Shown here: piece by piece, positions 1 to 35,201 of the stretch | How positions within the stretch are numbered: the first letter of the stretch is position 1 | Layout of the letters: each line of letters starts with the position of its first letter | DNA from: a virus | Virus record (IMG/VR): IMGVR_UViG_3300025644_000310 | Coordinates: 1 to 35,201 of that record | Reading direction: 5' to 3' (one strand) | DNA: 35,201 nucleotides | Translations under genes and position numbers: made by a program | The notes under the pieces: generated by a model | Database searches by the model: none | What the model saw: only the letters and a program-made list of their open reading frames with translations | What the model was told of the DNA's origin: nothing

Positions 1-246
1 TGTATCTGCATCTACTATCAATATTTGGTCGTAATCTATATTATTTGCCTCCAATATATCAAACATATAATATCGTTGCCAAGTTATTTTCATTTGTTCT
101 ATTGGTAACAATAAATCGTTCCATACTACAAGTTCACAATTATATTTATCACAAAAATGTTTCCAACTATTGATAGAATAATTATATGATTTATTTCTAC
201 CATCACCCAAATCAATGTTAGGTATAAAAACTACATTTTTACTCAC
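1..246 (-). CDS. Glycosyltransferase (GT-A-like), N-terminal part, runs off the left edge
   Basis: Manual translation from GTG at 246: MSKNVVFIPNIDLG...YDQILIVDADT; DxD-type motif at the window edge; start overlaps the end of the upstream radical SAM gene. Confidence 0.7.
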   Translation of the reverse strand, partial: MSKNVVFIPNIDLGDGRNKSYNYSINSWKHFCDKYNCELVVWNDLLLPIEQMKITWQRYYMFDILEANNIDYDQILIVDADT

Positions 247-1162
247 TAAATATACCTCGTTCTTCTTCAGAAGTACAACCACTCTTATTACATTTCCTAC
301 ACATCTGTAACAAATCTCTACGGCCTTTCTTTAAAGTTTTTCTATAATGTTCATAAGATTCATTTGTCCATACATCTTCTATACTTGTTTCCAAAACATT
401 TCCATGTATAACTTGATATTCCCAATCACAACAACATAATATTGCATCTCCATCCCATTTAATATACATTTGATTTGAAGGATACCCACAATCTTTTTGT
501 GGAACTGATATATCTGGATTTACATTTACAAGTCCACCTCTGTTCCAATATGTATGTGGACCATAATGTTCTTTCTTATTCTTATCTTCTTTTTTCTTAA
601 CTTGTTCTACATTATAATTTGATGATAAAATTATATTTACATTAGCTTCTTGAAAATGTTGCATTACTTCTATCATTCTTGTTGCATATTTATCATCAAA
701 ATAATCATCAAATTGTATCCTATTTAACCCCGCATCTATCATATCTCTCATCAACTCTTTTGTTAATCCCGTTCCGTTACTATCCATCTGAATAAATACA
801 TCAGGTAGATATTCTCTTGCTATTCTAATAAATTCAACTATTCTATCTTTATCCATTAAAGGTTCACTCATCAAGTATGGTGAAAACCTACCATTAAACT
901 CCAAATTAGCTAAATTCTTAACAATCTTTGTATAGTTTTCAACTGTCATCGTGTTATATGGAATACCCTTTTTCTTATTTTCAACCCTGTCCCATATAAG
1001 ATAATGATTAGGACAAAAATCACATTTCAAATTACAAAATTCTATTGTTTGTATTTGAATATTTGTAAATAATTGAATCCCCTTTACATAAACATCTGGT
1101 CTATGTGGGATTTCCCAAAGACCTTTACCGGCAGATAATATTCTTGGTAAATAATATTCCAT
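239..1162 (-). CDS. Radical SAM / SPASM domain protein
   Basis: CxxxCxxC (CNLKCDFC); C-terminal CGYP...DGDAILCCCDW...CRKC SPASM-like cysteines. Confidence 0.9.
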   Translation of the reverse strand: MEYYLPRILSAGKGLWEIPHRPDVYVKGIQLFTNIQIQTIEFCNLKCDFCPNHYLIWDRVENKKKGIPYNTMTVENYTKIVKNLANLEFNGRFSPYLMSEPLMDKDRIVEFIRIAREYLPDVFIQMDSNGTGLTKELMRDMIDAGLNRIQFDDYFDDKYATRMIEVMQHFQEANVNIILSSNYNVEQVKKKEDKNKKEHYGPHTYWNRGGLVNVNPDISVPQKDCGYPSNQMYIKWDGDAILCCCDWEYQVIHGNVLETSIEDVWTNESYEHYRKTLKKGRRDLLQMCRKCNKSGCTSEEERGIFSE

Positions 1163-1854
1163 TATTTCTTACCTGTATGTGCTCCCATATTCAAAAAATA
1201 TTTATTATCTCGTGAATCACCTTGAATATAACTAAACTTCAAATCATTCTTCCACGCTATATAATTAAAACTCAACTGTTCTCTCTTGCTATTATATTTT
1301 AACTCGTTCCAGTGATTTTCCATTGATTCTATAACATCTTTTTCATTGTGTCGTCTTAAAACTTCCATTTGAACTACTAATCCATTATTTTCTGGATATC
1401 CATCTCGTCTATATCGATTCATCTGTTCTTTAATAAGTAGTGGGTTGTCTTTGTAATTTCCATTATTTTTTATTCCAAGTTGTAGAATGGTATTCGCTTC
1501 ACCATAGATACAATTTCGTGGGTCTAACTGATTTTGTGAGTGGTCATACGTCGCATAATTACAACCACCAAGATGACTTACTAATTCGTTTACATCTCCA
1601 ACCACTTTTATATTACCATCTAACCATAAACTGTATTCATAATCTGGAAATAACCTATGTGGTAATAACTTATGTTTACGAGCTGTTCTCGTGTTATCTA
1701 TATATAGTGGTAAAGTTGGTCTAACGTCCCATGTTTCTGATTGTAAATCTCTATCTGAAAAACATACAAAGTCCCAACCTTCTGGTTTGTAATCTGGTTC
1801 TACTAATCCATCATAACCACCAAATATAGCTGTATATATAACCTTACTATTCAT
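1162..1854 (-). CDS. DUF616-like glycosyltransferase
   Basis: VIYTAIFGGYD, YSLWLDGNI (DxN), REQLSFNYIAW motifs typical of DUF616. Confidence 0.8.
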   Translation of the reverse strand: MNSKVIYTAIFGGYDGLVEPDYKPEGWDFVCFSDRDLQSETWDVRPTLPLYIDNTRTARKHKLLPHRLFPDYEYSLWLDGNIKVVGDVNELVSHLGGCNYATYDHSQNQLDPRNCIYGEANTILQLGIKNNGNYKDNPLLIKEQMNRYRRDGYPENNGLVVQMEVLRRHNEKDVIESMENHWNELKYNSKREQLSFNYIAWKNDLKFSYIQGDSRDNKYFLNMGAHTGKK

Positions 1855-2548
1855 AATTTAACAATCCTTTGTTATCTGCTTTTCTAATATCTCTCCAACC
1901 ACCTTGCTTGATATGATGTACATAGCATGTACCTACAACTACTGAATGTAATATTCGCTGCTGTAATTCTACTTCTTGATGACCCCATTTTTCTTCATGT
2001 GCAGTACTAAAAAGATTATTGTTAATGTCATAATAGTTTGATAATATTGTCTCTCTAGTCATGCCCAAACAAAATCCATTTATTACATCTACTTCGAAAA
2101 TATTACCGTGAGGTTTATTACCTTCCTGTGGAGGGCAGTTAGCATTGTTAGATATAGGACCGTATATAGCATTATCACGTAACTCATGCGTCGCTATTGC
2201 ATCAATAAAATTGTTTATTGTTTTATCTAAGATAACATCATCATTTATAACTATAATTACATTATAATCTTCTAACATCGCTTGCTTTACACCTTCATTC
2301 CAAGTATAAGTAATTCCACCGATATATTGATCTTTTATTCTAATAATACTCAAATTGTCTGGACAATTCTCTATCTTAAAAATATCGTCTGAAGCGTTGT
2401 CGAACGCAAATAACTTAAATGGATATTCACAATTAGTATATAATGATTGTATATAGTTATTAAATAAATCGAATCCATTCGGCCTATGCTTTACGCTTTG
2501 ATGTGTGGCACATACAAATCCAACTTTTATATTTGTATTATGCTTCAT
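1847..2548 (-). CDS. GT2-like glycosyltransferase
   Basis: FDNAS, TWNEGV, VINDDV GT-A motifs; C-terminal YVHH. Confidence 0.75.
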   Translation of the reverse strand: MKHNTNIKVGFVCATHQSVKHRPNGFDLFNNYIQSLYTNCEYPFKLFAFDNASDDIFKIENCPDNLSIIRIKDQYIGGITYTWNEGVKQAMLEDYNVIIVINDDVILDKTINNFIDAIATHELRDNAIYGPISNNANCPPQEGNKPHGNIFEVDVINGFCLGMTRETILSNYYDINNNLFSTAHEEKWGHQEVELQQRILHSVVVGTCYVHHIKQGGWRDIRKADNKGLLNYE

Positions 2549-3236
2549 TAAACCTTATCCCCATATTTTTATATTCATCTTCTGAATATCGATGTGTATA
2601 GTGGTCAATATTAGATGGAGAGGTCCAAATACTTGCACCAGAGAATTCACCAGAACATACCCATTGTTCACAATCTAATCTTATACCTCTAGGGTGTAAG
2701 TTCTCTATCTTACCTAACCCTTTTATGTGCTCTGATTTAGACCACCAGAAGTTTCCGGCGTAATGCCACCCTTTAGTATGTGATCTACTATCTACTTGTA
2801 GATTAACACCACAAGTATCATACGTATCTAATAAATTAATGCATTCTTTCCATTTAGTGACATTAAAGTATATCATATAATTAACCCAATCTTCAATTTG
2901 TAAAGAGTGTTTTCTAGAATTTCCTTTTGAATGTAAATATAATACACGAAAATCTTCTTTCTGAGAATCTTCCTTTAATAATTCTAAGGTTTTCTTTTCT
3001 CGTAAACTGATATCGTTAGATTGAAAAATAATATTCAATTTGGATTTCATATAAGAATGTAAAAGTATTTTTGCTTCTTCAATTTCTACATCGCTTCCGT
3101 AAACACACACTCTTATCTCGTCTATAAAATCATATAAACCAGAATCTTTAATAGTCACAAGAAATCCTTCAATGATTGATTTCCAATTATTGATAGCACA
3201 AAGATGTAGATATATATATGTTTTTACATTAATCAC
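2538..3236 (-). CDS. Putative glycosyltransferase-like protein
   Basis: VLYLHSKG and HYAGNFWW motifs; probable GTG start at 3236 overlapping the upstream TGA (GTGA); cluster context. Confidence 0.55.
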   Translation of the reverse strand: MINVKTYIYLHLCAINNWKSIIEGFLVTIKDSGLYDFIDEIRVCVYGSDVEIEEAKILLHSYMKSKLNIIFQSNDISLREKKTLELLKEDSQKEDFRVLYLHSKGNSRKHSLQIEDWVNYMIYFNVTKWKECINLLDTYDTCGVNLQVDSRSHTKGWHYAGNFWWSKSEHIKGLGKIENLHPRGIRLDCEQWVCSGEFSGASIWTSPSNIDHYTHRYSEDEYKNMGIRFNEA

Positions 3237-4225
3237 TTTTCCTCCCAATACTCATAAACTCCCTTCTCTATTTCATAACTTTCCCAAAATTTTCTCATGT
3301 TGTTAGGTTGTGTTTTGGCCCAGACCCACATCTGCTGTAACCCATCATGTAATGAAGTTACATCTTTATACTCCAACAACTTTTCTGATTTACTCCAGGT
3401 AGAATGTGCATCCTTTACCTCATGTCTTGCTTCTTTATGAACCTTCTCTCCTCCTCCTATTACATCTCTTAAAATTTTATTTGCTTCATTAATAGTATAA
3501 AATTTTGTTCCTCCAAGATTTATAATTTCCTTTGAGCAATTTGGCTGCATTCCTGCTTTATAAAGTGGCTCTATACAATCACCAATATAGCTAAAAGCTC
3601 TAGTTTGCTCTCCATCTCCAAAAATTGTCATTGGCTCTTTATTAATATACTGATACATCCATATACCTAATACATTTCTATATTTATCCCAGATATTTTG
3701 CTTTTCACCATAAACATTGTGTGGTCTAATTATACACCAATCTAATCCATGTTGTTCACCTGCTATCTTGATATCCATCTCACAAGCATACTTTGCGACT
3801 CCATATGGATCTACAGGTTCAGGTATATCCCTTTCATCAAATGGTGATTTACCGTGACCATACACAGCCATTGTTGATGTAAATACTAATCTTTTTACTT
3901 CATAATTAATACAACAATTTACTATTTTAGCTGTTGAAATTAAATTATTTTTATAATTAAAAGCTCTCATAAAAGGGCTTAATCCTTCTGCAGCATAAGC
4001 TGCAAAATGATATACAATATCAGGAGCAGTTTTTTCAAAAATATTATTTAATTGATTTCCTTCTAATAAATCAAACTTATAAAATTCTACGTCTTTATGG
4101 ATATTATTAATATACCCACCACTTAAATCATCTATACCAATGACTCTATGATTTGTATTTTCAATTACCCAATCTGCAAACTTACTTCCTATTAATCCAG
4201 CTACTCCTGTTATCAGTATTTTCAT
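3233..4225 (-). CDS. NAD-dependent nucleotide-sugar epimerase/dehydratase (extended SDR)
   Basis: ITGVAGLIG Rossmann motif, YGVAK (YxxxK), IRPHNVYG, GEQTRAFSY. Confidence 0.92.
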   Translation of the reverse strand: MKILITGVAGLIGSKFADWVIENTNHRVIGIDDLSGGYINNIHKDVEFYKFDLLEGNQLNNIFEKTAPDIVYHFAAYAAEGLSPFMRAFNYKNNLISTAKIVNCCINYEVKRLVFTSTMAVYGHGKSPFDERDIPEPVDPYGVAKYACEMDIKIAGEQHGLDWCIIRPHNVYGEKQNIWDKYRNVLGIWMYQYINKEPMTIFGDGEQTRAFSYIGDCIEPLYKAGMQPNCSKEIINLGGTKFYTINEANKILRDVIGGGEKVHKEARHEVKDAHSTWSKSEKLLEYKDVTSLHDGLQQMWVWAKTQPNNMRKFWESYEIEKGVYEYWEEK

Positions 4226-4228
4226 TTA

Positions 4229-5065
4229 TTAATCCCTTAACTTAAAGCTCTTATAATCTTCATTACCTCTGTTCTGTGATATCAACCAATCTCTAGCCTT
4301 TACCGTATCCATATCTATCCATTCTTGAATTTTTGAATTTGCAAATCCATTATATTTAAGATGTATTTTACAATTATCCTCTTCCATATCTATATATACA
4401 TCAGCATGCTTCCACTTTGGTGTTCCTGTTTTAGATCCAGGTGTATGATGATGTGTATACTCTAGTTCTGTTCTCCAGTTTTCGAATCCATGCTCTAACA
4501 TCTGAAAATTAAGATCTGCATTAGGTACTGTCATCATATGCTCATCATATCTAATTAGATGCTCTCTCATTATATCTCCACTTACTAGTGTTATACCATC
4601 AGTCCAGTATGTTTCAAATGTATCTGTATCTCGCACTTTTAAGGTTTCAATGGTATACTCCTTTCTAGGATTATACTTTCGCTGACCCCCGTGTAACCGT
4701 GTCCCGAATACACCACAATTAGGTATACTTTTAGATAATGATGTAATTTTTTCTAACCAGTTACTTGTTGTAATTACTAGATCGTCCTCTTGATACAAAT
4801 ACCAATCTTCATCAGTTAAATATTCTAATCCTTTATTCATAGCCTTAGCAATATGTCCACCTGGTTCTGATGTAGTTTTAATTATATTTGTATAACCAAA
4901 ATCGTGTGCCAAAAACTCATCATCAGAATACGTACCATTTTTTACTATTACAGTTTTAATATCAAATGTATCGTTTGAATAAACTGAATCTATAACTTCT
5001 TGTAATAATTCTAATCTACTTGCTGTTGTTGGTATTACTACTAATATGCTTTGCTTTTTATTCAT
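4229..5065 (-). CDS. GT2-like glycosyltransferase
   Basis: LVVIPT, AMNKGL, YQEDDL GT-A pattern. Confidence 0.7.
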   Translation of the reverse strand: MNKKQSILVVIPTTASRLELLQEVIDSVYSNDTFDIKTVIVKNGTYSDDEFLAHDFGYTNIIKTTSEPGGHIAKAMNKGLEYLTDEDWYLYQEDDLVITTSNWLEKITSLSKSIPNCGVFGTRLHGGQRKYNPRKEYTIETLKVRDTDTFETYWTDGITLVSGDIMREHLIRYDEHMMTVPNADLNFQMLEHGFENWRTELEYTHHHTPGSKTGTPKWKHADVYIDMEEDNCKIHLKYNGFANSKIQEWIDMDTVKARDWLISQNRGNEDYKSFKLRD

Positions 5066-5078
5066 ATGATTTGCTCTT

Positions 5079-5093
5079 TATTTATAATATACG
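5079..5093 (-). promoter_or_regulatory. Possible promoter (CGTATATTATAAATA)
   Basis: CGTATATT shared with the promoter at 20256-20284; overlaps TATAAATA; lies in one of the few intergenic gaps; no well-spaced -35. Confidence 0.3.
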
Positions 5094-5114
5094 AAAATAA
5101 TACTCAATACCCTA

Positions 5115-6089
5115 CTACATAGTTAATATATTAATATCATTCTGCACCATTCGTTGAATCATTTCAACAAAAGAAACTTTAGGTTGCCAACCAAGTATAT
5201 TTAAAGCTTTTGTTGCATCTCCAGTTAAGTTATCAACATCCACAGGGCGGATCATTGCCGGATCTTGTATTACATATTGAGACCAATCATCTACACCTAT
5301 TGCGGAAAATGATGCATCTAGTAACTGTCTAATTGAGTATTTTTTTCCTGTTGCTATGACGTAATCATCTGGCGTATCTTGTTGCAACATTAACCACATT
5401 GCTTCTACATAGTCAGGAGCATATCCCCAGTCACGCTTAGCATCTAGATTACCTAGCTTTATACTATCAGAAAGTCCTAGATGTATTCTAGCGACTCCAT
5501 TTGTTATTTTACGAGTAACAAATTCTATACCCCTTCGCTCAGACTCATGATTGAATAATATACCACTACAAGCGAATAAAGTATGAGATTCTCGATAATT
5601 CTTAGTTATCCAATGTCCATATAGTTTAGCTACTCCATATGGACTTCTAGGATAAAATCGTGTCAACTCTGTTTGAGGTGTTTCTACTACTTTACCGAAC
5701 ATTTCAGATGTAGATGCTTGGTAAAACTTAATACTACTATTATACTCTCGAATAGCTTCTAGCATTCGAAGAACTCCTAACGCTCCTACATTACCAGTAT
5801 TCTCTGGAGTATTCCAGCTCTCACCTACATATGACATAGCTCCTAAATTATAAATTTCATCAGGATTGGATTCTTTAATACATCGTAGTAATGAGTTTTG
5901 ATCTGTTAAGTCACCGTTTATAAATGTAATTTTGCTTTCTAGATGGTGAGTGTTTACTCGATTCTTTGTTGATGATCGTCGCTCTAACCCGTACACGATA
6001 TACCCTTTAGTTAGTAAAAAGTCAGCAAGATAGCTACCATCTTGACCGTTTATTCCTGTAATAAGTGCTCGTTTTTTCATATTACTCAC
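5115..6089 (-). CDS. gmd: GDP-mannose 4,6-dehydratase
   Basis: [54 protein letters not shown]. Confidence 0.97.
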
Positions 6090-7308
6090 CTTCTATAATC
6101 TCAAATGATGGACATGGTACTATAAACTTTCCACCATTATTTAGATAATCTTTCTCTCGTCTTCTAAATTCATTTATAAAATGCCAAGGTAATACTAACA
6201 TGTAGTCAGGATTTTGCTTTCTCATATACTCCTCAGAATATATCGGTATATTTGTACCTACCGTTTTTAATCCAAACTTATATGGACTTCGCTCTGCTAT
6301 ACCATCTATAAGTGAATTATCTAATCCATACCACTGTAATAGAGTATTACCTTTTGTAGAAGCTCCATACCCCCATACTGTTTTACCTTCACTCTTTACT
6401 TGCTTTATAAATGCTACAGTCTCATCTCGCAACTTGCATATCTTATCATAGAACTCTAAATAAGGATCCAATGATGTGATTTTCTCATTTGCCTCCATAG
6501 CTAAAATACTATCAACTCTATACTGTGCTACATCTCGAAAAGGAGCTGTTCTAAACATAGTATCATCTGCGATATTTTTTCTAATATATACTCTAAAACT
6601 TCCTCCATTAATATCATTCAATGTACAATCAACCACACTCATATTAACTTGATTTAGCAAATTACTGATGGAGGTTAAGCTATAATAATATACATGTTCG
6701 TGACATATATTATCGAATGCTAATTGTTTTAACATTAATGGAGTATAACTCATTTGAAGTACGAATAATCCATTATCATCTAACACCTCATCAATATCTC
6801 TTAGAAATGATATTGGATCATCTAAATCATAAAACATAGCAATCGTTGTTATTATCTTAGCTTTTTTATTCCCATATTTTGATTTCTTAAAAACTTCAGA
6901 TGTAAAATAATCCTGTATAATTGTGTCTGCGATTTGAGAAGATTCATTATAATATGAATCATCTACTGGGTCTATTCCAATTTTTATCATATCATCAGGT
7001 ACAAATTTTAAAAGTGTACCGTCATTACACGCGATGTCTAAAAAAACATCACCATCATCTATTGGTATAGATGTTACACAATCTTCAGCTATCGATTTCA
7101 ATTCATTGGTCATAGTCGCGTTTATACCTGATCTATACCAATATTGTCCATACATTTTATCTGGATTTGTAACAGAATCTAATTTTGGTGCACCTATGGA
7201 TTCATCCATAACTAAAGACAATAGTTCTCTGCCCCCTCTTGGTGGGTTATTATCTTTTATAAAATCGGAAACATATAAATCTCCTAATGAAAATAATTTA
7301 TTATTCAT
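6082..7308 (-). CDS. NDP-sugar C-methyltransferase (class I SAM, C-methyltransferase C-terminal domain)
   Basis: [46 protein letters not shown]. Confidence 0.9.
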
Positions 7309-8027
7309 ATTTTGTTCTCCTCATGTTTAATATAAAAATCATTAATTTTATATCTTTTATCTTTTTTGTATCCCATTAAATTCATATATTCCTCAATATT
7401 ATCATCATTGTAATTATTTTCTATTATTAATAATTTAACACTATATTTATCAAAATCTAAACCTTTTATTACATCCAATTCCGTTCCTTCTGTATCTATG
7501 GATATAAAATCTATATCTACAACATTTTCAAATGGTGTATCAGATGTTTCATTTTCTAATATCCAATTTAATGTTCTAACTTTTACATCCACTTTATAGC
7601 TATCATTTATTATTTCTTTATGATCTTCAACCAATCTTTCATCTGGTGACAATGATGTGAGTGAAGATGTTATATCATCCTTTCCTACTCTAAAAATGTG
7701 TAATGGTAATTCTTTATTTTCTTTACCACATGCATAATATCTAACAAATTTTCTATGTGCTGTTAATGATTCTTTATGTTCTATATTTGGTTCTATACAT
7801 AGAGCATCCCAACCTATATCTTCAAAATATTTAGTATTAGAGCCTTTATAACCATTAGCAGCTCCAACCTCAATACATATACCATCTGATTTATTCTTAA
7901 AATAAGATTCAATAATCTTATCTGTTTCCCACTGCCCGTAATATTTACTTGTAGCTTGCGTATTAAGCTCTGTGTTATTTTTATTTACATTATACATATC
8001 TATCTCTATCTTAAATAATGGATCCAA
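7305..8027 (-). CDS. FkbM-family methyltransferase
   Basis: IEVGAANG, LCIEPN, ISIDTEGTELDVIKG, LIIEN; true start may be a later ATG. Confidence 0.88.
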   Translation of the reverse strand: MDPLFKIEIDMYNVNKNNTELNTQATSKYYGQWETDKIIESYFKNKSDGICIEVGAANGYKGSNTKYFEDIGWDALCIEPNIEHKESLTAHRKFVRYYACGKENKELPLHIFRVGKDDITSSLTSLSPDERLVEDHKEIINDSYKVDVKVRTLNWILENETSDTPFENVVDIDFISIDTEGTELDVIKGLDFDKYSVKLLIIENNYNDDNIEEYMNLMGYKKDKRYKINDFYIKHEENKI

Positions 8028-8776
8028 CCACGTGCTATTGCTATTGATTGCATTCTTCTAAATACATCAATATCTTCACTATATAAATCTTTTGCAAAAT
8101 CTTTATCTGAATCAGATGAACCTGTTTTATCAAATTTATTAATTATACCAGTATTAAATGAGTTACGTCTAGCTGCATCTAGATTTGGGAATACAGTAAC
8201 GTCTTTCGTGATTAATACATTACATCCTAAAGGCGATGATATATTATTTAACCTCTCAAATTGGTGACAGTCTACTCCACCACGATCTTGAGCATTTTTT
8301 AACAGCTTAATTAAAAACTCTCGCTTCCATATACTTGGTAGTAGTGATGTAGTATGTAATGTAGATGGAGTATCAGTACAAGTATACCAATTTCCGCTAT
8401 ATAATACTGATGCTTTGCTTGTATAATCTTTATGAAGATATAGCTTATCCACTCCGCCCGCCTCCATTAAAGCAATTCCTTCAGCTAACCGGGTAGCATC
8501 CACAGGCTTTACGAGGTAATGATCTTCAAACGATAGTAGTAGATACTCGTCATCTATAGATTCGAAAAAAGTAATTAATGGAAAGGTCCATGTAGGAAAA
8601 TCCTTCTGTTTTCCCATAGATGTAAATTCAAAATTATTCGGTAATATTATGTCTGGTGAATCAAATCCTAATATTACTGTATCTACATCGTCACCAGTCC
8701 AGTATTTAGTAAATAGTTGAATATACCCTTCTAGTAAGAAATTGTATCGATCAGATGTAATTATAAAGCTCCTCAC
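8006..8776 (-). CDS. Glycosyltransferase-like hypothetical protein
   Basis: Full-length ORF in the glycan cluster; LLSFEDHY resembles a GT-A acidic motif; GTG start. Confidence 0.45.
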   Translation of the reverse strand: MRSFIITSDRYNFLLEGYIQLFTKYWTGDDVDTVILGFDSPDIILPNNFEFTSMGKQKDFPTWTFPLITFFESIDDEYLLLSFEDHYLVKPVDATRLAEGIALMEAGGVDKLYLHKDYTSKASVLYSGNWYTCTDTPSTLHTTSLLPSIWKREFLIKLLKNAQDRGGVDCHQFERLNNISSPLGCNVLITKDVTVFPNLDAARRNSFNTGIINKFDKTGSSDSDKDFAKDLYSEDIDVFRRMQSIAIARGWIHYLR

Positions 8777-9081
8777 TACCTATCCTCTCCACTGTAAAAT
8801 TTATTCTTACCTGTTCCTAATAACTGCTCAGCTGTTATTTTGAAAGTTGTATCATTTGAAGATATTTTGTCAATTAATACTCTAATTCCTGAATTGATCT
8901 GATCTATTAAATCATTTCGCTCTCTATTTGTCGAGCTTATCTTAGATAAGAATTGCTTTAATTCCTGCTCAGTTCGTGATTCACTTGTATTACAGTAATT
9001 TCTTCGCTCATCTTCTAAATTCCATAACCGTATATTTGATATAGTTAACTTATCGATAAGATCTCCTATTGTATCAGCCAT
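8776..9081 (-). CDS. Small helical protein, DUF4254-like
   Basis: TIGDLIDKLTISNIRLWNLED ... NRERNDLIDQI pattern. Confidence 0.55.
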   Translation of the reverse strand: MADTIGDLIDKLTISNIRLWNLEDERRNYCNTSESRTEQELKQFLSKISSTNRERNDLIDQINSGIRVLIDKISSNDTTFKITAEQLLGTGKNKFYSGEDR

Positions 9082-9098
9082 TTTGATTCTCGTGTATT

Positions 9099-10058
9099 TT
9101 ATCTATTGAGTGAGTTTAATATTGATATTATATATTGCACTCTTTGTTCAGCCGTATGATGTGCTTTTAAGTGTTTGTAACCTTCTTGTCCTACCGTATA
9201 ACATGCTTCTCTATTATTTAGATAATATCTTATCTTAGTTTCAAACTCTTGTATAGTTTCATACTCAACATAATTCTTACTATCAGTAAATTTATATGGA
9301 AAAAGAATATTATATTTTTGCGTGAATGCACAAGTTTTATTTGCAAGTATCTCCCATAACCTTGCACAGCAATCACCTCCACCCCATGCATCAACTGCTA
9401 TATATGATTGAGCTAAAATATCTTTATACGTATCATAATCATACTCTCCACCTACTACTATATTATACCCTTCTCCTTTTAACCGCTTACATACGCTTTC
9501 CGTTTCAGCTCGTAATCCATCATTAATCTGACCGTATGCGCAGAATACATCAATACTCTTTTCTTGCTCTGATACGTTATAATATCGATCAACTGCTCCA
9601 AATAGTAACGGTATGATGCCGAGATTTACATCTTCAGGGTAGCATTCTCTTTTGAAATACCATTTGCAGTAGTTAAGCATATCCATGTTTACCCATTCAG
9701 ACCCTCTTCGACGTTTAGGATTCCATTTAGCTTCTACCACCTGTCCTTGTTCAGGTTGACCAGAGTATGTCCACTCACTCCCGTCAATAAAAACAGTTCT
9801 ATCAGGGCGATTTATACGCTTTACAACATTGTAATCAATTCCAGGATGTGTACCCTTTTTCTTTCCCCAAATTGCAAAAATATAATCTGCAGAATCTGCG
9901 TATTTATAAAAATCAGATAATGCGATTACATCTGTAGGTTTTGCTCCGTTACCTGGTTGATAAAATTTAACTTCAATATCACTCTTATACAGTCCTTCAA
10001 TAACTGTCTCTGCTAGATAATCTAATTTCTTATATGGAGAAATAACAGCTATTCTCAT
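9099..10058 (-). CDS. GT-B-like glycosyltransferase (CgeB/Glyco_trans_1_2-like C-terminus)
   Basis: YKDILAQSYIAVD ... RLWEILANK ... YIRYYL-like tail; cluster context. Confidence 0.65.
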   Translation of the reverse strand: MRIAVISPYKKLDYLAETVIEGLYKSDIEVKFYQPGNGAKPTDVIALSDFYKYADSADYIFAIWGKKKGTHPGIDYNVVKRINRPDRTVFIDGSEWTYSGQPEQGQVVEAKWNPKRRRGSEWVNMDMLNYCKWYFKRECYPEDVNLGIIPLLFGAVDRYYNVSEQEKSIDVFCAYGQINDGLRAETESVCKRLKGEGYNIVVGGEYDYDTYKDILAQSYIAVDAWGGGDCCARLWEILANKTCAFTQKYNILFPYKFTDSKNYVEYETIQEFETKIRYYLNNREACYTVGQEGYKHLKAHHTAEQRVQYIISILNSLNR

Positions 10059-10924
10059 AAATACACTTCTCCTTTTACAAAATTATGTGCTATTGGAAAT
10101 TGTCTCTGTGACTCATAACATTTTGAATATCGTGTAACAGTCTGGTTCGTTCCACATTGATTACTAATATTTACCTTTGCTTTTGATTTAATATATAATT
10201 GTATTCTTAAATCAATATTATGTAAATCTAAAACTTTATTTATCCAATTAAACTCGGTATCTTGTATAGGTTTATAAGTCCAATAAAAATAAGGTAATGA
10301 GTTTTCAGTTAAAACTTTTGTTATATTATTAATATCTTTTTTAAAAGTTTCTTTATGATATTTTCCGGATTGAGTACCAAATCTATCAGAAATTAACAAA
10401 CATCCAAATTCCTTATCACCCACATATTCTTTTATAATATCATCACCTAATTTCTTCTCTTCATCAGACCAATACATTTCTGGTTGTGAATCACTCATTT
10501 CTTCATCAGTGAATTGCCAGAATTTCAATATCTGTTTCAATAACGGAATGTCTGTATTGTCTTTATCATATATTCTGTAATGATCGTGGAATACTTCACC
10601 ACTTATCACATCAACAAACTCATCTACAAATGAATTATTATCAAATACCACTTGAACATTATTGTGGTCTTGACCATATAACTTTTTTAGAAGTTTTTTA
10701 GATGGAACATATACCTTACAACCAGGATATTTTTCTTTAAGTAATCGAGGCATTGCTGATATAATTCCCCAATCACCTATTCCGTGAGCAGTTCTCATAA
10801 TCATAAACTCTTGTTTATCTAAATACTCATCAGGTATCCGTAATCCTTCTGATTTCTCAAATCCAAGATTGTCCGTTTCGTGAACTGGGTGAAGTTGGTT
10901 ATCTACGATTCTCCAGAATATCAT
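10055..10924 (-). CDS. GT9 (heptosyltransferase)-like glycosyltransferase
   Basis: HGIGDWGIISAMPRLLKEKYPGCKV resembles the GT9 N-terminal GxGD motif. Confidence 0.6.
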   Translation of the reverse strand: MIFWRIVDNQLHPVHETDNLGFEKSEGLRIPDEYLDKQEFMIMRTAHGIGDWGIISAMPRLLKEKYPGCKVYVPSKKLLKKLYGQDHNNVQVVFDNNSFVDEFVDVISGEVFHDHYRIYDKDNTDIPLLKQILKFWQFTDEEMSDSQPEMYWSDEEKKLGDDIIKEYVGDKEFGCLLISDRFGTQSGKYHKETFKKDINNITKVLTENSLPYFYWTYKPIQDTEFNWINKVLDLHNIDLRIQLYIKSKAKVNISNQCGTNQTVTRYSKCYESQRQFPIAHNFVKGEVYL

Positions 10925-11332
10925 CTACCAACTCACATCCCAATCATCAAACTCGGCTGCTATACAATCTACTTTATAATCTTTTCTTCCACCATCTACA
11001 AGTTGGTCTTGGATTTTATTCTTAGCAGTATTTCTAATTCCATTTAATCCATGAGTCAATCCAAGATTACCATCACCTTCACCGGCTCTATATTTGGTTT
11101 CATTATGCCAAATATGTAGATTCATTTGTGATAAAACTATAACTGCCCTAAGAAGTTCTCCTAAGTTAGCATAATCATATTCTTTTTCTAAACCCAATTT
11201 ATTTAAATCGTGAACTATGTCTTTAATTTCTTTGGCATATTCTTCTTTGTGTTCTGTTATAAAAACTTCTTTTAGTTGAATAATAGAAAGTCTGTCTATT
11301 AGTTCAGCTATTGTTGGTAAATATTTTCTCAT
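10925..11332 (-). CDS. Small helical protein, DUF4254/DUF6165-like
   Basis: TIAELIDRLSIIQLKE ... NLHIWHNE ... NGIRNTAKNKI. Confidence 0.5.
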   Translation of the reverse strand: MRKYLPTIAELIDRLSIIQLKEVFITEHKEEYAKEIKDIVHDLNKLGLEKEYDYANLGELLRAVIVLSQMNLHIWHNETKYRAGEGDGNLGLTHGLNGIRNTAKNKIQDQLVDGGRKDYKVDCIAAEFDDWDVSW

Positions 11333-11988
11333 CCTTTCCTCACGTTTAATTCTTTACTAAAATTTTGATTATAAAATAGATTTTGCTGTTCTTGTTTATC
11401 TATTGTTTTAGGATGATATAACGATAATTCTTCGTGTGGTGGCAAATGTGCATATGTTTTACAACCTGTAATTAGTTCGTGTAATGGTCGAGTCCATCGT
11501 ACCTTTTCATCATTACGAAATACCCTGGCCTGGTAGTCTGGCCAATTTACCCAACCCTTTTCTGATACTTTCCATCCCCACTTCTGAATGTGTTCTACTT
11601 CCATACCATCGATTGTATTCACTCTTGGTACATATATTAAATCAACCCCATCATTCATTTCTATTATTTGTTTAAGTTGTTGTAATAATGTTTCGTGTGG
11701 CTGCTCATCCGCATCTATATGAAATATATAATCTCCCGTAGAGTTTTCTATAACCGAATTCTTTTGAGCCGAAAAATCACCATCAAGTTTTCTCTGATAA
11801 ACCTTAATGGTTTTCTCATGTGAGTATTGTTGTATCCAACTCGTTATAACTTCTTGTGTTTTCTCATCTGAATAATCATCACAAATAACAATCTCATCTT
11901 CTGGGTCTGTTTTGTGTATTAATATCTCTAATAACTTGTTTAGTTCATCTGCTTCATTATGAACAGTGATTCCATAACTAATTTTCAT
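11329..11988 (-). CDS. GT2 glycosyltransferase
   Basis: SYGITVHNE, ICDDYSDE, FSAQKN, FHIDADE (DxD), WPDYQ. Confidence 0.9.
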   Translation of the reverse strand: MKISYGITVHNEADELNKLLEILIHKTDPEDEIVICDDYSDEKTQEVITSWIQQYSHEKTIKVYQRKLDGDFSAQKNSVIENSTGDYIFHIDADEQPHETLLQQLKQIIEMNDGVDLIYVPRVNTIDGMEVEHIQKWGWKVSEKGWVNWPDYQARVFRNDEKVRWTRPLHELITGCKTYAHLPPHEELSLYHPKTIDKQEQQNLFYNQNFSKELNVRKG

Positions 11989-12500
11989 TAGTCGTTAAGT
12001 AACTCCAATTGTTCATCATCTTGTTTTTTCTTTTCTTTACCACTTAATGCTAATTCAAAATCATAATTTAATAATTCTACCAATTTCATTTTTTCCAACT
12101 TAAAAGTTTTGTATATGTTTGGAAGTGTCTTTTCAAGCTTTTTTATATTTTTCTTATAAAATACCTTTGGTGCAGAATATCCACTTGGAAACTTTAATGC
12201 CTGATATTCAAACTTCCCATCGGTTTCATTAAATATACCCTCACTTTCCTTTATGATTTTTTTCAATTCAACGGGTGGAACTTCTGATAAATCAAGACAG
12301 TGTGCTTTTTGATCTTTCATTCCACCAACAACTGGCCATAGATTTAATATCAAGACTAAGTATCTACCCTTGGACGCAGTTTTACTATCATATCTAATTT
12401 CATAAACTGACCCAGGTTTTAAATCACGAGGTTGAGATTTTTTTCTCCCCTTGCTATCACCTATTATTCTACCCCTATGTAATCTGTAATACTTAGCCAT
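11988..12500 (-). CDS. Hypothetical phage protein
   Basis: 170-aa ORF overlapping neighbours on both sides; no confident family. Confidence 0.6.
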   Translation of the reverse strand: MAKYYRLHRGRIIGDSKGRKKSQPRDLKPGSVYEIRYDSKTASKGRYLVLILNLWPVVGGMKDQKAHCLDLSEVPPVELKKIIKESEGIFNETDGKFEYQALKFPSGYSAPKVFYKKNIKKLEKTLPNIYKTFKLEKMKLVELLNYDFELALSGKEKKKQDDEQLELLND

Positions 12501-12984
12501 TACCTATATCCTTAGCAAAACCCATATCTTTACAAGCCTGGAGAAACTCATATTGTCCATATTCTATAGCACCTTCCATATCAAGTTTCTCAGTATAAAA
12601 TTCTCCATCTTTTCCTGGTACTGGATATGATTCTTTTTCGTTTTTAGGAACTTCAACTACTGTAGCATACTTCCATACCCATTTATTTATTGAACCTTCT
12701 GGGAATATCATACCCATTTGTCCCATATTTATAATGGATGGATACCAGTATATTTGTCTTTCTTCATCAAAGAATTCTAAGTCTTTAACAAGTTTTGAAG
12801 TGGTTTCTAATAGTTTTGCTCGTTCTTTGTTGTCCTCTGTGTAAAATGTATTGCTTAACATCCCACAATTAAAACATAAAAATGAACTATAATTTTCATA
12901 CATATCTTCAAAACAAGTATCTCTATCGTAACACACTGGGCAAGTATCTACAACTCGTTCACCGACATATTTTCCAATTTCCAT
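12493..12984 (-). CDS. Hypothetical protein with Zn-ribbon (CPVC...CFNC)
   Basis: Two CxxC motifs; strong RBS AGGGAGGT and TAATG overlap with the upstream gene. Confidence 0.7.
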   Translation of the reverse strand: MEIGKYVGERVVDTCPVCYDRDTCFEDMYENYSSFLCFNCGMLSNTFYTEDNKERAKLLETTSKLVKDLEFFDEERQIYWYPSIINMGQMGMIFPEGSINKWVWKYATVVEVPKNEKESYPVPGKDGEFYTEKLDMEGAIEYGQYEFLQACKDMGFAKDIGNG

Positions 12985-13721
12985 TAAACTACCTCCCTAT
13001 TTAAAAAATATTTAAAAAACATTGTACTTAATACAGCATGATCTCCCTTTAATTCACTGCCACAGTGGACATCCTTGCTTTCAAAAAATAACTTTATGTG
13101 CTTTCTAACGTTTTCGCTATATGTAATAAATTGTAAATTACTTATATCTCCAATATATTCTACCGGTATGTTATTTACAAACCCATAATTTATCGGAACT
13201 ATGTGATCTAAATGATATCCCAACCTACCTCGTTTTCCACTATTTGGTAATAAGTGTACCGACTGTGAATTTGTTATACGTAGAACATTCTTTTTGTATA
13301 TCTGCTTATCCGTTTTTGAAGCTAAAAAATCATCGTAATTATCATATCCATATTTCTTAATGTATCTATCTAATACACCAGGTTTGTACATATTATTCTC
13401 TTTACCACATTTTTCCCAGAATGGATTATTTTTACCAATCATCATCATTGAAATGCGTTTATATAACAATTTACCATCACCACTTTTATTAAATTTTAAC
13501 CTAGCACACGATTTACATTGCACTTTATGTCTAATTTGATTTATACAAGATTGCTTTGCTGTATGGAATACTTCACACTTGCAACTTGGGCAATCCCTAA
13601 CAAACTTACCATTTTTTATTTTAACATTGTATTTTATCTTACTTTTCCAAGAACATTCATTTGAACAATATTTTATATTTGTAGTATCCACACCACAAGC
13701 CTTACATTTAATAGTATTCAT
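12984..13721 (-). CDS. Free-standing HNH homing endonuclease with Zn-finger N-terminus
   Basis: CKAC/CSNEC/CPSC/CKSC motifs; YHLDHIVP...SNLQFITYSEN HNH core. Confidence 0.85.
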   Translation of the reverse strand: MNTIKCKACGVDTTNIKYCSNECSWKSKIKYNVKIKNGKFVRDCPSCKCEVFHTAKQSCINQIRHKVQCKSCARLKFNKSGDGKLLYKRISMMMIGKNNPFWEKCGKENNMYKPGVLDRYIKKYGYDNYDDFLASKTDKQIYKKNVLRITNSQSVHLLPNSGKRGRLGYHLDHIVPINYGFVNNIPVEYIGDISNLQFITYSENVRKHIKLFFESKDVHCGSELKGDHAVLSTMFFKYFLNREVV

Positions 13722-13873
13722 TTATTATTATCCAGTTTTCGTGTTTTATCTATCCATTCCAATATTAAATTTTCTATTAACAATGATTTATTTATAGAAT
13801 GGGTCTTTGCTATCTCATTAAATTGCTTCACCACTGATTTATCTACTGTATAATTTACTAGTTGTCGTTTCAT
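13718..13873 (-). CDS. Small ribbon-helix-helix-like protein (51 aa, not in ORF track)
   Basis: Manual translation MKRQLVNYTVDKSVVKQFNEIAKTHSINKSLLIENLILEWIDKTRKLDNNK; RBS GGAG; ATGA overlap with the HNH gene. Confidence 0.75.
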   Translation of the reverse strand: MKRQLVNYTVDKSVVKQFNEIAKTHSINKSLLIENLILEWIDKTRKLDNNK

Positions 13874-13911
13874 TTACTTTATCTCCAAGTTTTATTCATA
13901 CTTATACATAA

Positions 13912-13928
13912 ATAAATATAAAGAAATT
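13912..13928 (-). promoter_or_regulatory. Putative phage promoter motif AATTTCTT-n-ATATTTAT
   Basis: 16/17 identical to 18042-18058; core ATATTTAT also at 23433-23440 and 33907-33914, each just upstream of an endonuclease cassette. Confidence 0.55.
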
Positions 13929-13953
13929 CAATTTTCAATCAATTATTTCCATT

Positions 13954-15300
13954 TTAATTTACCTTTTTTAATGTTGGAAGTTTTATTTTCGGTAACTCTT
14001 TAACTTCACCGACTTTTTTTAACGTCGGGAGTTTAAGTTCCACCGGTTGTGGTGGAGCTTCAAAATTAGGTAAACATGCGTCGAGTATTTTCTCAAATTT
14101 TACAGTCATTGCATCAAGTGAGAACTTTGTTTTATTCATTATACCCTGTTTCTTAGCCTTTACCGTGTATTTATTATAATTATCAAAAACATCCTTTAAC
14201 ATTTTAGATGCGTAATTGTAATTTACAGTAAACCATTGAGTTCCTTTTATGTGCATTCCATTCTGTAATGATTCTTTCTTTACATCATTCATACTACCTG
14301 GTAATAATACAGACTTTTTACTATCCAGGAAATCTGTATGACCACTCCAGTTTGGTGCAATTACTGGTTTCTCACTTAAAGATGCCTCAAGTAATGGACG
14401 ACCAAATCCCTCACCGTGGGTGAATGAAACGTGAACCTTTACCTTTGGGTGATTGTATAAATCATTCATCTCATCATCTCTTAAATCACCGTGCAATACA
14501 TAAATGTTTGGTAAGTTACCCTCTACTGTCTGTCTTATTTGGTTCAACTTTGCGAGTATATCTTCTCTATCTAATATACAGGGTGTTGCTCCACTTGTTT
14601 TTAGAATTAGTGCAGGTTGGTTCTTCTTATTCTTAAATGTTTCCAAGAAGGTTTTAATCAGCATACCAAGATCTTTTCTGTCATTTCCTAAACCACCTTG
14701 TAACCAATGCCCCACGAATAGAAAACAAAAATCTTCTTTTATACTATCGAACTCGTCTACCAAATCCTTTGAAAATTCTTTTGTTGTTTTGTATATGTTT
14801 GTGTCTGCACCTTCAAATAAAACTTCTATTGGTGTTTGACATCTAACTTCACCAATTTTCTGTTTAGTTTGATTATCATGTTTATCAAATACGACCTTTT
14901 CAATACTTTCCTTAACAAATGTCGCTGGAACAATATTCAAGTTCATTCTATTTAATCCCTCTATCCATTCTGGGGGACACACGGTGGTTTCTAATCCTGC
15001 TGTGATACCAATATTAAATTTACCGATTGGTTGGAATTCATTTGGGACTACTATATGGATGTGAATATCTGGTTGTCTATCCATATTTGGATTATCTAAT
15101 AATCTCTCTATGATTGGAATATCATTTGGGTCATTTTCACTTAATGCATTTTGACTTGTGCTCCCCCACCTAACAGGCCATATTTTAATATCAAATTTAT
15201 TCATAGAAATCAATGACCTTGCAATATCTCTGGAGTGACTACCATATCCACTTCGAGTTCCCACCGGAGCAGTTATCAAAACTAAAGGTTTATAGCTCAT
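13954..15300 (-). CDS. GT4-like (GT-B) glycosyltransferase
   Basis: TRSGYG, HGEGFGRPLLEA, APNWSGHTDFL. Confidence 0.9.
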   Translation of the reverse strand: MSYKPLVLITAPVGTRSGYGSHSRDIARSLISMNKFDIKIWPVRWGSTSQNALSENDPNDIPIIERLLDNPNMDRQPDIHIHIVVPNEFQPIGKFNIGITAGLETTVCPPEWIEGLNRMNLNIVPATFVKESIEKVVFDKHDNQTKQKIGEVRCQTPIEVLFEGADTNIYKTTKEFSKDLVDEFDSIKEDFCFLFVGHWLQGGLGNDRKDLGMLIKTFLETFKNKKNQPALILKTSGATPCILDREDILAKLNQIRQTVEGNLPNIYVLHGDLRDDEMNDLYNHPKVKVHVSFTHGEGFGRPLLEASLSEKPVIAPNWSGHTDFLDSKKSVLLPGSMNDVKKESLQNGMHIKGTQWFTVNYNYASKMLKDVFDNYNKYTVKAKKQGIMNKTKFSLDAMTVKFEKILDACLPNFEAPPQPVELKLPTLKKVGEVKELPKIKLPTLKKVN

Positions 15301-15342
15301 ATATTTAAATCCTCTTCTGTTATTATTTTGAATTCATTTTTA

Positions 15343-16260
15343 TCAAACTTTATATAACGTAAATCGTTTTCTTGGTGTCCAGTTTTCAAGTGCAGTGTCC
15401 ATGTCATGTACCATACGTTTACACATATTTTTAGCTGACATTCCAATTTCTTCTAATTGTAAAAACTCCCTACCTAACTGTCCACATTCTTTTCTTTTTT
15501 CTGGTCCTTCATTATACCATTCTAATAATCTATCTGCTACATCATCCCATCTACATCTGTCGTCGAAAATATACGGTGTTGGAATTGAACCTTGTAAACT
15601 TCTATTTGATGGCCAGACTGGTTTTGCCCAATCACCGTAAGTAAGATCAGGATTGTCTTTCCATTTTCTGTCATCGTGTAGTGAATGAACCCAATCGTAA
15701 TCTTCAGTTGTTAGGAATTTACCCTTATATTTGAAGCCACTTGCATCCTGTAGACCACCTGTGGTATTTGTAGTGATTGGTGTTCCTGCCATTAGACTTT
15801 CGACTGTACCCAATCCGAAACCTTCATTACTTGCCATGTTTATAGTAACATCTGCAATATTATATAGAAAATTGAGTTGTTCGTCGTCTATCTTTTGGTG
15901 TGAGAATACAATATCGTAATCTGGACAAATTTCATTTACTACTACTGGTAAATCTGTTCCATTCTGGTCTACTGGTTGAGTGTGCATTAATAATACACAT
16001 TTGTCTGATTTCTCTTTGGGTAAGGTATCACAGAATGTTTTATATGCTAAAATCACGTCACTTGGAACTTTCCGTCTGATATTCCGATTATTCCAAAATA
16101 CTACGAAATCTTTATCTTTATCGTGGAACACTGATTTTCTATATCCTTGTAGTTTCTTCCATTTTTCCACATCTAACTCATTTATTGGGAAAAACTTATC
16201 TTCTGGAATACCATGTGGAACGTATGATAACATAACTTTACTTTTCTCGTTCATTTTCAC
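15343..16260 (-). CDS. GT4-like glycosyltransferase, C-terminal part
   Basis: YVPHGI, NNRNIRRK, SNEGFGLGTVES; own RBS AAGGAG before GTG/ATG. Confidence 0.85.
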   Translation of the reverse strand: MKMNEKSKVMLSYVPHGIPEDKFFPINELDVEKWKKLQGYRKSVFHDKDKDFVVFWNNRNIRRKVPSDVILAYKTFCDTLPKEKSDKCVLLMHTQPVDQNGTDLPVVVNEICPDYDIVFSHQKIDDEQLNFLYNIADVTINMASNEGFGLGTVESLMAGTPITTNTTGGLQDASGFKYKGKFLTTEDYDWVHSLHDDRKWKDNPDLTYGDWAKPVWPSNRSLQGSIPTPYIFDDRCRWDDVADRLLEWYNEGPEKRKECGQLGREFLQLEEIGMSAKNMCKRMVHDMDTALENWTPRKRFTLYKV

Positions 16261-16281
16261 TCCTTATTTTTCTAATAAAAC

Positions 16282-16845
16282 TTATTTTCCAATCCATTCA
16301 GTGTCGACACCACTTCTGTTTAAAACATCTTTATGCATTGCACAAGATTGTTTGGATATTCCCATTATCAAATCAGAACTCTCGTAGTATCTTGCATTGT
16401 ATAATGGTGATGGAAAATTGTCCCAAAGTGCATAATAAAATATGGGGATGAGTTGTCTAATTTCATGTTCCATTTGATATAACCAGCCCCAGAACCTCGG
16501 ATCAGTAAAATGTAAGATGGCATCTGGGTTTTCCAATTTCATTAGTTGTCGTAATAACTCTTGATTTCCATATCCACTAATAGGATATATTTTGAGGTAA
16601 GCATCTTCTATTCCAGTTTCTTCTCTAACTGAATCATTCATATCCACCACTTTACCGTCTTCTGGATGTTTTATTGCACCACCGGCCTGGACCCAATCGT
16701 ATTTATCAAGTGTACCCAGTACAAAATTTTTGGAAACTGTACCAACCCCACTACTCATTCTGAGTCAAAGATCATCTGATAAAAGTAAGATTTTTTTCTT
16801 CTTACTATTCAGATGATCTGTAGATACCTCCGTGATTTTATTCAT
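16282..16845 (-). CDS. GT4-like glycosyltransferase, N-terminal part, interrupted by in-frame TGA at 16765-16767
   Basis: From ATG 16845: MNKITEVSTDHLNSKKKKILLLSDDL*LRMSSGVGT...; same frame as track ORF 16282..16758 and as 15343..16260. Confidence 0.75.
16769..16819 (-). other. 51-nt hairpin inside coding sequence, ending at the codon before the TGA
   Basis: AGAUCAUCUGA (11 bp)/AU-UUUA internal loop/AGUAAGA (7 bp)/9-nt loop; arms are exact reverse complements. Confidence 0.8.
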
Positions 16846-17845
16846 ATTTATATTCCTGTAGTAATTTACCATTTTCATGTAATATCCATACATCAATTTT
16901 ATATAATTTATCTGTAACCGATTTACATTTTGATTCAACTGTATCTTCGTGTGTTTTATACGTCCACATTGATTTAACTTCTATAAACTTATTTTCAGAT
17001 TTTATAAAAATATCTGGAAAATACCTTCTATCTTTACCATTATTATACCAAAATTTTGGCATGCCTTTTTTATCTGTGAAAATATCACTTTCATCGTACA
17101 ACTTAAACAAAATATCTAACGCCTGTGGTTCATACCCTTGAACTCTTAATAACTTACCAGATGGTGTTTTATAATCTTTAAAATTTAATCTACTTTTAAT
17201 ATTTTTTTGATGAACTTCTGTATTTTGTTGAGCATTTCTAACTCCGTATTTTTTCAAACAAGTAGTCTCAGATTTTTCTCTGAATTCACTCGTTTTGAAG
17301 TAGTTAGATACACCATACTTTTTGAGCATTGTCTTTTTATAACTGTCACTTCTACTCTGAATCCGCTTCCTTGTCCATTTACTATTTGGATGGGATAACA
17401 TTCGTTCAACTACTTTATTGTCATTCATAGGATTATTTTTCATCATATATTCAGATTGACGTTTTATAGAAGAATTAGTATCTTTTGTAAGTCCACTATT
17501 CCAACTTTCACAGTGACCACCTAAAAATCTATTATATGTGTGTCTCGTATAACTATATTCTGTAAATTCACCACACCCACATTCACATTCAATTTTATGG
17601 TGTTTTATATTATAATTGTCAACCGATAAATTATGTAATTTTAAATGGTTAACTTTAATTGCTGAATTGGAACTTACAATATCACCACATTCTTTACAAT
17701 CAAACTTTCCAACAACATATTCACCATAATTTGATTTTGGAAATTTAAATTTGTATTCATACAATGATATACCGTGTTTAGATTTTAAATGTGAGCCATT
17801 GATTCTCATTTTCATCGTATCACCACATATTTCACAAACTACCAT
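16838..17845 (-). CDS. Free-standing PD-(D/E)XK homing endonuclease with C2H2 Zn fingers and KKYGV repeats
   Basis: CEIC...HLKSKH, CKEC...HLKLH, CECGC, two KKYGVxN repeats, YFPDIF...FIEVKS. Confidence 0.82.
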   Translation of the reverse strand: MVVCEICGDTMKMRINGSHLKSKHGISLYEYKFKFPKSNYGEYVVGKFDCKECGDIVSSNSAIKVNHLKLHNLSVDNYNIKHHKIECECGCGEFTEYSYTRHTYNRFLGGHCESWNSGLTKDTNSSIKRQSEYMMKNNPMNDNKVVERMLSHPNSKWTRKRIQSRSDSYKKTMLKKYGVSNYFKTSEFREKSETTCLKKYGVRNAQQNTEVHQKNIKSRLNFKDYKTPSGKLLRVQGYEPQALDILFKLYDESDIFTDKKGMPKFWYNNGKDRRYFPDIFIKSENKFIEVKSMWTYKTHEDTVESKCKSVTDKLYKIDVWILHENGKLLQEYKYE

Positions 17846-18018
17846 TTTATACTTCCACTAATCTGTTCATATTTTTCATCAATTAAATTAACTAACGCCT
17901 CTCTAACCGACACAAATTTTACACCATCGTCAGAATATTTAGCTATTATTTTTTGTAACTTTTTAAAAGTTACGACTTCTAATTCTATAGGTGCTATTTT
18001 TTTTGTATTTGATTTCAC
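17839..18018 (-). CDS. Small RHH-like protein (59 aa, not in ORF track)
   Basis: Manual translation from GTG: MKSNTKKIAPIELEVVTFKKLQKIIAKYSDDGVKFVSVREALVNLIDEKYEQISGSIKW; overlaps the endonuclease start by 7 nt. Confidence 0.6.
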   Translation of the reverse strand: MKSNTKKIAPIELEVVTFKKLQKIIAKYSDDGVKFVSVREALVNLIDEKYEQISGSIKW

Positions 18019-18041
18019 ATTATATATCTTATATCTTTTAT

Positions 18042-18058
18042 ATAAATATCAAGAAATT
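18042..18058 (-). promoter_or_regulatory. Putative phage promoter motif (second copy)
   Basis: AATTTCTTGATATTTAT on minus strand, 16/17 identical to 13912-13928. Confidence 0.55.
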
Positions 18059-18079
18059 AAATAAAACATCATTTTATTT

Positions 18080-18268
18080 TTAACTTTTTGCCATATTATC
18101 TTTATTCATAACCATATCTACAGCTTCACTAACTTCAAATATATGCCCCATAAACAAATACCATTCATCAATGGTAAAATGTAATGTCATATGTGGCATC
18201 TCAAAATGTATAGTTTCATTGCTCATAAATGAGTCGTTTGGTAAATCTATTATTTCATTCTCTTTCAT
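18080..18268 (-). CDS. Hypothetical protein
   Basis: 62-aa ORF with upstream AGGG RBS-like sequence. Confidence 0.55.
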   Translation of the reverse strand: MKENEIIDLPNDSFMSNETIHFEMPHMTLHFTIDEWYLFMGHIFEVSEAVDMVMNKDNMAKS

Positions 18269-18289
18269 AACCGTTTCCCTATAAACTAT

Positions 18290-18493
18290 TTAAAAATTAC
18301 TACCACTTGCTTCAAGCCCATCATATTCTACAATAGATTTTTTGTATTCTTCATCACTCAAATATTTATCCATTGATCTATTTACTAATTTTTGTAATGT
18401 AAATTCTTCTCTCAGTGCAATTTCTTTAAATCTCTTGTATAAATCCGTTATTATTTTAACAGAAGTAAGTTTTGTATTATCTTTTATCCTCAT
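18290..18493 (-). CDS. Small RHH-like DNA-binding protein
   Basis: KLTSVKI strand followed by two helices; RBS GAGGA. Confidence 0.65.
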   Translation of the reverse strand: MRIKDNTKLTSVKIITDLYKRFKEIALREEFTLQKLVNRSMDKYLSDEEYKKSIVEYDGLEASGSNF

Positions 18494-18524
18494 AATTATT
18501 CCTCATATATACATATATATCAGA

Positions 18525-18929
18525 TTAATCTAAAATAACTACTTTTTTATCTAATTTTGTTGCATATTCTATTGTATTATTCGTTCCCCTTGATGTATGA
18601 CCCTTTGGTATAAATGCTACTATATAATCACTATGTTCTGCTATTTGTTTATTTCTGTTAAAATAATTGGTAACTCTGTATGGTTTTCCGTATTCACTGG
18701 AATCCAATATACAATGTTGGTTATACTGAAAATGTTTTGGTGGATACTCTACGTACTTCATATCAAATTCAAGTGATATTTTCTTTGCATAGTGGTCAGC
18801 TCCTTGTTTACACCCACCACTTACAATTTCAACTTCATCACCGAACTTTTCCCTTAAATTGAAAATAAATTCTCGAATTTTTCGCCTGTTGATATATTTT
18901 CTACTTCCAACGATTCCAATTCTTTTCAT
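18525..18929 (-). CDS. SLOG-superfamily (DprA/YspA-like) protein
   Basis: IGIVGSRKY, VSGGCKQGAD, RNKQIAEHSDYIVAF, SRGT. Confidence 0.8.
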   Translation of the reverse strand: MKRIGIVGSRKYINRRKIREFIFNLREKFGDEVEIVSGGCKQGADHYAKKISLEFDMKYVEYPPKHFQYNQHCILDSSEYGKPYRVTNYFNRNKQIAEHSDYIVAFIPKGHTSRGTNNTIEYATKLDKKVVILD

Positions 18930-18932
18930 AAT

Positions 18933-19373
18933 CTAATCATTCCTTTTTTGCTTTCTTACTGGTTGATGTGATTTTTGTGGTTTTGGTGAAGTTACAAATG
19001 TTACACAACTCTTAAATTCTTCTAATCCATCCATTAAACCATCAAAAGCTGATGATCCCGTGAACCAATACTGAAATCTTAACGGGGATTCCAATAATAT
19101 ATCTCGTTTATGAGTTATATTAAACCACGTAAATTCATTTATTTTATGTGTATTTCCGACTGTAATGGTTGTTTTATAGTGAAGGATTTTTTCATATCGT
19201 TCCAAAAATCCCTTTAAGTCTGATGGTGCTACTTCACCCTCATCATACCATAGCTGAAGTTTAAATGGGTATAATCCATATATCTCATTTATTTTATCTA
19301 TTACATCGCTTTCATTTTCTGTATTAATAAAATATGATAATTTCATCCTTAAACTAAAATTACTTCCTATCAT
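18933..19373 (-). CDS. Hypothetical protein
   Basis: 146-aa ORF abutting neighbours in the operon. Confidence 0.6.
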   Translation of the reverse strand: MIGSNFSLRMKLSYFINTENESDVIDKINEIYGLYPFKLQLWYDEGEVAPSDLKGFLERYEKILHYKTTITVGNTHKINEFTWFNITHKRDILLESPLRFQYWFTGSSAFDGLMDGLEEFKSCVTFVTSPKPQKSHQPVRKQKRND

Positions 19374-20243
19374 TTAATTCTCAGGTTTCTTATCACACAA
19401 ATCTGGTTGGTCTGTGTATTCACACCATTTACAGTTCTTTACTGATGGTAATTTACTATAAATATGGTCTGTTCGGTATTCCCCATCCACTGTAAAACAG
19501 TTGTCTATAAAACTCTCTAATCGTCTATTAACCTTGTTTATAGATGGAGTACCATTTGCTGGGATGAATGTCTGAATTCGTTTTTGTGGGTAATCTGTTC
19601 CTTCATATAGTTTTCGCTTTACTATGAAATACTCTACGTCAATTCTATCTAATGGAACATCAAACTGCTTAGAGAAGAACTGTTTATATAACAATAACTG
19701 AGCTGTTTTGTTCGTATCTGCTTTTTGATATTTGTTCCAGCCGTATGTTGCGGTCTTAATATCAATAATTTTTATTCGTTCACGTTTAACGTCACGAATT
19801 ATCAAATCTATAAATCCCTTAAATTTCGCTTTTTTCATATTATAATCTAATGCAGATTCAATGCCAAGTAACTCATAACCCTTTTTACTGAAATATTGAT
19901 TTCGTTTCTTCTTAAAGAAATCTATTATTTTTATTCCGTCTTGGTAAAACTCGTTCATTTCATTTTTTGTACAAATCTCTACACCACCATTGGTTTTCAT
20001 AGTGTCCAAAAAGTTTATTCTGAGTCTATCTTCTAATAATTCATCAAGATATAATTCATCGGCCTTCTTTACACTATCTGTATACATTACTTTTATATAT
20101 TTTTGTAATACTTCATGCATCGAGGTTCCAAAAATTGTATAAATGTTTCCCTCAAATACAGATTTTTTATCTACATAAGATAGTTTCCAGGCGTGAGGAC
20201 ACCTATCCCATTTAGAAAATTGCGAATAGCTTATACTTTTCAT
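19374..20243 (-). CDS. PD-(D/E)XK exonuclease (RecB/Cas4-like, PDDEXK_1)
   Basis: SYSQF...CP...W, FGTSMHE, GFIDL...IIDIKT, QLLLYK, C-terminal CKWC...C. Confidence 0.88.
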   Translation of the reverse strand: MKSISYSQFSKWDRCPHAWKLSYVDKKSVFEGNIYTIFGTSMHEVLQKYIKVMYTDSVKKADELYLDELLEDRLRINFLDTMKTNGGVEICTKNEMNEFYQDGIKIIDFFKKKRNQYFSKKGYELLGIESALDYNMKKAKFKGFIDLIIRDVKRERIKIIDIKTATYGWNKYQKADTNKTAQLLLYKQFFSKQFDVPLDRIDVEYFIVKRKLYEGTDYPQKRIQTFIPANGTPSINKVNRRLESFIDNCFTVDGEYRTDHIYSKLPSVKNCKWCEYTDQPDLCDKKPEN

Positions 20244-20255
20244 ATTTTATGCCTA

Positions 20256-20284
20256 AATATACGTAAAAAATAAGTTAAAGTCAA
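20256..20284 (-). promoter_or_regulatory. sigma70-like promoter TTGACT-N17-TATATT
   Basis: -35 at 20279-20284 (overlapping the thioredoxin stop), exact 17-nt spacer, -10 at 20256-20261, just upstream of the exonuclease ATG. Confidence 0.65.
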
Positions 20285-20526
20285 GACAATTTTGAAATGA
20301 CGGACTGTTTTGTATGCACTCCAACTAATCTATCCACCTCTTCACCGTTCTCTGATATGACGAGCGTTGGAACACTTTGTATTCTATTTGTTAGTGCCAA
20401 ATCTCGTTCAGTATCTATGTCGTGTAATGTTATGTTATATCCCTCACTCACAAGTTCCAATATGATTGGTTTGAAAGTTTTACAGGGACCACACCAGTTC
20501 GCCGTATAATAATCTGCAGTTTTCAT
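20281..20526 (-). CDS. Thioredoxin
   Basis: WCGPC active site, IQSVPT cis-Pro motif, RBS AGGAG. Confidence 0.93.
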   Translation of the reverse strand: MKTADYYTANWCGPCKTFKPIILELVSEGYNITLHDIDTERDLALTNRIQSVPTLVISENGEEVDRLVGVHTKQSVISKLS

Positions 20527-20536
20527 TTTATTTCTC

Positions 20537-20656
20537 CTAATCTATCCACTTACCGTGGTTTACTAAATGCCAAGTTCTATGTTTAATTATTTCTATCATC
20601 AATCCGATCCAAGAATCTGATTCATAGAGTCCAGTGTCACATTTATAACTATACAT
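20537..20656 (-). CDS. Small hypothetical protein (39 aa, not in ORF track)
   Basis: MYSYKCDTGLYESDSWIGLMIEIIKHRTWHLVNHGKWID; TAATG overlap with the upstream fragment; stop adjacent to the thioredoxin RBS. Confidence 0.55.
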   Translation of the reverse strand: MYSYKCDTGLYESDSWIGLMIEIIKHRTWHLVNHGKWID

Positions 20657-20730
20657 TATTTTCCCCAACTACCCCTACGAACTATCTCGGCAATAATTCC
20701 ATAAACTGAAATGTCCCTGAAGGTGTCCAT
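20656..20730 (-). pseudogene. Orphan 3' end of the DUF1599 gene (24 codons)
   Basis: MDTFRDISVYGIIAEIVRRGSWGK* aligns ungapped at 13/24 identity with the C-terminus EDTFIDIANYANIALVVSRKKWGK* of 21633..22055. Confidence 0.8.
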
Positions 20731-21519
20731 CTATTTCTTCTCAACTTTCCAGTTGTGACCATTTTTACCATAATAAAATAAACTATAGTAACTTACTTTT
20801 TCATTATTTTTCATAGTATACTCCATAATATACTGTTTAACTTCTTTTTTACCTAAAAATGTTTTAGTGTTGCCATTTGGAAATGTAACTATCCAATGTT
20901 TAGCATATAATTTTTTAAAATAAAGTTTAAGTTCGTCTGTATGATTTTTACCATAAAATGGATTTTTCTTTCCAGTGATATCAACAGTCTTATGCCATTC
21001 TACTTTAGATATGGACATTTTTAATTTGGATTCATCTGAATGTTTACGTCCTGTACTCGATATTCTAAGTTTTTCTTTGGTTTCATCTGAATGTTTCCAA
21101 CTGTTATTTTTGGTTCTAGTTGCAACCATTTTATCTAATGATTCCTTTGAGTGTGCATAACCATTATTTGATATTCGTGTATTCCTTATTTTATTAATGG
21201 TTTCAATTGACAATAATTTATTCATCCCACCTGTAGTTAAGTTATATCCATTACATTCTGGATCACCACGGAATGTGTGATATTCTTTAATGTATTTTTG
21301 TTCTAATAGATTTAACTCACCAATAGATTTTGCTGAATTATCTATAACTTTCCAACTAAAATTTTCGTTCCCATGTTTTCTAATTGATCTATGAAAATAG
21401 GTTGCTGGATCATTTCGTTATGCATGTAAATGTTCTGATATTCTTTGTGTTAATGGTTTAATTGTTTGACCAATATAACTTTTATTATTGACTTTGTTAG
21501 TAGCTTTGTAGATAATCAT
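20731..21519 (-). pseudogene. GIY-YIG homing endonuclease with NUMOD3-like repeats, one in-frame TAA at 21418-21420
   Basis: MIIYKATNKVNNKSYIGQT...RISEHLHA*RNDPATYFHRSIRKHG...LEQKYI...GYNLTTGG continues in frame into track ORF 20731..21225 (KHSDETKEK, KHSDESKLK, NPFYGKNH); RBS AGGAG. Confidence 0.88.
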
Positions 21520-21544
21520 TTTATTTCTCCTGTTCAGATTTATG

Positions 21545-21616
21545 TTATAGAACAAGTTATCCTTACTTAAACAGGTTTCAGGAAACACTCCGTCGAATGC
21601 TGTCCTTGTTCTATAA
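21545..21616 (-). ncRNA. Candidate structured RNA (three-way junction) upstream of the GIY-YIG RBS
   Basis: 12-bp perfect closing stem TTATAGAACAAG/CTTGTTCTATAA enclosing GCAUUC-GACG-GAGUGU and CCU...AGG hairpins. Confidence 0.5.
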
Positions 21617-21632
21617 TAACTATCAGGAAAAA

Positions 21633-22055
21633 CTATTTTCCCCATTTTTTTCTACTAACAACCAATGCTATATTAGCATAATTTGCAATGTCAATAAATG
21701 TATCTTCAACGTTTTCATCTACCGCACTTTTCTTATTTTTTAATACAAGATTTAATAATCTCTGTAATTTATCATTCAATCTAATTACTACTCCTGATAG
21801 TGCCATTTGTCTATCATCAGATTTATTTATATCACCACCCATTAAAATAGAATTTTTTCCATATGCTTGCTGTTTTTTGGCAAATAACTCATATTGTTCT
21901 TCTTGTATTTTACGAAACTCTTTCATCATTTCTGGATATTCTCGTTCCATTTTGTCTATGATGTTATTTGACTGTGGGTTCACTTCAATTGTATCTGGTG
22001 AACCATCGTTTCCGTAGATTACTCTTTTTTTATTATCTTTGATAAATTTAGTCAT
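21633..22055 (-). CDS. DUF1599 / nucleotide modification associated domain 1 protein
   Basis: KQQAYG, VIRLNDKLQRL, VEDTFIDIANY. Confidence 0.82.
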   Translation of the reverse strand: MTKFIKDNKKRVIYGNDGSPDTIEVNPQSNNIIDKMEREYPEMMKEFRKIQEEQYELFAKKQQAYGKNSILMGGDINKSDDRQMALSGVVIRLNDKLQRLLNLVLKNKKSAVDENVEDTFIDIANYANIALVVSRKKWGK

Positions 22056-22067
22056 AATTTATAACTC

Positions 22068-22616
22068 CTATTTTATAATGTCAACAATGCCGTATTCCAA
22101 TGCTTCGTCTGCCGTTAAATACACATCATTTTTAGATATTCTCGTCCAAAATTTATGGTCTTTATTTGTTACTTTACCGAGAATACGATTGATATTTGCT
22201 TGTAATTTTTTCAGGTGTTCTGCACCTTTTAGTACATCTGATGTTTTACCTGACTCAAATGCTGAACCCTCATGCACCATTATTGTTGAATTTATGCTCA
22301 TTGAACGAACTCCGGTTCCACATGCGAGGATGACTGCTGCTGCGGACATTGCTACTCCAAAACAATGAGTATTCACTTTTACTGGAAGTGATCTGAAATA
22401 ATCTATTGTTCCTAACATCGCATAAACATCTCCACCATAAGACGAGACTACCAAGTTTATATCTTCACCTTTATTGTATTTAACTAACTGGTCAAATCTG
22501 GTCATTGTTGAATATAAACTATCTGCATCTATGTCGTATGTGAGATACATAGTATTAGTATGTATGTCTACTCCCCACTCCAAATTTTTATAAAATACTT
22601 CTTTACTTTCGTGCAT
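22068..22616 (-). CDS. clpP: ClpP-like protease
   Basis: SSYGGDV, GVAMSAAAVIL (Ser), IMVHE (His), NDVYLTADEALEYGIVD (Asp). Confidence 0.9.
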   Translation of the reverse strand: MHESKEVFYKNLEWGVDIHTNTMYLTYDIDADSLYSTMTRFDQLVKYNKGEDINLVVSSYGGDVYAMLGTIDYFRSLPVKVNTHCFGVAMSAAAVILACGTGVRSMSINSTIMVHEGSAFESGKTSDVLKGAEHLKKLQANINRILGKVTNKDHKFWTRISKNDVYLTADEALEYGIVDIIK

Positions 22617-22618
22617 TT

Positions 22619-23296
22619 TTACTCCTCTATTATTATAAATTTACATCCCAGATGATCAACTATTTCTTGCTTTCTTCTTTCATCTCGTTCTTTTTGATAT
22701 TTGTGATGTTTTTCATAGTATTCTATCACTACATTCCGTTCTTTGTCATAGCCATCTACAAAATATCCAATCACTTGAACTTCACCGCCGTTTTCTGCGT
22801 GTTGGAAGTTGTAACTATTTTCTTTTCCGTATCGTTCTATTATCGAAATTGATTTTACATTATACATTGGAGCTCCAGTTGGGAAATCAGGATGATATTT
22901 TTTTAATTTATTTATCATATTTACTCTGTGTTTTTTTCTTGTAGTATCTTTACAATTTACTCCAGCTCTATTTTTATTTGATTTAATAACAACATTAATT
23001 ACAGATGTGGTGTGAGTTTTTCCATAAAACGGGTTTCTATCACCAATTACTGAACACGCCCTTCAATATACTGACCTAATGTGTATCAACTTCTCACAAT
23101 TCAAACATTTTTTATTTTTTCCATCACCTACCATCAATCCATGTTTATAATTTCCATTATTTTCACCTTTATGAGTGCAACTCCTACACTTAAACCCCAG
23201 TGATTCAGCTCGAATCATTATATCATTCCGTTTATAAGTAATCACCTTTTCGCAAGTCGGACAATTTCTTTTGAAACTCCCTAATTTTTTCTTCAT
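22619..23296 (-). pseudogene. Vsr-like (EDxHD-type) homing endonuclease with Zn fingers, one in-frame TGA at 23063-23065
   Basis: Track ORFs 23063..23296 and 22619..22918 are one frame: CLNCEKLIHIRSVY*RACSVIGDRNPFYGKTH...FQHAENGGE...YFVDGYDKERNVVIEYYEKHH. Confidence 0.85.
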
Positions 23297-23417
23297 AATA
23301 TTTCTCCATTTTTTCTTTATTTATTTCATCTTTATTTCGATGATAATAATCTAAAGACCACTTACGTTGAGCTTGTTTCTTTTCATCTACCGTAATATGT
23401 TTCTTTATTCTTCCCAC
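23232..23417 (-). CDS. Small basic helical protein preceding the endonuclease
   Basis: MGRIKKHIT...; RBS AGGAG; ATATTTAT motif at 23433-23440; overlaps the endonuclease start. Confidence 0.65.
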   Translation of the reverse strand: MGRIKKHITVDEKKQAQRKWSLDYYHRNKDEINKEKMEKYYEEKIREFQKKLSDLRKGDYL

Positions 23418-23474
23418 TTATCATCTCCTATAATAAATATAACTAAAGTAAAAAAATGAAGTTATTTTATTCAT

Positions 23475-24554
23475 TTATTTTTGAAAAATTAGGCAAGGCT
23501 CCAGTTTCATACCTTTCCCCATAACTGATGAAAGAGTTAATTGTATTGTATCTACGTGAGTGAAGCCGACCCTTTCCGCAACTTTAATTGTACTTCCCAC
23601 TATTGTTTTATGTTTTGATGTATTTGCTATATTAATAATCATATACTTCTCATCCTTTAATCCGTAATAACCATTTTCAAATGATTGAAATAAAAATTCA
23701 TTTACCCAGCTGTCTAATGTAGGAAATTTTATATAACTTTGTGTTGGTTCATCACTATATTTCTCAGTGTCGAAATATGGTGGTGATGTAAAAACTAAAT
23801 CTAATATATCAGGATCTGTTCTGTATGTTTCTGACCCACACTTATATATATCAACTTTTTTCCCTAAATACGAAAAATCTTTTTTCATTTCTAATAGACC
23901 TTCGTATGCTCTGGTGGATGGTTCAGTACCAATATAATGTTTGGTATTTGATGATGCTAAGAACCCCAATAGTCTGCCGCCCCATCCAGAGCTAAAATCC
24001 CTAATGACTTCTCCACCGTATTTTTCATAAATCATCTTTGCAGCTGTTGGTCTAAAATTAGATACTGATTGTGTACCTGTATAAATTTTTATTGACTGAC
24101 GTAATCTGTTTTCGTGAAACTTATTATGGGTCCGTATTCCCTCACCACTCCAATGTTTTATTTGCCAGGTCCAACACTTTTTGATTGTTGCCTTGAACTT
24201 CTTATCATCATTGAAAGTTTCCATTGGGGATTTCATAGAGTTCCCACATTGAATTTCCCAAAAATATGGGAAGTAGGACCAGGCTAACCGTAGAGCATGC
24301 ATAGTCTGGATGATTTTCTTGTCCTCAAATATAGTGGTTGTGTCGAATTTACGCAGTTTTCTCATATGAGAATGCTTCTCATCTTCTCGTATTTTGTAGT
24401 GAGGGAAACCGTGTTTTCTATAATACTTGAAAATGACTTCTACGCCGTAATCAATATCTACTGTATCTATATTATTTGTAACTCTCTCAAACTCTAAATC
24501 ATCTTCATCAAACTCGAAAAAATTACCGAGTGTTGAGTAATTTGTTCGGCTCAC
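23475..24554 (-). CDS. DNA amino-methyltransferase (N4C/N6A type)
   Basis: Motif I DFSSGWGG precedes motif IV FTSPPY; SNFRP. Confidence 0.85.
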   Translation of the reverse strand: MSRTNYSTLGNFFEFDEDDLEFERVTNNIDTVDIDYGVEVIFKYYRKHGFPHYKIREDEKHSHMRKLRKFDTTTIFEDKKIIQTMHALRLAWSYFPYFWEIQCGNSMKSPMETFNDDKKFKATIKKCWTWQIKHWSGEGIRTHNKFHENRLRQSIKIYTGTQSVSNFRPTAAKMIYEKYGGEVIRDFSSGWGGRLLGFLASSNTKHYIGTEPSTRAYEGLLEMKKDFSYLGKKVDIYKCGSETYRTDPDILDLVFTSPPYFDTEKYSDEPTQSYIKFPTLDSWVNEFLFQSFENGYYGLKDEKYMIINIANTSKHKTIVGSTIKVAERVGFTHVDTIQLTLSSVMGKGMKLEPCLIFQK

Positions 24555-24994
24555 GGTAGGTTCAGTTTTTTCAGTTCTTTTGTATCCGCTCCGTATTTCT
24601 GGAGAATAGTTTTGAGATTTGCCTTGTTCTGTTCGGTTGCATAGAATACTTCTAAATATTCGTGTGCTTCTTTAAGACTTGATTCATAGTACTTTGCTAC
24701 TATTTCTAATAACCATTTTGGATGTTTCATACTCTTTTTACCTTTTGTGTATTTCAACCATTGCTTACCCTTTGGTAATATATTGGTATATAACTTGTAT
24801 AACTCTTGTGGTCTTAAATTATATTTTTGGAACTCATTTACTATATCTACCCATTCCATTTTCATAGATAGGAAGCGATGTACCATATAATTAGACCAAT
24901 TTTTCTTTTCTTTATCATTGAGCGTATCCCAATAACCTTTTGTTTGTTTTCCTGTTATATGATTTATGTGGTCAAACAGTGTTTTTGTTTTCAT
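24551..24994 (-). CDS. Clamp loader small subunit, T4 gp62-like
   Basis: WSNYMVHRFLSM...VNEFQKY...LYKLYTNILPKGKQWLKY pattern; context of a gp44-like gene. Confidence 0.75.
   Translation of the reverse strand: MKTKTLFDHINHITGKQTKGYWDTLNDKEKKNWSNYMVHRFLSMKMEWVDIVNEFQKYNLRPQELYKLYTNILPKGKQWLKYTKGKKSMKHPKWLLEIVAKYYESSLKEAHEYLEVFYATEQNKANLKTILQKYGADTKELKKLNLP
24851..24991. repeat. Direct repeat copy A (141 bp)
   Basis: Matches 30852-30992 at offset 6001; 24894-24991 (98 bp) identical; 8 mismatches in the other 43 bp. Confidence 0.95.
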
Positions 24995-25054
24995 ATATAT
25001 AACTATTAATGTTTTATCTTAAAATTTAATTTATTTTATCACTATATTATATTT

Positions 25055-25843
25055 TCAAATAAAGTTTTCATTGTTTCCTTTTAACAACCATTCTTCATCT
25101 TCTAACCTTTTCTTTCCTCTACTAATAAGTAGTTGTAATTCTTCACTGGATAGATTATTTTTTTCTAATGTACCACCAAGTTTTTTCATCAGAATCTTCA
25201 AAAATTCATCATTAAATTTTGTGGTATCAATAGTTGAATCAACTTCCCATAGACCACCAACCACATCACTAACATCTCCACCATCAGGTTCAAATGATGG
25301 TGTTTTAAGTACATTATTAATATCCAATTCTTTAACTTTAGTTGCTAATTTAGAATCAAACTGATAAGTTATAGTTCCAACAGTTACATGACAATTATTT
25401 ATAACCTCATAACTACAACCGAAGAATTTTTTTTGTTTATTCCTTATTTTAAAAAATATATCATTACGACCATTCCAGAAAGTTTCAATTCCAAATTTAA
25501 AACAACATTCTCGTACCGCTTGTAAGAATAATGGTTTTACATCACGAGAAAAATATAAAATAAAATTAAAACAATTAGGACCTTCTATCCAATATGCCAG
25601 TTTATCATCATCTATGTTATCTGGATCTTCGTAAACTCTTACTATCGGATATTCTATTTCTCCATTAAAAAATGATGAAATATCTAATTCACTATTTCCA
25701 AAAAAAGCTACAATATGTTTTTTTGATGAAAATTTTATAACTGTAGGACAATTTGTATCAATTAAATTTCCATACTCCCAAACTGAACTATATATGTCGG
25801 GAGTAAGACTTCCTAAATTTAAATATTTAATCTCATTGGTCAT
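25055..25843 (-). CDS. Lipoate-protein ligase A-like (BPL/LplA/LipB fold), divergent
   Basis: WNGRNDIF...KKFFGCSY...GTITY resembles RND...KKISG; Gly-rich RRxxGGG motif absent. Confidence 0.65.
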   Translation of the reverse strand: MTNEIKYLNLGSLTPDIYSSVWEYGNLIDTNCPTVIKFSSKKHIVAFFGNSELDISSFFNGEIEYPIVRVYEDPDNIDDDKLAYWIEGPNCFNFILYFSRDVKPLFLQAVRECCFKFGIETFWNGRNDIFFKIRNKQKKFFGCSYEVINNCHVTVGTITYQFDSKLATKVKELDINNVLKTPSFEPDGGDVSDVVGGLWEVDSTIDTTKFNDEFLKILMKKLGGTLEKNNLSSEELQLLISRGKKRLEDEEWLLKGNNENFI

Positions 25844-26744
25844 ACGCGGTCTGTTTTTCTTTATAAATCAAGAAGATACCACCTGAAAGTAATCCCAAAC
25901 CTAATAGTTGATATACTGATGGTGCCGTGTCTAAAAAGAAATAGGCGATTATTACTGCAAAGAATGAACCAAAACAAAGTTCACCAACTCCTGCGTTACT
26001 GGCTCCAATGTATTTAATTGCTGTCCAATAACATAAGTATGCAATATAACTGGCCACTATAGCAATATAGAGAATTGCCAATAGATTATGAGTGGTTAGT
26101 TGTGAAATTGTAGTTGCTGGTGATTGTAATAATGAAGTATAAACAAACACTTGTAGAAAATCGTAGAACACGATAGTAAGTGGTTTATATTTCTTCATTA
26201 TAGATTGTCCTACTAACAAATATCCAACCCATGCTGCAACTGCCACTACACATAACAATACACCAGATGTAGTCAATGCTTCAGTTGAAAATGTGGGTAG
26301 AAATTCAATTGCAAACAATGAACCAACCGTACCCAACCCTACTGCTATTTTTCTCTTAGTACTGAACTTCTCTCCATACAAATACACGGCAACAAGTGCC
26401 AGTACAAATGGATAAAAGTAAAAGATACCATAGATAACTGGAATATTAGGATCCAGATATTCCCAACCGAACCAATATGTAATCAAATGGACGGCAAGAA
26501 ATGCACCATTGGTCAAAAATCGTTTTATATCTTGTTTTTCCACAAGAAACAGATTTTCACCAGTTCTATATTTTTGAAATAAGATGGTTACACCAAACAA
26601 AATAGTTGCTATCAAGAACCTTGTAGATAACAAAGTAACTGGACCTGCACCCTCTGCAAAGATATAACTACCTGTAACCTCAAGACTTGACCATGCAAGA
26701 ATTGAACCGAATAATATCATTATTCCTTTTGTAAAATTATTCAT
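25833..26744 (-). CDS. EamA/DMT-family transporter
   Basis: About ten hydrophobic segments in two repeats; YLYGEKFSTKRK, AIKYIGAS, QLLGLGLLSGGIFL. Confidence 0.9.
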   Translation of the reverse strand: MNNFTKGIMILFGSILAWSSLEVTGSYIFAEGAGPVTLLSTRFLIATILFGVTILFQKYRTGENLFLVEKQDIKRFLTNGAFLAVHLITYWFGWEYLDPNIPVIYGIFYFYPFVLALVAVYLYGEKFSTKRKIAVGLGTVGSLFAIEFLPTFSTEALTTSGVLLCVVAVAAWVGYLLVGQSIMKKYKPLTIVFYDFLQVFVYTSLLQSPATTISQLTTHNLLAILYIAIVASYIAYLCYWTAIKYIGASNAGVGELCFGSFFAVIIAYFFLDTAPSVYQLLGLGLLSGGIFLIYKEKQTAYDQ

Positions 26745-27588
26745 TTTTACTATCTCCTAACTTTAGAATACCGAGGTCGGCATTTATTTTAAAAGTGATA
26801 TCACCTTCACCACTAAACTCTGCGGATAAAAAACTACCAGGATACTCTCCATCAAAAGTCCACATAACCCCATAAAGTGGTTTTGCATCTTTATTAGGAA
26901 AACTCTCATATCCCGCAAGTAAATTTAACCCATAAAGTCCAGGTTTAATAACTGCTCGAGCGAAATAATACTCATCACTCAAACTATACTCAGCGATATA
27001 TTCTATCTTATCATTTAATCCACTAACATCAATGGATTGTCTTTCTTGATTATCAACTGAAAGTGCTACGAATTGATTTGCTACTTCATATGATACACGA
27101 GCAGAAGCGTAATCACTCCAAATGTGATTTATATCATCACCGAAATAAGTTTCAAGATAACCTTTTTCACCAAGTGCACCATAGACACTAACTCCCCTAC
27201 CGAGAACCAACTCACCAACATCCCAACTCGTTTGATAAGTAAACATATCTCGTCTTGTCAAATCAAGATATGGTAAATTAGAACCATATGGTATTAACTG
27301 CTGTCCAAATCCAATATTAAATTTACCACCATTGGCTACACTATACGGTTTATAAAATAATTCTTCAACATATATTTTTTCATCGTTCCACGTAGGACCA
27401 AAGAAAAATGTTGCGAACCATTTTGAGTCATCACTTTTTACATACGAAAAAAGTATTGGTTTACTAAACGATACAGAGTCTCCAACTTCAACATATCCAA
27501 TAACCGAATTTTTGACCGTGATTGATGATTGGGCTGATAATACTGAAACCATTCCAAGTATCATCAATAACCTTACTATTTTATTCAT
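26737..27588 (-). CDS. Secreted/outer-membrane beta-rich protein (porin O/P-like)
   Basis: Signal peptide ending VLSA-Q; GFGQQLIPYG resembles GQFKxPFG; alternating aromatic strands. Confidence 0.55.
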   Translation of the reverse strand: MNKIVRLLMILGMVSVLSAQSSITVKNSVIGYVEVGDSVSFSKPILFSYVKSDDSKWFATFFFGPTWNDEKIYVEELFYKPYSVANGGKFNIGFGQQLIPYGSNLPYLDLTRRDMFTYQTSWDVGELVLGRGVSVYGALGEKGYLETYFGDDINHIWSDYASARVSYEVANQFVALSVDNQERQSIDVSGLNDKIEYIAEYSLSDEYYFARAVIKPGLYGLNLLAGYESFPNKDAKPLYGVMWTFDGEYPGSFLSAEFSGEGDITFKINADLGILKLGDSKNE

Positions 27589-27619
27589 TATAACTTCTCC
27601 TTATTATTATATATATATA

Positions 27620-28771
27620 TCATATTTCATATCCAAATTCCAACATTTCTTTGTAAAACTTTTTTTCAATTCTCTTTCGTTGTTTTTTAGTGAGAATGTC
27701 TTTCCAATTTTGGTGTTTAAAATATTCTTTACTCATTGGGTAACTGGCCTCTTTATTCAGTTTTACCATCTTACTAAATGATGTACTTTCAATACACTTT
27801 TTAATTTTATCTTCATCATATGTACCACATCCCACATCATCAGTTAAAAATTTAATAATTTTAGAAAAATATTTAAAACTATCTTGTAATAAATCTTCAT
27901 ATCTAACAACTATTCCAGGATAACCATCCTTTTCTCCGTGTTCTTTCCAAGACATATAATTGTTATACCAATTTAATCTAAATTCTGGAAAATCATCTTT
28001 TTCAGATATATTCATACCATCAGTTGTTATATGGTCTATAGCATTATCAATACTAACTTCCATATATCTGGAATAAGAAATAACCACATCTCTTGGATCC
28101 CTAATTATATTAATATAACCAGCAGCCTTTGTGGCATCTATAAATAAATTACCATTAAGAGTGCCATTCTTATTATGAGTTGTAAGAAACTCAAAATTTA
28201 AATCAGGATCACCATGAGTCCACTCCATTTGTTGCTGGGCTCGTTGCCAATATTCTACAATTCTTTCTTTTTTTTCATCAATCTTTGATTTATATTTTCC
28301 GAAAAAGGTATCACACAAAAAATGTGGTGTTTTATCTATCAACATTTTTAAATAAAACTCTCCATCTTCTGTAAAATAATAAGCTCCTAAAAAACTTCTC
28401 ACCCAAGCAGTCCCACTCCGAGGATAAGTTGTAATCCATATAATTTTATTATTATTTATTGGCCTTTTTTTAAAATCAGGCTGAAGATTTACTACTGTTT
28501 TTTGTTTCCACAATCCATGTTTTTTCAATGATTCAATAATTAAAAATGAATTTTTAGCATCGAATCCAATAAAAAAATCATCTCCTATTTCTACTATTGG
28601 AACAGCAAATGAATGAGTTTTTTTAAACATTCTTCGTCTTTCTTCTCTATTCGTAACTACATCAATTTCTTCATATTCCAAAGATTGATTAGAAAGTAAT
28701 TGTTTAACCATATTGCAACCGGGACAATTTTTTATTTTTGATGATGTAAATAACTTTATTTTTGTAACCAT
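27620..28771 (-). CDS. Glutaredoxin-sulfotransferase fusion
   Basis: Start re-assigned to ATG 28771 (AAGGA RBS); CPGC and AVPIVEIGDDFFIGFD Grx domain; TYPRSGT and IIRDPRDVVISY PAPS-binding motifs. Confidence 0.88.
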   Translation of the reverse strand: MVTKIKLFTSSKIKNCPGCNMVKQLLSNQSLEYEEIDVVTNREERRRMFKKTHSFAVPIVEIGDDFFIGFDAKNSFLIIESLKKHGLWKQKTVVNLQPDFKKRPINNNKIIWITTYPRSGTAWVRSFLGAYYFTEDGEFYLKMLIDKTPHFLCDTFFGKYKSKIDEKKERIVEYWQRAQQQMEWTHGDPDLNFEFLTTHNKNGTLNGNLFIDATKAAGYINIIRDPRDVVISYSRYMEVSIDNAIDHITTDGMNISEKDDFPEFRLNWYNNYMSWKEHGEKDGYPGIVVRYEDLLQDSFKYFSKIIKFLTDDVGCGTYDEDKIKKCIESTSFSKMVKLNKEASYPMSKEYFKHQNWKDILTKKQRKRIEKKFYKEMLEFGYEI

Positions 28772-28799
28772 TTTTTCCTTATAAATTAGTTTACGGAAA

Positions 28800-30416
28800 T
28801 TACATGGAATTTGTACATATTCCCTTTGATATCCACCATGAAGTGTTGTTACAAACAATACTACCTTTTAGCGTGGTATAAGAAGGAGCGTGGTTCAAAT
28901 TGTTGCTCTGTGCTGAGTAATAATAACAGGCTGTAGGGGCGCTAGGATAGTGCACAGTCCATGAATATCCATACGTCAGCCAATTGAGCCAGGGCGGAGC
29001 CGCACATGCCACATTATGCATTATCACTCCGTTAGCATAATAATAATCCTGGGGTTCAACATTAAGTTCGTGAATAGGAAACACCTGTGTTGAAGATGAA
29101 ACAACCGAAAAACTTGTTATCTTTAATGGTTGTCCGTCCTCACCTGCCAAATAATCTCCAACCGACAACTCTATTGTTGGTTTAAATTTCCATTTATTTT
29201 CACTTCCGCTAGTCAAAAGGTTTGTAAATGTACCAAATTTCTTATCACCATTTATTACGGTATATGAATCTGTATATCTATCAGCCCACTTTTCGGTGAC
29301 CTCAACATTTGATTGGGATGGTATTGACAAGCTTGAAGTTTCCCAAAGTTTCCACAAATAATTACCACACTTGTTAGCGTACCCATCCGATTCATCGGGT
29401 AACCCACTAATATTACGGACTTTTAAGAACGACCCTGTAACTACATTTTCTATGTTTGTATAACTGTCATCAGACATTAATACTTGACTTCCTGTCATAG
29501 CACCCTTTCGTGTAATAGTAGTAGTTGCATAAGAACCCGAATCACCTGATAAAATATAATGAGGTAATTGAGTTTGAAAAACATTCACATCCGCTGTAAT
29601 TGAACCACGTGGTTGTAAAAAAATATTTTCTTGTGGAGTCAGCATCACAATGCCCCTCACCTCGGAATAATAGGCTCCATTATAATTTAAATCGGGTTGG
29701 ATAAACTCCTCACAATAAGATTGAGAAAGTAAATAATCTTTATTATCATCCGTTATATCATAAAACTGAAAAGAATTCATAAGTAAAGTTTGATAATCTA
29801 CTGTGGGGTCTTTAATAAGTACATCTGGAACACCAACACCATTAGAAAATCCATCAGGTAAATCTGCCATTTTTCTTGGCATCAAAGATTCAATTCCAGA
29901 TGAAGATGCGAAATTCCTAAATTCTCTTTTATCCGATGCTAAATAATCAATAGGACTTGCAGAATCAAATCCAAATCGTAACACAAAAGTAGTATTAGGA
30001 ACATCAAAATCTGGTACCGGAGTAGGATAGGAGGGCTGAACATAAATACTTGATGTAAACCCATCTATGTCCAAACTGGCTGTTATATCACCCACTAAGT
30101 TCAAAGATGGTATAACAGTTCCTTCTTCATTTCGTGTAACCAAAACTATAGTGTCATAATTATTTGCTTTCCACCAAGTAACTGCACTATCTAAAAAATT
30201 AGTTTCAGGTGGAGTTTGAATATTCGTGTTAAGTTCTAATAACTTTAATGATCCACTTGAAGGGACCCAATCATATCCGGCAATTACTCCATAATTATCA
30301 CCCTTTCCCGACCAATATTCAGGATTACTTCCTGTTAAAAAGGGAGCGGCAGCTTGCAAAGACTGAGTTACAATAGAACTACTATAATTATTAAAACTAA
30401 AATAATTTAATTTCAT
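28800..30416 (-). CDS. Circularly permuted ATP-grasp-like domain + Hint domain + 70-aa Cys/aromatic-rich C-terminal peptide
   Basis: N-terminal GYDW...LLELNTN, later IKDP, EEFIQP, EVRG; Hint 29013-29504 (GAMTGSQVLMSD...ELNVEPQDYYYANGVIMHN). Confidence 0.7.
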   Translation of the reverse strand: MKLNYFSFNNYSSSIVTQSLQAAAPFLTGSNPEYWSGKGDNYGVIAGYDWVPSSGSLKLLELNTNIQTPPETNFLDSAVTWWKANNYDTIVLVTRNEEGTVIPSLNLVGDITASLDIDGFTSSIYVQPSYPTPVPDFDVPNTTFVLRFGFDSASPIDYLASDKREFRNFASSSGIESLMPRKMADLPDGFSNGVGVPDVLIKDPTVDYQTLLMNSFQFYDITDDNKDYLLSQSYCEEFIQPDLNYNGAYYSEVRGIVMLTPQENIFLQPRGSITADVNVFQTQLPHYILSGDSGSYATTTITRKGAMTGSQVLMSDDSYTNIENVVTGSFLKVRNISGLPDESDGYANKCGNYLWKLWETSSLSIPSQSNVEVTEKWADRYTDSYTVINGDKKFGTFTNLLTSGSENKWKFKPTIELSVGDYLAGEDGQPLKITSFSVVSSSTQVFPIHELNVEPQDYYYANGVIMHNVACAAPPWLNWLTYGYSWTVHYPSAPTACYYYSAQSNNLNHAPSYTTLKGSIVCNNTSWWISKGICTNSM

Positions 30417-30841
30417 TTAATTTCTTCCCAATTACATTTTTTAAATACATTTATGCTTTTTATATTCCACCCATCTACCATACTATAAATATCAATTTTC
30501 TTCTTATTTACCAAATTTGTAATTGAATATATTAATTGCTCTCCATATCCCGTATTTCTATAATCTTTATGTACATATAAATTACAAAGTTCATTTTCTA
30601 TGATATTAAACCAAACCCACCCCACGATTTTATTATTTATTTCTAAAATATTAAAATACCATCCATCTTTTAATCGTTGTTTTGCATCTTCCATCGACCA
30701 CATATCTTCCCAATTCAATTCTACTTGAAATTCATCTAGAGCCCGTTTTAATTTTTCTTCATCTAATTCAAAAACTTGATTTATTTCTGGTATAATGTCA
30801 ACTTCTTTATAATTTATTAAATCCGGTTTAAATTTAATCAT
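30413..30841 (-). CDS. GNAT acetyltransferase
   Basis: IVGWVW, LYVHKDYRNTGYGEQL acetyl-CoA motif, NIKSINVFKK. Confidence 0.88.
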   Translation of the reverse strand: MIKFKPDLINYKEVDIIPEINQVFELDEEKLKRALDEFQVELNWEDMWSMEDAKQRLKDGWYFNILEINNKIVGWVWFNIIENELCNLYVHKDYRNTGYGEQLIYSITNLVNKKKIDIYSMVDGWNIKSINVFKKCNWEEIK

Positions 30842-30998
30842 TTATTGATGTCCAATTCATATTCATAGATAGAAAACGGTGAACCATATAATTGGACCAA
30901 TTTTTCTTTTCTTTATCATTGAGCGTATCCCAATAACCTTTTGTTTGTTTTCCTGTTATATGATTTATGTGGTCAAACAGTGTTTTTGTTTTGGTCAT
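30834..30998 (-). pseudogene. Truncated 5' copy of the gp62-like gene (54 aa)
   Basis: MTKTKTLFDHINHITGKQTKGYWDTLNDKEKKNWSNYMVHRFLSMNMNWTSIND*; directly follows 30999..31274. Confidence 0.85.
30852..30992. repeat. Direct repeat copy B (141 bp)
   Basis: Matches 24851-24991; 30895-30992 identical to 24894-24991. Confidence 0.95.
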
Positions 30999-31274
30999 CT
31001 ACAAATCTAATCTGGAAAGTGAATCATCTTTAGGCTCTTCTTCTATTCCACTACCTTCTAAAAATACCTTTGGGACTTTTCCGCATTGGCCACATGAGTA
31101 TACTTGGATCGGAACGAGTGCTTCTTGTCCGGTGGGTGATAGGATTGCAGATATTCTCTTTATTATGTGTGAAGTAATAAATAGATAATTTCCACAATCA
31201 TCACATTTTATTGTGTCTGCCTTTGTTAAATCAACCTTTTGTTGAATCTGTTGTGGTGGTTTTCGTTTAGCCAT
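30999..31274 (-). CDS. Small Zn-ribbon protein
   Basis: CDDC ... CGQC. Confidence 0.75.
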   Translation of the reverse strand: MAKRKPPQQIQQKVDLTKADTIKCDDCGNYLFITSHIIKRISAILSPTGQEALVPIQVYSCGQCGKVPKVFLEGSGIEEEPKDDSLSRLDL

Positions 31275-32055
31275 TTTGTAACTCCTCTAATGTAACCATT
31301 TCAACTCCGTGTTTCTGAACTACACGAGTTGTACATTTCTGTGCAAATTGTATTGCACTTTCTATGTTATTTGTTTCTAAATATTCCTTAACAAGTCCAG
31401 CTATAAATGTATCACCTGCCCCACTAACATCTTTAACTGGAACTTTTTCTACTGAAAATACTTTATCTTTATATCTACATCCATTACCTCCAAGTGTAAC
31501 TATAAGTTTATCATCAAATCCTTCTTCAGATAGTAGTTCGTGATTTTTCTGATATTCTAACTCGTTTATTTTTATGAAATCTGCACACTGTATCCACTTA
31601 CCAAGTTTTTTCTTTGTATCTACAAATACATTATTATTATTTTCACAAATGAATTGTATATCTTCTTCTTCTAAAAATCCCTTACAGTAATCTGAAATAA
31701 TGATTGCGTCAAGCTTGGTTTTGTGTCCAAATATTGGAGTAAATGAATTATCTACTATGCCACTTAGTATTTTCTTATCTATTCTATCACAATAATCATG
31801 TTCATCAACTCGTAATACCATTTGATTTGACCGACTATCCACGTAACGCTTCTTCACAATACTAGTTTCATTTGTAAGTGAATATACAGTCATTTCTAAT
31901 GATTCAACATTATTCACCACATTTTTAGACATTCCTTCATTTTTAGTTTCATGTGTTGGAACAAATATTGGAACTGGGGCCTCTGGACTTATTCTATGTA
32001 TATCACCGTATATAAACACATCTAAGCATTTATCTCCAATGACTAAAACATTCAT
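31267..32055 (-). CDS. rfaE: RfaE/HldE-like PfkB kinase (heptose-7-phosphate kinase-like)
   Basis: VIGDKCLD, RISPEAPVP, ISDYCKG, KINELE, DVSGAGDTF. Confidence 0.88.
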   Translation of the reverse strand: MNVLVIGDKCLDVFIYGDIHRISPEAPVPIFVPTHETKNEGMSKNVVNNVESLEMTVYSLTNETSIVKKRYVDSRSNQMVLRVDEHDYCDRIDKKILSGIVDNSFTPIFGHKTKLDAIIISDYCKGFLEEEDIQFICENNNNVFVDTKKKLGKWIQCADFIKINELEYQKNHELLSEEGFDDKLIVTLGGNGCRYKDKVFSVEKVPVKDVSGAGDTFIAGLVKEYLETNNIESAIQFAQKCTTRVVQKHGVEMVTLEELQNG

Positions 32056-32056
32056 A

Positions 32057-32266
32057 TTATTCTATCACATCCATTATTCTGGATTCTTTTGCTGATTTTA
32101 CTTCAAATGAAAATGGTGAATCTTTTAACCACTCATGTGCTTTGGTTTCTGCGATACTTACTGAATCACATTCTACCAAATAATTCCTACGGACTTTCTT
32201 TTCTTTTGATCCGTTTTTTGTTTGTATTTCTTCTATAAAAACTACCTGTACTTCGTAATAACTCAT
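32057..32266 (-). CDS. Small protein, DUF4494-like
   Basis: YYEVQV...EKKVRRNYLVECDSVSIAE...VKSAKES pattern. Confidence 0.55.
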   Translation of the reverse strand: MSYYEVQVVFIEEIQTKNGSKEKKVRRNYLVECDSVSIAETKAHEWLKDSPFSFEVKSAKESRIMDVIE

Positions 32267-32281
32267 TTTTGTAACTCCTGT

Positions 32282-33010
32282 TTATTTTATTATATTTAAT
32301 ATATTAATCATTGTTGCCATAAAATTTATTTCTCTATCCACGATGTTTTTTTCTCTAAACTGACCTTCAGCCAGTTCTAATATACATTCCGCGACATGAC
32401 CACTCGCCCATGAATCCAGTTCATCAAATAGTAATCTGAACATATCAGCAAATTCTGTAACTTGGGTGTCTGCTAATAATTGTCGTATATTCTTAAATGC
32501 GCTCTTCTTATCTTGTGACTTTAGTATTTCTAATAATTTTAATTTGTAATCATTTTCAACCATACTACGTTTATCAACAGTCAATTTACCATTTATAGAT
32601 TGCTGTTGGACTGAATTGATTATTCGTCTAATGTCTGGATACCCACTATTAACGTTCAATACTATGTCCTCTACGTTGTATTCTATTTCTTCCTTATCCA
32701 ATATACCCTTTATATGTACTGCAATTTCTTTTTTGGATGGTGGAATTATCTGAAATGTTTGACATCTACTTTGGATTGGATCAATTATTCGTTCTACATA
32801 ATTACAGGTTAGAATAAACCGAGAATGTTTACTGAACGTTTCCATTAGATTTCGTAGTGCTGCTTGACCTTGTGGGGTGACGAAATCACAATTATGTGTA
32901 AGTGTTTCTGTTTTACCTATTACGAAATTATGATTACCGTCAACTGACAAGTCATACACGTGCTGGGTGTCTTTTAATTTTTTTATAGATTTAATCTTTA
33001 TCTTGTTCAC
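32282..33010 (-). CDS. Split intein C-part (40 aa) + C-terminal 202 aa of clamp loader (gp44/RFC small subunit)
   Basis: VYDLSVDGNHNFV...LTHN|CDFVTPQGQAALRN, FILTCNY, PIQSRC, PDIRRIIN; GTG start. Confidence 0.95.
   Translation of the reverse strand: MNKIKIKSIKKLKDTQHVYDLSVDGNHNFVIGKTETLTHNCDFVTPQGQAALRNLMETFSKHSRFILTCNYVERIIDPIQSRCQTFQIIPPSKKEIAVHIKGILDKEEIEYNVEDIVLNVNSGYPDIRRIINSVQQQSINGKLTVDKRSMVENDYKLKLLEILKSQDKKSAFKNIRQLLADTQVTEFADMFRLLFDELDSWASGHVAECILELAEGQFREKNIVDREINFMATMINILNIIK
32891..33010 (-). other. Int-C of a naturally split intein
   Basis: Blocks F/G, terminal His-Asn, +1 Cys at 32888-32890; six Lys in the first 13 residues. Confidence 0.93.
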
Positions 33011-33884
33011 TATAACCTATTCCCACATACATTTTATTTAATTGTATTTTGTTATTATCAATAAATATTTCTGAATTTATATAATCCATAATATTATTTT
33101 CATTTATCCACTTGAATTTATATCCACTCACATCACAATGTTTTATTAAGCTGTCTATTTTTTTTGTTTGTTTTAAGAAAAAACTTCTTGGTTTTATTTC
33201 ATACAATATCTTTGTATCTTTATCGTAAAAATCACCCATATAAACTCTACCATTATCCGTTTTTTTAGTTCTACATTCCTTACTTTCATATTCTAAATGT
33301 TGATTACTATACCAAAAACAAGCTTCCCACGAATTCCTAAACTTTTTAACTTTACCATTAACTTCTATTATAGCATCCCAATGTGTAAATGTATTTGTTA
33401 TTGGTGGTGTAAATTCACCATTGGAAATCTTTTCTCTCATCAACTTTGAGTTTAATTTTGCATTTCTTTTTATATTAGCCTTACCCTTTTCAGTCTGGTT
33501 AAACTCTTTCATCTTTTTAGAATTGTGTTTTCCAAGTTGTGTATAAAATTGTTTAGCTTCATCCGATTGTAACCATTTTTTCTTTGTATGTTGTATCTTT
33601 TTAGCAATTTTTATATTATCTCGTTTTCGCATCCATACTCTATTACCGACACACTGATTACAATATTTTCCATTATTTTTTGTATGAAATCTAGAATCAC
33701 AATGTTCACATTCTTTCAACCTACCTATTTTTTTACATTCATAACATAACAATTGATTCGACGCTTTAGCTACATAATCTTTACCACAACTGTCACAAAT
33801 CTTATCATAATAATGAACTCCACCAAGGCCATTTCTATTTGCGGCATCTCTTAACTTTTGCCTTGTAGATTTTTTTATACTCAT
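32991..33884 (-). CDS. Free-standing endonuclease (TnsA-like PD-(D/E)XK) between the split-intein halves
   Basis: Multiple CxxC; FRNSWEA...LEYE...YMGDF...YEIKP; own ATATTTAT motif (33907-33914) and GGAG RBS. Confidence 0.8.
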   Translation of the reverse strand: MSIKKSTRQKLRDAANRNGLGGVHYYDKICDSCGKDYVAKASNQLLCYECKKIGRLKECEHCDSRFHTKNNGKYCNQCVGNRVWMRKRDNIKIAKKIQHTKKKWLQSDEAKQFYTQLGKHNSKKMKEFNQTEKGKANIKRNAKLNSKLMREKISNGEFTPPITNTFTHWDAIIEVNGKVKKFRNSWEACFWYSNQHLEYESKECRTKKTDNGRVYMGDFYDKDTKILYEIKPRSFFLKQTKKIDSLIKHCDVSGYKFKWINENNIMDYINSEIFIDNNKIQLNKMYVGIGYSEQDKD

Positions 33885-33948
33885 TTAACATCTCCATTGT
33901 TCATATATAAATATAACCAACTTGTGTTTTTCGAGTAAAAAAATCTAA

Positions 33949-34566
33949 CTATGGTGATAAAATATGATTATAGTTATCCAACTGATTTGTTTTAACTACA
34001 ATTGGATTACCATTTTTATCTTCGACGTACCATTTATGATCTTCAGTGCAAACAACTACTTCACCATTTTCAAGTTCAATCTCATACACCTCTTGTTCAC
34101 CCTTATCCCACAAGTGGAATGGTCTCCACTGCCATTCTTCTTTTTCAACATTCCAAGATTTAACTAAATCATTGTTTTCATCAACATCTTTTATCGGAAC
34201 TTGAATCTGTTCCCCATTCGATAATACAGTAACTAATGTATTTTCATCCAAACACTCATCAAGTACGACCACCTTTAAATCTTTAAATCCAATAGTTGAT
34301 ACGAATCCTTTTATTTTATTTCTAACAGAATCTACACTATTTTCATCACTCGCATTTATGTAAATATAGTCACATTCAATACTATTTGAGAGTATTTTTG
34401 CGAGAGTTGTCTTACCGGTTCCAGCTGGACCAAATAATAGTAAGTGTGGGATGTCTCCACTTTCCAAATAAACCCTTACCTTTTCCTTTAGGTGGTCATT
34501 ACCAATGTAAGTGTCAAGATTAGTGGGCCGATATTTTTCTACCCATAGGGTATGTTCAGTTTGCAT
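33949..34566 (-). CDS. Clamp loader (gp44/RFC small subunit) N-terminal 104 aa + split intein N-part (101 aa)
   Basis: WVEKYRP, GPAGTGKTT (Walker A), INASDE, VVVLDE (Walker B) then CLDENT...CTEDHKW and stop. Confidence 0.95.
   Translation of the reverse strand: MQTEHTLWVEKYRPTNLDTYIGNDHLKEKVRVYLESGDIPHLLLFGPAGTGKTTLAKILSNSIECDYIYINASDENSVDSVRNKIKGFVSTIGFKDLKVVVLDECLDENTLVTVLSNGEQIQVPIKDVDENNDLVKSWNVEKEEWQWRPFHLWDKGEQEVYEIELENGEVVVCTEDHKWYVEDKNGNPIVVKTNQLDNYNHILSP
33952..34254 (-). other. Int-N of a naturally split intein
   Basis: Cys1 block A, TxxH block B (TEDH); strongly acidic (about 22 D/E vs 8 K/R by hand count). Confidence 0.93.
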
Positions 34567-35200
34567 TTTTTAATTCCTGTAAATATTTATTAAATTCTTC
34601 TTCAAAATCTTTTGATGACATTTTATTTTCTGAGAATCCACCTTTGAGATGAGTTAGAAATGGTTTATCCTTATAGAAATATGTATGTAACGTATCTTCC
34701 GTTTCCCAATTTGGATTATCATAATAGGGACCCAAATGAAGATATTTTAAATCGTTTTCAAGACAATAGATAGTTGCACCATGATTTGTATCACCATATC
34801 TCCAGTCTATATCATAAATATCAAAAAACTTTCTCTTAGACAAGAAAAAATACGCATCTGCAAATCCAATCTTTTTAGTCTTTATATATCCACCATTTTC
34901 TGGTCTTATTATTACTGGTTGTTGCGAATATTCCTTAATATATTTATCTAAAAAATCTTTATTTAATAAATAAGTTGAAATCCATATTTTTTTGTTATCA
35001 ACTGAAATATATTCAAGTTCTTCTTCTTCTATTTGTTCAATCATCTCATCTATACAATCTTGATGATAAAAAGTATCATTGTGTTGTAATACAACATATT
35101 CTCCTTTTGCCTCTTGTACTCCTAAATGAAATGCCACAGATACCCACATAGTTAAACAACCAAGATTATCCAAACTTGCCTGAATATCTTTATGATTCAT
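34556..35200 (-). CDS. GT2-like glycosyltransferase, 5' end outside the window
   Basis: LGVQEAKGEYVVLQHND GT-A motif. Confidence 0.65.
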   Translation of the reverse strand: MNHKDIQASLDNLGCLTMWVSVAFHLGVQEAKGEYVVLQHNDTFYHQDCIDEMIEQIEEEELEYISVDNKKIWISTYLLNKDFLDKYIKEYSQQPVIIRPENGGYIKTKKIGFADAYFFLSKRKFFDIYDIDWRYGDTNHGATIYCLENDLKYLHLGPYYDNPNWETEDTLHTYFYKDKPFLTHLKGGFSENKMSSKDFEEEFNKYLQELKNAN

Positions 35201-35201
35201 A

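Follow-up and report, generated by a model that had tools for sequence, protein, structure and literature searches.

The window, by which we mean the whole analysed stretch of 35,201 nt, is a marine phage contig of 31% GC whose minus strand carries, in 5′ to 3′ order, a 59-aa gene that is conserved as a flank at the cassette loci described below, a free-standing homing-endonuclease-like gene of 335 aa (16838–17845), a short leader ORF of 26 codons closed by TGA (16765–16845) and a glycosyltransferase (GT) gene that is broken in two places. The final codons of the endonuclease ORF overlap the leader ATG (16845–16843). Past the first break, the remainder of the GT N-terminal Rossmann domain (R-M-SSGVGT... 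to TAA) occupies 16282–16761, where a 158-aa ORF runs from ATG 16758 to TAA 16282; past the second, the GT C-terminal domain forms a separate 303-aa ORF (15343–16254) that matches Pfam Glycos_transf_1 (PF00534, E 5e-9) and the PHROG glycosyltransferase annotation (E 8e-17). No Rfam families were detected within 16000–18000. A reassigned code with TGA as a sense codon was rejected, because TGA serves as an ordinary terminator of 12 of the 43 window ORFs of at least 100 aa, the GT C-domain ORF included.

Relatives of the GT gene without the first interruption were collected from IMG/VR (80 sequences, 55–85% identity) and from two isolates, Microcystis phage Mel-JY01 and Flavobacterium phage immuto. 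In all 80 sequences and both isolates, the alignment reads DD[L/M/F/I]R[M/L/I/V]xSG with no added residues, which bears out the homologue sequence (SDDLRM) that the initial annotation had given. At the DNA level, uninterrupted genes read GAT GAT TTA AGA ATG and the window carries 6 bases more at the same point; homologues are thus exactly two codons shorter, as had been proposed, rather than having two residues in place, and a simple nonsense mutation is not indicated. In an AlphaFold2 model (pTM 0.80) built for the closest uninterrupted relative, strand beta1 is KKILLL (residues 4–9) and the break falls in the beta1-alpha1 loop, before helix alpha1. Foldseek searches with this model matched MshA, BshA and PimB′ (E 1e-13), and the presence of two Rossmann domains with a Glycos_transf_1 C-terminal domain assigns the enzyme to the GT-B fold, GT4-like class. 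Beta1 is invariant across the GT family, and because it lies before the break, a protein begun at ATG 16758 would be without it, in agreement with the earlier claim that this start deletes the first Rossmann strand.

The reading frame first reported from ATG 16845 through CTT TGA CTC AGA ATG was confirmed in all of its coordinates and letters. Its 26-residue product consists of a non-conserved N-terminal extension followed by a rebuilt beta1 (KKKKILLLSDDL, immediately preceding CTT) and has the C-terminal sequence ...SDDL. The last sense codon, CTT (Leu; 16768–16770), is the proposed take-off codon; the TGA stop follows it directly (16765–16767) and is itself followed by CTC (Leu; 16762–16764), the proposed landing codon, after which AGA (16761–16759) and ATG (16758–16756) supply the Arg-Met of DDLRM. 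By alignment with homologues, TGA and CTC together constitute the 6-nt insert. Within the leader, an SD-like GGAGGT (16826–16831) lies 7 nt 5′ of a hairpin; the element is found in eight versions of the cassette and is missing from loci L108, L109 and L110. The poly-Lys stretch of the nascent peptide, also named initially, does precede the break but is not specific to broken alleles, since uninterrupted homologues have poly-Lys too. Two other candidates were discarded at this site, namely a small 5-bp hairpin over the window landing codon (not conserved in L099) and hops from the Asp codons instead, which on inspection of the sequence lead to stops.

The broken allele is both abundant and stable. 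Public assemblies contain the identical 158-aa ORF in 364 index blocks, the same junction is present in five fetched contigs (L086, L087, L089 and L090 at 99.9–100% identity, L091 at 96.9%), and a run search on words found every sampled word of 16600–17000 in 20 runs from 14 marine studies dated 2012–2025, a span of 13 years. With the same bases recurring in many independent assemblies and runs, the 6 nt are real and not the assembly scar that had been raised as an alternative. The exact junction 24-mer had no match among other IMG/VR records. Two exact-pattern matches to a 21-mer at the endonuclease/leader overlap (L100 and L101) and the single match from a stem-pattern scan (L102) were judged to be chance.

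The endonuclease-like gene belongs to DUF7487 (Pfam PF24308, E 1e-45), with a PHROG ‘homing endonuclease’ match (E 1e-7) and a weak TnsA-like match at its N-terminus. None of the 80 uninterrupted relatives has this gene upstream of the GT. Endonuclease relatives of 41–80% identity occupy the same place, adjoining the same GT gene, and every relative fetched at the GT locus, close or distant, lies directly upstream of it; conserved genes at this locus thus flank the ORF in some genomes and stand without it in others, as is typical of a free-standing homing endonuclease. A scan of metagenome contigs with the endonuclease protein gave one distant match only. Nine of the 11 classes of loci that carry the endonuclease or a remnant of it also carry, at the same residue, a stop-initiated gap, together with the hairpin and a 24–29-codon leader. 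These comparisons identify the break as part of a mobile cassette in which the DUF7487 homing-endonuclease-like gene is joined by a new start for the GT gene (N-terminal extension and beta1 codons), the RNA hairpin and the stop-initiated gap.

At L092–94, decay has left only the last ~47 codons of the endonuclease gene, joined to the end of the 59-aa gene upstream (L092:1256–1405, L093:2023–2163, L094:7825–7965); leader, hairpin and 13-nt gap are all preserved. At L105 and L111, the endonuclease gene abuts an uninterrupted GT gene and the DDLRM motif, otherwise near-invariant, is diverged at the same spot (DS-LQYF-SG at L105:1689–1800; DS-CTAY-SG at L111, about 2590–2680), which may reflect target immunity reached by another route, or a subfamily in which the target was never present. 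The DUF7487 family appears to target many other genes, because just 3 of its best 80 relatives (loci L109–L188), among 433 in IMG/VR that include giant-virus MAG contigs, flank this GT. Upstream of the L111 endonuclease gene (L111:1472–1507), the first ~19 nt of the leader (ATGAATAAAAT.AAGGAGG) recur, and this recurring motif may serve these phages more generally, as an RBS or a promoter-proximal element, and not be part of the bypass signal. An incomplete literature search returned no paper on this cassette or on DUF7487, which is weak evidence of novelty.

Following the suggestion that the same stop and hairpin be sought in related phages, 11 versions of the cassette were found, with gaps of 6, 8, 9, 13 or 15 nt and with UGA, UAG and UAA as stops. 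A 6-nt hop would serve CUU UGA CUC (window), CUU UAG CUA (L099) and CUU UGA CUA (L103); an 8-nt hop, CUU UGA GG CUA (L104); a 9-nt hop, CUG UAG CGG CUG (L095–98) and CCG UAA AAA CCU (L110, whose clade has Pro at this position); a 13-nt hop, CUG UGA followed by 7 nt and CUA or CUG (L088/L092 and L093/L094); and a 15-nt hop, CUU UAG followed by 9 nt and CUA (L108). The remaining version, CCG UGA CA AGA (L109, 2525–2620), has no matching landing triplet and may rely on a −1 slip on C-CCG or on a tolerant landing on ACA, or may be defective. The take-off codon is CUU or CUG in nine versions and CCG in two, and the stop directly follows it in all 11. Except in L109, the codons that precede the stop and Arg come from one family, CUN Leu or CCN Pro (10 of 11 versions; CUU>CUC, CUU>CUA, CUG>CUG, CUG>CUA and CCG>CCU), so that the match is one of codon family. 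The landing codon is the first same-family triplet past the stop (the first CUN in every Leu version), so that no earlier landing triplet lies in the gap. Irrespective of gap length and of stop codon, one hop restores the GT family consensus exactly in 10 of 11 versions, and the DD-L/P-R colinearity expected of programmed bypassing is restored in all 11. Furthermore, UUR encodes this Leu in 54 of 69 uninterrupted relatives and in none of the nine Leu versions, on either side of the gap. Among public annotations, the L108 gene call (L108:1950–3467, 505 aa) runs through the in-frame TAG of the 15-nt gap, the caller having ignored the stop; at the other loci, callers begin the GT gene past the gap.

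The hairpin (16769–16819) is made up of an 11-bp outer stem (16819–16809/16779–16769), a 7-bp inner stem (16806–16800/16790–16784) and a 9-nt A-rich loop, exactly as annotated, with its 3′ end at the second base of CTT. Folding of 111 nt of the window gave an MFE of −26.9 kcal/mol (z = −3.4; 1 of 200 shuffles as good). With a hand-set structure on six sequences, 98% of cells were paired compared to 27–50% in slid controls, and RNAalifold predicted the same structure. A nine-sequence covariance-model alignment, which was fitted to the structure and so favours it, had 96.6% of cells paired compared to 33–51% in slid controls (a level reached by 0 of 500 shuffles), with 11 of 21 pairs changed on both sides. 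A covariance model built from six sequences matched the unseen loci L103, L104 and L108 at E 2e-7 to 9e-4 and matched L109 and L110 weakly; in 21 uninterrupted loci, the hairpin model returned nothing below E 0.1. It is the structure of the hairpin that is conserved between versions, not its sequence. Because G.U pairs occur, the hairpin is expected to act as sense-strand RNA. Its 3′ arm consists of the S-D-D-L codons and its 5′ arm falls within the N-terminal extension, a stretch without other conservation in which pairing seems to dictate the amino acids. The 3′ end of the stem always reaches the take-off codon, the stop is also covered in some versions, and the hairpin probably helps the hop.

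In the last ten leader codons of eight versions, pN/pS was 0.15 with synonymous sites saturated, and by this comparison the leader is translated and under amino-acid-level selection in its beta1 codons. The 81-nt leader is 90–99% identical between contigs, compared to 74–84% for the endonuclease tail and 66–78% for the GT body. Leader identity so far above GT-body identity suggests that the cassette spread after the GTs had diverged, and the GT-body dN/dS between broken alleles (0.04–0.4) is for this reason not proof of function in the broken state. The versions are few, descend from one cassette and may recombine, and are accordingly not independent of one another.

The second break separates the two GT domains, which are fused in a ~465-aa enzyme in 62 of 63 complete relatives. 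In the window, a 27-nt linker (16255–16281) provides a second TAA (two TAA lie within 16255–16284), a new RBS (AAGGAG) and a new ATG. The window, L088 and L093/94 all have an N-domain ORF that stops within the inter-domain linker; L088 has an intact inserted ORF there (L088:1177–1725) with a NUMOD3 motif, which is typical of homing endonucleases, and L094 a decayed remnant (L094:8585–8860). The 3′ end of the window linker, including its good RBS and new ATG, matches the end of the NUMOD3-motif insert. The second break thus looks like the hit-and-run scar of a second homing-endonuclease-like insertion that left a two-ORF enzyme, and looks unlike random decay; the same two-ORF GT layout is found in the viable phage Mel-JY01.

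We consider it reasonably likely that the first break is crossed by a programmed short translational bypass, a natural stop-hop borne by the mobile endonuclease cassette. Matched codons, gaps that are out of frame in some versions and a covarying hairpin all favour this reading, which the initial annotation had reached from the window only. Ribosomes would start at ATG 16845, translate 26 codons and stall when UGA enters the A site, with peptidyl-tRNA-Leu on CUU; the tRNA would then unpair, the mRNA slide by 6 nt and the tRNA re-pair with CUC, such that decoding restarts at AGA AUG and the product reads ...SDDL-RMSSG... with no extra residue. When the take-off codon occupies the P site, the inner stem would sit ~13 nt upstream, near the mRNA exit, and each base emerging during sliding could pair with the waiting 5′ arm, favouring forward movement. 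For gene 60, a published proposal likewise has forward bypassing driven by pairing of the mRNA as it exits (10.1101/2024.12.09.627546). If T4 mobA/gene 60 is a guide, the endonuclease target (the DDLRM codons) is probably split by the gap, so that the carrier genome would escape cutting and the protein would be kept. Against a bypass stand L109, with its unmatched landing codon, and the differing wobble assumptions that CUU>CUA and CUU>CUC require (no tRNA gene was found in the window). Moreover, unstimulated stop-hops in E. coli are inefficient, being described as low-level in 10.1101/2024.12.09.627546, the second break in the gene could be read as decay, and the evidence is comparative, from few and non-independent versions.

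An alternative, which we hold to be unlikely, is a split protein, in which termination is followed by reinitiation and the 26-residue leader peptide, carrying beta1, assembles non-covalently with a protein begun at AUG 16758, as is often seen for genes that homing endonucleases have split. The conserved AUG stands 7 nt past the stop in the window, a genuine split is tolerated between the two domains of this gene, selection on the leader would fit this reading too, and MobA/MobE insertions are known that divide a gene into assembling subunits (10.1101/2022.08.31.505936). L108, L109 and L110, however, have no in-frame AUG before the end of the conserved glycine loop. In addition, the Leu-Arg or Pro-Arg codons between stop and AUG are kept in frame and differ synonymously only (CUC/CUA/CUG; AGA/CGU/CGA). 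Reinitiation would also have to manage at an AUG 16758 that has no SD, a 26-residue piece supplying a central beta strand in trans is without precedent here, and the same-family codons flanking the gap would be left unaccounted for.

We assign a similarly small chance to the broken alleles being non-functional or dispensable, with Leu-stop-Leu and hairpin as inherited features of a selfish element (for example, a scar of target immunity or an RNA element serving the endonuclease gene). Such a reading would suit the shared ancestry of the versions, the second break in the window gene and a GT divergence that is mostly older than the spread of the cassette. It is harder to reconcile with downstream ORFs that are intact in all 11 versions (158–468 aa, the longest remaining open for 468 codons) and with L092 and L093, between which the endonuclease remnant has diverged by 19% and both GT ORFs are still open. 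The amino-acid-level selection on the beta1 codons of the leader, the proper RBS of the C-terminal ORF past the second break, its layout being that of viable Mel-JY01, and the persistence of the allele across 14 studies and 13 years likewise argue against a dead gene.

Readthrough would have the leaky UGA-C read as Trp, so that the beta1-alpha1 loop gains two residues (SDDL-W-L-RM). In E. coli, a C after UGA makes for weak termination, and the gap is in frame in the window, L099, L103, L095, L110 and L108. The 8-nt (L104) and 13-nt (L088, L092–94) gaps, on the other hand, change frame, which makes readthrough impossible in these versions and excludes it as the general mechanism. With three different stop codons in use, no relative tolerating an insertion at this loop, and the matched codons and hairpin left unaccounted for, we regard readthrough as quite improbable; for the window taken alone, in which the gap is in frame, some UGA readthrough may nonetheless occur.

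Initiation bridged by the hairpin, in the style of T4 genes 38/25, is highly improbable. It would bring the SD GGAGGT beside AUG 16758 and yield a protein without beta1, and an SD-like GGAG does lie 4–8 nt 5′ of the hairpin in eight versions. The single-stranded SD-AUG spacing through the hairpin is nevertheless 17–22 nt, compared to 5–11 nt for T4 genes 38/25; SD and AUG are both missing from L108, L109 and L110, and such initiation would dispense with beta1, a strand that does not vary in the family and is under selection in the leader. For the 8- and 13-nt versions, frameshifting is a less economical account, as it would add 2–5 residues and finds no slippery site. An artefact of sequencing or assembly, or a private recent mutation, has a negligible probability given the identical sequence in many independent assemblies and runs and the related versions in other lineages.

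Programmed bypassing is among the rarest of recoding events, having been known for decades from one phage gene and later also from homologues of it and from one yeast mitochondrion. The byp elements of Magnusiomyces capitatus mitochondria are 27–55 nt long and differ from the gaps described here in their mitochondrial setting, with an unused codon in the A site and relaxed mitochondrial translation, and in being unaccompanied by an endonuclease gene or a conserved 5′ hairpin. They share with our locus the bypass of short inserted blocks, the colinearity of the protein and a tolerance of imperfect codon matches (PMC5009743). A candidate bypass in a Streptomyces phage terminase likewise involves a short gap in a phage gene, a slow A-site codon and support from comparison only, but has a rare UUA in place of the stop, a proposed regulatory role and no endonuclease cassette (PMC10732093; PMC5009743). 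In E. coli, synthetic stop-hops occur with matched codons around a stop, 9 nt giving one amino acid (PMC5009743; 10.1101/2024.12.09.627546). The CUU UGA CUC of the window has exactly that architecture; the synthetic cases are low-level, engineered and without stimulators, whereas the hop proposed here would be natural, conserved and presumably stimulated, and includes out-of-frame versions. A 2016 review knew of no natural in-frame stop hopping (PMC5009743), so that the locus, if our reading is true, would be a natural and conserved case of the stop-hop architecture.

The closest parallel is the MobA/gene 60 cassette of T4, in which the codons are wobble-matched, a stop stands at take-off, and the gap shields against the endonuclease and outlasts its loss (10.1101/2022.08.31.505936). 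In both systems, an endonuclease gene travels with a rebuilt piece of its target gene (an N-terminal extension plus a homologous stretch) and an untranslatable gap (10.1101/2022.08.31.505936; PMC5009743); a stop directly follows the take-off codon, the gap holds no premature landing triplets and is kept after loss of the endonuclease, and the product is colinear with uninterrupted homologues. The differences are nevertheless considerable. Our gaps measure 6–15 nt compared to 50 in T4, the target is a GT-B glycosyltransferase rather than a topoisomerase, and the endonuclease is DUF7487/TnsA-like rather than MobA. The cassette sits at the 5′ end of its gene, whereas that of T4 splits its gene mid-way; the large hairpin lies 5′ of the take-off codon and ends in it, whereas the take-off stem-loop of T4 lies 3′; and the nascent chain is just 25–29 residues long. 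There is no sequence homology between the two. With endonuclease, target, gap length and hairpin side all differing, the locus does not belong to the T4 cassette by descent. The broader proposition, that these loci form a second, independent natural family of programmed bypassing, in which DUF7487 homing endonucleases spread 6–15 nt stop-hop gaps as self-immunity inserts and a 5′ hairpin zipping at the mRNA exit pulls the message forward, seems to us evenly poised.

Were ribosomes to hop here, homing endonucleases would have in bypassing a recurrent means of shielding their own genome that leaves the host gene unharmed, and the 5′ hairpin would offer a simple natural test of whether mRNA exit pairing drives forward sliding. 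Gene callers would also be expected to split or truncate such genes systematically, as here, where the 158-aa ORF is called without the first strand. The natural series of gaps (6, 8, 9, 13 and 15 nt), stop codons and codon pairs amounts to a ready-made mutational series that is directly testable with short reporters. Finally, as a separate observation, a repeated L-P-K/T-L-K-K motif occurs at the end of a second glycosyltransferase in the window (13954–15300; motif at 13954–14060, minus strand) and at the start of many relatives of the first (L020–L023, L059).

Follow-up and report, generated by a model that had tools for sequence, protein, structure and literature searches.

Six genes of a marine phage lie head to tail on one strand, and the question they raise is whether they form one pathway. 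A preliminary description took them for a RiPP-like system, in which a peptide frees itself by autoproteolysis, has its disulfides handled by a glutaredoxin, is sulfated and acetylated or acylated, and is then transported. The window analysed here is a stretch of 35,201 nucleotides from an uncultured marine T4-like phage. On the reading that we favour, with about even confidence, the region is a composite: a clade-specific insert within an older backbone, and not one peptide-making and export pathway.

Layout of the island

The island sits in a variable slot between the clamp-loader genes gp44 and gp62. The six ORFs are co-directional on the minus strand, at the boundaries first assigned to them, and their layout and Pfam or fold matches confirm the domains that had been reported. 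The features are as follows.

24551..24994, minus strand: gp62 clamp-loader subunit, the downstream island boundary (PHROG 225, E 2.3e-17)
25055..25843, minus strand: LplA-like protein, 262 aa (TIGR00545, E 2.8e-6)
25833..26744, minus strand: EamA carrier (Pfam EamA, E 1.8e-25, two repeats)
26737..27588, minus strand: signal-peptide beta-rich protein, 283 aa
27620..28471, minus strand: sulfotransferase domain of the glutaredoxin-sulfotransferase (Pfam Sulfotransfer_1, E 7.7e-15)
28472..28771, minus strand: glutaredoxin domain of the same 383-aa protein (Pfam Glutaredoxin, E 7.9e-11)
28800-30416, minus strand: 538-aa fusion, whole gene
28800..29012, minus strand: fusion residues 469-538 and stop codon, the Cys/aromatic cassette
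29013..29504, minus strand: fusion residues 305-468, Hint domain (structure and family profile)
29517..30416, minus strand: fusion residues 1-300, compact ATP-grasp-like domain (predicted structure)
30413..30841, minus strand: GNAT acetyltransferase, 142 aa (Pfam Acetyltransf_1, E 1.9e-12)
30834..30998, minus strand: 54-aa ORF duplicating the 5′ end of gp62, the upstream edge of the block

Some gene ends overlap: by 4 nt where the GNAT stop meets the fusion start, by 8 nt between the beta protein and EamA genes, and by 11 nt between the EamA and LplA-like genes. For the glutaredoxin-sulfotransferase a TTG start at 28858 was rejected, the real start being the ATG at 28771. The 54-aa ORF is identical to gp62 residues 2-51 at 46 of 50 positions, and a duplicate of the gp62 5′ end is also found in another locus (L001). 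In related phages the cargo of the gp44-gp62 slot includes GT25, SET, DUF1989, S-adenosylmethionine decarboxylase, 2OG oxygenases and sulfotransferases.

The enzyme, Hint and hypervariable tail of the fusion

The 538-aa protein has no Pfam match, with residues 1-300 giving none even at E 10, and as a whole it has no counterpart in Pfam, NCBIfam or GenBank phages. Its AlphaFold model (pLDDT 83.5) nevertheless contains two known folds, ATP-grasp-like and Hint, followed by a 70-residue tail, so the enzyme-Hint-peptide fusion is real. Modelled alone (pLDDT 85.7), residues 1-300 resemble ligases of the glutathione synthetase/glutathionylspermidine synthetase type, with ten chains, 3kaj, 5oeu, 7uka, 2io7 and 9cjn among them, aligning over 211-244 residues at Z 8.7-11.1; after these Z falls to 6.8 and then to 4.7 or less, where the classic ATP-grasp enzymes appear. 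Residues G43, D49, E61, N63, T64, R147, D157, K202 and R254 are kept in homologues down to 25% identity, and of these E61-x-N63-T64, R147, K202 and R254 are candidates for the metal and phosphate ligand positions of ATP-grasp enzymes. The fold is that of the glutathione synthetase, glutathionylspermidine synthetase, YgiC-YjfC and Cp1B ligases, but the phage domain has about 290 residues as against 370-600, is fused to a Hint domain and lacks a sequence-profile match to the Pfam families of these ligases. It is probably an active amide-forming ligase, and it may conceivably act on the fusion's own tail.

The Hint fold of residues 305-468 is matched best, both in structure and in sequence, by the BIL domains, non-splicing, self-processing Hint domains found in variable proteins. 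The closest structures are BIL2 of the Tetrahymena BUBL protein (6y75, Z 18.8, rmsd 2.2 over 141 residues) and a bacterial intein-like domain of Clostridium thermocellum (2lwy, Z 17.9). Intein or Hedgehog chains that match at Z 8 or above number more than 100, the structural alignment spans the first to the last intein residue, and the family profile finds BIL2 by sequence at E 7e-12. At position 1, where the N-terminal nucleophile would be, this protein has Gly305 and others Val or Thr; position +1 is Val, Ala, Thr, Pro or Ile, with the first Cys at +3. A splicing intein was thus rejected, there being no Cys/Ser/Thr nucleophile at position 1 or +1 of this protein, and a Hint domain without its N-terminal nucleophile cannot splice. 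Unlike in the BIL domains, the Cys or Ser of position 1 is missing, which also makes impossible the N-terminal thioester chemistry on which BUBL conjugation is based, and only the C-terminal His-Asn is kept.

These two residues, His467 and Asn468, align to the end of the intein and are invariant in 17 homologues. Of the residues that autoproteolysis, as proposed earlier, would call on, only those for C-terminal cleavage are present. Among relatives with the ATP-grasp-Hint architecture, the four types with a C-terminal extension all have His-Asn, and the six in which the Hint domain comes last have all lost it; retention of His-Asn only beside an extension argues for catalysis. The canonical block-F histidine of inteins aligns with an Asp in this domain, which counts against cleavage. 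Taken together, the conserved residues suggest that the Hint domain probably cleaves only at its own C-terminus, freeing the tail.

The tail (residues 469-538) holds 4 Cys, 7 Tyr and 5 Trp, exactly the composition first reported. C471, C497, C522 and C534 are invariant in its homologues, as are W476, Y482, P491, P511, G518, W528, K531 and G532, and the four cysteines probably form two disulfides. The model predicts a beta-rich fold (pLDDT 64-85), with a linker at residues 472-475 predicted to be disordered, and two homologues carry a Laminin_G_3 lectin-like domain beyond the tail. The preliminary description had suggested asking whether hypervariability of the peptide goes with conservation of the enzymes, and the answer is positive: tail DNA is 58-65% identical or unalignable while both flanks are 87-95% identical, and the cassette has sharp edges, at His-Asn on one side and at the stop codon on the other. 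Mean pairwise amino-acid identity is 0.38-0.52 in the tail and 0.70-0.93 elsewhere in the protein. Per site, nonsynonymous/synonymous differences come to 0.39/0.71 in the tail against 0.08/0.22 in the body, although synonymous divergence in the tail is saturated too, so that positive selection is indistinguishable here from ancient alleles shuffled by recombination. The four-Cys/aromatic framework is invariant across homologues of 62-98% identity, which indicates purifying selection for the fold. Within the 35-kb contig nothing points to a diversity-generating retroelement: it contains neither a second copy of the tail DNA, as a template repeat would be, nor an ORF bearing the YxDD of a reverse transcriptase.

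The arrangement invites comparison with two known systems. As in the PT-HINT polymorphic toxins, a Hint domain directly precedes a C-terminal module that varies between close relatives, the border between conserved and variable parts is sharp, and asparagine cyclisation at a terminal His-Asn is the expected means of release. However, the N-terminus of those toxins is a secretion or filament domain, and here it is a cytoplasmic ATP-grasp-like enzyme; their cargo is an assortment of toxin folds, and here it is a 70-residue module with four Cys, built on a single conserved framework; and they are followed by a co-varying immunity gene, where this gene is followed by a conserved glutaredoxin (85-95% DNA identity). 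The protein does not match the Pfam PT-HINT model, PF07591, which is matched only by the second Hint domain of distant relatives. We have therefore set aside an identity as a PT-HINT toxin, the variable module being there but the PF07591 match and the co-varying immunity gene not. To our knowledge, the nearest architecture to an enzyme-peptide fusion of the RiPP kind is that of the borosin-type precursors such as OphMA, in which an enzyme and its own short C-terminal core peptide form one polypeptide, an analogy and not a homology. In borosins the enzyme is a methyltransferase and a separate protease is required, whereas this protein has an ATP-grasp-like enzyme and a built-in Hint domain as its putative cutter.

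Inheritance of the neighbouring genes

The co-occurrence of the six families, which the single-pathway proposal predicted, failed. All close relatives conserve the gene order, but some 20 more distant phage contigs carry, at the same gp44/gp62 site, the GNAT, beta protein, EamA and LplA-like genes, with neither the tailed fusion nor the glutaredoxin, and among sister loci there are losses and replacements of the sulfotransferase and of the GNAT. This backbone without a precursor, with the variable GNAT and sulfotransferase, rules out a RiPP cluster inherited as a unit. The six genes do not travel as one inherited unit; the GNAT gene, with the beta protein, EamA and LplA-like genes, a trio coupled in translation, makes up an older backbone common to a broad phage group. 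The GNAT, whose best NCBIfam match is RimI-like and under the curated cutoff, has orthologues of 40-49% identity in loci without the fusion, is missing from 7 of 16 loci, and has a 30% identical relative next to a tail-less ATP-grasp-Hint-Hint gene.

The insert comprises the 538-aa fusion and the glutaredoxin, sometimes with the sulfotransferase. The glutaredoxin (42.4 bits against a Pfam cutoff of 22.9) has a CPGC active site and a YruB-family glutaredoxin-like protein as its best NCBIfam match. It lies directly downstream of the tail-bearing gene in 16/16 loci with enough sequence to show it, and no locus without a tail has it, a linkage that is confined to one clade and so amounts effectively to one evolutionary event. 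The sulfotransferase (55.4 bits, Pfam cutoff 22) has intact YPRSGTAW and RDPRDVVIS motifs, the 5′-PSB and 3′-PB motifs that bind PAPS. It is an optional accessory: three of the 13 informative loci lack it (L003, L017 and L021, the first with a 2OG-Fe(II) oxygenase in its place), and in L008, L018 and L019 it occupies a separate frame of its own.

Other enzymes have been exchanged beside the fusion in sister loci, namely Sulfotransfer_2, 2OG oxygenase, B12 radical SAM and Asp/Asn hydroxylase-like proteins. Tail-less ATP-grasp-Hint relatives also adjoin 2OG oxygenases, a B12 radical SAM protein and other sulfotransferase families, so neighbours of these kinds cannot be specific to the tail. In L051 an ATP-grasp-Hint gene is found elsewhere, between the LplA-like gene and gp62, and in L064 an S-adenosylmethionine decarboxylase and a GNAT, both known from polyamine metabolism, are neighbours. 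Sulfotransfer_1, _2 and _4 adjoin ATP-grasp or ATP-grasp-Hint genes in separate loci, and three families in such a position hint at a functional link wider than the composite reading allows. That the peptide itself is sulfated and acetylated is pure conjecture.

The trio points in another direction. The 283-aa beta-rich protein has a signal peptide and 62 homologue clusters, with no Pfam or PDB sequence match, and its gene adjoins EamA in every locus with enough sequence. It resembles a Porin_O_P cluster by language-model features alone (similarity 0.97, 186 shared features) and is possibly an outer-membrane porin. EamA proteins are a 10-helix drug/metabolite carrier family that moves small solutes, which makes the export of a 70-residue peptide by this carrier, as first proposed, implausible, and no peptide exporter is present among the island genes. 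In NCBIfam the EamA carrier comes closest to TIGR00950 (carboxylate/amino acid/amine transporter, E 4.9e-10, under the curated cutoff), a family to which the biotin transporter YigM of E. coli also belongs (PMC4049904).

Family-model matches of the LplA-like protein all fall below curated cutoffs (Pfam, E 0.007, 16.8 bits against 27; TIGR00545, 26.5 bits against 280). Its family profile finds LplA (1x2g) and a biotin ligase (2ej9) in the PDB at E 0.007, over GRND...KKFxGS; G125, N127, D128, K138 and K139 are invariant, the two lysines aligning with the lysine region of LplA's GDRKVSGS. Membership of the LplA/biotin-ligase superfamily thus has weak but consistent sequence support. The 22 clusters of this protein are found only in this phage group. 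The label 'divergent', given to it earlier, fits its sequence and not its orientation, all six genes being on the same strand. Compared with salvage by LplA or BirA and a carrier, the phage protein keeps the GRND...K motif and its gene is translationally coupled to a carrier of YigM's broad family (PMC4049904), but it has 262 aa against about 338 in LplA, lacks LplA's C-terminal accessory domain and scores far under the cutoffs.

Weighing the readings

What stands of the RiPP-like proposal is the enzyme, Hint and hypervariable peptide in one protein and the glutaredoxin linked to it; the six-gene unit and EamA export do not. A single pathway, with Hint release, disulfides handled by the glutaredoxin, Tyr/Ser sulfation, acylation by the GNAT or the LplA-like protein and export through EamA and the beta protein, would account for the tight, partly overlapping, co-directional packing, the gene order shared by all close relatives, the hypervariable core amid conserved enzymes and the tailoring-type enzymes swapped in beside the fusion. 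We consider it very unlikely, given that about 20 contigs have the backbone but not the fusion, that the GNAT and sulfotransferase are dispensable, that EamA-family carriers take small metabolites, that tail-less relatives have the same types of neighbour, and that the island genes include no leader peptide, recognition element, leader peptidase, or ABC or other peptide exporter. The pathway reading arose from mistaking gene order conserved among close relatives for a pathway. The opposite extreme, unrelated auxiliary genes in a recombination hotspot, with the fusion enzyme acting on small molecules such as thiol or polyamine conjugates and the tail having no separate role, would suit the very different slot cargo of related phages, the scar left by the duplicated gp62 5′ end, the small-molecule amide ligases nearest in fold (glutathionylspermidine synthetase, for example) and the neighbours in L064. 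It leaves unaccounted for the invariant tail framework, the strict glutaredoxin-tail linkage and the correlation of His-Asn with a C-terminal extension, and we rate it as rather unlikely.

The tail might instead stay attached, as a small disulfide-stapled binding domain that targets the enzyme, or a virion-associated protein, to a variable host surface structure, the Hint domain being a mere scaffold. Receptor-binding proteins typically have hypervariable C-terminal tips, the Laminin_G_3 domain follows the tail in two homologues, the Hint part has a weak PHROG match whose annotation is virion structural protein, and among the phage Hint proteins of the viral structure library there are many fusions to FN3, PASTA or collagen modules, which are typical of structural proteins. 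Yet the gene lies in the replication module and not the structural one, the N-terminal enzyme fold keeps active-site-like residues, the linker is predicted to be disordered, and His-Asn is retained only with an extension, so that we find an unreleased tail unlikely, if worth keeping in mind. On the composite reading, the fusion would be made in the cytoplasm, where His467-Asn468 most likely drive asparagine cyclisation and cut at Asn468|Val469. This would free a 70-residue module with four invariant cysteines and a hypervariable surface, whose thiols the glutaredoxin probably manages. As the fusion has no signal peptide and the island no peptide exporter, the module would get out when the cell lyses and then meet a variable partner, on cells of the host or of competitors. 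The trio, for its part, would carry a small solute of the carboxylate type through the envelope and ligate it to a lysine on a protein, in the manner of cofactor salvage.

A bolder proposal, which we offer tentatively and think unlikely, is that phages encode a class of peptide precursors which release and possibly also modify themselves, with this fusion as its founding member. A ligase of the ATP-grasp type would act on or cooperate with its own C-terminal, hypervariable and disulfide-rich peptide, the Hint domain would free this peptide without a protease, interchangeable sulfotransferases, 2OG oxygenases and GNATs would tailor it, and the polymorphic peptide that results would act outside the cell, in conflicts of ocean phages with their hosts or with one another.

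The conserved trio suggests that marine phages may equip their hosts for the uptake and attachment of a cofactor-like molecule. The 210-bp cassette is among the sharpest local diversity peaks that can be expected in genomes otherwise 90-95% identical, and a peak so sharp marks a molecular interface under conflict. If the Hint domain cuts as predicted, a lytic phage would make a small, disulfide-stabilised and rapidly diversifying peptide without a protease, and the logic of polymorphic toxins would be joined to an enzyme-precursor fusion, in a virus and in an unannotated enzyme family.

A six-gene island between gp44 and gp62

The contig is metagenomic, 35.2 kb in length and about 31% G+C, and every gene lies on the minus strand. 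We regard it as a T4-like phage because of its PHROG matches to both clamp-loader subunits, exonucleases and homing endonucleases; the best match of its clamp loader among GenBank phages is 45% identical and comes from an uncultured 484-kb phage. The clamp-loader genes gp44 and gp62, which adjoin each other in T4, here form the edges of a slot. In transcription order this slot holds a 69-aa ORF, a PfkB kinase, a zinc-ribbon protein, a copy of the gp62 N-terminus and six genes: a GNAT, a 538-aa fusion protein, a glutaredoxin-sulfotransferase, a beta-rich protein, an EamA transporter and an LplA-like ligase.

32282-33010, gp44 clamp-loader gene, upstream edge of the slot
31267-32055, minus strand, PfkB kinase, like the heptose-7-phosphate kinase domain RfaE-I of HldE/RfaE (E 7e-38)
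30999-31274, minus strand, zinc-ribbon protein of 91 aa
30834-30998, minus strand, 54-aa ORF upstream of GNAT, copy of the first 50 residues of gp62 (46/50 identical, 92%)
28800-30416, minus strand, 538-aa fusion
24551-24994, minus strand, gp62 clamp-loader gene, downstream edge of the slot

Since the gp62 N-terminus is copied upstream of GNAT, the block from GNAT to the LplA-like gene is bracketed by a repeat of the gp62 5' end, which is probably a recombination scar. The same duplicate occurs in one related locus (L001). In a promoter and terminator scan, promoter-like sites were scarcer than in shuffled sequence, and no operon boundary stood out clearly. The left half of the window (1-17000) encodes nucleotide-sugar epimerases and glycosyltransferases, and together with the HldE/RfaE-like kinase these point to a large set of glycan-modification genes in this phage. 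Across lineages the zinc-ribbon protein is 62-91% identical (mostly about 70%); the figure for the neighbouring GNAT and ATP-grasp-Hint proteins is about 30%.

The domain calls of the preliminary description all hold. The GNAT, the glutaredoxin and Sulfotransfer_1 domains and the EamA protein each exceed Pfam cutoffs, and the sulfotransferase keeps both PAPS-binding motifs. The glutaredoxin-sulfotransferase gene starts with the ATG at 28771, 28 nt past the stop of the fusion gene. The beta protein (283 aa) has a clear signal peptide; the sole lead to a family is a language-model similarity to Porin_O_P, and its family profile had no match in the PDB. The LplA-like assignment is weak, but comes from three sources, and in the family profile an invariant GRND...KKFxG aligns both to E. 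coli LplA, at its lysine region, and to a biotin ligase. Pfam searches at E 10 with the N-domain and tail of the fusion and with the beta protein returned no match. A set of 50,697 GenBank phage records, searched as DNA and as protein with the island, the fusion, the beta protein and the LplA-like protein, gave none either.

A fusion protein with a predicted self-releasing tail

The 538-aa fusion has no Pfam or NCBIfam match and no useful PHROG match. An AlphaFold model from a 49-sequence alignment (pLDDT 83.5, pTM 0.76) resolves it into an ATP-grasp-like domain, a Hint domain and a Cys-rich tail. Residues 1-300, which reach a pLDDT of 85.7 when folded alone, match a single ATP-grasp clade (Z 8.7-11.1, against 4.7 or less for other ATP-grasp enzymes) that includes glutathione synthetase, glutathionylspermidine/trypanothione synthetase, YgiC and the E-64 pathway ligase Cp1B (PMC12568646). 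E61-x-N63-T64, R147, D157, K202 and R254 are conserved down to 25% identity and, to judge by sequence, are of the kind that an active ATP-grasp enzyme requires. A search of 1.8 billion representative proteins gave 124 relatives; single-protein scans with P0043 and P0044 found no viral contig.

Parts of the ATP-grasp-like domain also occur in other settings. Stand-alone proteins of about 190-207 aa correspond to its first half, which takes in the ExNT motif and Asp157 but stops short of the Lys202 region, and are common beside the zinc-ribbon gene in this phage group. Longer proteins of 889-910 aa carry the same EINTNT-type N-domain followed by about 650 residues without a Pfam match.

L003:8448-9035, L047:2265-2888, L064:4893-5471 and others, stand-alone ATP-grasp half-domain proteins
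L054:1473-4205, L066:1487-4219, L069:1569-4238, EINTNT-type proteins of 889-910 aa

Residues 305-468 of the model superpose on inteins from the first residue to the last. In structure they come closest to bacterial intein-like domains (Z 18.8 and 17.9), and at the sequence level the family profile picks up BIL2 of Tetrahymena (E 7e-12). Position 1 of the Hint domain is Gly and position +1 is no nucleophile, which excludes splicing and N-terminal cleavage. His467-Asn468 is invariant among homologues. Among those of the 124 relatives that have the ATP-grasp-Hint architecture, the His-Asn pair is kept in all four types with sequence past the Hint domain (the family of the window and three types in which more Hint domains follow in tandem) and lost in all six types that end at the Hint domain. 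Although these lineages are not independent, the pattern fits a Hint domain retained solely for a predicted C-terminal cleavage. Just past the predicted cleavage site, residues 472-475 are predicted to be disordered; the model shows a small beta structure at residues 487-535.

The suggestion that the peptide beyond the Hint domain would be hypervariable in conserved surroundings is borne out: tail DNA is 58-65% identical or unalignable, versus 87-95% for the flanking Hint and glutaredoxin regions. Across 14 full-length genes, the mean amino-acid identity per pair falls from 0.70-0.93 in the body to 0.38-0.52 in the tail, and nonsynonymous differences per site have a median of 0.39 in the tail versus 0.08 in the body. 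Synonymous differences per site are higher in the tail as well (0.71 versus 0.22), which means that the alleles are old and that recombination has maintained or shuffled them. These alignments do not demonstrate diversifying selection alone; dN/dS is about 1.5 in the two closest pairs only, over few sites. A diversity-generating retroelement was rejected as the origin of the variation, since the contig carries no template repeat or reverse transcriptase. Throughout, the four Cys, W476, Y482, P491, P511, G518, W528, K531 and G532 never change, which implies a constrained fold with free loops. Zinc binding by the four Cys is unlikely on reasoning from their spacing (26, 25 and 12 residues, with no CxxC knuckle).

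The ESM Atlas gave no usable match to the tail. Two apparent stand-alone tails, P0061 (76 aa) and P0088 (79 aa), begin at the internal Met of ...MHN, and we take them for gene calls that were cut short rather than genes of their own. Two metagenomic fusion homologues (P0033 and P0036) continue past the Cys-rich tail for about 215 residues that include a Laminin_G_3 (concanavalin-like lectin) domain, and an unrelated Hint protein (P0136) has a different Cys/aromatic tail after its His-Asn.

Backbone and insert in related loci

We compared 18 metagenomic and three IMG/VR loci with a close fusion homologue (62-98% identity). As far as the contigs reach, the fusion is followed in turn by glutaredoxin, beta protein, EamA, LplA-like gene and gp62, with the glutaredoxin directly after the fusion in 16/16 loci. 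The sulfotransferase is present in 10 loci (three in a separate frame) and absent in three, and in L003 a 2OG oxygenase stands at its place. GNAT lies upstream of the fusion in nine loci and is absent in seven; in L003 a Sulfotransfer_2 gene replaces it. This shared order says little, because the phages are close kin. In L008, L018 and L019 the glutaredoxin and sulfotransferase parts are in different reading frames, so either their fusion is not universal or those copies are frameshifted.

More distant loci are more telling. Nine contigs from a lineage with a 61% identical gp44 carry the zinc ribbon, a GNAT (30%) and an ATP-grasp-Hint-Hint protein (29%), followed by three 2OG oxygenases and a B12 radical SAM enzyme and then, where reached, gp62; the tail, glutaredoxin, beta protein, EamA and LplA-like gene are all missing from them. 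Scanning with the beta-protein family gave 26 viral loci, of which about 20 read PfkB, zinc ribbon, GNAT (40-49%), variable genes (2OG oxygenase, S-adenosylmethionine decarboxylase, unknowns), beta protein, EamA, SET or DUF1989 inserts, LplA-like gene (27-37%) and gp62, often with a 190-aa paralogue of the ATP-grasp N-half before GNAT, and none has the tailed fusion or the glutaredoxin. The proposed co-occurrence of all six genes thus fails at a distance. This distribution indicates that GNAT and the trio of beta protein, EamA and LplA-like gene are an old backbone, that the tailed fusion and glutaredoxin are a later, clade-specific insert, and that the sulfotransferase is an optional add-on.

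The contents of the slot vary. In a sister lineage, the genes immediately ahead of gp62 encode 2OG-Fe(II) oxygenases and a B12-binding radical SAM enzyme of 700 aa, and they follow a gene for a tail-less ATP-grasp-Hint-Hint protein. Genes with SET or DUF1989 domains recur as inserts that separate EamA from the LplA-like gene. The tail-less ATP-grasp-Hint protein of L051 is found on the opposite flank, with the LplA-like gene before it and gp62 after it. In L064 a 388-aa protein that joins a GNAT to a QueC-like PP-loop domain, and then an S-adenosylmethionine decarboxylase, lie directly upstream of the beta protein and EamA, which hints at polyamine metabolism in the same slot.

L034:8001-14183, L039:5284-10908, oxygenase/radical SAM arrangement before gp62
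L006:11539-12024, L017:11795-12286, L066:8764-9243; L006:10938-11546, L064:8698-9333, SET-domain/DUF1989 inserts
L064:5468-6993, GNAT-QueC-like fusion and S-adenosylmethionine decarboxylase

Reinterpreting the pathway

The preliminary description had joined the six genes into one pathway of peptide release, modification and export; as one system they are not supported. Two of its elements, a variable peptide rich in Cys that frees itself and the tie of this peptide to the glutaredoxin, are reasonable proposals and better grounded than before. Sulfation and acetylation of the peptide have no specific support. Sulfotransfer_1, Sulfotransfer_2 and Sulfotransfer_4 genes adjoin ATP-grasp or ATP-grasp-Hint genes in separate loci (the last in L045, beside an ATP-grasp protein with a degenerate Hint domain and an Asp/Asn-hydroxylase-like gene), and this use of three families may be meaningful. 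Since they also adjoin tail-less versions, the tail could not be their sole target. Export of the peptide through EamA is not credible, given the family to which that protein belongs. The fusion itself lacks a signal peptide, residues 12-26 being a confident helix of the modelled fold, so that a peptide acting outside the cell would have to exit at lysis.

The trio invites a separate reading. Its genes overlap at their ends and are kept together across deep divergence. EamA-type carriers have 10 helices and transport small solutes. The trio would then comprise a secreted, beta-rich and possibly porin-like protein, such a carrier, and a lysine-directed ligase of the acyl-adenylate type, which suggests the uptake and attachment of a cofactor-like carboxylate. 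The best NCBIfam match of the EamA protein bears the same family name (carboxylate/amino acid/amine) as YigM, the E. coli biotin transporter, which is described as a 10-helix carrier of that family (PMC4049904).

The individual folds are known. The combination of a glutathione-synthetase-like ATP-grasp domain, a Hint domain and a four-Cys peptide is absent from Pfam, NCBIfam, PHROGs with a function and GenBank phages, and our literature search found no paper uniting these features. Hint domains that free polymorphic C-terminal modules are familiar from bacterial toxin systems. The arrangement described here sets a hypervariable four-Cys peptide with a conserved framework behind a Hint domain predicted to perform C-terminal cleavage only, with a constant glutaredoxin partner, in a lytic marine phage.

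Follow-up and report, generated by a model that had tools for sequence, protein, structure and literature searches.

The window, a 35,201-nucleotide stretch of DNA from an uncultured marine T4-like phage (IMG/VR record IMGVR_UViG_3300025644_000310), carries on its minus strand an open reading frame (28800..30416, stop codon 28800-28802) that encodes a protein of 538 amino acids. This protein consists of three parts: a predicted ATP-grasp ligase domain (residues 1-304), a Hint domain (residues 305-468), and a C-terminal tail (residues 469-538). The extent of the gene and its domain borders, which the original prediction had set from the sequence alone, agree with the ORF call and with the AlphaFold model (pLDDT 84), in which the linker at residues 472-477 has a pLDDT below 50. 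Apart from one weak PHROG match on the Hint, the protein is not recognized by Pfam, PHROGs, or NCBIfam. Its Hint and ATP-grasp assignments come from a predicted structure, from fold searches, and from a PDB profile match that relates residues 417-470 to 6y75/6tmm (E 3e-4). Marine metagenomes contain 33 homologues that share 62-98% identity with the protein.

Genomic neighborhood and wider family

Immediately upstream lies a GNAT acetyltransferase gene (30413..30841, minus strand), whose stop codon and the main gene's start codon share the sequence ATGA, and the two genes are translationally coupled at this locus. The best named matches of the GNAT protein are RimI-type N-terminal acetyltransferases, below the cutoff. 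The gene directly downstream encodes a glutaredoxin-sulfotransferase fusion (27620..28771, minus strand). Six loci were mapped in the tail-bearing clade, and in each of them the next downstream gene encodes a glutaredoxin domain. Beyond it follows a clade-specific block (25055..27588) of three minus-strand genes, which encode a porin-like protein with a signal peptide (26737-27588), an EamA transporter (25833-26744), and an LplA-like protein (25055-25843); their order is conserved in four loci (L002, L003, L006, and L017). A pair of 141-nt direct repeats, 94% identical to each other, brackets a 6-kb block that includes these genes; copy 1 (24851..24991) is located at the 5' end of a gp62-like clamp-loader gene, and copy 2, found by the same repeat search, at 30852..30992. 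Glycan and tailoring enzymes abound in the window and in related islands; they include glycosyltransferases, a heptose-kinase-like PfkB, and sulfotransferases. One related island also carries a radical SAM/SPASM gene.

The wider ligase-Hint family is common among uncultured marine T4-like phages, with at least 163 IMG/VR loci in one subgroup alone. Its genes occupy a single hot spot in the replication module, always between two clamp-loader genes and often beside a GNAT gene. Distant relatives of the P0053 type share the ATP-grasp domain, a half-disabled first Hint with a terminal His-Asn, the clamp-loader site, and the upstream GNAT gene, which was found in 52 of 80 loci of this group and directly upstream where mapped. 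They differ in that they are 20-25% identical to the window protein, continue after His-Asn with [IL]PPK and/or one to three complete canonical Hints bearing Cys1 instead of a CBM5/12-like cassette, and lack the porin-like, EamA, and LplA-like genes; the glutaredoxin-domain gene is likewise absent from all 80 loci. A tblastn search of three family proteins (P0001, P0053, and P0043) against a collection of 50,697 cultured-phage records returned no homologue, the sole match being to the Hint alone. The building blocks, namely the ATP-grasp ligase, the BIL-type Hint, and the CBM5/12-like fold, are each known, and a literature search found no paper on their fusion; what is new is the lectin-like polymorphic tail.

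Ligase and Hint domains

Judged from its modeled structure, the N-terminal domain (29505..30416, minus strand) is a circularly permuted ATP-grasp of the glutathione-synthetase/glutathionylspermidine-synthetase (GS/GspS) type. The original prediction had recognized this fold from the order of its motifs, and the fold search that it proposed supports the assignment, with 1m0w retrieved by Foldseek (E 3.9e-6). Independently of Foldseek, a VIA wide search returned eukaryotic glutathione synthetases (2wyo, 1m0t, and 3kaj; Z 10.8), YgiC (7uka; Z 10.2), GspS (2io7; Z 10.1), and Cp1B (Z 8.7), with alignments that run in sequence order within residues 2-287 and cover about 230-250 residues. In contrast, the non-permuted RimK and ArgX reached Z 4.9 over residues 88-287 only, and the next unrelated matches lay at about Z 5. 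Like the GS, GspS, YgiC-YjfC, and Cp1B proteins, the phage domain has a permuted topology, with the ExN strand first and the Lys and hinge later. It differs from them in its smaller size (about 300 versus 370-600 residues), in having no detectable sequence similarity to them, and in its fusion to a Hint.

The conserved motifs follow the same order. Owing to the permutation, a putative Mg2+/phosphate-binding triad comes first (D49 and E61-x-N63; 30228..30272, minus strand), and the putative ATP-binding half, with K202 (PDVxIKDP), the hinge-like E236-E-F-I, and E252-x-R254, comes later (29655..29813, minus strand). By motif analogy, D49, E61, and N63 would be the metal ligands. These three residues are identical in all 95 members of a diverse set of viral relatives that reaches down to about 20% identity, and the remaining catalytic positions are nearly invariant (K163 and K202 in 94, E236 in 92, and K/R254 in 91 of the 95). 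The same invariant set is found in more than 70 relatives that end 4 residues past His-Asn or continue with further Hints. As a candidate LysW-like carrier for the ligase, we considered the conserved Zn-ribbon protein orf91 (30999-31274) and rejected it for lack of conservation in its C-terminal tail.

The second domain (29013..29504, minus strand) adopts the horseshoe Hint fold and has bacterial intein-like (BIL) domains as its nearest structures (6y75, Z 19.0, rmsd 2.1 over 141 residues; 2lwy, Z 17.7), with more than 120 chains at Z>=8. In this alignment frame residue 305 corresponds to intein position 1 and residue 468 to the terminal Asn (RecA intein 1..440 equals model 305..468). The window protein has Gly at position 1, and members of its clade have Gly, Val, or Thr there, so that, as read from the alignment, the Hint has no N-terminal nucleophile. 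In block B, the window protein has GTFT where canonical relatives have TxxH (for example TFEH in P0070). The opposite end of the domain is intact: His467-Asn468 (29013..29018, minus strand), the predicted Asn-cyclization site with N468|V469 as the scissile bond, does not vary among 16 aligned proteins or 14 DNA loci of the clade, and His and Asn occupy these positions in 83 and 77 of the 95 family members. The residue at +1 is Val in the window protein and Val, Ala, Ile, Thr, Pro, or Gly in the clade, where Thr and Pro each occur in one allele. The original prediction had described a Hint lacking both nucleophiles with its His-Asn end preserved, and this description holds.

The decay of the Hint is thus one-sided: Cys1 and TxxH are gone, and His-Asn and the VE..D.Y.NG motif are kept as in the canonical, Cys1-bearing members. 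At the block-F position, where many inteins have His, the clade has Asp. With position-1 Cys and TxxH lost, the C-terminal reaction is the only one that can be left. The domain shares with A-type BIL domains (2LWY, 6TMM/6Y75) the fold (Z 17.7-19), the conserved C-terminal His-Asn, a non-nucleophilic +1 residue, and a hypervariable protein segment as its neighbor. It differs from them in having Gly, Val, or Thr instead of Cys at position 1, in the absent TxxH, and in being a viral domain that is fused to the C-terminal side of an enzyme. Because A-type BIL domains are defined by an N-terminal Cys (block A) and a block-B TxxH, which serve the N-S acyl shift, the phage domain derives from this family without being a full member. 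An origin of the domain as a fossil mobile intein was rejected because no member with a complete ligase domain lacks the Hint. The N-terminal domain was found separated from a Hint only in N-half fragments or in paralogues 290-892 residues long.

The C-terminal module

The tail (28803..29012, minus strand) contains 4 Cys, 5 Trp, and 7 Tyr in the window protein and no Asp or Glu. The four Cys are invariant, and the first invariant residue of the tail is Cys471. The original prediction had taken this segment for a Cys/aromatic peptide; modeled alone, it instead folds with pLDDT 87 into a beta domain resembling CBM5/12 modules (Z 6.6-6.8). The wide search placed only chitin-binding domains and phage receptor-binding tips among its nine best matches, at Z values of only 5.0-6.8, with chitin-binding domains at the top; Foldseek matched the tail to CBM5/12 with E 0.46-1 (prob 0.97). 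A search of 15 tails with PF02839 and the rest of Pfam gave no match at E<=10, and the CBM5/12-like assignment is a structure-only one with Z <7. Compared with CBM5/12 domains (Serratia ChiB, S. griseus ChiC 2D49, and the V. cholerae deacetylase), the modeled tail shows a similar small beta fold and pattern of exposed aromatic residues, and differs in its four invariant Cys, longer loops, lack of a Pfam match, and hypervariability. Across these domains and phage tailspike tips such as Pam1 7EEA, the matches span 45-53 residues (Z 5.1-6.8, rmsd 1.2-2.2, 21-29% identity). A tail-profile search for other carriers found only the ligase-Hint family and its fragments, and an Atlas feature search with the tail gave no usable match. 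The Cys/Tyr-rich tail of P0134 was rejected as kin, as its likeness is only marginal (hhalign E 0.047, probability 1%). In one subclade, a LamG lectin-like domain follows the tail.

Sequence comparisons revealed that this module is exchanged as a sharply bordered cassette of 210 nt. Precisely at codon 469, directly after His-Asn, DNA identity drops from about 0.93 to 0.40, and it recovers directly after the stop codon. The flanking DNA is 87-94% identical, and tail alleles differ at about 50-60% of their nucleotides. Pairwise protein identity is 45% in the tail compared with 78% elsewhere, and pS/pN is 0.70/0.38 in the tail compared with 0.25/0.09 elsewhere; among three close pairs shown, pN exceeds pS in the two most similar ones. 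The tail is thus a structural domain, as the original prediction's own counter-hypothesis supposed, but it is far from the invariant one envisaged there. A diversity-generating retroelement was rejected as the source of this variation, because the differences among alleles exceed what adenine-only mutagenesis produces and no second copy of the tail (template repeat) was found in the 35-kb record, which represents about 19% of a genome. Such a razor-sharp hypervariable cassette marks a specificity contest between phage and host (or phage and phage), placed here in an early-gene region that is seldom searched for such contests.

The PT-HINT domains (PF07591) of polymorphic toxins likewise stand directly ahead of a polymorphic, cassette-like C-terminal module with sharp borders, and the tail resembles the C-terminal domains of phage tailspikes and fibers (Pam1 7eea, Z 6.2; Pa193, Z 5.7). 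Together with the weak PHROG match of the Hint to a "virion structural protein", this could suggest a polymorphic effector or virion adhesin, in which the tail would either be set free as a toxin, a bacteriocin, or a ligand that blocks receptors, or end up on the virion as a receptor-binding tip. We regard this as very unlikely. The polymorphic-toxin model with an immunity gene was rejected because similarity of 87-94% resumes directly after the stop codon and no downstream gene co-varies with the tail. The protein has no secretion or trafficking domain, and its N-terminal part is an enzyme-like domain with a conserved active site. Its gene lies in the replication module between clamp-loader genes rather than among late structural genes, and the cargo has a 70-residue lectin-like fold instead of a toxin fold. 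PF07591 itself has no match in the window protein, although it recognizes the additional Hints that relatives carry.

The combination of an ATP-grasp ligase, a GNAT, and an exporter is the gene set of microviridins. By analogy with these graspetides, the ligase might crosslink its own tail in cis, with the Hint releasing a RiPP-like peptide that the GNAT acetylates and the porin-EamA pair exports. The RimI-type matches of the GNAT and the radical SAM/SPASM gene of one related island would fit such a pathway. Several observations make it highly improbable, and with it the ligase "carrying its own substrate" of the original prediction is not supported. The tail of the window protein offers no Asp or Glu for a crosslink, and no acidic column is invariant in the clade; the Thr/Ser/Lys plus Asp/Glu leader and core of graspetide clusters are missing. 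The ATP-grasp domain belongs to another clade, that of the GS/GspS enzymes for small molecules rather than the RimK type, and its active site is equally conserved in the more than 70 relatives described above, including those without a tail. Moreover, the presumed peptide is a confidently predicted, self-folding domain of 8 kDa, whereas EamA-type carriers move small metabolites.

Possible release or display of the module

To the reading that we favor, a ligase joined to a C-cleaving Hint and a swappable binding module, we assign even chances as a whole. According to it, the gene product would be a cytoplasmic three-part protein. The first part would be an active small amide ligase of the GS/GspS type, which joins a carboxylate and an amine on a substrate other than the tail and works with the GNAT encoded just upstream. 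The second would be a BIL-derived Hint that can neither splice nor cut N-terminally because its thioester machinery has been lost, and in which one slow, single-turnover Asn cyclization most likely breaks N468|V469. The third, exchanged among phages as the 210-nt cassette, would carry four Cys with disulfide-like spacing on an aromatic scaffold with a hypervariable surface. It would serve in specificity or binding, most likely of glycans, and be released or at least displayed via the flexible linker.

Cleavage at N468|V469 by Asn cyclization is plausible. A-type BIL domains are reported to cut C-terminally via Asn without needing a +1 nucleophile, and to occur in hypervariable protein regions (Amitai 2003; Dassa 2004; as summarized in PMC7765530). 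Against cleavage, uncoupled Asn cyclization is slow, by about 200-fold according to the same summary (PMC7765530), the clade has the block-F Asp noted above in place of the His of many inteins, and one allele even carries Pro at +1. Within the family, His-Asn is kept in clades that have sequence after it (the window clade, P0037, and the P0053 group) and has decayed to NS, HY, HW, HH, or HD in clades whose proteins stop no more than about 10 residues further on. This association comprises only about 4 independent changes of the His-Asn state on a tree of the ligase domain, and 17 relatives retain His-Asn with only 4-5 residues after it, which indicates that its retention needs no cargo.

Alternatively, no cleavage may take place, and the Hint would be a fixed, dead spacer or scaffold; the tethered tail would then dock the ligase on a polymer or partner that varies between strains, for instance a glycan of the envelope or a precursor of one, which the enzyme modifies. 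We consider this possible, if somewhat doubtful. The presence of the Hint in all 95 family members, including clades without His-Asn, implies a role beyond cargo release, and an enzyme linked to a CBM is a common design. The abundance of glycan and tailoring enzymes in the window and related islands and the LamG domain behind the tail in one subclade point in the same direction. Against a tethered tail, purifying selection acts on His-Asn and the block-F residues in the clade, while the N-terminal catalytic residues of the Hint have decayed, and the border of the cassette falls exactly on the scissile bond. In addition, the four singly spaced Cys suggest disulfides, which would be odd in a tethered cytoplasmic domain.

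If the cut predicted by the favored reading is real, the Hint would have been kept only for the C-terminal release of a swappable binding module. It would then illustrate, in compact natural form, how Asn cyclization can deliver a cargo without any thiol chemistry, and could be a template for a self-cleaving tag. A point against release is that a disulfide-type module made in the cytoplasm with no signal peptide has no obvious exit except lysis. A more specific version, which we think unlikely, holds that the free 8-kDa module is lectin-like, with its N-terminus capped by the RimI-like GNAT and its Cys handled by the downstream glutaredoxin, and that the cassette is swapped because the module binds a strain-variable structure of the host surface. 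Such a factor could hide receptors or label cells that are infected or lysed, and would represent a new class of intein-released extracellular phage factors.

A permuted ATP-grasp domain joined to a Hint domain

The best reading of the 538-residue protein encoded at 28800–30416 on the minus strand of the window is a ligase with a releasable, swappable lectin-like specificity module behind a one-sided Hint domain. The 35.2-kb record represents an estimated ~19% of an uncultured virus genome, has a G+C content of 31% and carries almost every gene on the same strand. Its gene content is that of the replication and auxiliary region in a large T4-like myovirus, including clamp-loader subunits, an exonuclease, homing endonucleases and several glycosyltransferases. 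Apart from a weak PHROG match at residues 381–471, the protein is not recognized by Pfam, PHROGs or NCBIfam. It is 62–98% identical to 33 marine-metagenome clusters, nearly all of 532–541 aa, two of which have an additional domain at the C-terminus, the lectin-like Laminin_G_3. Searching 1.8 billion representatives with a profile retrieved 320 relatives, comprising full proteins with N-domain and Hint (20–29% identity), many proteins sharing only the Hint, proteins sharing only the first ~175 residues, and fragments. In the homologue alignment H467-N468 is invariant, and the sequence is well conserved upstream of this pair and not downstream.

Foldseek matches of the AlphaFold2 model (48 input sequences, mean pLDDT 84) outside the Hint domain are eukaryotic glutathione synthetases (GS) and E. 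coli YjfC. In a Foldseek-independent search, model residues 2–287 matched trypanosome, yeast and soybean GS (Z 10.8, 233–253 residues aligned), YgiC (Z 10.2), the GspS synthetase domain (Z 10.1), 3n6x (Z 9.1), the fungal E-64 amide ligase Cp1B (Z 8.7; PMC12568646) and trypanothione synthetase (Z 8.3), with unrelated folds beginning at ~Z 5. Whereas GS-type enzymes cover residues 2–287, the non-permuted RimK and ArgX cover only residues 88–287 (Z 4.9). Because the structure alignments are sequential, the modelled N-domain has the permuted order of the GS type, in agreement with the original prediction of a circularly permuted ATP-grasp from D49...E61-x-N63 preceding K202, E236-E-F-I and E252-x-R254. 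Among 95 family members, with identity down to ~20%, D49, E61 and N63 are each conserved in 95/95, K163, K202, P197 and D198 in 94/95, E236 in 92/95 and K/R254 in 91/95. The presumed roles as Mg2+ ligands, phosphate-binding Lys and hinge Glu are drawn by analogy from those in D-Ala:D-Ala ligase and human GS. Such conservation is the signature of an enzyme selected for catalysis, and the domain is very probably an active ligase.

The N-terminal ~175 residues of the ligase domain, which include D...ExN and K163, are also encoded on their own, joined to MORN repeats or inside longer proteins (metagenome proteins P0045, P0050, P0054, P0056 and P0060; IMG/VR ORFs L002:3671-4543, L002:13837-16515, L006:1255-2652 and L003:6448-7035). 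Several of these genes share islands with a full ligase-Hint gene.

A Hint domain reduced to its C-terminal end

Residues 305–468 align with BIL domains and inteins in both Foldseek and VIA-align. The closest solved structure is T. thermophila BIL2 (6y75; Z 19.0, rmsd 2.1, 141 aa), a conjugating and not selfish Hint (PMC8616854), followed by C. thermocellum BIL (2lwy; Z 17.7) and by mini-inteins and Hedgehog (Z 13–17). Structure alignment places intein residue 1 at model residue 305 and the terminal Asn at 468, and a PDB profile search aligns residues 417–470 with BIL2, stopping at His-Asn. Same-clade Hint-only relatives are canonical, with Cys at position 1, T-x-x-H in block B and the clade's block F/G 'VE..D.[FY]..NG...HN' followed by a non-nucleophilic residue. 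In the window protein, position 1 is Gly (G/V/T across the clade) and GTFT replaces TxxH, while block F/G and His-Asn are intact. Because of these two replacements, the domain can neither form the N-terminal thioester nor splice, leaving only the Asn-cyclisation end.

According to reviews, A-type BIL domains, which are found in hypervariable protein regions, have a conserved His-Asn without a +1 nucleophile and cleave at their C-terminus through Asn; Asn cyclisation is described as much slower once uncoupled from the first steps (PMC7765530). The one-sided Hint would release the swappable module from the ligase, and we consider genuine cleavage at N468|V469 slightly more likely than not. In the main rival reading, the Hint serves as an inert spacer, with the module remaining attached as a targeting domain.

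The distant P0053-type ligase-Hint proteins (at least 163 loci in IMG/VR) either end with [IL]PPK after the His-Asn of their first Hint or continue with 1, 2 or 3 further canonical Cys1 Hints. Clades with NS, HY, HW, HH or HD instead of His-Asn end within ~10 residues and lack the GNAT gene. This link between HN and cargo is suggestive and not significant, because the HN state changes just four times on the ligase-domain tree. Siblings on IMG/VR contigs L023–L102 have extensions of 4, ~145, ~300 or ~445 aa, and the number of extra Hints shifts often among close relatives, with 9 changes of cargo across the tree.

Two other metagenome proteins, P0134 (315 aa) and P0151 (379 aa), have a canonical Hint (Cys1, TxxH, HN) between Cys/Tyr-rich segments, the C-terminal one faintly resembling the window tail (C-x-Y-Y ... 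P-x-Y ... W-I-x-x-G-x-C; hhalign E 0.047).

A hypervariable, folded tail

The tail (residues 469–538) shows a pairwise identity of 45%, versus 78% in each of the N-domain and Hint, and among close relatives 46% versus 85–87%. Across 14 DNA loci, the tail has a pS/pN of 0.70/0.38, versus 0.25/0.09 and 0.27/0.11 in the other domains; overall dN/dS is ~0.3 throughout the gene, and pN exceeds pS in the tail for the two closest of three close pairs listed. Nucleotide identity falls from ~0.93 to ~0.40 exactly at codon 469 and returns to 87–94% immediately past the stop codon. The tail is therefore a 210-nt cassette with a conserved scaffold, and its alleles are old and recombining. A diversity-generating retroelement was considered and rejected, since no second copy of the tail DNA occurs anywhere in the 35.2-kb record and the divergence among alleles affects too many sites for such an element. 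No gene downstream co-varies with the tail.

Modelled alone from 15 alleles, the tail forms five strands (pLDDT 87, pTM 0.72); in the full-length model a low-confidence linker (472–477) precedes it. The best Foldseek matches are the chitin-binding CBM5/12 modules of Serratia ChiB, S. griseus ChiC and a V. cholerae deacetylase (probability 0.97–0.98, TM 0.55–0.59, yet E just 0.5–1). A wide VIA search agreed, recovering ChiB CBM5 (Z 6.8, rmsd 2.1), ChiC ChBD 2d49 (Z 6.6, all 53 of its residues, 26% identity) and V. cholerae CBM12 (Z 5.1, rmsd 1.2, 29% identity), together with the receptor-binding domain of the cyanophage Pam1 tailspike (Z 6.2) and the Pa193 fibre (Z 5.7). At E<=10 the tail matches no Pfam model, and a search with the tail profile found carriers in the ligase-Hint family and its fragments alone. 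We describe the tail as CBM5/12-like and do not assign it to the CBM5/12 family. Four singly spaced Cys are invariant, as are the columns Y, V, P, Y, P, G, W, K and G; the window tail contains 0 Asp/Glu, 2 Lys, 5 Trp and 7 Tyr.

These features bear on the original prediction that the ligase carries its own substrate in cis. This idea fails because the tail has no side-chain carboxylate, because tail-less relatives conserve the active site and because the tail is a folded domain; we regard a substrate role as very unlikely.

Genomic setting

In the mapped loci of three subgroups, the ligase-Hint gene sits between clamp-loader genes, in the order gp44, a conserved Zn-ribbon ORF, usually GNAT, ligase-Hint, variable tailoring genes and gp62-like. 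A GNAT homologue is present in 52 of 80 P0053-type loci, and in the window its stop overlaps the ligase-Hint start. A further gene set, found in the tail-bearing clade alone, comprises a Grx-domain gene and genes for porin-like, EamA carrier and LplA-like proteins. The Grx-domain gene lies directly downstream in 6/6 mapped tail-bearing loci, either fused to Sulfotransfer_1 (window 27620–28771) or free-standing (L003:9641-9931; L017:7650-7991). Where glutaredoxin is free, a separate sulfotransferase may instead sit upstream of the ligase gene. The RimI-like GNAT for N-terminal capping and the adjacent glutaredoxin for Cys handling of a released module are leads rather than evidence. The porin-like protein (26737–27588; 283 aa, signal peptide) is always followed by the EamA carrier; the named cluster most similar to it in language-model features, Porin_O_P (score 0.97), serves only as a lead.

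A 141-nt direct repeat (24851–24991 and 30852–30992; 94% identical, 6001 bp apart) corresponds to the 5' end of the gp62-like clamp-loader gene and brackets a 6-kb block from GNAT to LplA-like. This duplication on both flanks suggests that the block arrived or moved as a single insertion. Among the neighbouring genes of other islands are those for P4H-type 2OG oxygenases, sulfotransferases, SET domains, an Orn/Arg decarboxylase, an aaRS-like protein and a radical SAM/SPASM protein.

The Zn-ribbon protein (30999–31274; 91 aa, C..CGN ... CG.CG) has a highly conserved core and a variable C-terminal tail, and its ORF follows gp44 in 69 of 114 fetched loci, with all four subgroups represented. The window gp44 (32282–34566) is broken into three pieces, a 'fractured gene' arrangement that includes a split intein: the N-part with the intein start (33949–34566), a free-standing endonuclease ORF (32991–33884), and the intein C-end '...THNC' with the remaining clamp loader (32282–33010). 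A PfkB-family kinase (31267–32055), closest to heptose-7-phosphate kinase (RfaE domain I), and many glycosyltransferases (13954–16260) point to envelope-sugar chemistry in this phage.
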